From positions 213,707 through 277,706 of the forward strand of contig JACKOP010000001.1 in NCBI GenBank assembly GCA_024234165.1: a DNA stretch of 64,000 bases, written 5' to 3'. The notes under the pieces are model-generated. The model searched no databases. It saw nothing but the letters and a program-made list of their open reading frames with translations, and had not been told where the DNA came from. Of this stretch, positions 1 through 64,000 are shown one piece after another. Origin of the DNA: Pseudomonadales bacterium (GTDB lineage Bacteria; Pseudomonadota; Gammaproteobacteria; Pseudomonadales; UBA5518). Position numbers and translations under genes: made by a program. Each line of letters begins with the position of its first letter. Positions within the stretch are counted from its first letter, which is position 1.

Positions 1-776
1 CACACGTACGCAATCGCAGCGTTCATGAGCGGGCTCTGCCCGTAGGCGAGTACCAGCGTTTCACGGATCGACGGTGGCAGCAGTCCGCCCGTGATCTGCG
101 GCTCGGCGAGTTCGGCTGCCGGCACCTCACCGACCACGCGCTGGTAGCGCATGCTGACATCGTGGAGATTGGTCACATCGGTCAGCAGATTCGACTCGGC
201 CAGCGCGAGGCGACCTGCAGCCTGCTCCAGATCGACGCGGCGGCTGACCCCCGCCTTCACACGGCGTTCGATCTGTTCGTAGATCATGCGGTGTGTTGCA
301 TAGTTTTCTTCCGACAGGGAAGCCAGCCCGCGGTGTCGCATCACATCGTAGTAGGCGCGAGCCGCTTCCGCGCTGAGCCGTTCCGACTCGCCCTGGATCT
401 CGTGCCAACGCGTGCGTGCTGCGTGGTTCAGCCGACGGACTTCGTTACGGGTCCGGAAGCCGTCGTAGATCATCTGACTCAGCATCACGCTCACACGGTC
501 ACGCGTGAAATCCCTCTCCAGATACCGCGGATCGTCGATACGCTCCCGTCCCACCCCCGCCTCGAGGTCGACTCGCGGCAGGTAGCCGCCGCTGGCCACA
601 CGCGTCATTTCGTCGGCAGCCAGGTACTCCTGTACGGCAGCGCGTACTTCAGGGTTCGATGTCACGGTCTGGCGCGCAACGCTGCGCAGATCTTCCAGCG
701 TACCCGAGGCCGTAACCGATCCCGCGCCCAGCAACGAGGCGAGCGATACCACAATATGAAGCCTGGTGCGCAACAC
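1..776 (-). CDS. TolC-family type I secretion outer-membrane protein (LapE-like); N-terminal part only, gene runs off the left edge
   Basis: Absent from the ORF track because it is open to the window edge. My minus-strand translation from GTG at 776 (AGGAG about 10 nt upstream) reads VLRTRLHIVVSLASLLGAGSVTASGTLEDLRSVARQTVTSNPEVRAAVQEYLAADEMTRVASGGYLPRVDLEAGVGRERIDD.... That is a signal peptide followed by the typical TolC/OEP N-terminal pattern. It is divergent from lapG-lapD. Confidence 0.8.
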   Translation of the reverse strand, partial: MLRTRLHIVVSLASLLGAGSVTASGTLEDLRSVARQTVTSNPEVRAAVQEYLAADEMTRVASGGYLPRVDLEAGVGRERIDDPRYLERDFTRDRVSVMLSQMIYDGFRTRNEVRRLNHAARTRWHEIQGESERLSAEAARAYYDVMRHRGLASLSEENYATHRMIYEQIERRVKAGVSRRVDLEQAAGRLALAESNLLTDVTNLHDVSMRYQRVVGEVPAAELAEPQITGGLLPPSIRETLVLAYGQSPLMNAAIAYV

Positions 777-985
777 GTCCCGCTTACTCCTTTCTCGTGC
801 TTGATTGCCCGCGCATCTGTCCGAAGCGCTCACTGCATCACGTTCATCGTGACGGCAGGCGATTCTATCCAACGGCGGCGGCCGAAGCTGCTAGCTTTAT
901 AGGCGATCCGCGATATTTTCACAGTAGTCATGGAATTTGCCAGGGGATGCTGCACGAAGGGGGCCGGTATCAGCATGTCGACAGA

Positions 986-1654
986 ATGACGGTCGTGCGT
1001 TTTCTTGCACTATTGATTTTCGTCTGTGCTGGCTGCGTGGCGTTCGCTGTCGGCAACCCCGATTTCGACCGTGCAAGGAATCTTGCACGGGAGCGCTACG
1101 GCGTGGAGGCAGAAGCAAGGATCGCGAGCTGGATCGACTTGATCGCATCATCGGGAATGATGAGCGAGCACGAGAGGCTGTTGGCGGTAAACGCATTCTT
1201 CAACCGTCACGTCGTATTCGCGGATGATTCGGCAATCTGGGGGCAACCCGATTACTGGGCCACGCCGCTCGAGGCGCTCGGTCGTGGAATGGGAGACTGC
1301 GAAGACTACAGCATCGGCAAATACGCCACGCTGGTCCTGATGGGCATACCCGTGGAGCGCATGCGCATCACCTACGTGCGTGCCGAAGCAGGTCTTCCAG
1401 GCAGCGGTATCAGCCAGGCCCATATGGTGCTTGCGTACTACGCTCAGGCAGACGCGCAACCACTGGTTCTGGACAACCTCCTGTCCGAAGTGCGTCCCGC
1501 CTCGCGCCGTCCCGATCTGCATCCCGTCTTCGGTTTCAATAGCGAAGGCTTGTGGCTGGGCAGTGCAGCCATCCCGGCGGCCCGTGACCCGACCGCCAGG
1601 CTGTCGCGCTGGCGGGATGTGCTTCGCCGGATGGCACTGGAAGGCCTACACTGA
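986..1654 (+). CDS. lapG: LapG-type periplasmic transglutaminase-like cysteine protease (BTLCP/DUF920 family)
   Basis: This is the last 222 aa of track ORF 797..1654. I place the start at ATG 986, where MTVVRFLALLIFVCAGCVAFA forms a signal peptide. Cys/His/Asp contexts typical of the family are present (GMGDCEDYSIGKY, SQAHMVLAYY, LVLDNL). It lies directly upstream of a LapD-like gene. Confidence 0.88.
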   Translation: MTVVRFLALLIFVCAGCVAFAVGNPDFDRARNLARERYGVEAEARIASWIDLIASSGMMSEHERLLAVNAFFNRHVVFADDSAIWGQPDYWATPLEALGRGMGDCEDYSIGKYATLVLMGIPVERMRITYVRAEAGLPGSGISQAHMVLAYYAQADAQPLVLDNLLSEVRPASRRPDLHPVFGFNSEGLWLGSAAIPAARDPTARLSRWRDVLRRMALEGLH

Positions 1655-1689
1655 TGGCCGTTGGATCCTCATCGTCGGGGGCTTGATCA

Positions 1690-3639
1690 ATGTCGCTCAT
1701 CAAGCAACTCTGGCTCGCCATCGTATTGGTCGCCATGGTTGCCTTCAGTGGAAGCCTGCTGGTGAGCAGCCTGTCGGCGCGAGCCTATCTGCAGGAGCAA
1801 CTGCTGCTGAAGAATGTGGATACCGCGGCCTCGCTGGCCTCGACGCTGTCGCAGATGCCGAAGGATGAGGTCACGATCGAGCTGCTTGTGGCCTCCCAGT
1901 TCGACACCGGCCATTACGAGAGCATCCGTCTCGTCGACCCCCGAGGGACGGTCATCGTGGAGCGCCGCAGCGATGTGCACATCGATGGTGCGCCCGGTTG
2001 GTTCATGCGCATGGTTCCGCTGCACGTGACGCCCGGCATCGCCCAGGTGCAGGACGGCTGGAAGCAGTACGGCACTCTGACCCTCAGCAGCCACGCACGC
2101 TTCGCTTACCGTGAATTGTGGACGAGCACGCTGCGTCTGCTGGCCTGGTTCATCGCTGCGGCCGTACTGACCGGTATCGCGGGTACCGTGATCCTGCGCC
2201 TGATCCTGCGTCCACTCGATGGCATCGTGCGGCAGGCAGAAGCCATCGGGGCGCGTCGTTTCATTACGGCAGGAGTGCCGAAAACACCGGAATTTGCTGC
2301 GGTTGTGCGTGCAATGAATGCCCTGGCCAAGCGTGTGCGCCAGATGCTCGAGGACGAGTCGCAACGCCTGGAGCAGTTGCGCCGCGAAGCACACCACGAC
2401 GCCGTGACCGGGTTGCTCAACCGCGGGCATTTCATGGCACGCTTGCTGACGGCATTGGGACGCGAGGACGAGAGTGCGCGCGGAGTACTGGTCATTGCAC
2501 GTCTGCTCGATCTGAACGAACTGAACCGTAACCATGGCTGGCCGGTCGTGGACGCACTGATCCGACGTTTTGCAAGAACTCTGGAGAGCATCGGGCCTGC
2601 CGAAGCTGAATGGATGCCTGGCCGACTCAACGGGTCTGATTTTGCGCTGCTGGCTCCGGGTTGTGACGACGCTGCCGGCCTTGCACGCAGGGTTCAGGAA
2701 GGCATGGCAATGATCGCGCGCGAGTTCGATCTGGCCGATGAGTGCCGTCTGCCGGCAGCAGCCACACTTTACCGTCACGGAGATCAGTTGGGACGGATCC
2801 TGGCACGCGTCGATGCGGCACTCACCATTGCGCTGGAACCGTCAGGAGACAGCGTGCAGGTGGCTGCTCCGGACCAGCGGTTCGACGAGCGGGAGCCTCG
2901 CGACGGGCTCGATGTGTGGAGAGAGCGTTTCATCCATGCACTGAACCCGAACCAGATCAAGTTGCACAGTTATCCCGTCGTCGATGCAGCAGGACGCTTC
3001 CTGCACAACGAATGCGTAGCACGCATGCGCCTCGACAGAACGTCGGACTGGTTGCACGCAGGAGATTTCGTTCCTTGGCTGGCACGTCTCGGAAACCTCC
3101 ATCGCCTCGACGAGATGGTGGTAGACCTCGCGCTGGAACGCCTGCAACACGGTGCCGACGATATCTGCATCAACCTGTCTGCGCAGGCGATGAACAACGC
3201 AGTGCTCGTGCATCGCATCGCGAGCAAGCTGGGCGGTGTTCGCGAAAATGCGGTACGTCTGTGGATCGAAATTCCGGAGCATGGCGTGTTTCAGCACCTG
3301 GAACATTTCCGTGTTCTGTGTGCACTGCTGAAACCGCTGGGATGCCATCTCGGCATCGAACATGTGGGGCATCAGGTATCCCGTATCGGACAACTGCACG
3401 ATCTCGGCATCGACTACATCAAGATCGACGCTGCGTTCGTCAAGGGCATCGACGAAAATCAGGCCAACCAGGTGTTTTTGCGTGGACTGGCGATGATCGC
3501 GCACTCGATAGGTCTGAGTACGCTTGCCGAAGGCGTGGACAGCGCCGCCGAACTGCGCACGCTGGTTGAACTGGGGTTTGATGGTGCCACGGGTCCTGCG
3601 GTGACGCTGATGCTGGACAATGAAGCAGTGTCGGGCTGA
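1690..3639 (+). CDS. lapD: LapD-like inner-membrane c-di-GMP receptor (LapD/MoxY N-terminal periplasmic domain, HAMP, degenerate GGDEF, degenerate EAL)
   Basis: Track ORF of 649 aa. The N-terminus MSLIKQLWLAIVLVAMVAFSGSLLVSSLSARAYLQEQL and a second TM (LRLLAWFIAAAVLTGIAGTVIL) bracket a periplasmic domain. The GGDEF position reads NGSDF. The EAL position reads ECV and DDFGTG reads EHVGHQ, so the protein looks catalytically dead, as expected for a receptor. Confidence 0.88.
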   Translation: MSLIKQLWLAIVLVAMVAFSGSLLVSSLSARAYLQEQLLLKNVDTAASLASTLSQMPKDEVTIELLVASQFDTGHYESIRLVDPRGTVIVERRSDVHIDGAPGWFMRMVPLHVTPGIAQVQDGWKQYGTLTLSSHARFAYRELWTSTLRLLAWFIAAAVLTGIAGTVILRLILRPLDGIVRQAEAIGARRFITAGVPKTPEFAAVVRAMNALAKRVRQMLEDESQRLEQLRREAHHDAVTGLLNRGHFMARLLTALGREDESARGVLVIARLLDLNELNRNHGWPVVDALIRRFARTLESIGPAEAEWMPGRLNGSDFALLAPGCDDAAGLARRVQEGMAMIAREFDLADECRLPAAATLYRHGDQLGRILARVDAALTIALEPSGDSVQVAAPDQRFDEREPRDGLDVWRERFIHALNPNQIKLHSYPVVDAAGRFLHNECVARMRLDRTSDWLHAGDFVPWLARLGNLHRLDEMVVDLALERLQHGADDICINLSAQAMNNAVLVHRIASKLGGVRENAVRLWIEIPEHGVFQHLEHFRVLCALLKPLGCHLGIEHVGHQVSRIGQLHDLGIDYIKIDAAFVKGIDENQANQVFLRGLAMIAHSIGLSTLAEGVDSAAELRTLVELGFDGATGPAVTLMLDNEAVSG

Positions 3640-3645
3640 ACCGGT

Positions 3646-3975
3646 TCAGAGGAGTGTGTGATCCTCTCCAAGCAACCCGAGGTGCGTCCCGCCTCCGCGT
3701 AACTCGCGACGTTCGAACAGCTTGCGCTGCGCAGCCAGTGGCAGATCGGTGAAACGGATCAGATTTTTCTCGATCAGTACGTTCACGAGGTCATCGAGCA
3801 CCCGCACGACCTCGCGGTCGGATTCGGCCAGGCGCGACTGCACGACCCCGGCCCGTTGCCCGAACTCGACGAGATCGGTGGCATCCGCCGTGATCGCTTC
3901 GAACCCCTCGATCGGCTCCATGCTTACGGCCACGATTTCGCCTTCGACATTGCGTCGCACATAACGCATCCGCAC
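3646..3975 (-). CDS. Conserved small hypothetical protein (109 aa), co-oriented and 52 nt downstream of the adhesin gene
   Basis: Track ORF. The motif SDREVVRVLDDLVNVLIEKNLIRFTDLPLAAQRKL resembles a small proteobacterial family of unknown function that I recall only loosely. No catalytic motifs are seen. Confidence 0.55.
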   Translation of the reverse strand: MRMRYVRRNVEGEIVAVSMEPIEGFEAITADATDLVEFGQRAGVVQSRLAESDREVVRVLDDLVNVLIEKNLIRFTDLPLAAQRKLFERRELRGGGTHLGLLGEDHTLL

Positions 3976-4027
3976 ACTGCTCCATCTCGCAAACGCTTGC
4001 GATGACCGTGATGCACGGACGGCTGCA

Positions 4028-10903
<6,876 letters not shown>

Positions 10904-11077
10904 GAAGGATGTCCCCGGAGCGCGAATCAGTGGCGAAAAACTCTTTGTGCGTCAAGTCTAGGCGAACAAATGCATGCCCATGGACTGTACAGAAGTACTA
11001 GACGCTCCACTTGGAGCAGGACAATCGCAGCAGGCCGCGTGCAGTTGGCCGAAAATGCCGAACACGCATGAACCTGC

Positions 11078-11692
11078 TCAGGAAGGGCGACGCAAGAGAA
11101 GCGCAAGATGAAGGCGATCCCGCACATCGAGCTTGGCGAAGACTGCTCCAAGATGTGCCTTGACGGTGCGTTCGGTGATCTCCAATTCCCGTGCGATCTC
11201 CTTGTTGCTCGCGCCGTTTGCGACTGCCAGGGCAACCTCACGCTCTCGGATCGACAATCTGGTCAGCAGTTCCGGATCCGGCGCTGCCGGCAACTGTGCC
11301 GCCTGCGAGGCCCTGATCATGCGTCGCAGCAGGCCTTCTCCGACCCACAACCCGCGATTCTCGACGACCGCAGCGACCTGGTGCAGACTCTTTGGTCCTG
11401 CGCAGGAGTGACAATAGCCAACCACGCCGCAATCCATGAGATCCAGAGCCTGCTCGTCGGACGGCACATCAGACAGAACGATCAGGCGAGCGGGGGAGAA
11501 GAGCCCGATCACACCTGCCGGGGTGGCGATGGCTTTCGCAGCCACGGACGGTACGTGCAACCATACGATCACCTGCTCCTCCATCAGGGTCTGTGCTGCG
11601 GCAACGGATCCGGCTACCGTTCCAGCAGGAAAGGCTTCCTTCCAGCGTGCCGATACGATCTGATCTTTGCTGATGAGGATGTGTCGGGTCAT
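11078..11692 (-). CDS. LuxR/GerE-family transcriptional regulator with an atypical (pseudo-)receiver N-terminal domain
   Basis: Track ORF of 204 aa. The C-terminal HTH is LSIREREVALAVANGASNKEIARELEITERTVKAHLGAVFAKLDV. The N-terminus is receiver-like (LIVLSDVPSDEQALDLMDCGVVGYCH), but the expected phospho-acceptor position reads VWLHV with no Asp. Its start overlaps the MFP gene stop by 4 nt. Confidence 0.75.
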   Translation of the reverse strand: MTRHILISKDQIVSARWKEAFPAGTVAGSVAAAQTLMEEQVIVWLHVPSVAAKAIATPAGVIGLFSPARLIVLSDVPSDEQALDLMDCGVVGYCHSCAGPKSLHQVAAVVENRGLWVGEGLLRRMIRASQAAQLPAAPDPELLTRLSIREREVALAVANGASNKEIARELEITERTVKAHLGAVFAKLDVRDRLHLALLLRRPS

Positions 11693-13101
11693 CGTTCTGT
11701 CAACGCATATTGCCGTGCGCGCAGCACCGGCTTCATGAGATAACTCAGGACGCTCTTGCGACCGGTCATGATGTCGACTTCCGCCATCATGCCCGGAATG
11801 ATCGGGAGATCGTCGCCGAGGCTCGGCTTGGTCGTTCTGACTCGCACGAGGTAATACGCGTTGCCGTCTTCATCAGTGATCGTGTCCGCACCGATGCTTT
11901 CTACCGTTGCATCCATGCCCCCATACACGACGAAGTCGTACGCAGTGAACTTGACGCGAGCCTGCTGCCCCGGGCTCAGGAACGCGATGTCGCGCGGTGC
12001 AATGCGCGCCTCGAGCAGCAGCGTGTCGTCGAGCGGCACGATCTCGATGATATCGCGTCCCGGCAGGACGACGCCGCCTTGGGTATTGATCAGCAGGCGC
12101 TTGACGGTACCCCTCACCGGTGAACGAACCTCTGCCTGCTTGACTCGATCGGAAAGCCCCAGACTGCTCTCGACCAGGCTGTTCAGCATGGCGGTAGCAT
12201 CTGCAAGTTCGACCCGACGGGCATTGCGATAATCAAGTTCGACCTGTCCGATCTTGCGCTTGGCTTCATCGATTGCTGCCTGCACACGGGTGATCTGCGC
12301 TGCTGCCTGGTCGCGCTCGCCACGCAAGCGTGATACATCGCGCTTGAGACGCAATATCTCGACCTCCGACACCGCGCCTGATTCAACCAGCGGCTCCGTC
12401 TGCGCCAATTCCTGGTGAGCGAGATCGTGGTTACGTGCAGCCTGCGCATGCAGTGCATTGGTTTCTCGCAGCTCCTGTTCCCTTTGGGCCAGCTGCTGAC
12501 TCGCGATGCCGACCTGTCCCTCGAGTTCGGCCAGACTGGTTTCATATAGCCGCCTCTCCGCAGCCGCGATCTCAGGCGCTTCAGACGCGACTTCTGCCGG
12601 CACCTCGAACGGCTTCCCGTCCGCGATCGCCTGGAGTCGGCGCGTCTTCGCTAGCAGTGACAATCTCTGTGCGCGGTTTTCGCCCAGTGCGGATGCGAAT
12701 CGCGTGGCATCGATCCGGACCAGCAACTGGCCCGCATCCACGATCTGGCCTTCGCGTATGTGAATTTCGGAAACGATGCCCCCGTCCAGCGACTGGATGA
12801 CCTGCACCTGCCGTGAAGGTACGACTTTCGCTACTCCGCGCGTCACCTCATCGATGTGTGCCAGTGCTGACCAGAGAATCAACAGCAGGACGACGAGGGA
12901 GGTCATGTGCAGCAGTGCACGTGCACGCAACGGATCGCGTGCGATACGTGCAGCATGCGCGTCCTCGGCCCAGTCAAGGCGATCTTCACCCGGAACATCG
13001 AACCAGCGTGCAAACACCCGATCGACCCACGGTTTGCCGAACGCGGCCCAGCGATCGGCCAGGGTCTGTCGATGCCCAGCAATCGGGGTCGGCTGGTTCA
13101 T
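11689..13101 (-). CDS. lapC: HlyD-family type I secretion membrane fusion protein (LapC-like)
   Basis: Track ORF of 470 aa. It has an N-terminal TM (MTSLVVLLLILWSALAHI), a long coiled-coil region and a C-terminal beta-barrel region ending in LSYLMKPVLRARQYALTER. Its start overlaps the ABC gene stop by 4 nt. Confidence 0.88.
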   Translation of the reverse strand: MNQPTPIAGHRQTLADRWAAFGKPWVDRVFARWFDVPGEDRLDWAEDAHAARIARDPLRARALLHMTSLVVLLLILWSALAHIDEVTRGVAKVVPSRQVQVIQSLDGGIVSEIHIREGQIVDAGQLLVRIDATRFASALGENRAQRLSLLAKTRRLQAIADGKPFEVPAEVASEAPEIAAAERRLYETSLAELEGQVGIASQQLAQREQELRETNALHAQAARNHDLAHQELAQTEPLVESGAVSEVEILRLKRDVSRLRGERDQAAAQITRVQAAIDEAKRKIGQVELDYRNARRVELADATAMLNSLVESSLGLSDRVKQAEVRSPVRGTVKRLLINTQGGVVLPGRDIIEIVPLDDTLLLEARIAPRDIAFLSPGQQARVKFTAYDFVVYGGMDATVESIGADTITDEDGNAYYLVRVRTTKPSLGDDLPIIPGMMAEVDIMTGRKSVLSYLMKPVLRARQYALTER

Positions 13102-15263
13102 ATGCCTCTCCCGATGCGACCCTGGCGAAGTGCTTCGATTACCGTTGCCTTGGGCCCATCGGCGACGATCTTGCCGTTGTCGATCACGATGATGCGCTCG
13201 ACGATGTCGAGCAACGAGGTCCTGTGCGTCACGACCAGCATCGTGCGATCGCTGCAGAACTCGCGCAGCTTCCTCTTGACCGTGTCTTCGCTCGAATGGT
13301 CCATTGCTGCCGTTGGCTCATCGAGCAGCAGGATGGGTGGCTTGTTGATAACGGCACGCGCGATCGCCACCCCTTCACGCTGGCCGCCGGACAGCGATTC
13401 ACCACGCTCGCCCACCGGCATATCGAACCCCTTGGGGTGCTGATTGACGAATTCCGCGATATTGCCGATGTCCGCCGAGTGCAGGATATCGGTGTCTTCC
13501 GCATGCGGCGTTCCGATCGTGAGATTCTCGCGCAGCGTGCCATAAAACAGCGTCACATCTTGCGGTACATAGCCGATGCTCCGTCGCAGTTCACCGGGTT
13601 CGAGCTGGCGCAGGTCGATCCCGTCGATCAGGACAGCCCCCGAGAGCGGGCGGTACAAGCCGAGGATCAGGCGCAACAGCGTGCTCTTGCCCGAGCCGGT
13701 GCGACCCAGAATCGCAACCTTTTCTCCGGCGCGAATGCGCAGGCTCACACCTCGCAGTGCGTTGACCTCGGTATTCGGGTACGAAAAGCCCACATCTCGA
13801 AACTCGATATCGCCGCGGAAAGACTGGCGGCTCAGGAAGCGGGCGCCGTGTGGTCGCTCCACCGGGTGAGAGACGATCTGGTCGAGCGCCTGCAACGCGG
13901 TCATGGCGTTGTGGTACTGCGTCATCAGGCCTGCAATCTGTCCCATCGGTGCGAGTGCACGCGAACCCAGCATCGAACAAGCTATGAGCCCGCCGAGCGA
14001 GAGTTGGCCCGCACCTATCAGGTAGACCCCGATGACGATTACGCTGATGATCACCAGTTGCTGCGACAGCAACGCGACGTTGATCGTCGACAAGGCCAGC
14101 ATGCGCTGTCGAGCACCCGTGTGGGCGAGAAAGCTCGCACTGCGTTCCCATCGCTTCTGCATGACGCCTTCGGCACCAAGCGTCTTGACCGTTTCAAGCC
14201 CGACCAGGCTCTCCACCAGTGTTGCATTGCGCATCGCACCAGCGCGGAAGGACGACACGGCCAACTCATGGATGCGCGTGCCGACCGTCGCTGCGTATCC
14301 GGTCACGAACAGCATCGCAAGCACTGCCGGTATCAGCATTGGCCAGGCAATCCATCCGATCACGGCCAGGAATATGACCGTGAACGGCAAATCGATCAGC
14401 GCCGTGATGGTCGCCGACGTGATGAAATCGCGCACGGTCTCGAACGAGCGCAGATTCGCGGCCAGCGAACCTACGGAGGCCGGCCGTTCCTCGAGACGCA
14501 TCCCGAGTACGCGTTCCATGATGAATGCCGACAGGGTGAGATCGACCCGCTTGCTCGCGAGATCAAGAAAGAAACCCCGCATCGAGCGCAGGGAAAAATC
14601 ACCCAGCAGTACCAGAGCCACTCCCACAGCCAGGACCCACAGGGTCTCCACGGCGTGATTGGGAACCACACGATCGTAGACATTCATCGTGAACAGCGGC
14701 AAAGCCAGCGCGAAAACATTGACCATGCCGGCTGCCAGCATCACGTCCCGATAGAGCGGCAGGTTTTGCCGCATGGCGCCCCAGAACCAGTGGGGCCCAC
14801 GCTCGATGCCGACCTCGGGGGCACGTTCGTCGAAATTGAAAGCCATGCGCGTCAACAACGCCGAGCCGAGATATCCGTCGGCGAGCACCTGCATGTCGAT
14901 CGAAGCGGGTGCATCTGCACCGCAATGCAGCACCTTGGCGCGTTCACCGTCGCGCGCCAGAAGCACACAAGCCTGCGAGTCACGCAGCAGCAGGATTGCC
15001 GGCAAGGTATCGCCGTCGAGGCGATCCAGCGAAGATTCGACAACCTTTGCTTCGAGTCCAGCCCGCTCTGCTGCGCGCAACGCGAGCGAAGGGGACAGGC
15101 GACCACGTTCCAGCGGCAGCCCCGCGATCAGGCCCTCGCGTGATACCTGCACGCCGCGCTCGCGCGCCACGTACACGAGTGCGTCGAGCAACGGATCACG
15201 AAAGAGTGGCGCATCAGGAGCGTCCGTCTCGCTTGCTGGAACGGAAGCTGAAGAATCGGGCAT
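13098..15263 (-). CDS. lapB: Type I secretion ABC transporter permease/ATPase with N-terminal C39-like domain (LapB-like)
   Basis: Track ORF of 721 aa. Walker A is GRTGSGKST, the signature is LSGGQRE and Walker B is ILLLDEPTAAMD. A six-TM region is present, and the N-terminal roughly 130 aa are peptidase-C39-like with no obvious catalytic Cys context. Confidence 0.9.
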   Translation of the reverse strand: MPDSSASVPASETDAPDAPLFRDPLLDALVYVARERGVQVSREGLIAGLPLERGRLSPSLALRAAERAGLEAKVVESSLDRLDGDTLPAILLLRDSQACVLLARDGERAKVLHCGADAPASIDMQVLADGYLGSALLTRMAFNFDERAPEVGIERGPHWFWGAMRQNLPLYRDVMLAAGMVNVFALALPLFTMNVYDRVVPNHAVETLWVLAVGVALVLLGDFSLRSMRGFFLDLASKRVDLTLSAFIMERVLGMRLEERPASVGSLAANLRSFETVRDFITSATITALIDLPFTVIFLAVIGWIAWPMLIPAVLAMLFVTGYAATVGTRIHELAVSSFRAGAMRNATLVESLVGLETVKTLGAEGVMQKRWERSASFLAHTGARQRMLALSTINVALLSQQLVIISVIVIGVYLIGAGQLSLGGLIACSMLGSRALAPMGQIAGLMTQYHNAMTALQALDQIVSHPVERPHGARFLSRQSFRGDIEFRDVGFSYPNTEVNALRGVSLRIRAGEKVAILGRTGSGKSTLLRLILGLYRPLSGAVLIDGIDLRQLEPGELRRSIGYVPQDVTLFYGTLRENLTIGTPHAEDTDILHSADIGNIAEFVNQHPKGFDMPVGERGESLSGGQREGVAIARAVINKPPILLLDEPTAAMDHSSEDTVKRKLREFCSDRTMLVVTHRTSLLDIVERIIVIDNGKIVADGPKATVIEALRQGRIGRGI

Positions 15264-15322
15264 CGGGTCGGAGTGTCCGCAATGAATGTCTCACATCGAC
15301 TACCGACCGAGTATAGACCGAC

Positions 15323-16279
15323 TCAAGCCTTGCCGCGGTTGTGCACGAAGGTTTGCAGCGTGCGTATGTCGGCCCCGAAAATACGGATGCCCTCGGCGAG
15401 CTTCTCCGTCGCCATCGCATCCTCGTTCAGTTCCCAGCGGAAGTCATGCTCGTCGAGTACGAGTTTGTCCGGAGCCGTGGCCCCTTTGCCCTGTGGATCC
15501 AGAGTGCGCGCAAGCGCTGCCTCGGATGCTTCGAGACCGTTCATCAGTGCTGGTGCAATCGTCAACAGATCGCAGCCCGCGAGTGCCCGGATCTGGTCCA
15601 GATTGCGAAAGCTCGCCCCCATGATTTCGGTCGCATAGCCATAATGCTTGTAATAAGAGTAGATACGCCTGACCGAAAGCACGCCCGGATCTTCATCTGC
15701 AGGGTACGCGTCGCGCCCCTCGTGTTTCTTGTACCAGTCCAGGATGCGCCCGACAAACGGTGAAATCAGCCTGACGCCGGCGTCAGCACACGCAACTGCC
15801 TGGGCGAAGCCGAACAGCAGTGTCATGTTGCAGCGGATGCCGCGTCGCTCCAGCGTGGCTGCGGCCTGGATTCCTTCCCAGGTCGACGCAATCTTGATCA
15901 GAACGCGTTCGCGCGTGATGCCGAGCTGCTCATAGAGATCAATCAATCCCTCGGCACGCCGGATCGTCGCATCCGTGTCGAACGAGAGCCGGGCATCGAC
16001 TTCGGTGGATACACGGCCAGGAACGAGTTTCAGGATTTCCGTGCCGAAGTTGACGGCCAGCCTGTCCATGATCGCCGCGTCGCGTTGCTCTCCCGAATAA
16101 CGGTTTCCCCATGCGAGAGCGTCGTCGAGCAGGTGGGCGTAGTCCGCCTTCTGCGCGGCCTTCAGCAGCAATGACGGGTTGGTCGTGGCATCCGTGGGTC
16201 GGAACGCCGCAATCGATTCGATATCGCCGGTATCGGCAACGACGGTCGTCATCGTGCGGAGTTGTTCGAGCTGGTTCAT
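15323..16279 (-). CDS. tal: Transaldolase (type 1)
   Basis: Track ORF of 318 aa. The motifs [41 protein letters not shown] and [11 protein letters not shown] are canonical transaldolase motifs. Confidence 0.93.
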
Positions 16280-16323
16280 CGGGAAACCTCCTCGCTGTGG
16301 CCATGGATCCGGGACATGATCGA

Positions 16324-17676
16324 TCAGGAGTCTTCGAGACCATCGCGCGACTCCGGATCCACATCGTCGCGCTCGTCGTCGTCCTGCTGCACCTTGCTTG
16401 ACGGCACTGGACCCAGATCGTCAGATCGCGTCTGGATGCCGATATGAAAGGCAGCAAAGCCTGGATGCACGAACTGATCCACTGCCTTGCCAATCAGCCG
16501 TCCTGCATAAGGAGAAACGATGTCGGCACGCAGGTTCGTGATCGGATCAGTGACACTGCCAAGCAGATCTCCTACCGCCACCTTCTGTCCAAGCTTCACA
16601 CGCGCGAACAGGATACCACCTGCGTCGGCCCGCACCCAGCGCGACCGGTAGTGCACCGGGACCGGGTTGCCCCAGACGCGCAGCTTGCGATACATGCCGA
16701 GTTGATCGATCAGCGCGAAGATCCCCTGGACGCCGTGCTCGACCTCCTGTTCCTGCAGTCGCATCGGCTCACCCGCCTCCAGCGTTATGGTCGGTACGCC
16801 GTGTTCAACGGCAGCTCGACGCAAGGTGCCCGATGCGCCCGGGCTGTGGATGATCGCGGTCGACGTGAAGGCCTCCGCTACCCGTGCCACCTCGGGTCGG
16901 CGCAGATCCCCACGCACTTGGGGCAGGTTGGTGCGGTAGAACGATCCGGTGTGCAGATCGACGAGTACGTTGCAATGGACGATGATTTCATTGAAGAACG
17001 AATACGCGATTCGCGAAGCGGAACTTCCCTGCAGGTTACCGGGGAAGTGTCGGTTGAGGTCCCGACGATCCGCGAGATAGCGCGATGCACGCCGGAAGCC
17101 GACCAGGTTCACGATCGGCACACCAACCACGGTACCCTTCAATTGATGTGCATCGATGTCGTACAGCACGCGTCGGACCATCTCGATACCGTTGAGCTCA
17201 TCGCCGTGCACCGCAGCAGTCAGGCAGAGAACGGGGCCGTCGAGCGTACCGTTCACCACCAGTACCGGTGTCGCAGCCGCAATGCCCTCGAAGGATTCTT
17301 CGGGCTGCCATGCCAGGCGTGCCGCAGTTCCCGGGGCTACTTCGGCATCGAGCAGCACGAACGGTGCCCGTGAATCCGCGGGAAGTCCCGCGACATCGAG
17401 GTCGTCGAGCGTACCGATGGCTGCATCTTGCGCCCGATCGGAGCGCATCTCGATGTCGCGGCGCAATTGCTCCTGGTAATTCCTGCCCGGCAAGCGGGTG
17501 ACCGGCGCGTCCAGTTCGACGCTGCGTGCCCGCCGATGAAGAACCGGGTTCGTCTCGTGCTGCGTTTGCGTGTCTGCCGCCGCGCCGGTAGCGTGGTCCG
17601 GCGCGGGCGGAGCAGCGTAGCTGTTCGCGGCGGCGGATAAAGCCAACGCCGCAAACAGGTGCCCGATCAGCCGCAC
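16324..17676 (-). CDS. Secreted succinylglutamate desuccinylase/aspartoacylase (AstE/AspA, M14-like) family protein
   Basis: The track ORF is 16324..17751. I prefer GTG 17676, which gives the signal peptide [21 protein letters not shown]. The core [20 protein letters not shown]...VDLHTG fits the family. The start is uncertain and overlaps the nrdJb stop. Confidence 0.7.
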
Positions 17677-18353
17677 TTGGAGTCGCCGCAACTCAGGCAG
17701 GTCATGCAGCCATCCATCATGATCATTGCCTTGGTCATGCACTTGCTGCAAAGCTGGGCTCCAGCAGGGTAGGGGCTGTGCTCCTGCACGTTCGCCTTTA
17801 CCTTGTTCGTCTCGAACTGAGCCCGCTTCTCATCCATGATTTTCTGTTGATGCTCGCTGATCTCCGGTGGTTGCAGCATCCCGATATCGATCAGATGCGT
17901 TTCGATGCACTCGCCTATCTCGGCGACCAGCGACGGCATGAAACGTCCGCCCTTCTTGAAGTAACCGCCCTTGGGGTCGAACACGGCCTTGAGCTCTTCG
18001 ACCAGGAAGGTGCAGTCGCCGCCTTTGCGAAACACCGCCGACACCACTCGCGTGAGTGCCAGTACCCACTGGAAGTGATCCATGTTCTTCGAGTTGATGA
18101 AGATCTCATACGGGCGTCGCTGCTCGTGTGCAGTGCCCGGGTTCAGCACGATATCGTTGATCGTGATGTACAGGGCGTGCTCTGACAGCGGCGTCTTGAT
18201 CTTGTACGTCGCACCCGGAAGGGTGTCCGGCCTCGAGATGTTCTCGCTCATTCTCTCGATGGCGCGCTCGAGTTCCTCGGCTGTCGAGGCCTTGTCCTGT
18301 GCGGTGTCGAGCACCTTGTAACCGACGATGCGCTTGGCAATCTTGACCGTCAT
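17667..18353 (-). CDS. nrdJb: Class II (B12-dependent) ribonucleotide reductase, small C-terminal subunit NrdJb
   Basis: The real start is ATG 18353 (MTVKIAKRIVGYKV...); the track ORF extension to 18680 overlaps nrdJa out of frame. The Cys-rich tail [27 protein letters not shown], and the position 15 nt after nrdJa, match the split NrdJa/NrdJb arrangement known from Pseudomonas. Confidence 0.8.
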   Translation of the reverse strand: MTVKIAKRIVGYKVLDTAQDKASTAEELERAIERMSENISRPDTLPGATYKIKTPLSEHALYITINDIVLNPGTAHEQRRPYEIFINSKNMDHFQWVLALTRVVSAVFRKGGDCTFLVEELKAVFDPKGGYFKKGGRFMPSLVAEIGECIETHLIDIGMLQPPEISEHQQKIMDEKRAQFETNKVKANVQEHSPYPAGAQLCSKCMTKAMIMMDGCMTCLSCGDSKCG

Positions 18354-18367
18354 GACCGCTGTGCTCC

Positions 18368-20527
18368 TCAGAATTTTCCGTAATAACCTTCTTTCATGGC
18401 TTCGAACAGATTGGCCGCGGTGTGAATCTCGCCGTCGTACTCGATCTCCTCGTTTCCTTTCACCTCGACGGTCGATCCGTCCTCGAGCTTGAACTGGTAG
18501 GTCGTCTTCTCGAGATCCTTGTCCTTGACCAGCACACCCTGGAAGGCCTCCGGGTTGAAGCGGAACGTGGTGCAGCCCTTGAGCCCGCTCTGGTAAGCGT
18601 AGAAATAGATGTCCTTGAAATCGTCGAACGGTATGTCCGTCGGCACGTTGATCGTCTTCGAGATCGACGAATCGACCCACTTCTGCGCTGCGGCCTGTAT
18701 ATCCACGTGTTGACGCGGGATGACGTCCTCGCTGGTCAGGAAATAATCGGGCAGTTGCTCACCCGGGTCGCTGGAGTAGGGGGTCGCATGCGGATTCACC
18801 AGCTCACGGTAGGCCAGCAGCTCGTAGGAGAACACATCGATCTTCTCCTTCGATTTCTTGCCTTCCCGAATTACATTACGCGAATACTGATGCGCAAAGC
18901 TCGGCTCGATGCCGTTTGACGCATTGTTCGCCAGCGACAGCGAGATGGTTCCGGTGGGTGCAATCGACGAATGATGCGTGAACCGGCAGCCTTCGGCGGC
19001 GATCGAGGCCACCAGATCGGGGGCCACGCTGGCGATACGCTGCATGTAGCGACTGTAGGTTGCATGCAGCACGCGTCCGGGAACCAGATCGCCCGGCTTG
19101 TGCCCATCCCGCACCATCTCCGGACGCTTCGCCAGCATTTCTGGCGTGACCGTGAACACCTCGTCCATGATCGGAGCCGGTCCCTTTTCACGAGCAAGTT
19201 CGAGTCCGGTCTGCCACCCGGTCAGTGCGAGCTCGCGCGAGACACGTTCGGTGAACTCGACCGCTTCGGCACTGCCGTACTTGAGGCGCAGCATCGCAAG
19301 TGCGGAACCGAGCCCGAGGAAGCCCATGCCATGACGGCGCTTGTGCTCGATTTCATGGCGTTGCTGCTCGAGCGGCAGGCCACTCATCTCGACCACGTTG
19401 TCGAGCATGCGCGTGAACACCGCAACCACCTCGCGGAACGACGGCCAGTCGAAACGCGCTTCATCGCGAAACGGTGACTGCACGAAGCGGGTCAGATTGA
19501 TCGAGCCGAGCAGACAGCTCCCATACGGCGGCAACGGCTGTTCGCCGCAGGGATTGGTGGCACGGATGTTTTCGCAGAACCAGTTGTTGTTCAGTTCGTT
19601 GACCTTGTCGATCAGGATGAAACCCGGTTCGGCGAAGTCGTACGTCGAAATCATGATCACGTTCCACAGCTTGCGCGCCTTGACCTTGCGGTATACGCGG
19701 CAGGCGACCCGACCTTCGGCATCGCATACGTAGCCTTTGGTCTGCGGAAAATGACGCCAGATTATGTCTTCGTCATCGTCGATGCCACGTCCATCCGGGT
19801 TGCGTTCCTTCTCCGAGATCGGAAACGACAACGGCCACTCCTCGTCCTGCGCGACCGCGCGCATGAACTCCTCGGTAACCAGCAGCGAAAGGTTGAACTG
19901 GCGCAGCCGTCCGTTTTCACGCTTGGCGCGGATGAAATCGACCACGTCCGGATGGCTGATGTCGAAGGTTCCCATCTGCGCTCCGCGGCGCCCGCCGGCG
20001 GAAGAGACCGTGAAACACATCTTGTCGAAGATGTCCATGAACGACAGCGGACCACTGGTATAGGCGCCGGCACCCGAGACGTAAGCTCCACGCGGACGCA
20101 ACGTGGAGAATTCGTATCCGATCCCGCAACCGGCCTTCAGGGTCAGGCCGGCTTCGAGGTTCTTCTCGAGGATTCCGAGCATCGAATCCTCGATGGTGCC
20201 GGACACCGTGCAGTTGATCGTCGAGGTCGCCGGCTTGTGCTCCTGTGCACCCGCATTCGAAATGATGCGCCCGGCAGGAATGGCTCCATTGCGCAGGGCC
20301 CATACGAAACGTTCGTACCAGTGTTCACGCACCTCTTCACGCTCGATCTCGGCCAACGCTCGCGCGACCCGGCGATACGTAGCGTCGATGGTCTCGTCGA
20401 TCGGGCTGCCCGCCTTGTCTTTCAGACGGTATTTGCGGTCCCAGATATCCTCCGACGCCGACTGCAGTGCGGTGCCGGGTTCCGTGCGCCGCAGGGGGTG
20501 TGCAACTTTCAGTACTTCGATGGACAT
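18368..20527 (-). CDS. nrdJa: Class II adenosylcobalamin-dependent ribonucleotide reductase, large subunit NrdJa
   Basis: Track ORF of 719 aa. RNR barrel motifs are present: TSTINCTVSG, GCGIGYEFSTLRPRG, GGRRGAQMGTF, NPCGEQPLPPYGSCLLGSINL. Confidence 0.92.
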   Translation of the reverse strand: MSIEVLKVAHPLRRTEPGTALQSASEDIWDRKYRLKDKAGSPIDETIDATYRRVARALAEIEREEVREHWYERFVWALRNGAIPAGRIISNAGAQEHKPATSTINCTVSGTIEDSMLGILEKNLEAGLTLKAGCGIGYEFSTLRPRGAYVSGAGAYTSGPLSFMDIFDKMCFTVSSAGGRRGAQMGTFDISHPDVVDFIRAKRENGRLRQFNLSLLVTEEFMRAVAQDEEWPLSFPISEKERNPDGRGIDDDEDIIWRHFPQTKGYVCDAEGRVACRVYRKVKARKLWNVIMISTYDFAEPGFILIDKVNELNNNWFCENIRATNPCGEQPLPPYGSCLLGSINLTRFVQSPFRDEARFDWPSFREVVAVFTRMLDNVVEMSGLPLEQQRHEIEHKRRHGMGFLGLGSALAMLRLKYGSAEAVEFTERVSRELALTGWQTGLELAREKGPAPIMDEVFTVTPEMLAKRPEMVRDGHKPGDLVPGRVLHATYSRYMQRIASVAPDLVASIAAEGCRFTHHSSIAPTGTISLSLANNASNGIEPSFAHQYSRNVIREGKKSKEKIDVFSYELLAYRELVNPHATPYSSDPGEQLPDYFLTSEDVIPRQHVDIQAAAQKWVDSSISKTINVPTDIPFDDFKDIYFYAYQSGLKGCTTFRFNPEAFQGVLVKDKDLEKTTYQFKLEDGSTVEVKGNEEIEYDGEIHTAANLFEAMKEGYYGKF

Positions 20528-20649
20528 GTACGCCTCGCTCGTGATTCTTGCCGGGTTGATGTTGTGAAAGTTTTTCCGAAAGGTCTTCCGCCGTGCACGA
20601 GAACACCGCTGCCCGACATCGGGTCATTGCTATGCAGGGGAGAGCGCAA

Positions 20650-20665
20650 ACTCAAGATGCAGTGT
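20650..20665. promoter_or_regulatory. Candidate NrdR box (weaker copy)
   Basis: ACTCAAGATGCAGTGT matches 12/16 positions of the NrdR consensus acaCwAtATaTwGtgt. Its centre is 33 bp from the strong box. It lies upstream of nrdJa. Confidence 0.5.
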
Positions 20666-20682
20666 ACTTGCGGAGCTTCAAA

Positions 20683-20698
20683 ACACAATATCTTGTGT
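20683..20698. promoter_or_regulatory. NrdR box
   Basis: ACACAATATCTTGTGT matches 15/16 positions of the palindromic NrdR consensus. It lies about 155 nt upstream of the nrdJa start. Confidence 0.8.
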
Positions 20699-20821
20699 TC
20701 ATCATTTTTTTCAGCCCCTCGCTTGGCAAGTTCTTTGCTAGCGCCAGGCTGCATCTTTGGCCGGTATGGCAGTGATCGCGGATCCCGCTTGCCGCACACG
20801 GCAGGCATTGGCTAGTATCCG

Positions 20822-21652
20822 GTGCCCCGCGCGTCGCGCACCCTGCCGCCGTCCGCGACCATCACCGCAGGACGACACACCGTGGCGCGTCAGATCCGGA
20901 TACTGACCTACAACATCCACAAGGGCTATTGCTCCGGAAACCGCCGTTTCGTGCTCGACGCGATGCGTGCCCGTATCACCGAGACGCGTGCCGATCTCGT
21001 GTTCCTGCAGGAAATCCACGGCAGGCACAGCGGACGGCGAAGCCATGAAGGTCGCTACAGCTACCCGGAACAGCCTCATTTCGAATATCTGGCTGACAGT
21101 TCATGGCCGCATTACGCCTACGGCCGCAACGCGATCTACCGCAGGGGCGATCACGGCAACGCGATCCTGAGCAAATTTCCATTCGTGGGCTGGGAAAACA
21201 TCAACGTCGCCGTGTTTCCACGCTCGAGCCGCAGCATTCTGCACGGAGTGATCGAGATCCCGCGCAGCAGGGTGCGCGTACATACGCTGTGTGTGCACCT
21301 CGGCCTGCTCGAGAAGGAGCGGCGAGGGCAGTTCGAGGTGCTCGCTGCGCGCATCGACTCGCACGTGCCGCGCGACGAGCCCTTGATCATCGCGGGGGAC
21401 TTCAACGACTGGCGGCGCCGCGCCGGACAGCACCTCCACACCGGGCTTGGGGTCGAAGAACTGTTTCTCGAACTGGAGGGGTGCCACGCACGTACATTCC
21501 CGATCTGGCAGCCATTGCTGCCGATGGATCGCATCTACTACCGCGGCGTTGCACCCGTTGCCTGCCAGCGCCTGAGCAGCGGCGCGTGGCGCGATCTGTC
21601 CGACCACGCTGCGCTGATGGGGGTGTTCAACCTGCCTGGGAGACATCGCTGA
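20822..21652 (+). CDS. Endonuclease/exonuclease/phosphatase (EEP) family protein
   Basis: Track ORF of 276 aa. The motifs IRILTYNIHKG, DLVFLQEIH, LIIAGDFND and the C-terminal SDHAAL are EEP hallmarks. The start is either GTG 20822 or GTG 20882. Confidence 0.8.
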   Translation: MPRASRTLPPSATITAGRHTVARQIRILTYNIHKGYCSGNRRFVLDAMRARITETRADLVFLQEIHGRHSGRRSHEGRYSYPEQPHFEYLADSSWPHYAYGRNAIYRRGDHGNAILSKFPFVGWENINVAVFPRSSRSILHGVIEIPRSRVRVHTLCVHLGLLEKERRGQFEVLAARIDSHVPRDEPLIIAGDFNDWRRRAGQHLHTGLGVEELFLELEGCHARTFPIWQPLLPMDRIYYRGVAPVACQRLSSGAWRDLSDHAALMGVFNLPGRHR

Positions 21653-24080
21653 GCCGCTTGCGTGAAGTCAGCTTCAAGGTCGGGATCTGCTGTGACGCGT
21701 AATCCAGGAACGCGTTGACATAATTCATGTTCACCTTGTTGCCGAAGACCACCTGCATGCGCAGCAGGCGGCCGAGCTTGATTGCAGCATGCAGGAACAT
21801 CATCGACGGCAGCAGCCTTCGCTCAGCCTTGCTCAGCGGATGGATTTCCTCCGCAGCTGCGACGAATGCATCACACAGCGTCCTGTCGATGCGCGACTCC
21901 TGATCGACGAATGCGAACTCGAGAGCGGCTTCGGCAACGTCAGCAATGCGGGGGGCGAAATGGGCTGCCTGGAAGTCGTAGAGGATGGCTTGGCCGTCGA
22001 CGAACATCACGTTGCGCGGGGTCACATCGCCGTGACAATGGACCCACGGGATATTCCGGTCTGATTCGATGCGTTCGCGTGCCGCAACGATGCCCGGTTG
22101 CAGCTCGGAAAAACGGGCGTGGAACTCCGGATCATCACTGAACCGAAGCGGCAGCTTCGCACAGTCGGCAAGCCAGAAATCCAGCGATTCAGTGAAGCGA
22201 TACGCCTCGGTAGTGGCAACCTCAGGCAACAGCGCACGGTGTACTTGAGCCAGCATGTGTCCGGCGGCAGCGACGTGCCCCCGTTCCAGACGAGCAGGAT
22301 TCACAGCATGCACGTAGTCGAGCAACATGCAGTGAAACTTGCCGAATGGCTGACACAGCGACCCGTCCAGCGCCCGGCGCGGAATGATCACGGGCGCACC
22401 GGCATGTGCCAGCGCCTCGAGCAGCGCGCATTCGTAACGCAGGTGCGTACCGCGGTGCCCTTCGCTGGGTGGAGTGAACTCCGCCCCCTTCATGACCTTC
22501 ACGATGTATTCGCCGCCGGCAGTGCTTGCTCTGAATACCTCGTTGAAACTCACGCCCTTCAGCGGTGTCAGCGTTTCGATCGAAACCCCGTAGTGCTGCT
22601 CGACGAAGGCGGGCAGGTTGGTGGTGATATCGCTTTTCTCGTACAGCACTTCGCGTGCCGGAAAGCCGCCGAGGTAGCGATCCTTTACCGTCACGTCCAT
22701 GCGGGAAGGAAAGAACAGGTAGGCCTCGACGAGGTGGTGGCGGAACGGAATGTTCGGGAATTGTTCCTGCCACGGATTGTCGATCGGAAAATCGACTTCA
22801 CCGAGGTGATAGTAGTCACAGCCGCATACTTTCCAGAAAAACTTGCGGTCCCACGTTTCGGGAACCGGATAGCGCTCGTCGAGTTCGATCAGGATATCGA
22901 AGTCAGAACCCAGCTTCGCCCACGCAATATGCAGGAATGGTACGTCGTAACGTCCGGTGCGACTGCCGGTCTTCTTCCACTCGATCGGATTCAGCAGGTG
23001 CACCTTCGCTACGCAGGGATACCGACCCACGTGTTCGCGCACGTACTCGCGAAACGCAACATCAAGCCTTTTCAGCTTCTCTTCACCGTAGGGGATCTTC
23101 ATCGGCTTCACGAAACCGATTCCATGTCCGTTCAGGAAGCGGTCGAAGTTCATCCACTCACGATCGAGGTCGATGGGTGCAGGCGCATTGCGTGCCGGGA
23201 ATATCACCCTGTCGCTGGCTGTATCGAACAGCAGTTTCGTGTGCTCGAACTCGAAGCGCTCGCCAAGATTGTTGCATCGCGCGTACTCGTAGAAATCGAA
23301 GACCTGCAGCTTCAGCAGGTTGATCTCGCGGGGGCTGAAGTTGCGTGCGTTGGCACCGAGGTACTCGGCGAGCGGCACCACGGTCGAGGCAACGGTCGCC
23401 CTGGCTGTCGGGAGCGGTGTCGCAGCAATCACCCGCAGCTCGATTCGCGCTCCCGGAATCTCGTAAACATCCCGCTTCGAATCGGGTTTTGTGTAGCCGA
23501 GCCCGGTGAACAACTGCAGAAGCTTGCGGTAGTAGGGCTTTTCTACGCTCACGCGCGCAGAGGCCACATCCCCATCACGCCTGATCTGCTCGACACGATG
23601 CGTCAGCTCGTTGATTTCGATCAAACGAAGTGTCTCGTCGAGGTCGACCGCACGTTCACGCAGATCGAGTACATCACGTGCAGCGCGAGCGAAATTGAGG
23701 AAAGACTCCCTGTCCAGCAGCAGCTTGTAGTTGCGCAGGTGGATGTGAAAACCGTCTGTATTTTCCTCCAGCGAGATGCGTGTGGGGTTGTAGACGATGT
23801 TGCGCCCGAGCGGCTTCTTGTTGAAAAAGGTCTTGATCGTGTCGCTCTGGTTGGTGTTCGGATTCACTCCATCGCGGAACCCGGCGGCGATTTCCTTGCG
23901 GACCTGCGGAATATAGGTCTCGCAGAGGTCAGCGAACTCGAGGAACTCCTCGACGCTGAACTCGATGCGCAGATCCCGGTAATGGACATGGATGTTCTCG
24001 CCCATGTCCATGAAAAAGGTATTGAAACGGTTGTTGCTCAATCCTTCGGAGCGGTGATAGAGGCGAATGATGATTCCCAC
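21627..24080 (-). CDS. Hypothetical 817-aa multidomain protein: unknown duplicated N-terminal module, possible nucleotidyltransferase-like middle segment, C-terminal APH/choline-kinase-like phosphotransferase domain
   Basis: Track ORF with a GTG start at 24080 and GAGAGA 6 nt upstream. The C-terminal region carries the kinase-fold signature WVHCHGDVTPRNVMF...LYDFQ. The N-terminus has two copies of an H-x-H-x-R motif unit (NIHVHYRDLRIEFSVEEFLEF and GFHIHLRNYKLLLDRESFLNF). The middle contains KTGSRTG...LGSDFDILIELDE. Confidence 0.75.
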   Translation of the reverse strand: MGIIIRLYHRSEGLSNNRFNTFFMDMGENIHVHYRDLRIEFSVEEFLEFADLCETYIPQVRKEIAAGFRDGVNPNTNQSDTIKTFFNKKPLGRNIVYNPTRISLEENTDGFHIHLRNYKLLLDRESFLNFARAARDVLDLRERAVDLDETLRLIEINELTHRVEQIRRDGDVASARVSVEKPYYRKLLQLFTGLGYTKPDSKRDVYEIPGARIELRVIAATPLPTARATVASTVVPLAEYLGANARNFSPREINLLKLQVFDFYEYARCNNLGERFEFEHTKLLFDTASDRVIFPARNAPAPIDLDREWMNFDRFLNGHGIGFVKPMKIPYGEEKLKRLDVAFREYVREHVGRYPCVAKVHLLNPIEWKKTGSRTGRYDVPFLHIAWAKLGSDFDILIELDERYPVPETWDRKFFWKVCGCDYYHLGEVDFPIDNPWQEQFPNIPFRHHLVEAYLFFPSRMDVTVKDRYLGGFPAREVLYEKSDITTNLPAFVEQHYGVSIETLTPLKGVSFNEVFRASTAGGEYIVKVMKGAEFTPPSEGHRGTHLRYECALLEALAHAGAPVIIPRRALDGSLCQPFGKFHCMLLDYVHAVNPARLERGHVAAAGHMLAQVHRALLPEVATTEAYRFTESLDFWLADCAKLPLRFSDDPEFHARFSELQPGIVAARERIESDRNIPWVHCHGDVTPRNVMFVDGQAILYDFQAAHFAPRIADVAEAALEFAFVDQESRIDRTLCDAFVAAAEEIHPLSKAERRLLPSMMFLHAAIKLGRLLRMQVVFGNKVNMNYVNAFLDYASQQIPTLKLTSRKRLSDVSQAG

Positions 24081-24188
24081 GGAATGTCTCTCGGATCGTA
24101 TTTGCGGATATCGGATGCACGGGCTGCAGTGCCAACGACAAGCCTAGCAGCTGAGGTGAGGATGCGCTGGCCGTCGACCAGGCGCAGC

Positions 24189-27100
24189 CTAATGAAAATC
24201 CCGCGATACCGTGCGCAGCGTGCCGAGAGCCGCGCTGTGGTCGATCAGCTCGCCGGCAATCACGTGGGCCACGCCGTCCCGGCTTTCCAGCACCCCCTTG
24301 ACCAGCAGCAGCCGCGCACGCAGCAAGGCCGTGCGAAAACGCTCCTGGCGGTCACGCCAGACTATGACATTGATATTGCCGGTCTCGTCCTCCAGGGTCA
24401 GAAACAGCACGCCGCTGGCCGTACCGGGGCGCTGACGCCCGGCGACCAGGCCGGCCACACGCACGAAACGGGCTCCGTCCAGCGCTGCCAGTCCTGCGGC
24501 CGTGCGACAGCGCACGAATGGTTCCCGATCACGCAGCATGGCCAACGGATGGCGGCCCAGCGTAAGGCCCTGGCTGCGATAATCCTGTGCGATTTCCTCT
24601 GCTTCGCAAGGCGCCGCCAACAGCACGCCGTCGTCTGCAACCATCTCTGCGGCACATTCGACGGCATCGAACAGCGGACGGGGTTCCTCGATTGCTGCGG
24701 ATCGCCAGTGCGCCTGGCGACGATGTCCACCCAGACGTTGCAATGCACCGGCACCGGCGAGCAGCGTCAGCTCGTGGCTCTGCAGTTGCGTTCGGTGCGC
24801 GAGATCGTGCAGGTTGTCGAACGCGTGCTCGTGCCGTGCGGCGACGATGCGCACGGCAGTCGCCTGCGCCAGTCCGTCGATTTGCCGCAGACCCAGTCGA
24901 ATCGCAACGGATGAGGAGTGGCTTTCGAGGGTACAGTCCCAGATGCTGCAATCGACATCGATCGGGAGCACGGTGACGCCATGACGGCGTACGTCCTGTA
25001 CCAGCTGGGAAGGCGAGTAGAAGCCCATTGGCTGGCTGTTCAGCAGCGCGCAGCACCAGGCAGCAGGGTAATGACACCTGATCCACGCCGAGGCGTAGGC
25101 GAGGAGGGCGAAGCTCGCCGCGTGCGATTCCGGGAAACCGTATTCGCCAAAACCCTTCATCTGCCTGAACAGCCGCTCGGCAAATTCGCGCTGGTGCCCG
25201 CGCGCAAGCATGCCGTCGATCACCTTGCGCTCGAATGTGGCCAGCGCACCGTTGCGCTGCCAGGCCGCCATGGCGCGACGCAACTGATCGGCTTCACCAC
25301 CCGAAAAACCCGCCGCGACCATCGCCAGCTTGATCACCTGCTCCTGGAAGATCGGCACGCCGAGCGTGCGCTCGAGCACTTCGCGAACGGCCTCGTCGGG
25401 GTAGCTGACGGGTTCCAGCCCCCGGCGTCGTCGCAGGTAGGGATGCACCATATCGCCCTGGATGGGCCCAGGACGCACGATCGCGACCTCGATCACCAGA
25501 TCGTAGAAAGTGCGTGGTCTGAGGCGTGGCAGCATCGCCATCTGCGCACGCGACTCGATCTGGAACACGCCCACGGTATCGGCGCGTCTGATCATCGCGT
25601 AGGTTGCGGGGTCCTCGTGCGGGATCGACTGCATGTCGAGTTCGACGCCATGCGCGGCGCTGATCAGTGCGAAACTGCGACGCAGTGCGCTCAGTATCCC
25701 GAGCGCGAGGATATCCACCTTCAGCAGCCCCAGCGCTTCGATGTCATCCTTGTCCCACTGGATCACGGTGCGTCCTGGCATCGCGGCGTTTTCCACCGGC
25801 ACCAGTGCGGCCAGCAGGCCACGCGCGATGATGAAGCCACCGACATGCTGCGACAGATGGCGCGGAAAGCCGAGGATCTGGTTCACCAGCGACAGCAACT
25901 TCTCTGCAATTGCAGTCGCAGCGTCCAGATTCTCTTCGGTGAAACGACGGGCGAGTTCCTCGCGACAGTCCCACCATGACAGCGATTTCGCCAGCCGATC
26001 GACGAACAGCGGGTCCAGCCCCAGCGCCCTGCCGACGTCACGCACCGCGCTGCGCGGGCGATAGCGGATCAGCGTTGCCGCCAGTGCCGCACGCTCGCGC
26101 GAGTATTTGCGGTAGATGTACTGAATGACTTCCTCGCGCCGTTCGTGTTCGAAATCGACATCGATATCGGGTGGTTCGTTGCGCTCACGTGAAATGAAGC
26201 GTTCGAACAGCACCGCAATGCGGTCGGGGTCCACTTCCGTGATGAACAGGCAATAACAGACCGCCGAATTGGCAGCTGAACCACGCCCCTGACAGAGGAT
26301 GCCGTTGCTGCGCGCAAACTGCACGATGTCGTGTACGGTCAGGAAATAGTGCTCGTAGCCGAGTTCGGCGATCAGGACGAGCTCCTTGTCCAGCAGCGCG
26401 CGCACCCGTTGCGGTACTCCGGCGGGCCAGCGTCGTTGCGCGCCGGCATCCACCAGTTGCGCCAGCCAGCCCGTAGCCGTGATACCAGGCGGCACCACCT
26501 CGGCCGGGTATTCGTAACGCAGTTCGCTCAGCGAAAAACTGCAGCGACTGGCAATGAGCAATGTTTCAGCGAGCAGCGCAGGCGGATAGATGCGACGCAA
26601 TCGTGCCAGCGGCCGCAGATGACGTTCCGCATTGGGCTCAAGTCGCGTGCCGAGCTGCTGCACCGGCTCTCCAAGCCGGATTGCACACAGCGTATCGGCC
26701 AGAGCCTTGCGTTCAGCCACATGCATCAACACGCCACCGCAGGCGACCATCCGCAGCGCCAGGCGCCGTGCAATGCCGCACAGTCGCTGGTAATGCGCCT
26801 GGTCATCGGCACCGAGCAGCAACTCGACTCCCAGCCAGAGCCGGTCTGTGAATACGTTGCGCAATGCCTCGCCACAGGCCGCGAGCCCGTCTTCGGCACC
26901 ACTACCCGGAAGCCAGATCGCGAGACAGCAATGGATCACCTGTTCGATATCGTGCAAGCCCAGCGTGTACTCACCCTTCGGACTGCGACGGCGCGCCAGC
27001 GTGATCAGGCCGGACAGCTCGGCATACGCCGCGCGATCCGGCGCAAGCAACACCAGCAGACAATCGGAATCCAGCCGGAACTCGGCACCGACGATCAGGT

Positions 27101-27278
27101 GCAGGCCATGCATACGTGCTGCCACATGCGCCTTGACGACGCCTGCCAGCGAACATTCGTCGGTCAGTGCCAGCGCGCGATAACCTTCGTGTGCGGCCTG
27201 TGCCACCAGCTCGGCCGGGTGCGAAGCACCACGCAGAAAACTGAAATTGCTGAGACAGTGCAACTCGGCGTAGCCCAT
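24189..27278 (-). CDS. dnaE2: Error-prone DNA polymerase DnaE2 (ImuC)
   Basis: The track ORF runs to 27287 with a TTG start. I prefer ATG 27278 with GAGG 4 nt upstream (MGYAELHCLSNFSFLRGASHPAELV...). The PHP and pol III alpha core motifs, the roughly 1030-aa length and a LexA box upstream all fit DnaE2. Confidence 0.92.
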   Translation of the reverse strand: MGYAELHCLSNFSFLRGASHPAELVAQAAHEGYRALALTDECSLAGVVKAHVAARMHGLHLIVGAEFRLDSDCLLVLLAPDRAAYAELSGLITLARRRSPKGEYTLGLHDIEQVIHCCLAIWLPGSGAEDGLAACGEALRNVFTDRLWLGVELLLGADDQAHYQRLCGIARRLALRMVACGGVLMHVAERKALADTLCAIRLGEPVQQLGTRLEPNAERHLRPLARLRRIYPPALLAETLLIASRCSFSLSELRYEYPAEVVPPGITATGWLAQLVDAGAQRRWPAGVPQRVRALLDKELVLIAELGYEHYFLTVHDIVQFARSNGILCQGRGSAANSAVCYCLFITEVDPDRIAVLFERFISRERNEPPDIDVDFEHERREEVIQYIYRKYSRERAALAATLIRYRPRSAVRDVGRALGLDPLFVDRLAKSLSWWDCREELARRFTEENLDAATAIAEKLLSLVNQILGFPRHLSQHVGGFIIARGLLAALVPVENAAMPGRTVIQWDKDDIEALGLLKVDILALGILSALRRSFALISAAHGVELDMQSIPHEDPATYAMIRRADTVGVFQIESRAQMAMLPRLRPRTFYDLVIEVAIVRPGPIQGDMVHPYLRRRRGLEPVSYPDEAVREVLERTLGVPIFQEQVIKLAMVAAGFSGGEADQLRRAMAAWQRNGALATFERKVIDGMLARGHQREFAERLFRQMKGFGEYGFPESHAASFALLAYASAWIRCHYPAAWCCALLNSQPMGFYSPSQLVQDVRRHGVTVLPIDVDCSIWDCTLESHSSSVAIRLGLRQIDGLAQATAVRIVAARHEHAFDNLHDLAHRTQLQSHELTLLAGAGALQRLGGHRRQAHWRSAAIEEPRPLFDAVECAAEMVADDGVLLAAPCEAEEIAQDYRSQGLTLGRHPLAMLRDREPFVRCRTAAGLAALDGARFVRVAGLVAGRQRPGTASGVLFLTLEDETGNINVIVWRDRQERFRTALLRARLLLVKGVLESRDGVAHVIAGELIDHSAALGTLRTVSRDFH

Positions 27279-27293
27279 AAGCCTCAACCCATG

Positions 27294-27313
27294 TACTGTT
27301 TGTTTGTACAGTA
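27294..27313. promoter_or_regulatory. LexA (SOS) box overlapping a candidate -10 element of dnaE2
   Basis: TACTGTTTGTTTGTACAGTA fits CTGT-N8-ACAG with the TACTG...CAGTA flanks of the gammaproteobacterial consensus. On the minus strand, TATACT (27310-27315) overlaps the box. It lies between divergent dnaE2 and ycgN. Confidence 0.85.
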
Positions 27314-27377
27314 TACAGGCTCTGCAGGGTTTGCCCGGTTAACATGCACCACACTGCCCACAACCGGCACTGCCGCA

Positions 27378-27827
27378 ATGAACCGATCCACTGCACCGTT
27401 CTGGAAGACCACTCCGCTGGAGCGCATGAGCCGTGCGCAATGGGAATCCGTGTGCGATGGCTGCGGCCTGTGCTGCCTGCAGAAACTCGAGGACGAGCAC
27501 ACCGAACGCATCTACTACACGAACGTGGCCTGCCGTTTGCTCGATCCCCAAACCTGTCGTTGCAGCGACTACGCTCACCGCCGCCTGCGTGTCTCGGACT
27601 GCATCGAGCTGACACCACAGACGATCAGCGATTACCGCTGGCTTCCAGAAACCTGCAGCTACCGTCTGCTGGCCGAAGGAAAGGAGCTGCCGGACTGGCA
27701 CCATCTGGTGTGCAACGACCGCGATGCGGTACATCGCGCAGGGATATCGTACGCCGGACGCATGATCAGCGAAGACGAGGTGCACGAGGAAGACTGGGAG
27801 GATCACATCATCTTCCGCATCGGCTGA
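27378..27827 (+). CDS. ycgN: YcgN-family (UPF0260) cysteine-cluster protein
   Basis: This is the last 149 aa of track ORF 26331..27827, starting at ATG 27378. The sequence reads MNRSTAPFWKTTPLERMSRAQWESVCDGCGLCCLQKLEDE...YTNVACRLLDPQTCRCSDY. Confidence 0.85.
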   Translation: MNRSTAPFWKTTPLERMSRAQWESVCDGCGLCCLQKLEDEHTERIYYTNVACRLLDPQTCRCSDYAHRRLRVSDCIELTPQTISDYRWLPETCSYRLLAEGKELPDWHHLVCNDRDAVHRAGISYAGRMISEDEVHEEDWEDHIIFRIG

Positions 27828-27905
27828 TGCTGTCTTGCCTCCCAATTCCGCTGGACCCGCTTGACCCGGTTTTGTGAGAGACCGAACCGGGCCGTGTTTG
27901 GCCGG

Positions 27906-28199
27906 TTACAGTCGATCCGGGCAGCGATCGAAGTGTGCGGCTACCCGGCGCAGCGCTCGTGCGTAACCATCGATCGTCTTCGGTGCCTTGCCTTGGAGCT
28001 TCAATGCTCTAAGATGCTTCGCGTACAGTGCGTCAAACGTCAAAACGGATTTGCTTCGATGAATCCATGTCGCTTCTCCTTCGGTGATGCACACTTGGGT
28101 CTGGGCATGCTGGAGAAGTTTTCCGGTTTTGGCGTCTCGTTCTTCTTGTCTTGTTCCTGCCGCGAAGCGGCTTCGTTCAACTAAGGCGTTAGGCGGCAA
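27906..28199 (-). pseudogene. Tyrosine recombinase/integrase fragment (N-terminal SAM-like domain only)
   Basis: A 97-aa ORF ending in LTFDALYAKHLRALKLQGKAPKTIDGYARALRRVAAHFDRCPDRL followed by a stop. This is typical of the N-terminal core-binding domain. No catalytic domain follows, because ycgN lies there instead. Confidence 0.6.
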
Positions 28200-28232
28200 A
28201 GAATCCGAACAGCAACTTCCAGGAGCCCTGCC

Positions 28233-28457
28233 ATGACAGCGAAACGCAAGCGAGACATCGAGAAGAGTTACCCGAGGGCTGCGTTCGCAGCCAAGCTACG
28301 CCGTTTTGCGGATGCCATCGAAAATGGCGAGCGATTTTCCATTCAGATCGCGGGCGAGCGAATCGTCGTTCCTGCAAAAGCCCGCTTCAATATTGAGCAT
28401 GAGCGGTCTGCGGAAGAGGAGGAAATCGAGTTCCAGATCAAGTGGGGCAAGGAGTGA
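28233..28457 (+). CDS. Small amphi-Trp-domain-like protein (74 aa)
   Basis: Track ORF. FSIQIAGERIVVPAKARFNIEHERSAEEEEIEFQIKWGKE resembles the amphi-Trp domain pattern, which has an acidic stretch and then a terminal Trp. The call is made from memory of the family. Confidence 0.5.
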   Translation: MTAKRKRDIEKSYPRAAFAAKLRRFADAIENGERFSIQIAGERIVVPAKARFNIEHERSAEEEEIEFQIKWGKE

Positions 28458-28491
28458 GCATCACCCCACGGTCAAGGAAAAAATGAGACGG

Positions 28492-28728
28492 CTATTTCAA
28501 TGCTTCAATTCCAGCGCCAAAGTTGATATGGAACACTGCTCCACCCATGACGAGGGCCGGCACGGACTTGACACCAGCAGACTCCGCTTCTTTCAGGCGC
28601 GATTTGTCGCTGCCCAGGTGGACAATCTCAACGTCGTACTTTGCAGGGTCAAGTGCGTTGGCTACGTTCTGCTCAGCAGCAACGCATACGGGGCATCCGG
28701 CATGGTAGAAAATGGCTTTGGCCTTCAT
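28492..28728 (-). CDS. Thioredoxin/glutaredoxin-fold small protein (78 aa, CPVC motif)
   Basis: The start is ATG 28728, with AGGAG 5 nt upstream. The sequence is MKAKAIFYHAGCPVCVAAEQ...SVPALVMGG. It is divergent from an HxlR regulator. Confidence 0.7.
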   Translation of the reverse strand: MKAKAIFYHAGCPVCVAAEQNVANALDPAKYDVEIVHLGSDKSRLKEAESAGVKSVPALVMGGAVFHINFGAGIEALK

Positions 28729-28863
28729 GACATTTCTCCTGGGTTCGTTAGCACCACCGGCACACCTGCATGCTAGGAACAACGCCGGCCCGCGCATAGC
28801 AGGCACTTCCTGGTGCCCCGGTAACCTTTTGGTGTAACTTGTGGAAAACAGAGGAAATAAAAA

Positions 28864-29178
28864 ATGTCACCCCCGGTGAAATCTGCCTATGCGCAACTTG
28901 AAGATGTGGTTGGCTGCAAGTGGTCTGTCTCGGTTCTGCGTGCCATCTCTGACGGAATTTCGCGCCCTGGAGCATTGGAGCGTCACGTACAAGGCATTTC
29001 AACAAAGGTTCTGTCTGAACGGCTACGCAAGCTGACTACTTATGGTTTGCTGGCCAAACATGTTTATGCGGAGGTACCACCCAGGACCGAGTATTCTCTG
29101 ACCCAGAATGGCCAGAAGTTGGTTGGCATCATTGAACAGCTAAAGCTCTTGGATGACGAAATCAATTGCGCCGGATAA
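28864..29178 (+). CDS. HxlR-family winged-helix transcriptional regulator
   Basis: Track ORF of 104 aa. The sequence is VVGCKWSVSVLRAISDGISRPGALERHVQGISTKVLSERLRKLTTYGLLAKHVYAEVPPRTEYSLTQNG. Confidence 0.85.
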   Translation: MSPPVKSAYAQLEDVVGCKWSVSVLRAISDGISRPGALERHVQGISTKVLSERLRKLTTYGLLAKHVYAEVPPRTEYSLTQNGQKLVGIIEQLKLLDDEINCAG

Positions 29179-29224
29179 GGTGCTCCAGCGGACCCCAAAA
29201 AGCGGCGCCGCTGAACCCGCGGCA

Positions 29225-29515
<291 letters not shown>

Positions 29516-29517
29516 GT

Positions 29518-29901
29518 GGAAGAGTCGAGCATGAAATCGAGCCGCCCTTCAAAGGCTTCCAATTTTGCCATTGCTCAAGGTGCAGAAAATCCACTGGCAG
29601 CGTGCATTCCGCAAACGTATTTGTTCCTGTTCCACAGTTCCATTGGGTAAAAGGTGCGGAGCATGTCGGAAAACATGCTTTTCCTCAGACAAGGTATTTG
29701 ACCACGGCGTTCTGCAAGAAATGCGGCTCATCATTGCCATGGGAAGTGAAGGACGATAAAAATATGGTAGTTCCAGCAGGTACACTGGACGAAGATCCAG
29801 GAATAAGGCATGAACAGAACATATTCTGGGGTTCAAGAGCTTCTTGGTGTGTGGAAACCAGTGAATTGCCAAAGCATGAAGAATTGCCAGTGAAGAAATG
29901 A
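29518..29901 (+). CDS. GFA (glutathione-dependent formaldehyde-activating/CENP-V-like) family protein, 5' end replaced by the IS3 remnant
   Basis: Track ORF 29458..29901 is a chimera. Its first 20 codons are IS3-derived, and GFA homology follows (GRVEHEIEPPFKGFQFCHCSRCRKSTGS...FCKKCGSSL). The usual N-terminal G-S-C-x-C-G zinc ligands are missing. Confidence 0.6.
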   Translation, partial: GRVEHEIEPPFKGFQFCHCSRCRKSTGSVHSANVFVPVPQFHWVKGAEHVGKHAFPQTRYLTTAFCKKCGSSLPWEVKDDKNMVVPAGTLDEDPGIRHEQNIFWGSRASWCVETSELPKHEELPVKK

Positions 29902-29913
29902 CTGCTAGTCGGC

Positions 29914-30462
29914 ATGACAAGAACCTCTGCACTCATTCGATTCGGCGTCGTGGTGCTCACGGCAATGTTCTTGTTGGGCTGGTGGATGTATGGGAACGAC
30001 TTCCGCGGCGACACCCAGGCGCATCGAATTCAACTGGACGTCGACCAGGTCAGAGGCGCAAGCAAAGACGACGTCACGGAAGTTCGGCTCCACCCGGTAC
30101 TGCGCGGATACCAGCTGGTGCTGCTTCCTCGGCTATCGGTCGGCACACAGGTGACCATCTATGCATCGGTTGCGGAGTTCGGCTTCCGCCGCCTCGGTGG
30201 TGGCTGGATCTTCCGTGGGGAGCCGTTTCTTGGCCGGCATGCTGTTCCGGCGTCCGTCCTGGCGGTGAAATCGAGCAATCCGGGCAGTCTTGAAGCACAG
30301 CTCGAATTCACACCGGGTTTGCCCACTCGCAACCGGATCATGCTGCGTGCCGTTCGCCCCGGCATGAGCCGTATCTCGCTCAGTGTGCTCAAGCTCGATT
30401 CAGCATTCAAACCGACCGCAAGTGAGCCGGTATCAGACTCGCTGGAGATCACCGTCCAATGA
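29914..30462 (+). CDS. Hypothetical membrane-anchored protein (182 aa)
   Basis: Track ORF with an N-terminal TM helix (LIRFGVVVLTAMFLLGWWMY). The C-terminal part is beta-rich. I did not recognise a family. Confidence 0.5.
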   Translation: MTRTSALIRFGVVVLTAMFLLGWWMYGNDFRGDTQAHRIQLDVDQVRGASKDDVTEVRLHPVLRGYQLVLLPRLSVGTQVTIYASVAEFGFRRLGGGWIFRGEPFLGRHAVPASVLAVKSSNPGSLEAQLEFTPGLPTRNRIMLRAVRPGMSRISLSVLKLDSAFKPTASEPVSDSLEITVQ

Positions 30463-30627
30463 GTGTCGTCGACAGGAAGGCCGGCGACAGACCACTGCGT
30501 CTGTGTCAACATTCCACTGCACCTGAACGCCATCCCACAACGCTGACTCATTCTTCCAGAGACCATGTGGTGCTGCGGTGCGCAGCACTGAAGATCCAGA
30601 TTCCAGACAGCATATAAGGAAAACGCC

Positions 30628-32019
30628 ATGCGACACTGCCACGCCGTCCTGATCAGCATCCTGCTGTCACTGTGCGGGAGTACCGTAATGGCGGACACAC
30701 CCACTCAGGTCCGCAAGGATCCGCAGGCCATCATCGCCCACCGTCAGGAAGCGCTTGCCTATGCGACGGGGTTGCAAGCCTATCTGTACGGTTATCCGGT
30801 CATCGACTATCTGCGCGTGATGCGCGAACAGATCAACAAAGGTCTGGACCCCAACGGGGTGTATGCGCCGATCAACCAGGTTGCCTTTCAGGAGAACCTC
30901 GAGCGCCCCGGCGGCATGTTCGCCGGACGCGGGCCGAATACCAGCACGCTGTATTTCAATGGCTGGCTGGATGTGTCGGAGAAACCACTGCTGGTCGATG
31001 TGCCGGACACTGCCGGACGCTATTACGTGCTGACCTGGACGGATCTGTACTCCGAGGTACAACACACCGGACGGCGCACCACCGGCACGGGTGCCCAACG
31101 CCTGCTGGTGGCAGGGCCCGAGTGGCAGGGCGAGGTGCCTGCAGGTACCCACCTGGTGCGATTGAAGACGCGTTATGGCTATCTGCTGGGCCGGGTGCTG
31201 GTGAATGGCGCTGACGATCTGCCGGCTGCCCGTGCCGTGATGCACGGCATCCGTCTCGACGGCGTGCAGCGTGAATCCACCAGCTACGTGCTTCCGGACA
31301 AATCGGCACTGACCTCGCTGGCGTTCTTCGAGCACCTCAACCACTTTCTGCGCAGCAATCCGCGCCGGCCGGAGGAGGCGCTGCTGATGGCGCAGATGAA
31401 TCAGGTTGGCATCGGGCCATCCGTGGAACTGCATATTGAGCGCTTGCCGGAAGCCTTGCGACGCGGCCTGCAGCGAGCGCTGGAAGACGGCCATCGGATC
31501 CTGGCCGATTCAGCGTTGGCGGCTCCGTCCATCGTGGGCTGGAGCAAACCATCCAACGAGGTTTACGGTGAGTACGGTTTCGATTACCTGCGCCGGGCCA
31601 TCGTGGAATTTCACGGCTTTCTGGGCAATCGACCCGAAGAAACCATCTATCTGTCGACCCTGACCGACGCCGATGGGCGTCCGCTGCGCGGCAATCATCG
31701 CTATGAGATCGTGTTTCCGGCGGGGCAGTTGCCACCCGCCAATGCTTTCTGGGCACTCAATGTCTACGACGCCAGCACGGTGGACCTGATTCCCAACGCC
31801 ATCGACCGCTACGCGATCACCGACCGTATGTCCGATCTCGTCTACCGCAAGGATGGAGCGCTGGTAATACGTTTGCAGCGGACTCCGCCGGAAGAGAAGA
31901 ACGTCAACTGGTTGCCGGTCACCGATGCCCCGTTGTTCCTGACGCTGCGCTTCTTCGAGCCAGCACAGTCCGTGCTGGACGGAACGTACGAGCCGCCACC
32001 GTTGCGACGGCTCGAGTGA
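30628..32019 (+). CDS. Secreted DUF1254/DUF1214 domain protein
   Basis: Track ORF of 463 aa with a signal peptide. YLYGYPVIDYLRVM...TLYFNGWLDVSEKPLLVDVPDTAGRYYVLTWTDLYS is the DUF1254 pattern. The C-terminal FWALNVYD...LPV is the DUF1214 pattern. Confidence 0.8.
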   Translation: MRHCHAVLISILLSLCGSTVMADTPTQVRKDPQAIIAHRQEALAYATGLQAYLYGYPVIDYLRVMREQINKGLDPNGVYAPINQVAFQENLERPGGMFAGRGPNTSTLYFNGWLDVSEKPLLVDVPDTAGRYYVLTWTDLYSEVQHTGRRTTGTGAQRLLVAGPEWQGEVPAGTHLVRLKTRYGYLLGRVLVNGADDLPAARAVMHGIRLDGVQRESTSYVLPDKSALTSLAFFEHLNHFLRSNPRRPEEALLMAQMNQVGIGPSVELHIERLPEALRRGLQRALEDGHRILADSALAAPSIVGWSKPSNEVYGEYGFDYLRRAIVEFHGFLGNRPEETIYLSTLTDADGRPLRGNHRYEIVFPAGQLPPANAFWALNVYDASTVDLIPNAIDRYAITDRMSDLVYRKDGALVIRLQRTPPEEKNVNWLPVTDAPLFLTLRFFEPAQSVLDGTYEPPPLRRLE

Positions 32020-32070
32020 GGGTAATCATTGACCCACGAAGGTTCTGAACACACCGCGTAGACGCAGAGC

Positions 32071-33462
32071 ATGCCCACAACGCCAGAGGTCATCGCACGT
32101 CGTCTGCGCGAACTGCTTGGCGCCGATGGTGTGATCGACGATCCACAGTCAACCGCACACTACGGCAACGATCGCACCGCACTGGTACCGCCCCGTCCTG
32201 CTTGCGTGGCGCTGCCGCGCAACCTCGAGGAGCTGCGAGGGGTGGTGGATCTCGCACGTCACGAGCGCATTCCTCTGGTTCCATCCGGCGGGCGTACCGG
32301 ACTCAGCGGAGGAGCGATCGCCGCGCACGGAGAGATCGTGGTGGCGCTAGAGCGCATGAGCCGTCTGCTGGCAATCGACCCGGTCGAACGCACGATCACG
32401 GTCGAGGCGGGAATGGTGACCGCCACACTACAGCAGCACGCAGCCGACGCGGGGCTGTTCTACGGTGTCGATTTTGCTTCAGCCGGCTCCAGTCAGATCG
32501 GGGGCAACATCGCGACCAACGCGGGTGGTATCCGCGTGATCCGTTACGGCATGACGCGCGAGCAGGTCCGCGGGCTGACGGTTATCGACGGGCGCGGTGA
32601 AGTGATGCAACTGAACCGCGGACTGGTCAAGAACAACACCGGATTCGATCTGCGCCACCTGTTCGTCGGCTCGGAAGGCATTCTGGGCATCGTGGCATCG
32701 GCCACGCTGAGCCTGCACGCACCGCCCGGCCCAGCGGCCGTGATGCTGCTGGCGGTACGCGACTTCGCGTCGATTCTGGACGTGCTGCACGCATTCCAGC
32801 GCACGTTCACCTTGAACGCTTTCGAGTTCTTCGGACACAACGGCTTGTTGCGCGTACTGCGCGCGCTGGACATGCAAGCACCGCTTGCCGTGTCGGCTCC
32901 GTTCTATGTGCTGCTCGAATTCGAGGAGGAGGGCGACCGCGATGCTGCGCTCGACGTGCTGATGCGGCTGATGAACCAGGGCAGGGTGCACGACGGCGTG
33001 CTCTCGCAGTCGCTCGCTCAGGCACGTGCACTGTGGCGGCTGCGCGAAGCGATGTCCGAAACCCTGGCACGCTGGCGGCCGTACAAGAACGATATCGCGC
33101 TGCGGATTCCGCAGCTTCCCGTTTTCATCGACAGAGTGCAGGACTTGATCTCCCGCGAATACGCGGATTTCGAAGTGGTGTGGTATGGCCACATCGGCGA
33201 CGGCAATCTGCACCTCAACGTATTGCAGCCCGAAAATGCAGACAGCCGTGTGTTTGCCAGGTTCTGTAGCGCAGCCTCACATCGTATTGCTGCACTGGTT
33301 GGCGAATACGGAGGCAGCATTTCGGCCGAGCATGGTGTAGGACTGCTGAAAAAGGAACTGCTTGGCTACACGCGCAGTGCGACCGAAATCGACGCGATGC
33401 GTGCGATCAAGCGCGTGTTCGATCCGTACGGGATCATGAACCCCGGCAAGGTGTTCGATTGA
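32071..33462 (+). CDS. FAD-linked oxidase (GlcD / D-2-hydroxyacid dehydrogenase family)
   Basis: Track ORF of 463 aa. FAD_binding_4 motifs are present (PLVPSGGRTGLSGGA, GGNIATNAGG). The C-terminal oxidase domain ends with SAEHGVGLLKK...IKRVFDPYGIMNPGK. Confidence 0.85.
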   Translation: MPTTPEVIARRLRELLGADGVIDDPQSTAHYGNDRTALVPPRPACVALPRNLEELRGVVDLARHERIPLVPSGGRTGLSGGAIAAHGEIVVALERMSRLLAIDPVERTITVEAGMVTATLQQHAADAGLFYGVDFASAGSSQIGGNIATNAGGIRVIRYGMTREQVRGLTVIDGRGEVMQLNRGLVKNNTGFDLRHLFVGSEGILGIVASATLSLHAPPGPAAVMLLAVRDFASILDVLHAFQRTFTLNAFEFFGHNGLLRVLRALDMQAPLAVSAPFYVLLEFEEEGDRDAALDVLMRLMNQGRVHDGVLSQSLAQARALWRLREAMSETLARWRPYKNDIALRIPQLPVFIDRVQDLISREYADFEVVWYGHIGDGNLHLNVLQPENADSRVFARFCSAASHRIAALVGEYGGSISAEHGVGLLKKELLGYTRSATEIDAMRAIKRVFDPYGIMNPGKVFD

Positions 33463-34673
33463 ACGACGCCACTCCAGACATTACCCGCTCGTACTGGCCG
33501 GTCGTGGCCGGCGCGCTGCTCGCGCAGCTGTTCGCGATCGGCTTCTACAGCTATTCGTTCAGTTTCCTGGTATTGCCACTGCAGGAAGGACTTGATGCGA
33601 CCAGGGCGGAGGTGATGTACGCGATGACGGGATCGACCCTGGCGGCCTTCGTGCTTGCGCCCGGCTTCGGTGCGCTCGTCGACCGCCATTCCCCACGCCT
33701 GCTGATGGCGATCGCCACGCTGGTATACGCGAGCGGCATGGCTTTGCTTTCGCAGAGCCCCAGCATCGAGGTGTTCATCGTCGTGTTCGCGCTCACGCTG
33801 GCGGTGGCGAACAACCTGCTCGGGATCCTGTTGATCAATCCGATGCTGGCGCGCTGTTTCACCGCGACGCGCGGACGGGCGCTCGGCATCGCCGCACTGG
33901 GTGGTTCCCTGGGTGGATTTCTGGTTCCACCGGCATTTCTGTACCTGATCGAACACCACGGGTGGCGCGGTGGACTGCAAGGCTACGCACTCGTTCTCGT
34001 GCTGCTACTGCTGCCCGTGCTGTTCCTGACCACGCGCAACGCCCCGCGCCCGGAAGCTGGAACACAGCTCGGGTCTGTCGCAGGGCAGGGCGCTGTGCTG
34101 CGATTCGGTGCGATCCTTGCGCGCCGCGAGTACTGGTTGATCGGGGCCCCGGTGGCTTTGATCTTCTGCACCATTACGGTGGTCCTGGCGAACTTCACTC
34201 CGTACCTGGTCGGCGCCGGATTGACGCAGAGCGATGCGGGGCGCTTGCTGATCGCGGCGCCGGTCGGCAGCATGGTCGGAAAGCTGTTGTTCGGACATGG
34301 TGCCGATCGGCTCGACAAGAAGTCGCTGCTGCAGATTGCGTTGGTACTGATGATCGGTGGCGTGCTGCTGATCATGCTCGCGCCATCGCGCGTTGCCGTG
34401 CTGGTCGCGATGCTCCTGCTCGGTACGGCGAGCGGCGGCACGGGACCGACGTGGGGTGCACTGTTGCCGGAGGTCTTCGGCCTGGCAAGTTATGGCCGCG
34501 TAATGGGTGCCATGTCGCCACTGATCACGCTGACGGTAACCGCCGGCCTGGCGTTTGCAGGAGTCAGCTTCGACGCCACCGGCGGCTACGAGGTGATGCT
34601 GTATGCGTTGACAGGAGCGCTGTGCATCGCAGTCATCACGCTCGGCACACTGGATGTGCGAGATCCGCGGTAA
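33459..34673 (+). CDS. MFS transporter
   Basis: Track ORF of 404 aa with about 12 hydrophobic segments. The TTG start overlaps the upstream stop by 4 nt. Confidence 0.8.
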   Translation: MNDATPDITRSYWPVVAGALLAQLFAIGFYSYSFSFLVLPLQEGLDATRAEVMYAMTGSTLAAFVLAPGFGALVDRHSPRLLMAIATLVYASGMALLSQSPSIEVFIVVFALTLAVANNLLGILLINPMLARCFTATRGRALGIAALGGSLGGFLVPPAFLYLIEHHGWRGGLQGYALVLVLLLLPVLFLTTRNAPRPEAGTQLGSVAGQGAVLRFGAILARREYWLIGAPVALIFCTITVVLANFTPYLVGAGLTQSDAGRLLIAAPVGSMVGKLLFGHGADRLDKKSLLQIALVLMIGGVLLIMLAPSRVAVLVAMLLLGTASGGTGPTWGALLPEVFGLASYGRVMGAMSPLITLTVTAGLAFAGVSFDATGGYEVMLYALTGALCIAVITLGTLDVRDPR

Positions 34674-34710
34674 GGCGCAGTCGAGCGCATCCGAGAAAAA
34701 TCATATTTAA

Positions 34711-34726
34711 CATAATATACATTATG
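34711..34726. promoter_or_regulatory. Inverted repeat CATAAT-N4-ATTATG inside a roughly 45-bp AT-rich island upstream of the CoA-transferase gene
   Basis: The sequence is CATAATATACATTATG, within tcatatttaacataatatacattatgcg. It is a conspicuous AT-rich patch in otherwise GC-rich DNA and may be a promoter or operator. Confidence 0.35.
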
Positions 34727-34894
34727 CGAACCTCGGCAGACCCAAGACTGGACGCATCGATCGAGGCCGATATCATCGATGCTCCGTATTGCTCATTTCC
34801 ATTGCCGGTGGTTGTGCACTGCTGGAAGAATGGCGTGGCACCGATGGCGGCAGCGGCAAGAGCCTGATCCGACATCGGTCCAGTCGCAGAGAGG

Positions 34895-37408
34895 ATGCGC
34901 ATGATCCAGCAAGCACCAGATGAGCACGCAACGACCGGAGTCTTGAAGGACATCCGCGTACTGGACCTTTCCTGGGGCATCGCCGGGCCGATGGCCGGCA
35001 TGATCCTTGCCGATCATGGTGCCGAAGTGATCAAGGTCGAACCTCCGGGTGGTGACCCGTTCCGCACGCAGTTGGGTTACAAGGCTTGGCAGCGAGGCAA
35101 GCGCAGTGGCGTTCTCGATCTCAAGCGTGAGGCCGACAAGGACGTACTGCTGTCTCTGGTGCGCGGCGCGGATGTACTGATCGAGAGCTTCAGTCCCGGA
35201 ACCGCCACGCGGCTGGGGATCGATTACGACTCGCTGCAGCGAATCAATCCGCGCCTGGTCTACGGGTCAATTACCGGCTACGGACGCGGCAACCCGCATT
35301 CGGACCGGCCGGGCTACGACTCCCTTGTCGCTGCGCGTACGGGTTTGCAGTGGGAATTGCGTGGCTGGCCTGAAGGTCCCGTCCGCCACATGAATGCTTT
35401 GCCCGATCTCCATCCCGAGCTCGATGTGCCACCCGGATCGGTACAAGGTCCAGAACGAGCCGGTCCGCTTTTTTCGGCGTCGAGCTGGCCCAGTCTGGGT
35501 GCATTTTTCGCGTTGGCACTGGGCATCAGCGCCGCACTGCGCGCGCGCGAAGTCACCGGGCGTGGACAATGGGTAGAGACATCCCTGCTGCAGGGTGCAT
35601 TGTGTGCCGGATCGTATGTGTGGCAGCGAGCCGAACACACCGACGTCACCGGTTTCGATTCGTGGGTATTCGGCAGCAAGGCGCCCAAGGGCCACTTCCG
35701 GTGCAAGGATGGTCGCTGGATCCACAACTGGGTACCCAACCCGCGCTTCATTCTTGCTGCCGGTGCAGGAGCCGCACTGGAAGCCACGCCGGAGCTTCGC
35801 ATCCAGAACGATCCGGATCGAATCGGAACCGAGGTCCGGGAGCTGGTCGCGTTGAGCTACTACCAACCCGCCCTGGCTGCCACTGTCGCAAAGTTCGATT
35901 CTACGCAGTGGGTTAAGGCAGCGGTCATCAGCGATATCACGCTGCAGGCTGTCAGGCCGCCCGAAGAAGCACTGGTCGATACGGAGTTTCTTCGTGATGG
36001 CTGTGTCGTCGAACTCGACGATCCCGAGCTCGGCGCGACTCGCCAGGTGGGAATCTGCCATCGCCTGCACGCCTGCCCCACATCGATCCAACACGCTGCG
36101 CCTTCGGTTGGCGAGCATACGGACGAGTTGCGAAGAGCCGCGCTTCATGCACCCCTTCCCTTCACGCCGGATCGCAGGCAACACAAGGCCCTCGCAGCGC
36201 CGCTGCAAGGCATAAGGGTGCTCGATCTGGGTGCTGCTATCGCGGGTCCCTTCGGTACGCAACTGCTTGCCGATCTGGGTGCCGAAGTCATCAAGATCAA
36301 CAACCTGTTCGACCAGGCCTGGCACCGCGTGCATATCGCATACATCGCCAATCGGGGTAAACGAAGCATTGCACTGAACATCAAGACTCGCGACGGGATG
36401 AAAGCCTTTCTCGATCTGGTGAAGAGCGCCGACGTGGTGCATCACAACATGCGTTACGACGCTGCCAGGAGGCTTGGCATCGATTACGACTCGTTGCGAG
36501 AGATCAACCCTCGGCTGATCTACTGCCACCTCCGCGGCTACGAAGACGGACCACGCCGCGCGCACCCGGGAAACGACCAGACGGGAGCCTGTCTGGCTGG
36601 AGTGCAGTATGAGGACGGCGGAATGCACGACGGGGGCAAGCCGTTCTGGAGCAACACGTCGATGGGTGACACCGGCGCCGGCTTCCTGTCGGCCATTGCG
36701 GTAGTACAGGCGATCTACCATCGTGATCGGACCGGCGAGGGACAGTTCGTCGATACGTCGATAGTGAACGCATGCCTGCTGAACACTTCCTACGCCCTCG
36801 CCCGCCCTGATGGCTCGTCCTTCGATCGACCCAGACTCGATCACATGCAGTACGGCTTTTCCGCTGGCCAGCGCCTGTACCAGACGCTGGACGGATGGCT
36901 GAGCGTGCTGTTGCTCAGCGATGCACACTGGAATGCCATGTATCGGATACTCGGCATCACCGTCGGCATGAATGCCGACCTACATGGGTCGGAGGCAAAG
37001 TACGCGGACGCTGCAGTGCAGCACCGCAACGACAGCGAACTGGCACGGCTGTTCGCGGAACGATTCAGGACGGACAGTGCGGCAGAATGGTTCCGGAAGC
37101 TGGATGCCGCCAGCGTGCCGGTCGAGATCTGCGACGCAACCTTCGCCACATCGATGCACCGCGATCCGGGATTCCACGACCGGAGATGGATCGTGTCCTT
37201 CGATCATCCGCAGGTCGGACGGCTGGAGCAGATGGGCAGCTTTGCGAACCTTTCGGATACACCCCTGGTGTTCCGCCGCAGGCCACCGATAGTCGGCGAA
37301 CACAGCGAAGAGATACTGCGTGAGCTTGGATACCGCGATGATGAGATCGCTCGGATGAAACGTGAGTCGGCGATCGGTACGGCTGCAGACGGCAGCCTGT
37401 CGAGCTGA
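34895..37408 (+). CDS. Tandem-duplicated family III CoA-transferase (two CaiB/BaiF modules in one 837-aa polypeptide)
   Basis: Track ORF. Module 1 reads IRVLDLSWGIAGPMAGMILADHGAEVIKVEPPGGDPFR...ITGYGRGNPHSDRPGYDSLVAARTG. Module 2, from about nt 36203, reads IRVLDLGAAIAGPFGTQLLADLGAEVIKINN...LRGYEDGPRRAHPGNDQTGACLAG. Confidence 0.85.
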   Translation: MRMIQQAPDEHATTGVLKDIRVLDLSWGIAGPMAGMILADHGAEVIKVEPPGGDPFRTQLGYKAWQRGKRSGVLDLKREADKDVLLSLVRGADVLIESFSPGTATRLGIDYDSLQRINPRLVYGSITGYGRGNPHSDRPGYDSLVAARTGLQWELRGWPEGPVRHMNALPDLHPELDVPPGSVQGPERAGPLFSASSWPSLGAFFALALGISAALRAREVTGRGQWVETSLLQGALCAGSYVWQRAEHTDVTGFDSWVFGSKAPKGHFRCKDGRWIHNWVPNPRFILAAGAGAALEATPELRIQNDPDRIGTEVRELVALSYYQPALAATVAKFDSTQWVKAAVISDITLQAVRPPEEALVDTEFLRDGCVVELDDPELGATRQVGICHRLHACPTSIQHAAPSVGEHTDELRRAALHAPLPFTPDRRQHKALAAPLQGIRVLDLGAAIAGPFGTQLLADLGAEVIKINNLFDQAWHRVHIAYIANRGKRSIALNIKTRDGMKAFLDLVKSADVVHHNMRYDAARRLGIDYDSLREINPRLIYCHLRGYEDGPRRAHPGNDQTGACLAGVQYEDGGMHDGGKPFWSNTSMGDTGAGFLSAIAVVQAIYHRDRTGEGQFVDTSIVNACLLNTSYALARPDGSSFDRPRLDHMQYGFSAGQRLYQTLDGWLSVLLLSDAHWNAMYRILGITVGMNADLHGSEAKYADAAVQHRNDSELARLFAERFRTDSAAEWFRKLDAASVPVEICDATFATSMHRDPGFHDRRWIVSFDHPQVGRLEQMGSFANLSDTPLVFRRRPPIVGEHSEEILRELGYRDDEIARMKRESAIGTAADGSLSS

Positions 37409-37424
37409 GGTTTGCGGCTTTCAG

Positions 37425-39704
37425 TCAGTGCGCTGAACCACGGAGCCGGAACACGAACAGCGAGTTGCCTGAACCGCTCGGCAACGGAATTTCCGGGAAC
37501 AGCGCCGCACCACTTCCCGCCTGTGCACTGTAGCCGGTCGGCACGGCGAGGTACTGCACGCCGTCGATCTGATAGGCCATCGGATAGCCACCGATCGGTG
37601 CATTGAGCCGAACCTTCCACAGCACCTCGCCCGTATCCTGGTCCAGCGCCATGAAGTAACGCCCGGCATCACCACCGAACAGCAGACCGCCACCGGTAGC
37701 GAGCAGCGAACTGCTCAGGATCGCCCGTTGTGAGTGGCGCCAGTTGCGCTCGCCGGTTGCAACGTCGATCGCATCGATGACACCCGCCTCGGTAATTCCC
37801 GGTGGCAGCACGCGCGGACCTGCCGTGACCGAACCCACGACATTGCCGGCGGTGAACTCTGCGCGCACCGGCGTCAAGGTATTACACGATTGTGCGACCG
37901 GAACGTACAGCGTGCCGGTCAACGGGCTGTACGCCGCAGCCTGCCACGACTTGCCGCCCCACAGCGACGGGCAGACGAATTTTTCCTCGCCGAGTGCCGT
38001 AGCGATCAGGCCTTCGTTGGTCTTCACCCTGCCCTTCGCATCGATACCGGTCACGACATTCTGGAAGATCGTTTCCCGGGACCAGACGAATGCGCCCGTA
38101 TCGCGATCGAGCGCGAAAACGATGCCGTTCTTGCCCGCTGCGGTGACCAGGAGGCGGCGCGGCTTTCCGTCGACCGTCGCATCGATCGGCATGCGCTCGA
38201 ACGGGCTGTCCATGTCCCAGTTGTCGCGCGGCAGGTGCTGGTAATGCCAGCGGCGCTTGCCCGTATCCGCATCCAGCGCCAGGGTGCTGTTGGTGTACAG
38301 CAGACTTCCCTTGCCGGAGCCGCGCAGCAGTTCCGGGTATGGGCCCGGCTGGCCGGTACCCCAGAAGGTGGTGTTCGTGCGCGGATCGTAGGAACCGGTT
38401 GCCCACGCCGTGCCGCCCCAGCGGTTAGCCGCTGGCACGCCACCCCAGGAACGCTGCTGCTCGGGGTTCTGCGGATCATCGATGATGTTGAAGCGCCACA
38501 GTTCACGACCGCTTTCGAAGTCATGCGCCATGATGTAACACCCACCGGCGGTGGAAGAGATCGAACACCCTCCCACTCCGGAGAGGATCTTGCCGTTCAC
38601 GACGAGCGGGCCAACCGTATACACGTAGCCACGCGTGTGATCCAGCACGCGCGTTTCCCGCACCACGCGTCCGCTGAGTGCATCGAGCACGACCAGCCGG
38701 GCGTCCGCGGTCGCGAGCACGAGCTTGTCCTGGTAGAGCGCAATCGATCCCTTCTGTCGTCGCGCCTGGTAACGCTGGTATCCCCAGGACGGTGGAAGCT
38801 CGGCCAGCGCCGGGCGGAACTCCCAGATCAGATCGCCCGACGCGGCGTCGAGCGCCTGCACCACGTCGTCGGTAGTCGCAATGAACATGATTCCGTCGTG
38901 GACCAGCGGTGCCGTCTGCTGCTGCCCTCCTTCGGCCATCGGCCATGCCCAGGCAAGCTCGAGGTCGGCAACATTGTTCCGGTCGATCTGCGCGAGCGGA
39001 CTGTAGCCGTAGACGCTCAGGGTACCGCGGGACATCAGCCATTCGCCGGGCGGTGGATCGAGCAGCATGGCGTCGCTGACCGGTTCATAGTGACGATCGG
39101 GGTGCACCACGGCATGACCCGCCGCCGAGTCGATGCGGTCCGGAATCGCGATCGTGACTTTTGCGGCCTCTACCGCCGCCTTGTCGTGTACGGAATGGTG
39201 CAACGGCAATTCGCTGCCCCAGGTGAATGCCTGCGGGACGGCGGTGTCATCCTGACTTGCGATATCGGCGTTCTTGTTTTCCGCGTCCGGCTCCACTGGC
39301 AACAGACTTCCCAGATCGATGGATGCCAGATCGTTACGGCCAAGCTCATGGTCGCCGGTACGGGCTCCGTTCACGCTGAGTATGTAGGCCGTGATATCGA
39401 GGTAGTGCTGCTGTTCCAAGCGTCCCGGTGCGAATGGCGGCATGCTTCTGGACAGATAGTCGTGAAGACGATCGGCCGAGCCGAACTTTTGCGCAAACGC
39501 CCGACCCGCGAGTGCCGGGGCGTCGCGCCCCTGCAGCGTGGCACCGTGGCACATCGCACACTTCTCGCCGTAAAGCGCCAGTCCTCGCCGTGCCTGTGCC
39601 ACACTGAGCACGCCCGCCGTTGCCGGTTCCACACAGATCCCGGGTGACGCGAACGCCGCGATCAGCGTGCCCACCGCGAGGCGAACGAGGGGCAGTACCC
39701 GCAT
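37425..39704 (-). CDS. PQQ-dependent dehydrogenase (methanol/ethanol family beta-propeller) with N-terminal cytochrome c domain
   Basis: The real start is ATG 39704 (MRVLPLVRLAVGTLIAAFASPG, a signal peptide). The heme motif is CAMCHG. Propeller strings are LAWAWPMAEGGQQQTAPLVHDGIMFIATTDDVVQALDAASGDLIWEF, GGTAWATGSYDPRTNTTFWGTGQPGPY and LALDADTGKRRWHYQHLPRDNWDMD. Confidence 0.82.
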   Translation of the reverse strand: MRVLPLVRLAVGTLIAAFASPGICVEPATAGVLSVAQARRGLALYGEKCAMCHGATLQGRDAPALAGRAFAQKFGSADRLHDYLSRSMPPFAPGRLEQQHYLDITAYILSVNGARTGDHELGRNDLASIDLGSLLPVEPDAENKNADIASQDDTAVPQAFTWGSELPLHHSVHDKAAVEAAKVTIAIPDRIDSAAGHAVVHPDRHYEPVSDAMLLDPPPGEWLMSRGTLSVYGYSPLAQIDRNNVADLELAWAWPMAEGGQQQTAPLVHDGIMFIATTDDVVQALDAASGDLIWEFRPALAELPPSWGYQRYQARRQKGSIALYQDKLVLATADARLVVLDALSGRVVRETRVLDHTRGYVYTVGPLVVNGKILSGVGGCSISSTAGGCYIMAHDFESGRELWRFNIIDDPQNPEQQRSWGGVPAANRWGGTAWATGSYDPRTNTTFWGTGQPGPYPELLRGSGKGSLLYTNSTLALDADTGKRRWHYQHLPRDNWDMDSPFERMPIDATVDGKPRRLLVTAAGKNGIVFALDRDTGAFVWSRETIFQNVVTGIDAKGRVKTNEGLIATALGEEKFVCPSLWGGKSWQAAAYSPLTGTLYVPVAQSCNTLTPVRAEFTAGNVVGSVTAGPRVLPPGITEAGVIDAIDVATGERNWRHSQRAILSSSLLATGGGLLFGGDAGRYFMALDQDTGEVLWKVRLNAPIGGYPMAYQIDGVQYLAVPTGYSAQAGSGAALFPEIPLPSGSGNSLFVFRLRGSAH

Positions 39705-39715
39705 CACGCGTGGTT

Positions 39716-40156
39716 TCACTGCGCCTTGCGTACCGTATGCAGGTAATTCACGAGATGCCAGGTATCGGTCTCGCTGATCGTGTCGCCCCAGGCAGGCATC
39801 GCAAGACTCGGCTCGATGCCGTTCTGTATCACGTCGAAAACGTCGCCGTCGGCGGTGCCATAGCGATACTGCGGCAACGTCAGATTTGCCGGACGCTTGC
39901 CGTAGTCGCCAACACCGCGACCGTGGCCGTCGGCCTTCTCGCCATGGCATGCCGCGCACATGGCCAGATAGATCCCGTGTCCAGCCGCCACTGACGCTTC
40001 AGTCGCTGGCACGGGATTCTTCATGGCGGCACCCTCGGGTGTTCCCCCGAGTGGCGTGCCCTGTGCACCGGCCGGTTCGATACCGGCGAATGCCAACAGC
40101 ACGGCAAGAGCCGTCGCGGCAATCAGCGCATTGCGTTCAGTGGTCGGTGTGCCCAT
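39716..40156 (-). CDS. Small periplasmic c-type cytochrome (146 aa)
   Basis: The real start is ATG 40156 (MGTPTTERNALIAATALAVLLAFAG). The heme motif is CAACHG, with a distal Met context in SLAMPAWG. Confidence 0.82.
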   Translation of the reverse strand: MGTPTTERNALIAATALAVLLAFAGIEPAGAQGTPLGGTPEGAAMKNPVPATEASVAAGHGIYLAMCAACHGEKADGHGRGVGDYGKRPANLTLPQYRYGTADGDVFDVIQNGIEPSLAMPAWGDTISETDTWHLVNYLHTVRKAQ

Positions 40157-40197
40157 CACGTCTACCCTCCTCCCTACCGATACAAGGCTCTGATCCC

Positions 40198-42357
40198 TCA
40201 CTTCGCAAGCGGATTCGGACGCAACTGGAACTTCACTATGCGCGAGTTTGTGTCCGGCCCTTCGATGTGTGTCGTGGCCAGTGTGCCGTAGTTCGCCCAC
40301 AGCGCACGTCCCTTCCAGCCGGTGCGTGGATCGTCGATTCGGCCATCGAGTCCGCGCGCATAGAAGCCGAGCGGATACGGTACGCGCAGCGTCACGAAGC
40401 TCTTGCTTTCGGGCTGGAATACCAACAGCGAGTCCGAGGTGCTTCCCGGCATGATCGGCAGGTCCTTGCCGATGCCAAGCACCTCGTGCTGGTCGACCCA
40501 AGTCAGATAGTGCCAGTCGGCACTGCCCGTCGTGACGCCCTTGAAGCGCGGGCCAGGGGTATCGAAGAAGCTCCAGCCTTCCTGACAATGCTGCCCGGTG
40601 GCGTCGGGCCCGCTCGGGGCCTTGCACTGACGACGATCGAAACGCCCCAACCGACCGCTGCCGAGCGCAACCCACGCCACACCATCGCTGTCGAGATCGA
40701 CGCCGCGCGGATTGAACGCCACCGCCTTGCCGTCTTTCACCGGGATCTCGTAGTACTCGATGCGACAGGTTTCGGGCGGATTGTCGCCACGCACGAAGCG
40801 CATCAGGCCTCCCGGCACGCCTGGCATCCAGTCGTTGATGAAGTACGTATAGCGCGCGTACCAGACGCTGTCATCGAGCGGGCTCACGCCCATGCCGTAA
40901 AGGAAACCGGCGAGGCGCTTGTCCTTCTTGGGATCGTCTGGCTCACCCGGGTTCGTCCACGCGCCGATGCGCCCGTCACCGTTCGTGTCCAGGACCATCG
41001 GGCACCAGCCCGTCGAGGCCTCTGCACTGCCGGTACGATCGAACGTACGCGTATCCACCCAGCCGATCGCCTGCGTATCGCCGCTCAGATAAAGCGTGCG
41101 TCCTGCGTCGTGGCCAAACTGCAGATGGTGCGTCCCGAAGCAGGTATCGATGAGGTCGAAGCGCCCGGTTTCCGGGTTGTAGACCGATACCTGGCGAAGA
41201 CTTCCATTCGGCGCAGCGAGCGGGAAGAACTTCGCATAACGGTTCGACGGATCGGTACAGAACGAAGGACTTTTTTCCGGATCGCGAATCGCGGAGGTGA
41301 TCCACACCCGTCCCGTCTCGTCGAACATGGGGTTGTGCGGAGTCGAACTGACGGCCGGATCCTGCGTCGGTACCGGCACTTCGGCTACGGTGTTCGTTTT
41401 TGGATCCACCCATACCAGCTTGTGACCGTTGTCCCCACGCGTCGATACGCCGTAGACCCGACCTCCTGCGTTGAGCGTCGGTTGCCGCTTGTCGGTGCTG
41501 ATCTCATCATGGATCATCGCTCCGCCTGCCCAGTCCCACAGCGTGAGCACGAGGTTGCGCTCCAGTCCTGCCGGACGCGGCGGCGCTGCAGCGGGCACCT
41601 CACCCGCAGCGATGCGATCCGTCCAGTTGGCAAACTCCTTGATGCCCCGACGCCCGAACTGACCCATCAGGCTGCTCATGTACGGTCCATTGGGCCCCTT
41701 GGTGATGCGATGCGCCCAGGCAGCGGTCGAAGAGTCGAACTTGCCGAGGTCAGCCGGGATCTCGCGAGTCGCCTTGCTGCCGAGCTGATGGCAGAACGAG
41801 CACATTTCCTTGACCTGGTAGATCCAGTGACCTTGCGTCAGCATGGCGGCGGAGATGCCATTGCCACGGTTGCCCGTACCAGGAAATTCGCTTTCCGCCG
41901 GAATATGCAGCAACGACAGCCAGTAATTGGCCGGGTAGTACTGAGCGGCAGCTCGTGGATCGGGTGCTACAACTGCCTGTAGATCGAGGTTCTTGCCGGG
42001 TACTGCGTTCACCGGCTGGGAATCGACCAGGCCGTAGCCGCGCACCCACACGCGATAGCTGGCCTTGGGCAGATCCGGTATCAGATAACGGCCCTTGTCA
42101 TCGGTCACCACGATCTTTGCGAACCGCGTCGGCAGATCGCGTGTCTCGGCGATCACCCACACGCCCGCTTCCAGACCCTGCGGACTGCGCACGACGCCGC
42201 CGATATCGTCCCTGTCGATCGCAACGCGTGCGTACGCCGTCGTCGCCGAAAACACCGTCGACGACAGCAGGAGCGTGAGTGCCAGACGCACACACCCCGA
42301 CCATGCAGCCGCGGCTGTGGAGAACGGAAACTTATTTTTCATTGTCGTGCACCTCAT
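40198..42357 (-). CDS. Secreted CarboxypepD_reg-like domain protein with a single CxxCH heme motif and a propeller-like C-terminal region
   Basis: Track ORF of 719 aa; ATG 42342 is an alternative start. The N-terminal domain reads IGGVVRSPQGLEAGVWVIAETRDLPTRFAKIVVTDDKGRYLIPDLPKASYRVWVRGYG. The heme motif is CSFCHQLG. Repeated D-x-x-G-x-V-W-type blades follow (DETGRVWITS, DSDGVAWVAL). Confidence 0.7.
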   Translation of the reverse strand: MRCTTMKNKFPFSTAAAAWSGCVRLALTLLLSSTVFSATTAYARVAIDRDDIGGVVRSPQGLEAGVWVIAETRDLPTRFAKIVVTDDKGRYLIPDLPKASYRVWVRGYGLVDSQPVNAVPGKNLDLQAVVAPDPRAAAQYYPANYWLSLLHIPAESEFPGTGNRGNGISAAMLTQGHWIYQVKEMCSFCHQLGSKATREIPADLGKFDSSTAAWAHRITKGPNGPYMSSLMGQFGRRGIKEFANWTDRIAAGEVPAAAPPRPAGLERNLVLTLWDWAGGAMIHDEISTDKRQPTLNAGGRVYGVSTRGDNGHKLVWVDPKTNTVAEVPVPTQDPAVSSTPHNPMFDETGRVWITSAIRDPEKSPSFCTDPSNRYAKFFPLAAPNGSLRQVSVYNPETGRFDLIDTCFGTHHLQFGHDAGRTLYLSGDTQAIGWVDTRTFDRTGSAEASTGWCPMVLDTNGDGRIGAWTNPGEPDDPKKDKRLAGFLYGMGVSPLDDSVWYARYTYFINDWMPGVPGGLMRFVRGDNPPETCRIEYYEIPVKDGKAVAFNPRGVDLDSDGVAWVALGSGRLGRFDRRQCKAPSGPDATGQHCQEGWSFFDTPGPRFKGVTTGSADWHYLTWVDQHEVLGIGKDLPIMPGSTSDSLLVFQPESKSFVTLRVPYPLGFYARGLDGRIDDPRTGWKGRALWANYGTLATTHIEGPDTNSRIVKFQLRPNPLAK

Positions 42358-42359
42358 CC

Positions 42360-44528
42360 TCAGAAACGGTAGCTTGCATCCAGGCCGTAGCTGCGTGGAT
42401 CACCGAACAGACCGACTGGTACCGGACCAAAGCCCCAGTGGGTGGCCAGGTACTCCTTGTCCGCAAGATTCTTGCCCCAGATCGCAAGCTCGAGGCCCTC
42501 GATCCCGGCTGTGTCCAGCAAAGCGACGCGTGCATTCACCAGTCCGTACGAGTCGACGATCAGGTTCGGCTGCGAGGTCACGCCAAAGAACTTGTCCTGC
42601 CACAAGTAATTCACGTTGACCTGTACCGTACCGATCGGAGTCTCGGGTGAGGTGTAATCCGCGTTGATCGAATAGCTGGTCTTCGGTGCGTGAGGAAACC
42701 TGAACATCGAGGTGATGTCGTTTCCGCCCAGGTCGACCACTTCCTTGAACTCCGGATCGATATGGCCATAACTGGCGCTGACGACCAGTCCGGTGACCAC
42801 GAGCACGCTCAGGTCCGCCTCGACCCCCTTGATCTTCGCCTTGCCCGCGTTGATGACGTCGAAGATCCGGGTATTGTTCGGGTTGAACACGTTGGTCTGG
42901 ATATCGTCGTAGTCGCTGTAGAACACGGTTGCGTTGAAGCGCACACGCCGATCGAGAAACTCCGATCTGAGACCCGCTTCGTACGAGATCAGGCTTTCAG
43001 GGCCAAATCCTGCCGCAAAGGCAGCAGAGGTACTCGCGGTCGGGTTGAAGCCGCCGGTCTTGTACCCTTCTGCGATCCGGGCGAACACGTTGACGCTGTC
43101 GGTGATATCGAATTGCACCGATCCGGACAGGCTGGTGTCACTGAAGCTGCGCGAGCCATTTCCTTGCAGGACAAGGGCCGGTGGTTGGTTACCGATCACG
43201 GAAAAGCCCAGCACGCTGGCGTCGCGCTTGTCCCACGATCTGCGCGCACCGAGCGTGATATGCAGCCTGTCGTCGAGGATGGCCGGTGTCCAGGTGCCTT
43301 CCCCGAACACCGCGTAGGCCTTGTTCTTCCAGTCGAAATTTCGCGGTCCCTGGAAGCCAGTGATGAAGGTATTGTTGCCGCCATCACCGGATTCGTCGAA
43401 GTAGTAGATACCCCCGACGTATTTGAGCCGATCCTCCAGCGTGTTGCCGATGAACTGCAGCTCTTCGCTGAACTGCTTCTGGTCGGTCCAGGCTTCGTTA
43501 TACAGTGGCAAGAGGAAAGGAATCACCGGTCCCGGGTTGTATGCCTGATTGGTCTTGTCGATGAGGTCGCGGTAGCCGGTGATCGAGCGGATCGTCAGGT
43601 TGTCCGAGACTTCGTAGCTCATCGTCAGGTTGTGTCCGCGAATACGCGAGTCGGCTGGCCGCAGCGCCTTCCACCCGGCATTGCCATGGCTGGGGCGTTT
43701 CGCCGACCCCGGGTAATATGGCACCTGTGCCACGTACAGCGAGGTATCACCCAGCCACGTTGCATCGAAGGTGTAGCGAAGCTGGAACTCCGCCAGGGGC
43801 TCCCACAGCAGTGCGCCCCTGAGCCCCTTGCGGTCAACATCGCCGAAGCGCTTGCTGCCCGGGCCGTGGTTGTCGATGAAACCGTCCTTCAGGACACGCG
43901 CATAGGTAAGATTGAGCGCAGCCGTTTCGCCAAGCGGAACATTGATCGACGAACGCGACCTGAACTCGTCGAAGCGTCCGAACGTGAAGCTCTGCTGTCC
44001 ACCGAACTCACCCAGAATCGGTGCCTTGGTGATGAAGTTGATCGCACCGGCGGTGGCATTGCGGCCGTACAGGGTGCCTTGTGGGCCACGCAGCACCTCG
44101 ATGCGCTCCAGCTCAGCCAAGTCGCTGCCCAGTCCCTGTCCGCGACCGACGTATACGCCATCCACGTAGACGGCAACGGGATTGTCACGTGTCTGTACCG
44201 CCGACGCTTCACCGATGCCCCGAATCATCGCACGTACCGTGGTTCCGGTATTCGGGTGGGGGGAAATCTGCAGGTTGGGAATCACCGCCATCATGTCCGG
44301 AAGGGAGGCGATCTTCCTTCGTTCGAGCATTCCGCTATCCAGGGCAGCGATCGAGATCGGCGTATCCTGGAGACTTTCCTCGCGCTTCTGAGCGGTAACC
44401 ACGATTTCCTCGAGCCCGGCCGTTGCCGTCTCCTGCGCACCGACCGGCAGCGAGAACACCGGCATCACGCAGATCGCAGTAAGCAACCGTCCAACGGACA
44501 CCGAAAGCAGAGTGCGACGAGCAAACAT
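42360..44528 (-). CDS. TonB-dependent receptor
   Basis: The real start is ATG 44528 (MFARRTLLSVSVGRLLTAICVMPVFSLPVGA). The plug region reads EEIVVTAQKREESLQDTPISIAAL...IEVLRGPQGTLYGRNATAGAINF. The C-terminus ends in YGLDASYRF with a terminal Phe. Confidence 0.9.
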   Translation of the reverse strand: MFARRTLLSVSVGRLLTAICVMPVFSLPVGAQETATAGLEEIVVTAQKREESLQDTPISIAALDSGMLERRKIASLPDMMAVIPNLQISPHPNTGTTVRAMIRGIGEASAVQTRDNPVAVYVDGVYVGRGQGLGSDLAELERIEVLRGPQGTLYGRNATAGAINFITKAPILGEFGGQQSFTFGRFDEFRSRSSINVPLGETAALNLTYARVLKDGFIDNHGPGSKRFGDVDRKGLRGALLWEPLAEFQLRYTFDATWLGDTSLYVAQVPYYPGSAKRPSHGNAGWKALRPADSRIRGHNLTMSYEVSDNLTIRSITGYRDLIDKTNQAYNPGPVIPFLLPLYNEAWTDQKQFSEELQFIGNTLEDRLKYVGGIYYFDESGDGGNNTFITGFQGPRNFDWKNKAYAVFGEGTWTPAILDDRLHITLGARRSWDKRDASVLGFSVIGNQPPALVLQGNGSRSFSDTSLSGSVQFDITDSVNVFARIAEGYKTGGFNPTASTSAAFAAGFGPESLISYEAGLRSEFLDRRVRFNATVFYSDYDDIQTNVFNPNNTRIFDVINAGKAKIKGVEADLSVLVVTGLVVSASYGHIDPEFKEVVDLGGNDITSMFRFPHAPKTSYSINADYTSPETPIGTVQVNVNYLWQDKFFGVTSQPNLIVDSYGLVNARVALLDTAGIEGLELAIWGKNLADKEYLATHWGFGPVPVGLFGDPRSYGLDASYRF

Positions 44529-44599
44529 GGACAGGTTCCCCTTTGACGTTCTGGACTGTTGTCGTGAGAACCGAACGTAGCACGCCAAGCGTCCCGGGT

Positions 44600-44621
44600 G
44601 CATCATGCGAATGCATGATGC
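44600..44621. promoter_or_regulatory. Perfect 9-4-9 palindrome GCATCATGC-GAAT-GCATGATGC in the TonB-receptor/sulfatase divergent intergenic region
   Basis: Read directly from the sequence. It lies 72 nt upstream of the receptor start and 186 nt upstream of the sulfatase start. It is a candidate operator, and the regulator is unknown. Confidence 0.4.
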
Positions 44622-44806
44622 GACGCAGGTTGCCGATAGCCCAGAGAACGGGACAACAGAAAACGGTCGAGGGAACTCGAGTCCGACCGTTGCCACTCCC
44701 CCCTATTGCCCTGCCCGCCGCTGTCCGCTATCGTCCGGGCTTCACCAAGTGCTCAAATCATGACGCGGCCGAGAGTTCGTCCCTCGCCCCGCCGGAACAA
44801 AAGTCG

Positions 44807-47128
44807 ATGCCGATGGACAGTTACTTTATCGCCACGACGTACCGCGGACTCGCACGCAGGTGCATGGCCGTATGTTTCGGCATCACCAGCGTTCTCGCCG
44901 CCCTGTCCGCAGCCGCCGACACGCCACCGTCCATCCCCCATATCCAGGCCCTCGCAGGGGCCCCGAACATAGTGCTGGTACTGCTCGACGATGTCGGTTT
45001 CGGCGCTACGTCTACCTTTGGCGGTCCGGTGGCCGCTCCGGCGCTCGATGCGCTGGCTCGCGAGGGCTTGCGCTACAACCGTTTCCACACCACCGCCATC
45101 TGCTCCCCGACGCGCGCATCGCTGCTCACCGGTCGCAACCCCCATGCCGCCAACGTGGGCGCGGTTCTGAACTCTTCCAATGCCTACCCGGGCTATCAGG
45201 GCGTGCTGCGCAAGGAAACCACCACCATCGCGGAACTGCTGCGCCGCAATGGCTACAGTACCGCGGCCATCGGCAAGTGGCACCTGACCCCCGTCTGGGA
45301 AACCTCGCCCTCGGGCCCGTTCGACCGCTGGCCGACCGGGCTCGGCTTCGAGAAGTTCTACGGGTTCCTGGGAGGTGAGACCGACCAGTTCGAACCCACG
45401 CTCTACGAGGGCACCACGCCGGTTCGTCGCCCCCCGGGTGAGGGCTATCACCTGAGCGAGGACATGGCCGATCAGGCGATCGCGTGGCTGCACGCCCAGC
45501 ACTCCATCACTCCCGACAAGCCGTTCCTGCTGTATTTCGCGCCTGGCGGCACGCACGCTCCGTTGCAGGTGCCCAAGGACTGGATCGAGCGGTACCGGGG
45601 CCAATTCTCCGGAGGCTGGGATGCACTGCGACAGCAGATCTTCCGCCGCCAGCAGCAACTCGGCGTGATCCCCGCGAATGCCGAGCTTACGGCTCGCCCC
45701 GCGGAACTGCCCGCCTGGGACAGCCTGAACCGGGACCAGCAGATCGTGGCCGAACGTCTGATGGAAGCTTACGCCGGCTTCCTCGCGCACACCGACGCGC
45801 AGGTCGGCCGCCTGGTGCAGGCGTTGAAGGACTCCGGCCAGTTCGACAACACGCTGTTCGTCTACATCGCCGGCGACAACGGCAGCAGCGCCGAAGGCGG
45901 GCTCGAGGGCAGCATCAACTACAGCGGCGCACTGCAGGGACTGCGCGAACCGCTGGCCACGCAGCTCGCACGCCTGGAGGACATCGGCGGACCCGACACT
46001 TTCCCGCAATACAACGCGGGCTGGGCCTGGGCGCTGACCACGCCTTTCCAGTGGGTGAAGCAGGTGGCTTCACATCTGGGCGGCACCCGCAACCCAATGG
46101 TCGTGAGCTGGCCGGCGCGGATCGCTGACCGCGGAGGCCTGCGCAGCCAGTTTGCGCATGTGAACGACATCACGCCGACGATTCTCGACGCGGTCGGGCT
46201 CGCAATGCCGGAGCAAGTGGACGGCGTGGCGCAACGGCCGCTGGACGGTGCCAGCCTGTTGCCGAGCATCCTGCGCGCCGACGCCCCGGAGCACAAGTCC
46301 ACCCAGCTGTTCGAGGTGCACGGCCACCGGGCGATCTACCACGACGGCTGGCTGGCGTCGGCGCGTCACGACCGCCTGCCCTGGACCGTCGGCCTGCGCA
46401 TGGGGCCGACGCCGTTCGAGGATGATGTGTGGGAGCTGTATCACCTCGACGAGGATTTCAGTCAGGCCCGCAACCTGGCCGCGCAGATGCCGGACAAGTT
46501 GCGCGCGATGCAGGCACTGTTCGACCAGGAGGCGCAACGCCTTGGCATCTTGCCGTTGCGCAGCTCGCTCGACACGCGTACTCCGATGCCGAACCTGAGC
46601 GAGGGACGAACCGAATTCACGTACTACGCCGGCACGGTCGGGATCCCGGAGAGCCAGGCACCGCAGTTTGTCAGTCGCTCGTGGGAGCTGCGTGCCACCC
46701 TCGACATTCCGGAGGGCGCGGGTATCGTCCGCGGAGTGATCGCTACCGTCGGTGGAACGGTCGGCGGCTGGTCATTGCACCTCGACGGCGGCGGCAAACC
46801 GGTGTTCGAGTACCGCGCCTTCGAACTGGGCAGACTGCGCCTCGCTGGTCCACAGGCGCTCGCACCGGGACGGCACACGCTGCGGCTGGAGTTCGCCTAC
46901 GACGGCGGTGGCTACGCGAAGGGTGGGACGTTCACCCTGAGCGATGGCGAGCGCGTACTCGGCCAGGAACGCATCGCAGTCACCCCACCCTCGCACTTCT
47001 CGATCGACGAGACCTTCGACATCGGCACCGACACCGGTTCGCCTGCCGGACGCTATCCTGCGGGAGTTCCGGTCGGCAATCCATTGACGGGGGCAGCGAT
47101 CGCGCGCGTGGATATCGAACTGCGCTGA
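44807..47128 (+). CDS. Arylsulfatase (Cys-type, formylglycine-dependent)
   Basis: The real start is ATG 44807 (MPMDSYF..., with a signal peptide). The sulfatase signature is CSPTRASLLTGRNPH, preceded by NIVLVLLDDVGFG, with GKWHLT further on. Confidence 0.9.
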   Translation: MPMDSYFIATTYRGLARRCMAVCFGITSVLAALSAAADTPPSIPHIQALAGAPNIVLVLLDDVGFGATSTFGGPVAAPALDALAREGLRYNRFHTTAICSPTRASLLTGRNPHAANVGAVLNSSNAYPGYQGVLRKETTTIAELLRRNGYSTAAIGKWHLTPVWETSPSGPFDRWPTGLGFEKFYGFLGGETDQFEPTLYEGTTPVRRPPGEGYHLSEDMADQAIAWLHAQHSITPDKPFLLYFAPGGTHAPLQVPKDWIERYRGQFSGGWDALRQQIFRRQQQLGVIPANAELTARPAELPAWDSLNRDQQIVAERLMEAYAGFLAHTDAQVGRLVQALKDSGQFDNTLFVYIAGDNGSSAEGGLEGSINYSGALQGLREPLATQLARLEDIGGPDTFPQYNAGWAWALTTPFQWVKQVASHLGGTRNPMVVSWPARIADRGGLRSQFAHVNDITPTILDAVGLAMPEQVDGVAQRPLDGASLLPSILRADAPEHKSTQLFEVHGHRAIYHDGWLASARHDRLPWTVGLRMGPTPFEDDVWELYHLDEDFSQARNLAAQMPDKLRAMQALFDQEAQRLGILPLRSSLDTRTPMPNLSEGRTEFTYYAGTVGIPESQAPQFVSRSWELRATLDIPEGAGIVRGVIATVGGTVGGWSLHLDGGGKPVFEYRAFELGRLRLAGPQALAPGRHTLRLEFAYDGGGYAKGGTFTLSDGERVLGQERIAVTPPSHFSIDETFDIGTDTGSPAGRYPAGVPVGNPLTGAAIARVDIELR

Positions 47129-47222
47129 GGCCCTGGGCACGTCGATCGCGGCCATGCGGGCCTCGACGCCGCCCCGTCGACCGGCAGCAGCGCCTGCTCG
47201 TAGGGTTGGAGTGTGCAGATTG

Positions 47223-48449
47223 TTAAGCAACATCAAATACGATTGGCATCTCCTTGATTCCATGGATGAAGTTTGACCTCAGCCATTTGATGTCACCGTT
47301 CAGTTGCGGATTGCGAATGTGCTTCACGATCTCCTCGAACACGATATTCAGTTCGAGGCGTGCGAGGTGGCTCCCCAGGCAGAAATGCTCGCCGATACCG
47401 AAGGCACGGTGCTCATTACGAACGTCTTCGCGTCGCGGGCGCGTGATGTCGAAATTGTCCGGCTCCTCGAACAATGCTTCATCGCGGCTCGCTGCCTGGT
47501 AGAACATCTGGATCTTGTCACCGGGTTCGAGTGGCTGGCCGCCCACCTCGACCGGCTCGGTCACGGTACGCCGGAAGCTGATCACGGCCGGGTTGAAGCG
47601 CAGTATTTCCTCGACTGCGTCCGGGATCAGCGAAGGATCGTCGACCAGCATCTGGTATTGCTCCGGATGCTCCATCAACAGGCGCATGCCATGGCTAGTC
47701 ATGGTGCGGGTCGTTTCGTTGCCTGCGACGATCAGCAGCATCATGAAATTGCGGAATTCGTCTTCGCTCAGATGTTCGCCGGCCACCGTTCCTCGCAGCA
47801 GTGCCCCGACGATATCGTCGCGCGGATCCGCACGGTGCTGCTCCATGACCTTGTCCGAGTACATGTACAGCTCGGCAGCTGCCATCTGCGCTGCCTCGGG
47901 CGTGGTCGACAGATCAGGGTCGTCGGCTCCGAGCATGATGTTGGTCCACTCGAAGAACTTGCTGCGATCCTCGATCGGCACCCCGAGAATCTCGCAGATC
48001 GCGATCAGCGGCAGCACGCACGCGATCTCGGTGACGAACTCGCATTCGCCGCGCGCCAGCACCGCTCCAACCGCATCACGCACGATCTGGCGAAAACGGG
48101 GTTCGTACGATTCGACCTTTGCCGGTGTGAAGGCGTTGCGGATGATGCGCCGGTACTTGATGTGCTCCGGCGGATCCATGTTGATGATCATCGTACGCAG
48201 CATTTCCACCTGATCGGGTGGCACGTCGTTCAGGAAGCAGGTCTTGGCCGCAGACGAGAACTGCAGCGGGTGTTTCGATATGTAGTCGACGTCTTCCTGT
48301 CTGAAGAAAGCCCAGAAACCTTCGCCTCCCGTCATCGGTTGATCGATGCGCACCGACCGCGCTGCACGCAGATCCCGATAGAGATCGGCTGGAACGCCGC
48401 CGCAGTGGAGATCAGGACTGCTGAGATCGGCATACGGACACGAAGCCAT
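47223..48449 (-). CDS. Cytochrome P450
   Basis: Track ORF of 408 aa. The I-helix is VAGNETT, the ExxR motif is EEILRF and the heme loop is FGIGEHFCLGSHLA. Confidence 0.92.
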   Translation of the reverse strand: MASCPYADLSSPDLHCGGVPADLYRDLRAARSVRIDQPMTGGEGFWAFFRQEDVDYISKHPLQFSSAAKTCFLNDVPPDQVEMLRTMIINMDPPEHIKYRRIIRNAFTPAKVESYEPRFRQIVRDAVGAVLARGECEFVTEIACVLPLIAICEILGVPIEDRSKFFEWTNIMLGADDPDLSTTPEAAQMAAAELYMYSDKVMEQHRADPRDDIVGALLRGTVAGEHLSEDEFRNFMMLLIVAGNETTRTMTSHGMRLLMEHPEQYQMLVDDPSLIPDAVEEILRFNPAVISFRRTVTEPVEVGGQPLEPGDKIQMFYQAASRDEALFEEPDNFDITRPRREDVRNEHRAFGIGEHFCLGSHLARLELNIVFEEIVKHIRNPQLNGDIKWLRSNFIHGIKEMPIVFDVA

Positions 48450-48637
48450 GCGCTGCTCCTGCTGAACGTGGTCATGATGAATTCGCCTGAAGTCTCGACC
48501 GCACCGGTATGACTGTCAACACTCCGGGACCACGTGGCACATTACGATTCTGTGTGGATTCATTTTCAGGTCGAACGGAGATTACGATGACGCCGTCGAC
48601 CCGATCCAGACCAACGGCCAGACCAACGGAGAGTCTC

Positions 48638-49078
48638 ATGCGCTACCTGCACACGATGGTTCGAGTCAGCGACCTGGAGACAGGACTCGCGTTCTGGCGC
48701 GACGCTCTGGGGCTGGTGGAAACCCGTCGCCACGAGAATGCTGCCGGGCGTTTCACGCTCGTCTATCTCGCTGCTCCGCTGGATCAGACCAACGCCGTCC
48801 GTGCGCACTCACCCGAACTGGAATTGACGTGGAACTGGGATCACGAGGTCTACACCGGCGGCAGGAACTTCGGTCACCTGGCCTACGCGGTCGACGACAT
48901 CTACGCAACCTGCGAGCGCCTTCACGCCGCCGGCGTAACGATCAATCGCCCTCCTCGCGACGGACGCATGGCGTTCGTGCGCTCACCGGACGGTATCTCG
49001 GTGGAGTTCCTGCAGCGCGGTGCACCACTGGTGCCACGCGAACCGTGGCTGTCGATGCCGAACAGCGGAAGCTGGTGA
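48638..49078 (+). CDS. gloA: Lactoylglutathione lyase (glyoxalase I, VOC family)
   Basis: The start is ATG 48638, with GGAGAG upstream. The sequence reads MRYLHTMVRVSDLETGLAFWRDALGL...ELTWNW...GHLAYAVDDIYATCERL...RMAFVRSPDGISVEF. Confidence 0.85.
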   Translation: MRYLHTMVRVSDLETGLAFWRDALGLVETRRHENAAGRFTLVYLAAPLDQTNAVRAHSPELELTWNWDHEVYTGGRNFGHLAYAVDDIYATCERLHAAGVTINRPPRDGRMAFVRSPDGISVEFLQRGAPLVPREPWLSMPNSGSW

Positions 49079-49106
49079 GGCTGCTTCGCTGCGATAGCGA
49101 TGCTGC

Positions 49107-50375
49107 CTAGAGCAGCGCGCGCAAAGCCAGGAAGATCACGAGCGACAGGATCGCCCCGGCCGGTAGCGTGACCAGCCAGCTCACCAGAATGCCGCCGATC
49201 ACGCGCAGGTTCAGCGCACCGATACCGCGTGCCAGGCCAACGCCGAGCACCGCACCGACCAGTGTGTGCGTGGTCGACACCGGCAGCCCCATCCCGGAGG
49301 CAATCACGACCGTAGAGGCTGCACCGAGCTCCGCCGCAAAACCACGGCTCGGGGTCAGCTCGGTGATCTTCTCGCCGATCGTCGCAATCACACGGTAGCC
49401 GAAAGTCGACAGGCCTGCGACGATCCCGACCGCGCCAAACAGCAGGATCCATGACGGCGAGGACGTGTCGTCGCGGACCACGCCGCCCTCGTTTATCACC
49501 GACACGATTGCAGCCAACGGTCCCACCGCATTCGCGACGTCGTTAGAGCCGTGCGCAAAAGCCATCGAACACGCGGTGAATATCATCAGTACGCCGAACA
49601 CGCGCTCGACGTTTGCGAAGCGGAACCGGCCACGCTTGTCGAGCTCGGCGTCGAACTTGATGCGAGCGAGCAGCACGATACCAAACACCATCACGAGCAG
49701 ACCGATTGCGAACGACAGCAACAGTGACTGCCCCAGTGACAGATCGAGTCCAATGTGGCTCAGGCCCTTCGTCAGGGTGACCATCGAAAGCATCGCGCCG
49801 ACGTAGAACATATAAAAAGGAACGAAACGCTTGGCCTGCCGGAACGGGTCGTCACGCCCGAGGATCAGTTTCTGCACGCTGGTGAACAGCAGATACGAAA
49901 TGACACCGGCGAACACGGGTGACACCACCCAGCTCGACATGATCGACAGTACCTTGCCCCACTTCACGGCATCGACCGACACCCCGACCGACGCAAAGCC
50001 GGCGATCGCACCGACGATCGAATGCGTGGTCGATACCGGCCAACCCTGCGCAGTCGCGACCAGCAGCCAGATCCCTGCAGCCAGGAGCGCCGAAATCATG
50101 CCGAGCACCAACAGGTCGGGATGTTGTGCAAAGAGGTTGGCATCGACGATATCGCTGCGGATCGTGGCAGTGACCTCACCACCTGCCAGCCAGGCCCCGC
50201 AGAACTCGAACACTGCAGCGATCAGGATCGCCTGACGGATGGTGAGCGCACGGCTGCCGACCGAGGTACCCATCGCATTTGCGACATCGTTCGCCCCGAC
50301 TCCCCATGCCATGAAAAAGCCGAACGCACAACCGAGGATGAGCAGCAATTGCGCGTGCTCTACCAGCATCTCCAT
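49107..50375 (-). CDS. PiT-family inorganic phosphate transporter
   Basis: The track ORF has a TTG start at 50396. I prefer ATG 50375 (MEMLVEHAQLL...). Two GANDVANA signatures are present (GVGANDVANAMG and HGSNDVANAVG). Confidence 0.9.
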   Translation of the reverse strand: MEMLVEHAQLLLILGCAFGFFMAWGVGANDVANAMGTSVGSRALTIRQAILIAAVFEFCGAWLAGGEVTATIRSDIVDANLFAQHPDLLVLGMISALLAAGIWLLVATAQGWPVSTTHSIVGAIAGFASVGVSVDAVKWGKVLSIMSSWVVSPVFAGVISYLLFTSVQKLILGRDDPFRQAKRFVPFYMFYVGAMLSMVTLTKGLSHIGLDLSLGQSLLLSFAIGLLVMVFGIVLLARIKFDAELDKRGRFRFANVERVFGVLMIFTACSMAFAHGSNDVANAVGPLAAIVSVINEGGVVRDDTSSPSWILLFGAVGIVAGLSTFGYRVIATIGEKITELTPSRGFAAELGAASTVVIASGMGLPVSTTHTLVGAVLGVGLARGIGALNLRVIGGILVSWLVTLPAGAILSLVIFLALRALL

Positions 50376-50392
50376 GGTCAGTTCGCTCCCCG

Positions 50393-51070
50393 TCAACCGG
50401 CGATGAGTTGTTCCAGGCGACCGCCGACCCGCTGTGCGACGTCGGCGACTTCACCGATCCAGGCGATGATGTCGTAGAGGAAAATCACGTTGACCGGTGG
50501 CAGCTCCGACTCGAGCGCAAACAGTTCGGCCCGTGCGAATACCTCGAGCCGGTCGGTCTCCTCTTCCAACACCTCGATCTCGCCGACCATCGCATGCACG
50601 ATGGCGGTCTCACGACCGGCAAAACCGGTTTCGAGCAGTTCGTCGAGTTCCTCGATCGCGTTCAATGCCTGCGCAGAAGTGGAAACCGCGGCGATCACGA
50701 ACTCTCGCATGCGAACCGCCATCTGCGGCGGCACCATCATGCGCCGTCCCAGCATCAGTCCGGCGATATCGCGTACGCGGTTTGCGATCTTGTCCTGCAT
50801 CCGCAGCAGTTCCAGCACGTCGGAACGATTCACTGGAATCAGCAGCCCGCTGCGCATGCTGCCGCGGATTTCCTTCTTGACCTGGTCAGCCTCTCGCTCG
50901 AGCCGCTGGATACGGGCCTGGATCGTTTGTGCGCGCTCCCAGTCTCCGGCCAGCGTGGCGTCGAAGAACGGTAGCAGTTCGCTGGCGCACTCCTGGGCCT
51001 TTTCCATGTGACGTTGCAGAGCCGACAGCGGGGATCGACTGAACAATCTGCCGAGGGGGTTGGAGATCAT
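50393..51070 (-). CDS. DUF47/TIGR00153 family protein (PhoU-like partner of PiT transporters)
   Basis: Track ORF of 225 aa. The fold is helical and PhoU-like (ADQVKKEIRGSM...NRSDVLELLRMQDKIAN...IAWIGEVADVAQRVGGRL). It lies immediately upstream of the PiT gene. Confidence 0.82.
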   Translation of the reverse strand: MISNPLGRLFSRSPLSALQRHMEKAQECASELLPFFDATLAGDWERAQTIQARIQRLEREADQVKKEIRGSMRSGLLIPVNRSDVLELLRMQDKIANRVRDIAGLMLGRRMMVPPQMAVRMREFVIAAVSTSAQALNAIEELDELLETGFAGRETAIVHAMVGEIEVLEEETDRLEVFARAELFALESELPPVNVIFLYDIIAWIGEVADVAQRVGGRLEQLIAG

Positions 51071-51104
51071 GCACGGCTCCGTGCTCGGAAAAGTGCGCGG
51101 AGGT

Positions 51105-51125
51105 TACACTGCGAGCTACACTGCG
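51105..51125. promoter_or_regulatory. Direct repeat TACACTGCG-AGC-TACACTGCG (12-bp period) between the divergent DUF47-PiT and nfeD-SPFH operons
   Basis: Read directly from the sequence. The periodicity is compatible with a winged-helix response-regulator site, but the repeat does not match the Pho-box consensus. Confidence 0.25.
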
Positions 51126-51158
51126 GCAACGGCTGATGCTCCCGGGAGGATGGTCAAA

Positions 51159-51599
51159 ATGCTCTATTGGCACTGGCTGGTGCTGGGAATGGCGCTGTCG
51201 GCGATCGAGATATTCCTGCCGACCTTTACCGCGCTGTGGTTTGGTGCAGGGGCGATTCTCGTTGGCGTCCTTCTACTTCTGATCCCCTCGCTGAGTCTCG
51301 CCTGGCAGATCGGAATCTGGTCGGTGGCATCGGCAGTTGCAACCTGGGCCTGGTTCCGTTTCTATCGTCGGGTGACGCTGGATCACACGAAGGCCGGATT
51401 GGGCCGTGAGACACTGCTCGGTGAGACCGCACTCGTGGTTCGTGCCCCGGCGGGCGACAAGCGCGGCATGCTGCGCTTCGCCACGCCCAAGCTTGGCGCA
51501 GAGGAATGGCAGTTCTTCTGCGCCGAGCCGGTCGAGGCAGGAGATCGCGTCGTGGTCGAGGACGTATCGGGCAACACGCTGATCGTGACGCGGCACTAG
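51159..51599 (+). CDS. NfeD-family membrane protein
   Basis: I prefer ATG 51159, 8 nt after GGGAGGA. The sequence starts MLYWHWLVLGMALSAIEIFLPTFTALWFGAGAIL. The C-terminal OB-like domain reads GETALVVRAP...GDRVVVEDVSGNTLIV. An SPFH gene follows. Confidence 0.8.
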   Translation: MLYWHWLVLGMALSAIEIFLPTFTALWFGAGAILVGVLLLLIPSLSLAWQIGIWSVASAVATWAWFRFYRRVTLDHTKAGLGRETLLGETALVVRAPAGDKRGMLRFATPKLGAEEWQFFCAEPVEAGDRVVVEDVSGNTLIVTRH

Positions 51600-51631
51600 A
51601 AGAACATTTCCCTCAGCCCAACGGAGGCAAA

Positions 51632-52477
51632 ATGGAAGGCCTGTACCTGGTAATCGTATTTTTTGCGCTGGTTCTGATCACCATTTCCAAGGGGGCACGG
51701 ATCGTTCCGCAAGGCAGCAAATGGGTGGTGCAACGCCTTGGCAAGTACCACTGCACCCTGAACCCGGGACTCAGCATCATCGTGCCTTTCGTCGACGTGG
51801 TCGCCTACCGCGTCACCACCAAGGATATCGTGCTCGACGTGCCGTCGCAGGACGTGATCACGCGCGACAACGTCGTGATCGTCGTGAACGCGGTCGCCTA
51901 TATCAACATCGTGCAACCCGAGCGGGCCGTCTACGGCGTCGAGGACTTCCGCATCGCAATCCAGAATCTGGTACAGACCTCGCTGCGGTCCATCATCGGC
52001 GAGATGGACCTCGACGATGCACTGTCTTCGCGTGACCAGATCAAGGCGCGACTCAAGGAAGCGATCTCCGACGATATCGCCGACTGGGGCATCACGTTGA
52101 AAACGGTGGAGATCCAGGACATCAACCCGTCGCAGCGGATGCAGACCGCGATGGAGGAACAGGCCGCAGCCGAACGCCAGCGCCGCGCCACGGTCTCGCG
52201 TGCGGAAGGCAGCAAGACGGCAGCAATTCTGGAGGCTGAAGGCCGGCTGGAAGCATCGCGACGCGATGCGGACGCGCAGGTGTTGCTTGCCCAGGCCAGC
52301 CAGCGTGCGATCGAACTGGTCACCGAGGCGGTCAAGGACAACGAGCTGCCTGCGATGTTCCTGCTCGGCGAGCGCTACATCAATTCGATACGCGAGATGG
52401 CAGGTTCGCAGAACGGCAAACTGGTGCTGCTTCCGGCCGACCTGCCAGCCGCAATCCGCGGCATGCTGGGCAAGTAG
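51632..52477 (+). CDS. SPFH/band-7 (stomatin-like, QmcA/YbbK-type) protein
   Basis: The start is ATG 51632, after GGAGG. The sequence reads MEGLYLVIVFFALVLITISKGARIVPQGSKWVVQRLGKY...VITRDNVVIVVNAVAY...IGEMDLDDALSSRD. Confidence 0.9.
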   Translation: MEGLYLVIVFFALVLITISKGARIVPQGSKWVVQRLGKYHCTLNPGLSIIVPFVDVVAYRVTTKDIVLDVPSQDVITRDNVVIVVNAVAYINIVQPERAVYGVEDFRIAIQNLVQTSLRSIIGEMDLDDALSSRDQIKARLKEAISDDIADWGITLKTVEIQDINPSQRMQTAMEEQAAAERQRRATVSRAEGSKTAAILEAEGRLEASRRDADAQVLLAQASQRAIELVTEAVKDNELPAMFLLGERYINSIREMAGSQNGKLVLLPADLPAAIRGMLGK

Positions 52478-52509
52478 GCATTCGCGTCGATCGAGCGCGG
52501 ACGCGACTC

Positions 52510-53670
52510 TCAGTACACCGCCCCGGCGCCGCGCAGCGCCTCGATCTGCCGTGCGTCGTAGCCGATTGCCGCCAGGATCGCGTCGGTGTCGGCACCGATG
52601 CGCACTGCCGTCGCCGGTGTGGCCGGCACCGTGCGACTGAAGCGTGGTGCCGGCGCAGGCTGCCATATCCCGTCGTTCTCGAAGAAACCGGCACGCGCCA
52701 CGGCGTGAGAATGCGTTGCCACTTCGCCCAACGCCAGCACCGGTGCAAAGCAGACGTCGCTACCCTCCATGATCGCGCACCATTCGTCCCGCGTGCGGGA
52801 ACGGAAGACCGCGGCGAAGCGCTCCTTCAGCGCATCCCAGCGCCGTGCGTCGTGCTGGTGTGGCAACTGCTCATCCGCAAGACCGAGCTTCTCCAGCAAC
52901 TGTGCATAGAACTGTGGTTCGATCGAACCGATCGAAACGTACTTGCCATCCTTGGTCTCGTAGACGCCGTAGAAATGCGAACCCCCGTCGAGCATGTTGC
53001 TGCCGCGCTCGTCGCGCCAGAATCCGGACTGGAATGCACCGTACATCATCGTCATCAGCGCCGATGCGCCATCGACCATCGCCGCATCGACTACCTGCCC
53101 CTTGCCGGAAGACTGCGCCTCGAGGATCGCGCAAACGATGCCATAGGCGAGCAGCAGCCCTCCGCCACCAAAATCACCGATCAGGTTCAGCGGCACCACT
53201 GGCTTGCCACCCTTCTCGCCGATTGCATGCAACGCACCGGTGAGGGCGATGTAGTTCAGATCGTGACCCGCCGCATGTGCCAGCGGTCCATCCTGGCCCC
53301 AACCGGTCATGCGTCCGTACACGAGCCGCGGATTGCGCTGCAGGCACACATCGGGCCCCAGCCCGAGCTTTTCCATTACGCCCGGCCGGTTGCCCTCGAG
53401 CATTGCATCGGCCTCGTCGATCAGGCGCAGCACCACATCGACGGCTTGCGGATCCTTGAGGTTCAGCGCGATGCAGCGCTTGCCACGATTGCCGAAATCG
53501 AGCTTTTCGTTCTCGGCCATGCTGAGCATGCCGCTTGATGGTCTGGAAACGCGGATCACGTCTGCACCCATATCGGCCAACATCATCGCGGCGAAAGGTC
53601 CCGGACCGATGCCTGCGATCTCGACGATTTTTCTGCCGTGCAATGGACCCACGAAGACACCTCTCTGCAC
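52510..53670 (-). CDS. Family III CoA-transferase (alpha-methylacyl-CoA racemase-like)
   Basis: Track ORF of 386 aa. The sequence reads GPLHGRKIVEIAGIGPGPFAAMMLADMGADVIRVSRP...MTGWGQDGPLAHAAGHDLNYIALTG. Confidence 0.85.
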   Translation of the reverse strand: MQRGVFVGPLHGRKIVEIAGIGPGPFAAMMLADMGADVIRVSRPSSGMLSMAENEKLDFGNRGKRCIALNLKDPQAVDVVLRLIDEADAMLEGNRPGVMEKLGLGPDVCLQRNPRLVYGRMTGWGQDGPLAHAAGHDLNYIALTGALHAIGEKGGKPVVPLNLIGDFGGGGLLLAYGIVCAILEAQSSGKGQVVDAAMVDGASALMTMMYGAFQSGFWRDERGSNMLDGGSHFYGVYETKDGKYVSIGSIEPQFYAQLLEKLGLADEQLPHQHDARRWDALKERFAAVFRSRTRDEWCAIMEGSDVCFAPVLALGEVATHSHAVARAGFFENDGIWQPAPAPRFSRTVPATPATAVRIGADTDAILAAIGYDARQIEALRGAGAVY

Positions 53671-53693
53671 ACGTTGACGGGGAGCGCGCGAGT

Positions 53694-54356
53694 CTACCTT
53701 CCGCGGCGTTCATCTGCCAGACGCCGCTCGGCCAGTGCGAGCTCCTCCGGGGTGTTGATGTTGAAGAACGGATCTTCATCGCTCGCCGACCAGTCGACAC
53801 ACACGTGGGGCAGTCCCCGCAGGAACGCACCCACGCCTCGCTGCGCACCTTCGAGCAGTGCCGTGCGCAAGCGCGTCGCAACGACAACCGACCACAACGC
53901 AAATACGGGCTGCATTCGACCGTCGGCTGCAGCCACTGCCACCGGCGCTCCGCACCGCTCCGCTTCCATCAGCAACCGCGACACCAGGTTCCGCGGGAAC
54001 CAGGGTGAATCACAAGGGAAGCTTGCCATCCAGCACAGATCCGGACGGTGTTCGCGCAGGAATTCGAGCCCTGCCAGAACGCCTGCGAGTGGACCCGGGT
54101 AGCCGGGAACCGGATCAGGGAGAACCGTCGCGGCGGGCACCGGCAGCCCGCCGGGATCATCGTTGTAATTCAGCAGCAGCACACCAACCTGCCCTGCGGC
54201 ACGCTCCCACACGCATTCGAGCAGCGTGCGATCCCCGAGGCGACGCAGGCTCTTGCCGCCCTCACCCATGCGACTGCCACGCCCGCCGGCAAGCACGATA
54301 CCCGCCACTCGTCTGCCTTCGTCCATCATCGACACTCCCGAAGCCGCGTGTGCCAT
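53694..54356 (-). CDS. mobA: Molybdenum cofactor guanylyltransferase MobA
   Basis: The track ORF extends to 54506. The likely start is ATG 54356 or one of the MM codons about 27 nt downstream. Motifs: AGIVLAGGRGSRMG, GPLAGVLAGL, FPCDSPWFP. Confidence 0.8.
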   Translation of the reverse strand: MAHAASGVSMMDEGRRVAGIVLAGGRGSRMGEGGKSLRRLGDRTLLECVWERAAGQVGVLLLNYNDDPGGLPVPAATVLPDPVPGYPGPLAGVLAGLEFLREHRPDLCWMASFPCDSPWFPRNLVSRLLMEAERCGAPVAVAAADGRMQPVFALWSVVVATRLRTALLEGAQRGVGAFLRGLPHVCVDWSASDEDPFFNINTPEELALAERRLADERRGR

Positions 54357-54466
54357 CTTCCTGCACCCGTAGCGCCGCACGCACGACACGAGCAATTTCT
54401 CAGACGCGTTGACTTCCACTGGACGTGCGCGTTCAACTGGGCACGATTTCCAGGGAGGGAGATCCC

Positions 54467-54682
54467 ATGCGCCAGACCCTGTTGATATTCGCCACGATCC
54501 TGGCATTGGCGCCAGCTTCCGGCATGTGTGCAGGCACTACCCGTGACGACTGTGCCCGCCTGGAGCGCCAGCGCGAGCAGATCGTGCAGCAACTGCGCCG
54601 ACCACACTCGGTCAGCCAGGCGAACCGTCTGCACGCACGTCTGCGCGAAGTGCGCTCACGCATTGCACACGGTTGCCGTTAG
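54467..54682 (+). CDS. Small secreted hypothetical protein (71 aa)
   Basis: ATG 54467 follows GGGAGGGA. The signal peptide is MRQTLLIFATILALAPASGMCAG. The rest is a helical, Arg-rich body containing three Cys. Confidence 0.5.
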   Translation: MRQTLLIFATILALAPASGMCAGTTRDDCARLERQREQIVQQLRRPHSVSQANRLHARLREVRSRIAHGCR

Positions 54683-54687
54683 TCGCT

Positions 54688-55779
54688 TCAGCGCGTGAGT
54701 CGACCCGGCTCCGACAACCCGTCCAGAGCCTGCTCGACACCGCGTCGGACCGTGCCCTCGATCGCGAGACCGAGCCGCTCGCCAATGGCGCGGCGCTCCA
54801 CATAGCGCAGCTCCAGCACGTCGGATTCGCGTGCGGCGTCCTGCAACAGGGCATCACTGGTTCCCAGCGTATCGACCAGACCAAGGCCCTGCGCGCGTTC
54901 GCCGAACCAGACCTCGCCGGTGGCCACTGCGGCAACGTCGAGCCCCGGACGATAGCGCTGCACGAATTCGCGGAACAACGCGTGAGTGTCTTCGAGCTCC
55001 TCGGCGAACTTCTGCCGGGCGGTGTCGGTATTGCGGCCAAATACGGTCAACGTGCGCTTGTACTGTCCGGCGGTGAGCAATTCGTAATCGATGTCGTGTT
55101 TCTTCAGCAGACGGTGGAAATTCGGTATCTGTGCAAGCACACCAATGCTCCCCACCATGGCAAACGGGGCGGCCACGATGCGATCGGCAACACAGGCCAT
55201 CAGGTAGCCACCACTTGCAGCCACCTTGTCCACGCATACGGTGAGCGGGATGCCGCGCTCGCGGATGCGCGTCAGCTGGGCAGCCGCAAGGCCATACGCA
55301 TGGACCATGCCGCCGCTGCTCTCCAGGCGCACCACGACACTGTCCTCGGGCTCCGCGAGTGTCAGCAACGCACTGATCTCCTCGCGCAGGTTGCGCACCG
55401 CGTGAGCTCGGATGTCACCGTGAAAACCGAGCACGAACACACGCCGTGGCGTCTTGTCGGCCGCAGCACCCGTCGCCGCGGCATCAGCAGTCGTGATGTC
55501 CGTGGCAGCGCGCCCACGGCGCGCCTTTCCCGCCTTGCGTTCGGCCTTGCGCCAGCGCTTGTATTCGCGCTCATCGAGCGCTGCGGCATGCAGCGCATCG
55601 CGCATCGCATCGAAGCGATGATTGAGCTTGCGAACCTCGATATGACCGTCCTCGCCGCGACCGCGGGCGCGCACGACGGCTCCGGCCACACCGAGTGCTG
55701 CGATCAGAACCGCGACCAGGACGGTCAGCGTCTTGGCCAGAAACAGACCGTATTCCGTCATGAACTCCCACACATGCAT
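54688..55779 (-). CDS. sohB: Inner-membrane S49-family peptidase SohB
   Basis: Track ORF of 363 aa. The N-terminus TEYGLFLAKTLTVLVAVLIA resembles E. coli SohB. The S49 core reads VVVRLESSGGMVHAYG...VDKVAASGGYLMAC. Confidence 0.85.
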   Translation of the reverse strand: MHVWEFMTEYGLFLAKTLTVLVAVLIAALGVAGAVVRARGRGEDGHIEVRKLNHRFDAMRDALHAAALDEREYKRWRKAERKAGKARRGRAATDITTADAAATGAAADKTPRRVFVLGFHGDIRAHAVRNLREEISALLTLAEPEDSVVVRLESSGGMVHAYGLAAAQLTRIRERGIPLTVCVDKVAASGGYLMACVADRIVAAPFAMVGSIGVLAQIPNFHRLLKKHDIDYELLTAGQYKRTLTVFGRNTDTARQKFAEELEDTHALFREFVQRYRPGLDVAAVATGEVWFGERAQGLGLVDTLGTSDALLQDAARESDVLELRYVERRAIGERLGLAIEGTVRRGVEQALDGLSEPGRLTR

Positions 55780-55806
55780 CGCCTCGTGATCATGGCGCGC
55801 GGCAGC

Positions 55807-57474
55807 CTAGCACATACCGCCACCTGCTACCGCGATCGGCGCTGCATGGTCACGGTGCAGCGAGGGCACACGCGCCAGCTCGAGGATCCTGCGATCGGGT
55901 ACATCCCCCGCCTGCAGCGATGCGATGCAATATTCGAGTGCGATCAGAACGTCCGCGAGGTGCTCGCCGGTTGCCGCGTCGTGCGCGCCCAGCCCGGCAG
56001 CAGGCTCACCGAGCAAATCGCACGCCCGCTCCGCGATCGACGCCACGTCCGGCTCGGCAAGCATTCGCAACGCGCCCCGCACCTGCTCGAACCCCTGGCG
56101 CACGCTTGCCGGTGGACGGTCTGCACCGCCGGCATCGACGACGGCAGCGAGTTCGCGCTTGGCGGATTCGAGGTGTTCGCGAATCTGCGCCAGCGTCATG
56201 CTGCGTGCCTGTGCCAGCGTATCACCGGTGAATGCGGCCGCGACCGACGCATTCCCGATCCCCCGTGCGCGCGCGAAGTCGTCCAATGCAACCTCTGCCT
56301 CGACCACCGCATCGGCCATGCGCTGCAGCTCCTCGACGGACGCTTCGACACCCGTCCCGATGCAGTGCTCGATCTGCACGGACTGCAGTTCCAGACGCGT
56401 GGCCACCTCTGCGAGACCGCCTGCCGTCAGTGCCTGCACCGCACGCTGCAGAGCTGCGTTCACCTCTGCCAGAACTTCCGTGCCGGCCCCGGATCCGGGC
56501 GTCGTGGCATCGAGTGCACGGCGTACCCTGCGGAACTCCTCATGTACTGCAGCGATCGTTGCAGCAGCGTCGTCGTCCGGCACTCCGAGCAGTCGCCGGC
56601 GCTCGCGCGCGAGCGTTGCATCATCCGGCAGTATCGACACGAGATGCGCCAGACTGCGAATTTCGTCGACACGCTGACCACCGTCGATGCGTGTCACCAG
56701 CGACAGCAGCACACTGCGCTGCTCCGGATGAAGCGCCGCTCCACGCTGCGTCGGGTCACGCGTCCACGCACGCAGCCAGCCATCTCCGGTGCGCAGTACG
56801 CGGATGCGCTCCGGCGTTGCTCGCAAGGCACCGTTCGCAAAGCCTTCGAGCACACCACCGAGCAGCCACCAGCGCTCACCTGCCTCACTGCCGCCCGCAA
56901 GCTCCAGCATGCGGTCGCTCGCACGCCGCATCATGTGTACATGTACCGGATCGAAACGCCCGCGCACGACTGCCAGCAGTCCGAGTTGATACAGATGGCG
57001 CAAGCGTCGTGGCAGCTCCGCATCCGGCTGTGCCGACGGCTCGCGCGCCGGGCAGTGGCAGCCAGGCAGGCCCAGGGCCGGCAAGAAGCTTGCATCCGAC
57101 AGCGGCTCGAGTCGGCCTGCCATGCGCAGCGCGTCATGCTCCGGACGCAGCAACTCGGGGCGTGGTTCACGCCGTGTACAGACGTATGCGGGATAGCGCA
57201 TCAGAACCTGAAATGCTGCCTCGAGCAGGTTCTCGTGCCCAGGGGCAATCCGTTCCTCACCGAGGGTCAGCCCCATATCACGGGCAAGCTGCGCCGCATC
57301 GTGCAGTTCCAGCATGCGCAGCACGCCGTCGGCCTGACGCAGCAGCGTTGCGCACTGCTCACGCGCATCCGCATCATCCTGCCAGGAGCGCCGGCAACAC
57401 TCGTACGCCGTATCGATCAGACGTTCGAGTTCCGGGCGCGCAATCTCCAGCGACGCGATGCTGACTCGGGACAC
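55807..57474 (-). CDS. FimL/ChpA-N-terminal-like scaffold protein (degenerate Hpt-type helical repeats)
   Basis: The track ORF extension to 57750 overlaps dnaQ. I prefer GTG 57474, 6 nt after GGAGGT (VSRVSIASLEIARPELERLIDTAYECC...LRQADGVLRMLELHDAAQLARDM). The protein is all-helical with repeated L-x-x-V-x-G-A-L-R-M-L-type motifs. fimL lies near dnaQ/rnhA in Pseudomonas aeruginosa. Confidence 0.5.
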   Translation of the reverse strand: MSRVSIASLEIARPELERLIDTAYECCRRSWQDDADAREQCATLLRQADGVLRMLELHDAAQLARDMGLTLGEERIAPGHENLLEAAFQVLMRYPAYVCTRREPRPELLRPEHDALRMAGRLEPLSDASFLPALGLPGCHCPAREPSAQPDAELPRRLRHLYQLGLLAVVRGRFDPVHVHMMRRASDRMLELAGGSEAGERWWLLGGVLEGFANGALRATPERIRVLRTGDGWLRAWTRDPTQRGAALHPEQRSVLLSLVTRIDGGQRVDEIRSLAHLVSILPDDATLARERRRLLGVPDDDAAATIAAVHEEFRRVRRALDATTPGSGAGTEVLAEVNAALQRAVQALTAGGLAEVATRLELQSVQIEHCIGTGVEASVEELQRMADAVVEAEVALDDFARARGIGNASVAAAFTGDTLAQARSMTLAQIREHLESAKRELAAVVDAGGADRPPASVRQGFEQVRGALRMLAEPDVASIAERACDLLGEPAAGLGAHDAATGEHLADVLIALEYCIASLQAGDVPDRRILELARVPSLHRDHAAPIAVAGGGMC

Positions 57475-57568
57475 CGGGGGACCTCCGTGGACGATGCGCG
57501 AGGCGCGCTGCAGACCCTGTTCCGCGATGCGCCGTTGCCCGATCCAGTATAGACGCCCACAGCAACCA

Positions 57569-58282
57569 TCACTCCTGCCAGAGGCACTTGCCTCCACTCG
57601 CCTTGGCGATCTCCTGCAGGCGCTGGTGGTGTGCCGCGACTTCCTCGGCATTGGCCGCCAGCACACGCATGCGCGGCCGCCCCGCCGACAGACGACGTAT
57701 CTGTGCCACTTGCGTGCTCCCGTCCACCAGGGTCTGTGCATCACCACCAAGCTCGAGTGCGGTCTGTCCTCCCGTCATGCCGAGGTAGACGTCGGCAAGG
57801 ATCTCCGCATCGAGCAATGCACCGTGCAGTTCACGCTGCGAGTTGTCGACGAAGTAACGCTTGCACAGCGCATCGAGACTGTTGCGTTGGCCCGGATGGC
57901 GCGCACGCGCCAGCACCAGCGTGTCGGTATGCGTGCAGTAATCCGCCATGCGCCCACGGTCTTCACCGAGCGACGCGAGTTCGGCGTCGAGAAATGCGAG
58001 ATCGAACGGGGCGTTATGGATGATCAGCTCTGCACCACGCACGAAGGCCAGAAACTCGTCTGCCACCTGGGCGAATGCCGGCTTGTCCGCGAGGAACACA
58101 TCGGTCAGTCCGTGCACCTCGACAGCGCCCTCGTCCACCGGACGGCCCGGGTTGAGATAGCAGTGAAATCGCCTTCCGGTGAGACGCCGGTCCAGCATCT
58201 CGACGCAACCGATCTCCACCACACGATGCCCCTGCGCTGGTTCGAGCCCCGTCGTTTCGGTATCGAGGACGATCTGACGCAT
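57569..58282 (-). CDS. dnaQ: DNA polymerase III epsilon subunit (3'-5' proofreading exonuclease)
   Basis: Track ORF of 237 aa. Exo I is VLDTETTGL, Exo II is IIHNAPFDLAFL and Exo III is HGALLDAEILADVY. Confidence 0.93.
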   Translation of the reverse strand: MRQIVLDTETTGLEPAQGHRVVEIGCVEMLDRRLTGRRFHCYLNPGRPVDEGAVEVHGLTDVFLADKPAFAQVADEFLAFVRGAELIIHNAPFDLAFLDAELASLGEDRGRMADYCTHTDTLVLARARHPGQRNSLDALCKRYFVDNSQRELHGALLDAEILADVYLGMTGGQTALELGGDAQTLVDGSTQVAQIRRLSAGRPRMRVLAANAEEVAAHHQRLQEIAKASGGKCLWQE

Positions 58283-58284
58283 CG

Positions 58285-58737
58285 CTATGCTCTCCCCTTG
58301 TCGAACGCGAGTTCATCGATACCCCGATTGGCGAGACGGTCTGCGCGCTCGTTGCCGTCGTGACCGCTATGGCCCCGCACCCAGTGCCAACGCACCTGGT
58401 GGCGCGCCGCCTCTCGCTCCAGTGCCTGCCAGAGTTCGACGTTCTTCACCGGCTTGCGGTCGGCGGTGCGCCAACCGCGACGCTTCCAGTTCGCCATCCA
58501 CCGGGTCACACCGTCGCGCAGGTATTGGGAATCGGTGTACAGGTCGACATCGCACGGCTCGCGCAGCGCGCCCAGTGCGCGAATCGCTGCAGTCAGTTCC
58601 ATCCGGTTGTTCGTGGTGAGCACTTCCCCGCCGTACAATTCCCGCTCGCTCTCACCGTAGCGCAGCAGCGCCCCCCAGCCACCCGGACCCGGATTGCCGC
58701 GACACGCACCGTCGGTGAACACTTCGACCTGCTTCAT
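58285..58737 (-). CDS. rnhA: Ribonuclease HI
   Basis: Track ORF of 150 aa. The sequence reads [25 protein letters not shown]...[11 protein letters not shown]...DSQYL...[17 protein letters not shown]. Confidence 0.95.
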
Positions 58738-58748
58738 CCGGTACGGGT

Positions 58749-59510
58749 TCAGTGCAAGGTCGTGTCACGCACGCTCGGTGAGGCGAGCGGCAGCGCAGCG
58801 AGTCGCGGGCGGATCACCCGGCGCACAGGACGCACCGGCGTCAGCGAGCCGAGTTGTTTGCGAGCATGAATCATGTAGATCGCGCCCGCCGGGAGCTCCA
58901 GACGAGCGGCCAGACGATCGGCGCCAGCGAGTCGGGCCAGTGTAGGTGCGTGGTCGAACGGAGGTATGTGCATCCGATACTGCACATCCTCGACTGCGAA
59001 GCCGAGCAGTGCGAGCCAGTCCTTCACGCGCCGCACCGCGAGCGTCGCTCCGTGCCAGACCGGCCGTGCCGCAACCCGACGTGCGAGCCCCGCACGCAAG
59101 CCGAACAGACTCCACGGATTGAAGCCGAGCACGAGCAGGTGCCCGTGCGGCACCACTACCCGTGCCGTCTCGCGCAATAACTGGTGCGGCTGCGCGCTGT
59201 ATTCGAGTACATGGTGCAGCAGCGCCACATCGACACTATCAGCGTCGATGGGGAGTCGCTCCAGTTCGGCACAGGCGCTGACTGCACGCGCTGCAGGCGA
59301 GCGTGCGAGCACAAAGCGATGACGGATCATGCTGCTGTCACAGAGTCGCAATCGATCACTGATGCCGAGTTGCATCAAGTGGAAACCGTACAGTTGCGGC
59401 AGGCGCACATCCAGAAGCTCGCGTTCCGTGGCGAGCACACGCGCGCCGAGCGCACTGTCGAACCAGTCGGCGAGGAGGGCATTCTCGTCGTCACGCTGTT
59501 CTTCTGGCAT
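58749..59510 (-). CDS. Class I SAM-dependent methyltransferase (type-11 domain; conserved rnhA/gloB neighbour)
   Basis: Track ORF of 253 aa. The segment [41 protein letters not shown], and the position between rnhA and gloB, match the conserved gammaproteobacterial gene. Confidence 0.7.
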
Positions 59511-59613
59511 TGGCGATCCGGCCTGCGTGATCCATGTGGAACCGTGAATCCGGGTTGGTAATACGGGACAGGCACTATATCATGCCCGGCCCGGACCCCG
59601 GATTCATGCCGCC

Positions 59614-60402
59614 ATGCTCGCAGCACATCCGTTGCCGGCGTTTGCCGACAACTACATCTGGCTGATCGAAGACGGACACGGTCGCGCCGTCATCGTCGAT
59701 CCCGGCGACGCCGCTCCGGCGATTGCCGCACTGCAGGAACGCCATCTCGCACTTGCGGCGATTCTCGTGACACACCACCACGCCGATCATGTTGGTGGGG
59801 TCGACGATTTGCGCTCCTGCTATGCGAACGTCCCGGTCTACGGTCCTCGCGAATCTCCCGCGACGTGCGTGACCGGACCACTCGGAGATGGTGCCACGAT
59901 CGACGTGCTCGGCTCGCCAGCGACGGTGATCACCGTGCCAGGACATACGCTCGATCACATCGCGTACTTCATTCCCGGCAATGCGACGATGGCACCGCTG
60001 CTGTTCTGCGGCGACGCCCTGTTCGCCTGCGGCTGCGGGCGGATCTTCGAAGGCGACGCCCGCATGATGTACGCATCCCTGCAACGTCTGGCGGCGCTTC
60101 CGGCAGATTCTCGCGTGTTCTGTGCGCACGAGTACACGCTGGGCAACATCGACTTCGCGCTTGCCGTGGAGCCCGACAACGCACGACTGCAAAATCGCAG
60201 CGAAACAGACCGCGCCGCACGCGCTCGCGGTGAACCCACCGTACCCTCCACACTCGCGCTCGAGCTTGCGACCAACCCGTTCCTGCGCGCCCACACGGCA
60301 GGGGTGCGTGGTGCCGCAGCCACACACGCCGGTCGGGAACTCACGGGCGATCCGGATGTCTTTGCAGTGATCCGTTCCTGGAAGGACGTATTTCGCGGAT
60401 GA
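59614..60402 (+). CDS. gloB: Hydroxyacylglutathione hydrolase (glyoxalase II)
   Basis: Track ORF of 262 aa. The sequence reads FADNYIWLIED...ILVTHHHADHVGG...PGHTLDHIAY...FCGDALFACGCGRIFEG...CAHEYT. Confidence 0.93.
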   Translation: MLAAHPLPAFADNYIWLIEDGHGRAVIVDPGDAAPAIAALQERHLALAAILVTHHHADHVGGVDDLRSCYANVPVYGPRESPATCVTGPLGDGATIDVLGSPATVITVPGHTLDHIAYFIPGNATMAPLLFCGDALFACGCGRIFEGDARMMYASLQRLAALPADSRVFCAHEYTLGNIDFALAVEPDNARLQNRSETDRAARARGEPTVPSTLALELATNPFLRAHTAGVRGAAATHAGRELTGDPDVFAVIRSWKDVFRG

Positions 60403-62057
60403 TCCAGACCCGTCTGGTCGTAGCCCGCCACTTGCGGCGGCTGCTTCCCATCGCAGTCGCATCGGTGCTGAGCACCGGATGTGCTCAGCGCGTTGCGCTG
60501 CACCTGCCGGGAACCCCGGAAGGCATGCGCGAACGCACCAGCGTCTACGACCAGCTTGGCTATTGGCCGGTACAGGAAGACGCAGCCGACGACGGCATGC
60601 GCTGTGTGCCCGAGTCACTGCTGGGTACCTACGCCGCAGAGGCACAGGGAGACCGGGATCTCTGGGCACGCGTGCGAGCGGGTTACGGACTCGGCGGTGA
60701 TGTCGACAACGGACGCATCGATCTTTACATCGATTCCTTCGCGTACCGGCAGCGATTGTTCGACCATCTGGAAGCGCGCGCTTCCCCGTATCTGCACTAT
60801 GTGGTCGGCGAACTCGAAAAACGCAACATGCCGCTCGAAATCGCGCTGCTGCCGGTGATCGAGAGCGGCTATAACCCGAATGCCGTCAGCCCCGGCCGAG
60901 CGGCAGGACTGTGGCAGATCACACCAGGCACCGGTGCGCGCCTCGGCCTGCAGCAAAGTGGTCACTACGACGGGCGCAAGGATGTGGTCGCGTCGACGGA
61001 CGCCGCTCTCGACTATCTCGAAGAACTGCACAAGCGCTTCGACGGTGACTGGTATCTCGCGCTGGCCGCCTACAACACCGGCGAGGGCAACGTGCAACGT
61101 GCGATCGAGCGCAACCGTCGTCTCGGCAAACCCACCGACTACTGGTCCCTGCCGCTATCGGCGCAAGCGTGCAATTACGTGCCACAACTGATCGCGTTGT
61201 CGCGTGTGCTCGAATCACCCGAACAACACGGCGTCGCACTGTCCGCACTGCCGGACTCCGCTTCCTGGGTTCCGGTCGAGGTCGGAGCACGGATCGATCT
61301 CAATCGTGTGGCATCGCGTGCCGGCATCGACGCGCAGGAACTGCGCGGTGTCAATCCGGCGTACGGACGCGGCATCACGCCGGCGCAGTCCAGCAACTCC
61401 GTACTGGTTCCGGCTGAGGACCGCGACCGGTTCGTCGCAGCTCTCGCGCACGCACCCGCGAACGCGCCGGCGCAGAGGCAGGGCGAACGCTATCGCGTTC
61501 GCAAGGGCGACACGCTGCTCGCGATCGCCCGTTTGCACAGGACGAGCGTCGATGCGCTGCGTGCAATCAATGGGTCGAACGGCGACGAGCTCAGGGAAGG
61601 CCAGTGGTTGCTGTTGCCGGATGATGCGGTTCTGCCGCGTCGCCAGTTCGCGACCAGCGAGACTCTGGCCCTGAAGGAACAGGGTATCTACACGGTGCGC
61701 GCCGGTGACACGCTGTCGGGCATTGCCAGTCGCTTCGGCGTGCCCACCGCCGAACTGGTGGCGCTGAACCGTATCGACACACGCATGACCTTGCGTGTCG
61801 GACAGAAATTGCGGGTGCGCGGCGGCAACGATCCTGCCGTGGCAGTGGCAGCGGGCGCCTCCTCGACCGCGTCAGCGCAGCGCTACACCGTCCGTGCGGG
61901 CGACTCGATCGCACGTATCGCGACGCGCTTCGGTGTCCGCGTGGCCGACCTGCTCGCGTGGAACCGTATCGATCGGTCGCGCCCGCTGATCCACCCTGGC
62001 CAGATCCTTGTGCTGCATCCGCCAAAACCCGTCGCACGCGTTGCACGCACACGCTGA
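60399..62057 (+). CDS. mltD: Membrane-bound lytic murein transglycosylase D (SLT domain plus three LysM domains)
   Basis: Track ORF of 552 aa. The SLT core reads LLPVIESGYNPNAVSPGRAAGLWQITPGTG. Three LysM repeats are present (YRVRKGDTLLAIA, YTVRAGDTLSGIA, YTVRAGDSIARIA). Confidence 0.9.
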   Translation: MIQTRLVVARHLRRLLPIAVASVLSTGCAQRVALHLPGTPEGMRERTSVYDQLGYWPVQEDAADDGMRCVPESLLGTYAAEAQGDRDLWARVRAGYGLGGDVDNGRIDLYIDSFAYRQRLFDHLEARASPYLHYVVGELEKRNMPLEIALLPVIESGYNPNAVSPGRAAGLWQITPGTGARLGLQQSGHYDGRKDVVASTDAALDYLEELHKRFDGDWYLALAAYNTGEGNVQRAIERNRRLGKPTDYWSLPLSAQACNYVPQLIALSRVLESPEQHGVALSALPDSASWVPVEVGARIDLNRVASRAGIDAQELRGVNPAYGRGITPAQSSNSVLVPAEDRDRFVAALAHAPANAPAQRQGERYRVRKGDTLLAIARLHRTSVDALRAINGSNGDELREGQWLLLPDDAVLPRRQFATSETLALKEQGIYTVRAGDTLSGIASRFGVPTAELVALNRIDTRMTLRVGQKLRVRGGNDPAVAVAAGASSTASAQRYTVRAGDSIARIATRFGVRVADLLAWNRIDRSRPLIHPGQILVLHPPKPVARVARTR

Positions 62058-62154
62058 GCAGTTACACGCGCTCACGCCTCGGCATTGATCTACACTCACG
62101 CAAGCACCGGTGCACAATCGGCAACGAACCCGGATCGAGCGCGGAGACACCAGC

Positions 62155-62961
62155 ATGAAGGGCAGCAGCCGGGGCCGGAAAAGGATCCGGCCCCGCAGTG
62201 TGCGCAAACCGCAACCCGCCCGCACGCAGCCCGCTCCTCCCGAGGAGCCGGCTCGTGGCGAGTCGGCACTCGGCAGCCTGCTCGGCAGCCTGGGTGGATT
62301 GACGACCGACCTGACCAGTTCGGCCTGGCGTCTCGCGTCACGCACCCGCGACAGCGCTGCCCGTGTCATCGCACGTACGCCGGAGCAGTTGCGCATGATG
62401 GCAAGGGCTGGTGAATCGCTGCGCGACATACGCAAAGTTGCCGGCATGACGGCAACCGAAATCAGTGCGGCGCTGAACCTGCGCGACAAGAACGCCTGGG
62501 AGGCGATCGAGAGCGGACGCGAAGTCATTTCCTTCGAACTGATCCTGCGACTCGCTTCGCTGGTTGCACGCAATGATCCGCTGCCGTTCGTGTTGAAGTA
62601 CACGCGTACCTATCACCCACGGCTGTGGGAAATCCTGCACGAATTGAAGATCGACAGGTTGCCGTTGCAGTTCGAGCGCGAACGCAACTTCATCAATATC
62701 TATCGCCGTCACGACGCAGCGCGCACGCTTTCCGACGCAAACTTCGACCACGTGCTGCAGTTCACCCGGCAGGCCTTCGATCTCGCGATGCAATTCATCT
62801 TGCGAGCCGATCAGCCTGCGTCGGCAGAGTCACCGGACAGTGACGACGAGGCCCGCGACGACAGCGAGTCCATCGAGGACGACGAACACCCGCGTCCCGC
62901 TGCACGGCGCGCACCAATGCGCAAGCGCCGCAGCACCGCACGTCGCCCCTCACGTGGCTGA
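62155..62961 (+). CDS. Hypothetical protein with central XRE-like HTH and highly charged termini
   Basis: The start is ATG 62155 (MKGSSRGRKRIRPRS...). The central segment LRDIRKVAGMTATEISAALNLRDKNAWEAIESGREVISFELILRLASL looks HTH-like. The tail is first acidic and then basic. Confidence 0.5.
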   Translation: MKGSSRGRKRIRPRSVRKPQPARTQPAPPEEPARGESALGSLLGSLGGLTTDLTSSAWRLASRTRDSAARVIARTPEQLRMMARAGESLRDIRKVAGMTATEISAALNLRDKNAWEAIESGREVISFELILRLASLVARNDPLPFVLKYTRTYHPRLWEILHELKIDRLPLQFERERNFINIYRRHDAARTLSDANFDHVLQFTRQAFDLAMQFILRADQPASAESPDSDDEARDDSESIEDDEHPRPAARRAPMRKRRSTARRPSRG

Positions 62962-62979
62962 GTCGCTTCCCCTTGCTGG

Positions 62980-64000
<1,021 letters not shown>

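Follow-up and report, generated by a model that had tools for sequence, protein, structure and literature searches.

A widespread family of multidomain kinase-fold proteins encoded beside type I secretion systems of threonine-rich adhesins

The gene analyzed here, termed X, lies behind dnaE2 in a 64,000-nucleotide stretch of a Pseudomonadales genome (the window), at positions 21627-24080 of the minus strand, and encodes a multidomain protein of 817 aa. It belongs to an uncharacterized and widespread family, the genes of which travel with the type I secretion systems (T1SS) of giant threonine-rich surface adhesins and not with dnaE2. Since they keep this company, X most likely has a role in modifying or controlling adhesins of this kind, and we propose, tentatively and with slightly less than even confidence, that it serves LapA-type T1SS adhesin systems as a cytoplasmic accessory enzyme with several activities and is no part of the SOS response.

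The initial annotation of this DNA had placed an 817-residue reading frame at these positions, and this was borne out; the GTG start appears correct, because the MGII N-terminus that it yields is conserved in at least 90% across homologues. The product had been called an orphan, a label that does not stand: 110 homologues were recovered, most of them full length, and relatives were confirmed at 100 places among species-representative genomes. The domain reading put forward at the time (a novel N-terminal module in duplicate, a segment that may be a nucleotidyltransferase, and a kinase resembling APH) does hold, and all the sequence features listed in its support are present, even if the reading of a GS dipeptide as a motif and that of a promoter fail together with the orphan label. 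The statement that no characterized protein has this architecture agrees with profile, structure and literature searches, none of which yielded one. X contains no hydrophobic segment (maximum Kyte-Doolittle 19-mer score of 1.2) and is, as judged from its sequence, a cytoplasmic protein. The PADLOC models of anti-phage defence gave no family matching X at E <= 1. Variants of the architecture also occur, in which the N-terminal part and the APH part are encoded by two separate but still adjacent genes. A radical SAM/SPASM enzyme of the protein-modifying type forms a fusion with X in one lineage, and in another it is encoded by the next gene.

Secretion and adhesin genes around X

A whole Lap/T1SS cassette is present in the window, about 6 kb from X. 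Its minus strand carries the genes for an LssB-type T1SS ABC transporter (13098-15263), the N-terminal C39-like domain of which lacks the catalytic cysteine, a T1SS membrane-fusion protein (MFP) of the HlyD/AprE type (11689-13101), a GerE/LuxR regulator (11078-11692) that is found directly upstream of X in other genomes, a LapA-type adhesin (4028-10903), a small protein of about 107 aa (3646-3969) that is conserved in the same cassette of other genomes, and a TolC-like outer-membrane factor (9-734). The match for the latter is partial, covering about half of the query, and ends 9 bases from the window start; the gene may extend beyond the window. On the plus strand lie genes for a LapD-like c-di-GMP receptor (1696-3594) and a LapG-like periplasmic cysteine protease (1085-1633, a tblastn match with approximate ends). 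The adhesin comprises 2291 aa, 48% of them threonine, and combines a retention module at its N-terminus (PAAG at residues 112-115), an uninterrupted (TT[A/P/V/T])n run of 1557 aa and a T1SS C-terminal signal. By virtue of its gene neighborhood it is a candidate substrate of X. In this genome, a rearrangement may have moved X those 6 kb or so off the cassette and behind dnaE2.

The same association recurs across genomes. Neighbors were counted within 10 kb at 80 species-level loci, 41 of which come with 5 kb or more of sequence upstream. A T1SS ABC or MFP gene lies within this distance of X at 29 of the 80 loci, and any T1SS, Lap or threonine-rich feature at 45 (28 of the 41 well-flanked loci), an adjacency that a rough estimate puts far in excess of the few per cent that chance would give. 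The neighboring machinery consists of LssB-type ABC, AprE, LapD, LapG, TolC-like or threonine-rich adhesin genes, and the adjacency spans the Desulfobacterota and the Alpha-, Beta- and Gammaproteobacteria in at least four gene orders: ABC-AprE-GerE-X; OEP-LapG-LapD-X, with a 4-nt gap; ABC2-AprE-adhesin-X-metalloprotease; and an adhesin gene divergent from X. The T1SS substrates encoded next to X are threonine-rich and made up of unrelated repeat units (TTA/TTP, TTAPVST, TTTP, NPTTPV, SPT and HTSTVP). A T1SS or threonine-rich gene within 10 kb is absent from 13 of the 41 well-flanked loci, mostly from Magnetococcales, and loci of the Desulfobulbales type hold the cassette with X yet no threonine-rich gene within that distance.

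Domain organization of X

The first 145 residues (23646-24080, minus strand) form a tandem beta-beta-beta-alpha module. The two motif units pointed out in the initial annotation, NIHVHYRDLRIEFSVEEFLEF (residues 29-49; 23934-23996, minus strand) and GFHIHLRNYKLLLDRESFLNF (residues 110-130; 23691-23753, minus strand), reflect a genuine internal duplication, in that the two halves match each other (BLASTP E of 8e-05) and the same strand-strand-strand-helix order is predicted for both by AlphaFold2. The module bears HxH motifs, and E28, H31, H33, H112 and H114 are invariant even when standalone relatives are counted, while R35, D36, R38, E40, D109, G110, R116, Y118 and K119 are invariant within the X family. 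It found no match among solved or viral structures. Homologous standalone proteins, 125-140 aa in length, were detected library-wide with E values as low as 7e-11, and one such protein sits within a glycosyltransferase/methyltransferase cluster. The module is also found fused to methyltransferase and to ParB/Srx-like domains. The standalone homologues score about at threshold against the Pfam family DUF6686 (PF20391; 24.6-25.8 bits for a gathering score of 23.9), which was matched at E <= 0.1 by 27 of 42 N-terminal fragments of relatives and, at the same limit, not by the fragment from the window. These scores suggest that the module is distantly related to DUF6686, an uncharacterized family without known function or structure that was mentioned in no paper found by our literature search.

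Residues 147-350 (23031-23642, minus strand) are predicted with confidence (pLDDT mostly above 90) to form two domains, first a small alpha/beta one and then a helical one, for which family and structure searches gave no match. The next segment, residues 355-490 (22611-23018, minus strand), is probably a minimal nucleotidyltransferase domain of the pol-beta type, as modeled. It shares with enzymes such as ANT(2'')-Ia, LnuA and those of the MNT type a predicted strand-helix-strand-strand core, an S392-D393-x-D395 motif placed on a predicted strand, and an acidic residue downstream. The motif is invariant, with D393 and D395 present in 80/80 family members, and at position 452, a glutamate in X, the 20 rows inspected show either E or D. 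The resemblance of a KTGSRTG stretch to the pol-beta signature, as proposed initially, is upheld for the invariant DxD and fails for the GS, which is part of a clade-specific insertion. The true hG[GS] position of X reads L-L-N-P (N364-P365), 8 residues before that dipeptide, and is occupied by G in 59 of the 80 family members and by N in 21; the clade of the window has lost the canonical GS. Further differences from the minimal nucleotidyltransferases are the roughly 25 residues between GS and DxD and the fold matches, which are not significant (E 0.07-0.2): ANT(2'')-Ia, LnuA, a Sulfolobus nucleotidyltransferase, the CCA-adding enzyme and CdnC take the top ranks in Foldseek, all weak and the best with an E of 0.07. 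Pfam, PDB-profile and homologue searches gave no link between this segment and nucleotidyltransferases.

The C-terminal 327 residues (491-817; 21630-22610, minus strand) correspond to a kinase of the APH fold, matching Pfam APH (PF01636) over residues 505-734 well above threshold (E 1.5e-17; 64.6 bits for a cut-off of 23.2). The signature noted earlier, HCHGDVTPRNVMF at residues 681-693 followed by DFQ at 702-704, falls inside this match. The catalytic set comprises the beta3 lysine, the alphaC glutamate, the H-G-D-x4-N loop and the Mg-binding aspartate of D-F-x; K528, E550, H683, D685, N690 and D702 are invariant in all 70 full-length homologues, and G684 of the HGD loop is conserved in 68 of the 70. 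From these residues, X can be said to carry an intact APH-type kinase. The nearest solved structures are type II homoserine kinase (2ppq), the amicoumacin kinase AmiN (6sum), YihE/RdoA (1zyl) and YtaA/CotI (2q83), and hence small-molecule kinases as much as protein kinases (YihE, YtaA). Unlike X, with its 490-residue N-terminal extension, the nearest APH-fold enzymes have none, and X scores below every curated functional subfamily model of these kinases that was tried: homoserine kinase (NF003558, 59.1 bits against 271; TIGR00938, 29.3 against 255.9), YihE (25 against 194), CotS (20 against 173) and APH(9)-Ia (11.6 against 680). X is publicly annotated as 'phosphotransferase' or 'homoserine kinase'; the latter label is unsupported, because the scores of X lie far under the NCBIfam equivalog cut-offs.

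Proposed role of X and alternative explanations

In the mechanism that we favor, the kinase of X would transfer phosphate from ATP onto hydroxyls in the adhesin's threonine-rich extender or onto sugars attached to it, and the nucleotidyltransferase-like domain would possibly add a nucleotide or a phospho-group. Both would act on the unfolded adhesin while it is still in the cytoplasm, prior to export through the ABC/MFP/TolC channel, and the N-terminal module, which is found on its own and in fusions with other modifying enzymes as well, might for this reason be responsible for docking or recognition. We know of no precedent for a heavily phosphorylated substrate in a T1SS channel. Taken to its full extent, this proposal would make X a new class of maturation enzyme, one that before export loads phosphate, and perhaps nucleotide or phospho-sugar groups too, onto the mucin-like poly-threonine extenders of LapA-type adhesins, with the HxH module, of a previously unseen fold, as the docking or a third catalytic element. 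So specific a version is speculative and on the unlikely side. If true, the phosphate-loaded extender would constitute a rigid polyanionic brush, which could be relevant to how cells attach to mineral surfaces or handle them, given that the family is concentrated in iron-oxidizing, sulfur-cycling, methanotrophic and magnetotactic bacteria.

It is also conceivable, albeit unlikely, that X is a regulatory kinase that uses its N-terminal and nucleotidyltransferase-like domains to sense a signal and then phosphorylates a regulator of the adhesin system, such as the GerE-type protein or LapD, thereby controlling adhesin expression or release. GerE adjoins X at 17 of the 80 loci, LapD is followed by X after a 4-nt gap at four, and the kinase is related to protein kinases of the YihE/RdoA type. 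Moreover, the receiver-like N-terminus of GerE lacks, as judged by eye, the usual acidic phospho-acceptor residues, having a histidine at the position of the acceptor aspartate and no conserved lysine, and would therefore need a non-canonical input. Nevertheless, loci of the Gallionellaceae type present X beside adhesin and T1SS genes without GerE, the invariant DxD and the large, conserved and enzyme-like N-terminal module would be superfluous in a simple regulator kinase, and the radical SAM/SPASM fusion is better suited to a modification pathway.

We consider it distinctly unlikely that X produces an activated small-molecule donor, its kinase acting on a small alcohol or sugar and its nucleotidyltransferase-fold domain either nucleotidylating the product or transferring a phospho-group onto the adhesin or its glycan. 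Possible analogues of such a scheme are the phosphocholine decoration by LicA/LicC/LicD and the action of POMK and fukutin/FKRP on the mucin-like domain of alpha-dystroglycan. The closest solved kinases (homoserine kinase 2ppq, amicoumacin kinase 6sum and choline kinases) and the enzymes that best match the middle domain in fold (ANT(2'')-Ia and LnuA) do act on small molecules, in Magnetospirillum sp. WYHS-4 the second gene downstream of X encodes a cytoplasmic GlcNAc-transferase, and the cluster around the standalone N-terminal-module protein points in the same direction. However, glycosyltransferase genes are not recurrent beside X, the GlcNAc-transferase and TPR genes of locus L003 lack relatives at the other 80 loci, and the structures of LicD and FKRP are absent from the top 50 fold matches.

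A stand-alone bifunctional enzyme for detoxification or metabolite modification, akin to the APH and ANT resistance enzymes and only coincidentally close to adhesin genes, would be congruent with the Pfam APH match, with ANT(2'')-Ia and LnuA as the best available fold matches and with the public labels. This explanation seems quite improbable in view of an adjacency to T1SS, Lap and adhesin genes that survives at least four gene orders across several proteobacterial classes and the Desulfobacterota, and of scores that reach no resistance-family model (11.6 bits against 680 for APH(9)-Ia, 59 against 271 for homoserine kinase).

Finally, the location of X next to dnaE2 has to be considered. The dnaE2 gene (24189-27287, minus strand; 1432 bits against NF004225, cut-off 939) encodes an error-prone polymerase and, as the initial annotation held, appears to be under SOS control, with a perfect LexA box (CTGT-N8-ACAG; TACTGTACAAACAAACAGTA, 27296-27311) just upstream of its start. 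The 108 nt reported between its stop and X are correct (24081-24188, minus strand); this gap contains no consensus promoter, T-tract terminator or SOS box, the only box being that upstream of dnaE2, and close relatives retain its blocks CTGCTAGGCTTG and CGAGAGACAT. The independent promoter suggested for X (TTGGCA-N17-GATATC) failed a consensus scan and is unconserved in 86%-identical relatives. Because no convincing terminator was found in the gap, read-through from the LexA-controlled promoter may reach X in this genome, but, even if real, such transcription would reflect how genes happen to be ordered in this lineage. The linkage itself is lineage-specific, which counts against a tie to dnaE2 by the standard that the initial annotation had set: dnaE2 lies within 10 kb of X at only 3 of the 80 species-level loci, two of which are close relatives (86-97% identical), while in the third it is downstream of X on the opposite strand; imuA and imuB are absent upstream. 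Nor is the convergent YbhP-like EEP gene (20822-21652, plus strand) a conserved partner, although its 26-nt overlap with the 3' end of X is present as described and recurs in an independent gene call on an identical contig. A role of X as an enzyme induced by damage, transcribed together with dnaE2 and acting on nucleotides or damage-related small molecules is thus extremely improbable, since the LexA box, the shared strand and short gap, and the retention of this arrangement in close relatives (L010 and L053) are set against the rarity of the linkage, a gap devoid of SOS boxes, conserved partners drawn from type I secretion and Lap adhesin loci, and profile searches that detected no nucleic-acid-related domain in X.

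Comparison with known secretion systems

The locus in the window resembles the Lap system of Pseudomonas fluorescens, which consists of the adhesin LapA, the LapBCE T1SS, the c-di-GMP receptor LapD and the protease LapG. Features in common are a LapA-type retention module that contains a di-alanine site, a T1SS signal at the C-terminus, genes resembling LapG and LapD, and an ABC transporter of the LssB type. The locus differs in the extender of the adhesin, a 1557-residue low-complexity threonine tract where the Lap system has Ig-like repeats, and in the additional presence of the GerE regulator, the conserved 107-aa protein and X. To our knowledge, none of these three is part of described Lap systems, and our literature searches retrieved no component like them.

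Precedents for the proposed role of X come from other T1SS. HlyC acylates HlyA in the cytoplasm before its export. In a similar vein, the tyrosine sulfotransferase RaxST, encoded beside the RaxABC T1SS, modifies its substrate in the cytoplasm before export (PMC4216712). Both enzymes differ entirely from X in fold and chemistry, and the role of X is drawn from its gene neighborhood; the same logic, that of a T1SS-encoded enzyme acting on the substrate prior to export, is what we propose for X.

Architecture and distribution of the X family

The open reading frame assigned to X, the 817-aa multidomain protein at window 21627..24080 on the minus strand, is present with its GTG start, which is credible because the N-terminal sequence MGII(T/I)RL.HRS is at least 90% conserved among X homologues. 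The anatomy described in the initial annotation is largely right: the N-terminal motifs NIHVHYRDLRIEFSVEEFLEF (residues 29-49) and GFHIHLRNYKLLLDRESFLNF (110-130), the central KTGSRTG (370-376) and LGSDFDILIELDE (390-402) and, in the kinase, HCHGDVTPRNVMF (681-693) and DFQ (702-704) were all located, the 108-nt spacing between the dnaE2 stop and the X start is correct, and the 26-nt overlap with the convergent EEP gene was reproduced by an independent gene call on the identical public contig. The label of orphan, however, was mistaken, as 110 homologues of X were identified, mostly full-length and with identities as low as 27%, and relatives were confirmed at 100 places in species-representative genomes. 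Their hosts are Pseudomonadales MAGs (the lineage of the window itself), Rhodospirillales/Magnetospirillum, Magnetococcales, Gallionellaceae, Sulfuricellaceae, Rhodocyclaceae, Methylobacter, Desulfobulbales, Desulfonatronum and others. Cultivable carriers include Thiohalocapsa marina DSM 19078 (L040), Candidatus Methylobacter oryzae KRF1 and Rhodospirillaceae bacterium LM-1. In a split variant, the N-terminal 480 aa form a separate protein with an adjoining APH gene. In P0058, from a Desulfobulbaceae MAG (L005:10001-13375), X continues at its C terminus into a radical SAM/SPASM enzyme, and a related enzyme is encoded by the next gene after X in Desulfonatronum (L038:8788-9711), which hints at a further protein-modification step. 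Models of anti-phage defence proteins did not match X.

The kinase domain (residues 491-817) is a member of a known superfamily, with a Pfam APH match (E 1.5e-17) and with type II homoserine kinase, amicoumacin kinase, YihE and YtaA as its nearest solved relatives in profile comparisons. No curated subfamily model reached its cut-off, and the finding corrects public labels such as 'homoserine kinase' for this family. Residues K528, E550, H683, D685, N690 and D702 are invariant in 70/70 full-length homologues, and the kinase is predicted from sequence to be almost certainly active. Outside the kinase, PDB sequence searches with the whole of X, its middle region and a profile of the NTase region returned no match.

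The N-terminal 495 residues yielded a confident AlphaFold2 model (pLDDT 88.8, from an 80-sequence alignment) comprising a tandem strand-strand-strand-helix module (1-145), small alpha/beta and helical domains (147-350) and a strand-rich domain (355-490). The duplication noticed in residues 1-145 is real, the halves matching each other by BLASTP (E 8e-05) and having equal predicted secondary structure (model pLDDT 89.9, pTM 0.79); Foldseek found no structural neighbour for this model in the PDB (best E 1.6) or BFVD (best E 0.14). A search of 1.84 billion representative proteins identified 152 that carry the module; some are standalone proteins (125-140 aa), and in others the module is joined to a ParB/Srx-like or a methyltransferase domain. 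The scores of several lie at the Pfam threshold for DUF6686, which is matched by 27 of 42 module fragments at E <= 0.1, while 14 match HicB-like_2 and the fragment of X itself matches nothing. Residues E28, N29, H31, H33, E45, H112 and H114 are invariant across the X family and the other module proteins, and the conservation of H31, H33, H112 and H114 suggests a putative four-histidine site. The placing of X in adhesin loci provides a first functional handle on DUF6686-type modules, which are also found in phages and glycan loci. Standalone DUF6686-like proteins of about 135 aa with tandem HxH motifs are encoded at L090:10001-10405 and L092:5989-6399, further carriers being P0148, P0135, P0138 and P0151; one standalone gene belongs to a cluster of glycosyltransferase and methyltransferase genes, and another is carried by a T4-like phage, close to its gp32 and portal genes.

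The assignment of residues 355-490 to an NTase fold is probable, but not established. In the model, S392-D393-x-D395 falls on a predicted strand, and both D393 and D395 are invariant in 80/80 family members. Foldseek comparison of this domain with the PDB gave no significant match, the top ranks (E 0.07-0.5) being occupied by minimal nucleotidyltransferases: ANT(2'')-Ia, LnuA, a Sulfolobus NTase, a CCA-adding enzyme, TUT7 and CdnC. Sequence-profile searches with this region gave no link to known NTases, and a homologue search with its profile recovered two X-family fragments only. The 'GS' pointed out in the initial annotation is present, but it sits in a 4-residue insertion of the clade of the window rather than in the canonical hG[GS], which occurs in 59 of the 80 members and has N at that position in this clade (21/80).

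The full architecture of X, its N-terminal fold and its tie to Lap-type T1SS and poly-threonine adhesins have no counterpart in the family libraries, solved structures and papers searched. Literature searches on Thr-rich T1SS adhesins, on kinases or NTases in T1SS loci, on Gallionella stalks and on DUF6686 found no description of the family.

Gene neighbourhoods and the adhesin cassette

The window holds every element of a T1SS/Lap cassette: a TolC-like gene (9-734), LapG (~1085-1633), LapD (1696-3594), the conserved 107-aa protein sm109 (3646-3969), a LapA-type adhesin of 2291 aa (4028-10903, minus strand), a GerE regulator (11078-11692), an AprE-type MFP (11689-13101) and an LssB-type ABC transporter (13098-15263; TIGR03375, 938 bits against a cut-off of 693). 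Between the transporter and X are about 6 kb with transaldolase, AstE-like, RNR and EEP genes. Cassettes of this kind in Desulfobulbales and further lineages likewise include sm109 and the GerE regulator. In the adhesin, a retention module of the LapA type (NF033682, 114 bits, cut-off 50) contains the LapG site PAAG at residues 112-115, a T1SS C-terminal target domain is recognised by TIGR03661 (46 bits, cut-off 17.6), and an unbroken (TT[A/P/V/T])n tract of 1557 residues runs between the two. Threonine accounts for 1096 residues (48%) of the whole protein, in which a Pfam search found nothing. The C39-like domain of the transporter has Ala in place of its catalytic Cys; with this Cys gone and a LapA-type adhesin as substrate, the transporter was rejected as a peptide-cleaving bacteriocin exporter, and X as a RiPP enzyme.

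Neighbourhoods were surveyed in 80 of the 100 confirmed loci. A T1SS ABC or MFP gene lies near X in 29 of them, LapD or LapG in 12 and a Thr-rich ORF in 17; any T1SS, Lap, GerE or Thr-rich feature is found in 45/80, and in 28 of the 41 that have 5 kb or more of sequence upstream. Many contigs end in or next to a repeat gene, 0.3-2 kb upstream of X, and therefore assembly breaks at these repeats probably hide further T1SS-linked cases. Four gene orders were seen: ABC-AprE-GerE-X beside sm109, with OEP-LapG-LapD upstream; OEP-LapG-LapD-X, with a 4-nt gap; tandem-ABC-AprE-adhesin-X, followed by a reprolysin-like protease with a signal peptide; and an adhesin divergent from X. The T1SS substrates adjoining X in other lineages are likewise Thr-rich and built of unrelated repeat units, with TTAPVST in about 100 copies alongside RTX repeats in Gallionella, and units of TTTP, NPTTPV, SPT, HTSTVP or TSATTA elsewhere.

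Other genes recur in these loci. A reprolysin-like zinc protease (about 275 aa, signal peptide, HELGHLMGLNHG, Pfam Reprolysin_5) directly follows X at L076:3714-4547, L046:12448-13329 and L042:4089-4940 and in about 25 further loci of Gallionellaceae, Methylobacter, Magnetococcales and other hosts; it has no homologue in the window and might release the Thr-rich adhesin or cleave it as a mucinase-like enzyme. A 607-aa protein with 50-67% identity across lineages, for which no Pfam or PDB match was found, lies near X or the adhesin at L007:12484-14307 and in L035, L059, L066, L083, L087 and L088. Loci of the Desulfocapsaceae type (L009, L025, L032) carry, 3' of X, genes for an LPG_synthase_C-like (DUF2156) protein, a lamin-tail-domain protein and a Mur-ligase/PGA_cap fusion; the first and last of these have relatives in a few other X loci (L026, L074). 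A glycosyltransferase adjoining X in L003 was rejected as a partner, as it does not recur elsewhere. The YbhP-like EEP gene (20822-21652, plus strand) was likewise rejected as a partner phosphatase, its conserved neighbours being RNR or a ClsB-like phospholipase D gene (L088:13306-14073; locus ends of L058 and L089); hence, its overlap with X is an accident of gene order. In class II RNR, the TSCPD domain usually forms the C-terminal portion of the protein. In the window (17667-20527, minus strand), it has an ORF of its own after that of the RNR large chain (719 aa), a split arrangement in which the longest ORFs overlap and the gene calls on the identical contig lie 14 nt apart.

Proposed role of X and alternative readings

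The main reason for the function proposed here is the convergence of hydroxyl-rich, proline-spaced tracts beside a kinase-containing enzyme. X is soluble, having no hydrophobic segment, and would act before export, in the cytoplasm, its target being the still unfolded adhesin or the sugars that this carries. The kinase would add phosphate to the adhesin or to these sugars, the NTase-like domain might add a nucleotidyl or phospho-group, and the N-terminal module would be a docking element, since it is reused with other modifying enzymes.

Alternatively, X might be a regulatory kinase acting on LapD or on the pseudo-receiver of GerE. A GerE gene lies near X in 17/80 loci, and the receiver-like domain of the window regulator appears to lack the phospho-acceptor aspartate; we regard this reading as unlikely. 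Somewhat less likely is a donor-making enzyme, which the kinase and probable NTase fold would accommodate. An unrelated detoxifying enzyme, conceivable for an APH-type kinase, is improbable beside so many T1SS and Lap genes. The SOS function suggested in the initial annotation is highly improbable and fails as a family-level function, dnaE2 lying within 10 kb of X in just 3/80 loci, two of them from relatives 86-97% identical and the third with dnaE2 downstream on the opposite strand.

SOS control of dnaE2 itself (24189-27311, SOS box region included) was a reasonable claim, because the gene product is a genuine error-prone polymerase (NF004225 score 1432 bits, cut-off 939) and a perfect gamma-type SOS box, TACTGTACAAACAAACAGTA (27296-27311), lies a few bases upstream of its start. 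This box is the real one, the alphaproteobacterial LexA box (GTTC-N7-GTTC) having no relevant site. The imuA and imuB genes expected upstream of dnaE2 are absent; the 3.3 kb there (27300-30600) contain short ORFs only, among them a phage-integrase SAM-like fragment and a thioredoxin-like ORF, and may be a mobile-element remnant or a decayed region. The 108-nt gap between dnaE2 and X shows neither a consensus promoter nor a T-tract terminator, and a short hairpin after the dnaE2 stop folds no better than shuffled controls. The -35/-10 promoter proposed for X did not come up in the scan. Relatives 86% identical do not conserve it; the CTGCTAGGCTTG and CGAGAGACAT blocks of the gap are conserved. 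Read-through into X from the LexA-controlled promoter may therefore occur locally.

Comparison with known T1SS systems

Lap-type systems are a main model for the switch between attached and free life in Gram-negative bacteria. The adhesin of the window differs from those with Ig-like-repeat extenders in having a Thr tract instead, and none of our literature searches yielded a description of a kinase or nucleotidyltransferase component in Lap-type systems. Modification of T1SS substrates in the cytoplasm has a precedent in acylation by HlyC. A second is the cytoplasmic sulfation of a T1SS substrate in the RaxST/RaxABC system (PMC4216712). Acylation and sulfation are the only precedents identified here; the presence in Lap loci of a conserved enzyme, together with adhesins bearing a 1,000-threonine extender, suggests that T1SS substrates undergo a step of post-translational modification.

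Follow-up and report, generated by a model that had tools for sequence, protein, structure and literature searches.

TonB-driven import and periplasmic quinoprotein oxidation are established for bulky compounds such as PEG and PVA. The pva operon encodes a PVA dehydrogenase, a hydrolase, and a cytochrome c (PMC11644497; PMC6472588), and the TonB-dependent receptor PegB feeds a periplasmic PEG dehydrogenase (PMC11644497). We analyzed a four-gene locus in a 64-kb stretch of DNA from a Pseudomonadales bacterium (the window) that encodes a TonB-dependent receptor (TBDR), a secreted, putative haem-propeller protein designated X, a small cytochrome c, and a PQQ dehydrogenase. The pva operon of Sphingopyxis sp. 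113P3 and Pseudomonas sp. VM15C likewise combines a periplasmic PQQ quinohaemoprotein with a soluble cytochrome c and a second enzyme for the same polymer, but our locus has X where that operon has the serine hydrolase PvaB, and it includes a TBDR. The peg operon of Sphingopyxis and Sphingomonas also combines a TBDR with a periplasmic dehydrogenase for a bulky compound, but PegA is FAD dependent rather than PQQ/haem dependent, and this operon contains neither an X-like protein nor cytochromes. The overall design of the locus is thus not new; its new part is the second enzyme, X, which comes from a common yet unstudied family.

The preliminary description of this DNA had drawn four co-directional, tightly spaced genes, and these were confirmed at the same coordinates on the minus strand, with all gene calls and domain assignments found to be correct by Pfam and motif reading. 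With its start codons, the intergenic gaps are 2 nt (TBDR to X), 41 nt, and 11 nt. Since X homologues are 714 aa long, X probably begins at the second ATG (42342), and the first gap is then 17 nt, as in the relative L001. Each of the four products has a Sec-type signal peptide, from which one outer membrane protein and three periplasmic proteins are predicted. We consider it an even chance that the four genes make up a single operon whose products import a compound and then oxidize it in the periplasm. The palindrome upstream of the receptor is conserved in L001 and is a candidate operator. No genes for PQQ biosynthesis and no ccm genes were found within the window.

Table 1. Features of the locus and its flanks, in window coordinates
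Feature	Position	Strand	Remarks
Fused double family-III CoA-transferase	34895-37408	+	837 aa; convergent with the putative operon; CoA_transf_3 twice, E=1.5e-166
Quinohaemoprotein (PQQ) dehydrogenase	37425-39704	-	759 aa
Mono-haem cytochrome c	39716-40156	-	146 aa; soluble, periplasmic (predicted)
X	40198-42357	-	714/719 aa; secreted, putative haemoprotein
TonB-dependent receptor (TBDR)	42360-44528	-	722 aa; gene 1 of the putative operon
Perfect 8+4+8 palindrome	44601-44620		CATCATGC-ATTC-GCATGATG; ~80 nt upstream of receptor start
2.54-kb indel	44682-47223	+	Strain specific; carries the arylsulfatase; outside the module
Arylsulfatase	~44807-47128	+	Pfam Sulfatase E=6e-66
Cytochrome P450	47223-48449	-	408 aa; CYP125/CYP124/CYP142-like

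The TBDR has both the plug (Pfam PF07715, E=5.8e-19, 69 bits versus a cut-off of 23.9) and the barrel (TonB_dep_Rec_b-barrel, PF00593, E=2.2e-42, 146.9 bits versus 27) that define such receptors. Its N terminus (MFARR...VGAQE, a signal peptide) is followed by a TonB-box-like motif, EEIVVTA, and its C terminus (...ASYRF) ends in the aromatic residue demanded of a receptor. The closest annotated relatives are catabolic-type receptors of sphingomonads (46 to 47% identity), one of which (47%) adjoins 3-oxosteroid 1-dehydrogenase and SDR genes in a steroid gene cluster.

The dehydrogenase consists of a signal peptide, an N-terminal cytochrome c domain (CAMCH at residue 49; Cytochrome_CBB3 E=2.7e-9 over residues 36 to 108), a linker, and an 8-bladed PQQ propeller at residues ~205 to 754 (Pfam PQQ PF01011, E=6.8e-68 over residues 222 to 542), and this fusion of a CxxCH domain to a PQQ domain makes it a quinohaemoprotein. 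Its best PDB relatives, with E values of ~1e-102 to 1e-105, are 9m2c, 4mh1 (sorbose dehydrogenase), 4cvb (PQQ-ADH), and 7wmd. The PQQ domain aligns end to end (~192 to 754) with 4mh1, 4cvb (Pseudogluconobacter saccharoketogenes), 7wmd, and 9m2c, which share the PRDNWD motif and a Cys pair with it but lack the cytochrome domain. PQQ binding is predicted from the PRDNWD catalytic motif, with catalytic Asp D497, that it has in common with solved PQQ enzymes; within the subfamily PRDNWD(M/L)DSPFER is invariant, as is D497-x-D499 in 13 of 13 members (D497-M-D499 here). An extra Asp two residues past the catalytic Asp marks lanthanide-dependent enzymes (XoxF, ExaF, and PedH versus MxaF and PedE), and D499 is predicted to be of this type; the solved relatives have Glu at its position. 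The match to the methanol/ethanol PQQ family TIGR03075 is below cut-off (392.3 versus 480.05 bits), and by sequence the enzyme is placed instead in the sorbose dehydrogenase/PQQ-ADH sister group. Type II quinohaemoprotein ADHs (1kb0, 1kv9, and 1yiq; E values of 1e-61 to 1e-70) also join a PQQ propeller to one haem c, but their cytochrome domain is C terminal whereas that of the window protein is N terminal. Work by Hirota-Mamoto et al. in 2006 is said to have placed the haem c domain of PVADH N terminal to its PQQ domain, the same order as here. Of the best 60 matches listed from a plasmid search, none was annotated as a PVADH. In Sphingobium, the orthologue (64% identical) has its cytochrome domain as a separate gene directly upstream, 43% identical to the N-terminal domain of the window enzyme.

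The 146-aa protein is a class I cytochrome c, with a signal peptide, a single CAACH motif at residue 67, and matches to Cytochrome_CBB3 (PF13442, E=7.6e-14, 52.2 bits versus 27) and Cytochrom_C (PF00034, E=2e-7, 32.7 bits versus 21.3). Its scores against the NCBIfam models for PedF (c550; 25.7 versus 122 bits) and MoxG (cytochrome cL; 19.6 versus 147.8 bits) were weak and below cut-off.

X is predicted to be composed of a CarboxypepD_reg (Ig-like) domain at residues ~52 to 128, a cytochrome c class-I-like domain at ~135 to 255, and a 7-bladed beta-propeller at ~269 to 712. Its AF2 model (pLDDT 88.2, pTM 0.89) has a beta-sandwich at residues 52 to 118 and is helical at residues 175 to 250. The window protein matches CarboxypepD_reg (PF13620) weakly, at 22.4 bits versus a gathering threshold of 32.3, and the domain is matched by all 50 family members scanned (best E=1.1e-7). 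There is one haem motif, CSFCH, at residues 186 to 190. Because C186, C189, and H190, together with Met227, are invariant in 50/50 homologues, this motif and its Met are not a chance occurrence; the Cytochrome_CBB3 match is weak (17.1 versus 27 bits) and recurs in 15 of the 50 family members. Other invariant residues are H283/D284, H341, H410/H411, Y487, R551/D554, W620/D622, and R668/D671/R673. In the secondary-structure string of the AF2 model, these are predicted to start the innermost strand of successive blades, which suggests that the central funnel may be ringed by invariant side chains of His, Asp, Arg, and Tyr that form a metal- or cofactor-binding active site. X also has six invariant non-haem Cys residues and a DTNGDG loop resembling a Ca-loop insert.

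The preliminary description had stated that X has no function known, and this was upheld: none of the searches linked it to a family, a solved structure, or a paper. Pfam searches of all 50 members returned CarboxypepD_reg and weak cytochrome, SGL, and NHL matches only, and X had no match in NCBIfam; the propeller is without a model in either. Searches of the PDB, whether with X alone or with a profile of 50 sequences, gave SdrD Ig-domain noise only and no relative. The fold search that had been proposed for the 719-aa protein was run with Foldseek on the model, and the best fold matches were generic 7-bladed propellers (TM 0.64 to 0.71 on the target) and no known enzyme family. One candidate, a six-bladed PQQ sugar dehydrogenase (sGDH/AA12), was rejected on the basis of the seven blades and the lack of a Pfam GSDH match; a Foldseek comparison with 5min gave a TM of only 0.26/0.38. 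Vgb lyase has a propeller of seven blades, and the Vgb lyase and SMP-30 propellers (PF24684 and PF08450) have a blade pattern and central invariant His/Asp/Tyr residues in common with X. However, X matches neither model, and those proteins have neither a haem nor a CarboxypepD_reg domain, whereas X adds the six invariant Cys residues and the DTNGDG insert. SGL matches occurred in 7 of the 50 members, Vgb_lyase was matched by none of them, and the divergent member P0264 matched Vgb_lyase at 1e-9 (38 bits versus a threshold of 50). An hhalign comparison of X with a neighboring "CarboxypepD_reg + CxxCH + Vgb/SGL" family gave a blade-level match only, at a probability of 8.6%. Cytochrome cd1 nitrite reductase is among the enzymes that couple a class-I cytochrome c domain to a catalytic beta-propeller in a single periplasmic polypeptide. 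X resembles these in architecture alone; NirS has 8 blades and haem d1, and no sequence or fold match to it was found. Divergent representatives of the X family were scanned for fusions, which yielded an Ig-like extension, one probable alpha/beta hydrolase chimera, and the Vgb_lyase match of P0264. These fusions gave no clue to the chemistry.

The X family is very large and highly conserved: its sequences form more than 8,000 clusters, and it was found in at least 590 genomes of different species from about eight phyla, among them Acidobacteriota, Gemmatimonadota, Pseudomonadota, Bacteroidota, Verrucomicrobiota, Planctomycetota, and Binatia, and an identity across phyla of ~50%. Nothing on it was found in the literature; a 2026 preprint on lanthanide PQQ enzymes (bioRxiv 10.64898/2026.07.10.737718) concerns 6-bladed sGDH-type proteins and not X. 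The sole recurrent neighbor of distant X genes is a gene for an 8-bladed PQQ-type dehydrogenase, present at 20 of 78 loci versus the ~1.4 expected if a genome holds ~4.5 PQQ enzymes, a figure taken from the 2,107 such enzymes in 472 genomes of the same preprint (bioRxiv 10.64898/2026.07.10.737718). Twelve of these 20 genes lie within 3 kb of X, all of them co-directional. Most family members are without an adjacent dehydrogenase. The second-commonest neighbor encodes a family of ~320 aa that had no match in Pfam, NCBIfam, or the PDB. At the Vicinamibacterales locus L049, a sulfatase adjoins X.

Among closer relatives of the window, X, the small cytochrome, and the quinohaemoprotein were found together at every locus with an X homologue of at least 72% identity, in five to six lineages (L001, 95%; L095/L100, 85%; L096, 72 to 74%; L085, 73%; L101, 73%; and L108, 72%, on a contig that breaks off past the cytochrome). 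Identities range from 72 to 95% for X, from 66 to 93% for the cytochrome, and from 61 to 93% for the dehydrogenase. The inheritance of these three genes together as orthologues argues for functional coupling. The cytochrome orthologue lies immediately downstream of X at all of these loci, including L085, where two genes separate the dehydrogenase from X and the cytochrome. Because it always directly follows X, the small cytochrome is most likely the redox partner of X, and most likely also the shared connection to the respiratory chain. Receptors, adjacent or a short distance away, occur in L001, L096, L085, L087, and L089, but those beside the trio are only 26 to 33% identical between lineages and are thus not orthologous, and none lies within 9 kb of the trio in L095/L100. 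This suggests that the receptor may be an exchangeable accessory. Of the four-gene unit first proposed, the trio is thus kept wherever X is at least 72% identical, and the receptor is not a fixed member. Synteny of the four genes is thus not general, an outcome that the preliminary description had listed as refuting its reading. At ~100 loci where X is at most 63% identical, none has the trio, neither this cytochrome nor this receptor is alongside, and X is often alone, so the core function of X is independent of these partners. The flanks of the trio vary by lineage (a P450; SDRs and a transketolase; a TPP enzyme), and in other lineages it sits among polyol or sugar-type genes, giving it the look of a portable cassette.

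The genes flanking the locus in the window were as previously described, with the arylsulfatase on the plus strand followed by the P450; sulfated or aromatic polymers had been guessed from them. In L001, whose genes are 95% identical, 13 bp between the P450 stop and the upstream region of the receptor replace the entire arylsulfatase block. The arylsulfatase was accordingly rejected as a clue to the substrate. The P450 is on the same strand as the four genes, directly upstream of the receptor in L001, and is a context gene outside the conserved trio. Its best PDB matches are an ancestral reconstruction of CYP125 (E=4e-111), CYP124 (4e-76), and the CYP125 steroid C26-monooxygenase (2e-73); this resemblance to steroid C26 and methyl-branched lipid hydroxylases directs attention away from aromatic polymers and toward lipid or sterol-like compounds. 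The PDB relatives of the CoA-transferase are formyl-CoA and succinate-hydroxymethylglutarate CoA-transferases and alpha-methylacyl-CoA racemases, and homologues of it recur near X homologues in L095/L100, L089, and L107. The CYP125/124-like P450, the fused CoA-transferase, and the 47%-identical receptor relative in a steroid cluster together provide a hint that the substrate in the lineage of this strain may be a lipid, sterol-like, or isoprenoid alcohol.

The preliminary description had read the locus as an uptake-plus-oxidation module. This was borne out for the coupling of the trio, and not for the receptor as a fixed part or for the proposed substrates. The best reading, which we hold to be about as probable as all others combined, is one of TonB-driven import and periplasmic oxidation feeding the respiratory chain, with X as a second cytochrome c-linked enzyme. 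The TBDR would take up into the periplasm a compound too bulky or hydrophobic for porins, and the dehydrogenase, whose sequence places it in the sorbose dehydrogenase/PQQ-ADH/DepA clade, would oxidize a hydroxyl of this compound. Electrons would pass from PQQ to the enzyme's own N-terminal haem c domain, a coupling supported by the separate adjacent cytochrome gene in Sphingobium, and onward, through soluble cytochrome c, to a terminal oxidase. As another enzyme of the periplasm, X would bring a c-type haem of its own and a propeller that is Vgb-lyase-like at the single-blade level. It would most plausibly act on the substrate or product of the dehydrogenase, for example by further oxidation or cleavage, and the pva operon with its dehydrogenase, hydrolase, and cytochrome would be a parallel.

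Several other explanations were weighed against import and oxidation of a shared substrate. The receptor could import a cofactor (a lanthanide chelate, PQQ, or iron/haem) rather than the substrate, in which case the operon would be a quinoprotein system that provides its own cofactor. The invariant lanthanide-type D499, Glu in the solved relatives, is consistent with this, as are lanthanide receptors described beside PQQ genes (bioRxiv 10.64898/2026.07.10.737718), a best NCBIfam match of the TBDR to a siderophore-receptor subfamily, and the presence of YncD/PqqU among its PDB matches. However, scores against the NCBIfam siderophore, B12, and PqqU models were all far under cut-off (TonB-siderophor, 187.5 versus 223.5 bits; BtuB, 86.9 versus 599.7; PqqU, 57.8 versus 1200), the low identity of the trio receptors and their absence from one lineage would be unexpected for a conserved cofactor importer, and the annotated receptors most similar to it belong to catabolic clusters of sphingomonads, so we regard cofactor import as rather improbable. 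An explanation that we rate slightly higher, though still unlikely, is that X is a hydrolase or lyase that cleaves the oxidized product, in the manner of oxidized-PVA hydrolase or a lactonase, with its haem serving in docking or relay only. The order of the genes has a parallel in the pva operon, the top Foldseek E values for X include those of lactonase Drp35 and soluble glucose dehydrogenase, and the SGL, P0264, and hhalign results indicate blade-level similarity to the Vgb-lyase and SMP-30/gluconolactonase propellers. Conversely, all of the SGL and Vgb matches are below family thresholds, the haem site and its Met ligand do not vary across the family, even in members with no dehydrogenase nearby, which would be costly for a pure hydrolase, and a dedicated cytochrome follows X even in L085.

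Electrons might also flow in the reverse direction, from the dehydrogenase and cytochrome to X as a reductase or an oxygen- or peroxide-activating enzyme, much as PQQ or flavo-cytochrome dehydrogenases reduce LPMOs. A PQQ pyranose dehydrogenase serves an LPMO as electron donor (PMC6472588), X is associated with PQQ dehydrogenases across phyla, and its His-rich invariant center (H283, H341, H410, H411, and H697) could hold Cu or Fe. We nevertheless judge reverse flow to be distinctly improbable, as neither Foldseek nor the PDB profile search found any similarity of X to known copper or iron oxygenase folds or motifs and most family members have no dehydrogenase beside them. That these are merely adjacent periplasmic catabolic genes without a common pathway would fit the very varied neighborhoods of X homologues and the changing flanks of the trio, but three orthologues have stayed together, in order and on one strand, through five to six lineages down to 72% identity while their surroundings changed, and the gaps between them are 11 to 41 nt, which makes mere adjacency highly improbable.

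We put forward as a tentative proposal that X represents a new and very widespread class of periplasmic redox enzyme, in which a c-type haem is joined to a 7-bladed propeller holding a metal or organic cofactor in its ring of invariant residues and which works with 8-bladed PQQ dehydrogenases in bacteria from soil and sludge that span many phyla. If this is true, the operon of the window, where X is tied to its own cytochrome and to a quinohaemoprotein, would be the easiest place to start on its chemistry. The link to PQQ dehydrogenases and the fixed pairing with the cytochrome give a concrete hypothesis and a three-protein system to reconstitute. Once known, the activity of X could supply an annotation for thousands of metagenome genes from soil and wastewater and could uncover a missing step of periplasmic oxidation pathways.

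The preliminary description of this operon as four co-directional minus-strand genes with characteristic domains and haem motifs was confirmed by the ORF list, Pfam and CxxCH counts. From the ATG codons chosen there, the products of the genes for the TonB-dependent receptor, the secreted haemoprotein X, the cytochrome c and the PQQ dehydrogenase were 722, 719, 146 and 759 aa, compared to 722, 714, 146 and 764 aa for the gene calls in L001, a locus from a 95%-identical relative. The intergenic gaps were 2 nt between the receptor and X, 41 nt between X and the cytochrome, and 11 nt between the cytochrome and the dehydrogenase. Because the relatives of X are 714 aa long, its true start is probably the second ATG, at 42342, which would widen the receptor-X gap to 17 nt, as in L001. 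Sec-type signal peptides were present at the N-terminus of all four products, and each haem protein had a single CxxCH (CSFCH at 186 in X, CAACH at 67 in the cytochrome, and CAMCH at 49 in the dehydrogenase).

Features of the operon and its surroundings, in window positions; the four operon ORFs are from the ORF list
Feature	Position	Strand	Remarks
TonB-dependent receptor ORF	42360-44696	-	Pfam Plug and TonB barrel
X ORF	40198-42357	-	Weak CarboxypepD_reg, weak Cytochrome_CBB3
Cytochrome c ORF	39716-40675	-	Cytochrome_CBB3 and Cytochrom_C
PQQ dehydrogenase ORF	37425-39959	-	Cytochrome_CBB3 at residues 36-108, PQQ propeller from 222
Fused double family-III CoA-transferase, 837 aa	34895-37408	+	Downstream of operon, convergent
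Perfect palindrome CATCATGC-ATTC-GCATGATG	44601-44620		~80 nt upstream of receptor start; kept in L001
Weak stem-loop and T-run	44667-44680		Just within the conserved segment; P450 gene ends there in L001
Arylsulfatase-bearing segment, 2.54 kb	44682-47223		13 bp in L001
ORF of 2,291 aa	4028-10903	-	Contains ~4.7 kb of near-perfect 9/18-nt repeats
Repeats within this ORF	5755-10426		~260 copies of an 18-nt unit, giving ~1,550 residues of (Thr-Thr-Ala/Pro)n
Genes flanking this ORF	797-1654, 1690-3639, 11689-13101		LapD-like GGDEF/EAL receptor, BTLCP (LapG-like) protease, HlyD-type protein

The four genes had been taken to form a self-contained system. Across genomes, X, the 146-aa cytochrome and the quinohaemoprotein dehydrogenase (together, the trio) were conserved as a group, without a constant receptor. 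Orthologues of both the cytochrome and the dehydrogenase accompanied X where it was 95% (L001), 85% (L095/L100), 72 to 74% (L096) or 73% (L085 and L101) identical to that of the window, with two transketolase genes lying between them in L085; at L108 (72%), the cytochrome orthologue was present and was followed by the contig end. Both orthologues were absent where X was 63% (L097), 58% (L087) or 54% (L089 and L090) identical, and the trio was not found in the 80 genome and 24 metagenome loci whose X was approximately 46 to 54% identical. A receptor gene was the immediate neighbour in L001 and L096, was separated by a longer interval in L085 (five genes upstream), and was not far away in L087 and L089; none lay within 9 kb in L095/L100, and the receptors near X in other lineages were only 26 to 33% identical to that of the window. 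The flanking genes were wholly different between lineages. The window has a P450; L085 has three SDRs, a split transketolase and a membrane-bound PQQ dehydrogenase of the glucose/quinate type (987 bits); and L095/L100 has an X paralogue together with a TPP enzyme, a further small cytochrome and a fused CoA-transferase. Because receptors and flanking genes change between lineages while the trio persists, the trio acts like a portable cassette that is joined to varying receptors and varying cytoplasmic pathways.

At distant X loci, the sole strongly recurrent neighbour was an 8-bladed PQQ-type dehydrogenase, belonging to several subfamilies. It was found near X in 20 of the 78 distant loci versus ~1.4 expected, assuming ~4.5 such genes per genome (bioRxiv 10.64898/2026.07.10.737718), which links X statistically to PQQ dehydrogenases; 12 of the 20 were 3 kb or less from X, all co-directional. 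Looser recurrent neighbours were DUF1592/DUF1552/ankyrin triplets, a ~320-aa family, NHL and YVTN propellers, amidohydrolases and MBL-fold proteins. The DUF1592 (PSD/PSCyt, CxxCH-bearing), DUF1552 (HXXSHH) and ankyrin-repeat genes occurred as a set near X and PQQ-type dehydrogenases in Acidobacteriota and Gammaproteobacteria (L018, L022, L035, L072, L038, L076, L012 and L026), and DUF1552 and DUF1592 were found together in 6 distant X loci versus 0.8 expected. At L026 (Gammaproteobacteria bacterium UWMA-0302), positions 4413-13606 held a tightly packed X paralogue, amidohydrolase, PQQ-type dehydrogenase, X and P450; this P450 was only 28% identical to that of the window, and the locus is an independent second instance in which X has a P450 as well as a PQQ dehydrogenase beside it.

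Homologues of X gave at least 8,000 matches, the best 120 being 50 to 95% identical over nearly the full length, and at least 590 were confirmed among the 600 stretches listed in a genome scan. They came from Vicinamibacterales and other Acidobacteriota, Gemmatimonadota, Gamma- and Alphaproteobacteria, Bacteroidota, Phycisphaerae, Binatia and Verrucomicrobiia, and several copies per genome were common. Tandem or nearby paralogues, ~50 to 55% identical, were often seen (L006, L009, L026, L038, L059, L063, L078 and L095/L100), and Acidobacteria bacterium UBA2990 had three X loci. Cultured carriers of an X homologue include Microvirga ossetica V5/3m (BB934_RS38235) and Negadavirga shengliensis CGMCC 1.12768 (L037). 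The family is unusually tight, since a search of 1.84 billion representatives clustered at 50% identity gave only ~20 to 30 full-length clusters among 1,868 matches with E up to 1e-30. The propeller was covered by no Pfam or NCBIfam model, and a PDB sequence search with X matched nothing outside the Ig-like domain. A confident AF2 model (pLDDT 88.2, pTM 0.89) contained a beta-sandwich at 52-118, a helical cytochrome-like region at ~134-268 and, at 269-712, ~28 strands that form seven blades of four strands each. A Foldseek comparison of the 719-aa protein with the PDB, as the preliminary description had suggested, returned only generic propellers and no known family; the best targets (TM-scores 0.64 to 0.71) were 7-bladed proteins, among them Gbeta, Ycf48 and YncE. 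One divergent member matched the Vgb_lyase model (1e-9), and hhalign of X against a neighbouring "CarboxypepD_reg + CxxCH + Vgb/SGL" family gave a blade-level match only; the nearest repeat type is thus of the Vgb-lyase/SMP-30 kind, with X itself outside those families. A second, shorter family (~560 to 590 aa; L009, L030, L032 and L090), built like X from CarboxypepD_reg, a single CxxCH and a Vgb/SGL-like propeller, often adjoins X and resembles it at the blade level only.

Across 50 X sequences, the haem site C186xxC189H190 and M227 were invariant, as were H283/D284, H341, H410/H411, Y487, R551, D554, D622, R668, D671, R673, H697, E699, six more Cys and a DTNGDG loop. Most of these map to the start of the innermost strand in successive blades of the AF2 strand list and are therefore expected to ring the central funnel, the usual active-site location in propeller enzymes.

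Residues ~192-754 of the PQQ dehydrogenase aligned end to end with 9m2c, 4mh1 (sorbose dehydrogenase), 4cvb (PQQ-ADH) and 7wmd (PQQ-dependent ADH), with E of ~1e-102 to 1e-105 and the PRDNWD motif kept; the enzyme fell under the cut-off of the NCBIfam methanol/ethanol PQQ family (392 versus 480 bits). Its PQQ domain was 60 to 67% identical to very common ~585-aa dehydrogenases of Devosia, Sphingobium, Pelagibacterium and others, which have no cytochrome domain. The Sphingobium orthologue of the dehydrogenase is immediately preceded by a free-standing gene for a 173-aa cytochrome c, which was 43% identical to the N-terminal domain of the window enzyme, a domain that arose by gene fusion. The fusion gives good support for the N-terminal haem as the dedicated first electron acceptor of this dehydrogenase. 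The haem-then-PQQ order is that of PVA dehydrogenase and the opposite of that in type II quinohaemoprotein ADHs. Two residues past the catalytic Asp, the subfamily has an invariant Asp (D497-x-D499) where the solved relatives have Glu. In XoxF/PedH-type enzymes, Asp at this position marks lanthanide dependence, and D497-x-D499 is possibly a lanthanide-type signature, at the level of sequence only. In L098 and L099 (Sphingobium and one other genome), the dehydrogenase orthologue belongs to a conserved gene block that also contains MFS, (cytochrome c), MBL-fold, GST, rhodanese, TonB receptor, TauD or sulfate-transporter, and aminotransferase genes, an organosulfur-looking context that was not found around the window operon.

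The preliminary guess at a sulfated substrate drew on the neighbouring arylsulfatase, which is a poor guide to the substrate. In a DNA alignment with L001, in which the flanking genes are 95% identical, the arylsulfatase-bearing segment was replaced by 13 bp. The block between P450 and receptor was thus inserted or deleted recently, as an indel at the strain level. In L001, the receptor gene is directly preceded by the P450 gene, and both lie on one strand. The window P450 was closest to a CYP125 ancestral reconstruction (E=4e-111), followed by CYP124 and CYP125/CYP142 steroid C26-monooxygenases. The genes past the CoA-transferase fusion encode an MFS transporter, a GlcD-like FAD oxidase and a DUF1254/DUF1214 protein. 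The best annotated relatives of the receptor were sphingomonad receptors (46 to 47% identity), and one in Sphingobium sp. TomTYG65 lies among 3-oxosteroid 1-dehydrogenase, SDR, MFS and molybdopterin oxidoreductase genes. Taken together, the P450, the CoA-transferase fusion with the genes past it, and the surroundings of the receptor relative are a weak hint that the substrate in the window lineage may be a lipid or sterol-like compound. Family-III CoA-transferases also lay near X homologues in several unrelated loci (L095/L100, L089 and L107). The palindrome may be an operator, and the stem-loop a P450 terminator.

The remainder of the window is ordinary chromosome, with ribonucleotide reductase, a Pol III alpha-like gene, transaldolase, a PHO4/PhoU pair and a Lap-type adhesin system; the 64 kb contained neither pqq nor ccm genes. 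The nearest relatives of the operon were activated-sludge metagenome sequences. The MAG is labelled "Pseudomonadales bacterium" at NCBI, and a quinohaemoprotein 67% identical to that of the window carries a Steroidobacteraceae label. The repeats in the 2,291-aa ORF account for a local GC of 0.70 and AT skew of -0.8. Because LapD-like, LapG-like and HlyD-type genes flank it, its product is probably a giant adhesin of the Lap type, secreted by a type-I system and carrying an extreme Thr/Ala spacer.

We propose that the receptor would import the substrate and that the dehydrogenase would oxidise a hydroxyl group, its electrons leaving via its own haem. X would be a second enzyme, its haem exchanging electrons with the 146-aa cytochrome that always comes next, and both enzymes would feed the aerobic respiratory chain. 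X could further oxidise the product, cleave the oxidised product or consume electrons. Among candidate roles, that of a redox-coupled enzyme ranks first on three grounds: a haem site that is unchanged across the whole family, the retention of a dedicated cytochrome, and invariant catalytic-type residues at the propeller centre.

In the peg system, the periplasmic dehydrogenase is supplied by a TonB-dependent receptor (PMC11644497), and the pva operon encodes a quinohaemoprotein dehydrogenase, a second enzyme and a cytochrome c (PMC11644497; PMC6472588). The window operon shares the first pairing with peg and the second combination with pva; it differs in X and, as regards its dehydrogenase, in the Asp signature and in the domain order, which is reversed relative to type II quinohaemoprotein ADHs. 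The logic of the operon is already known, and the new part is X, a very widespread protein family without an assigned function. The operon as such is unsurprising to a specialist, and its value is as a defined three-protein handle on the X family.
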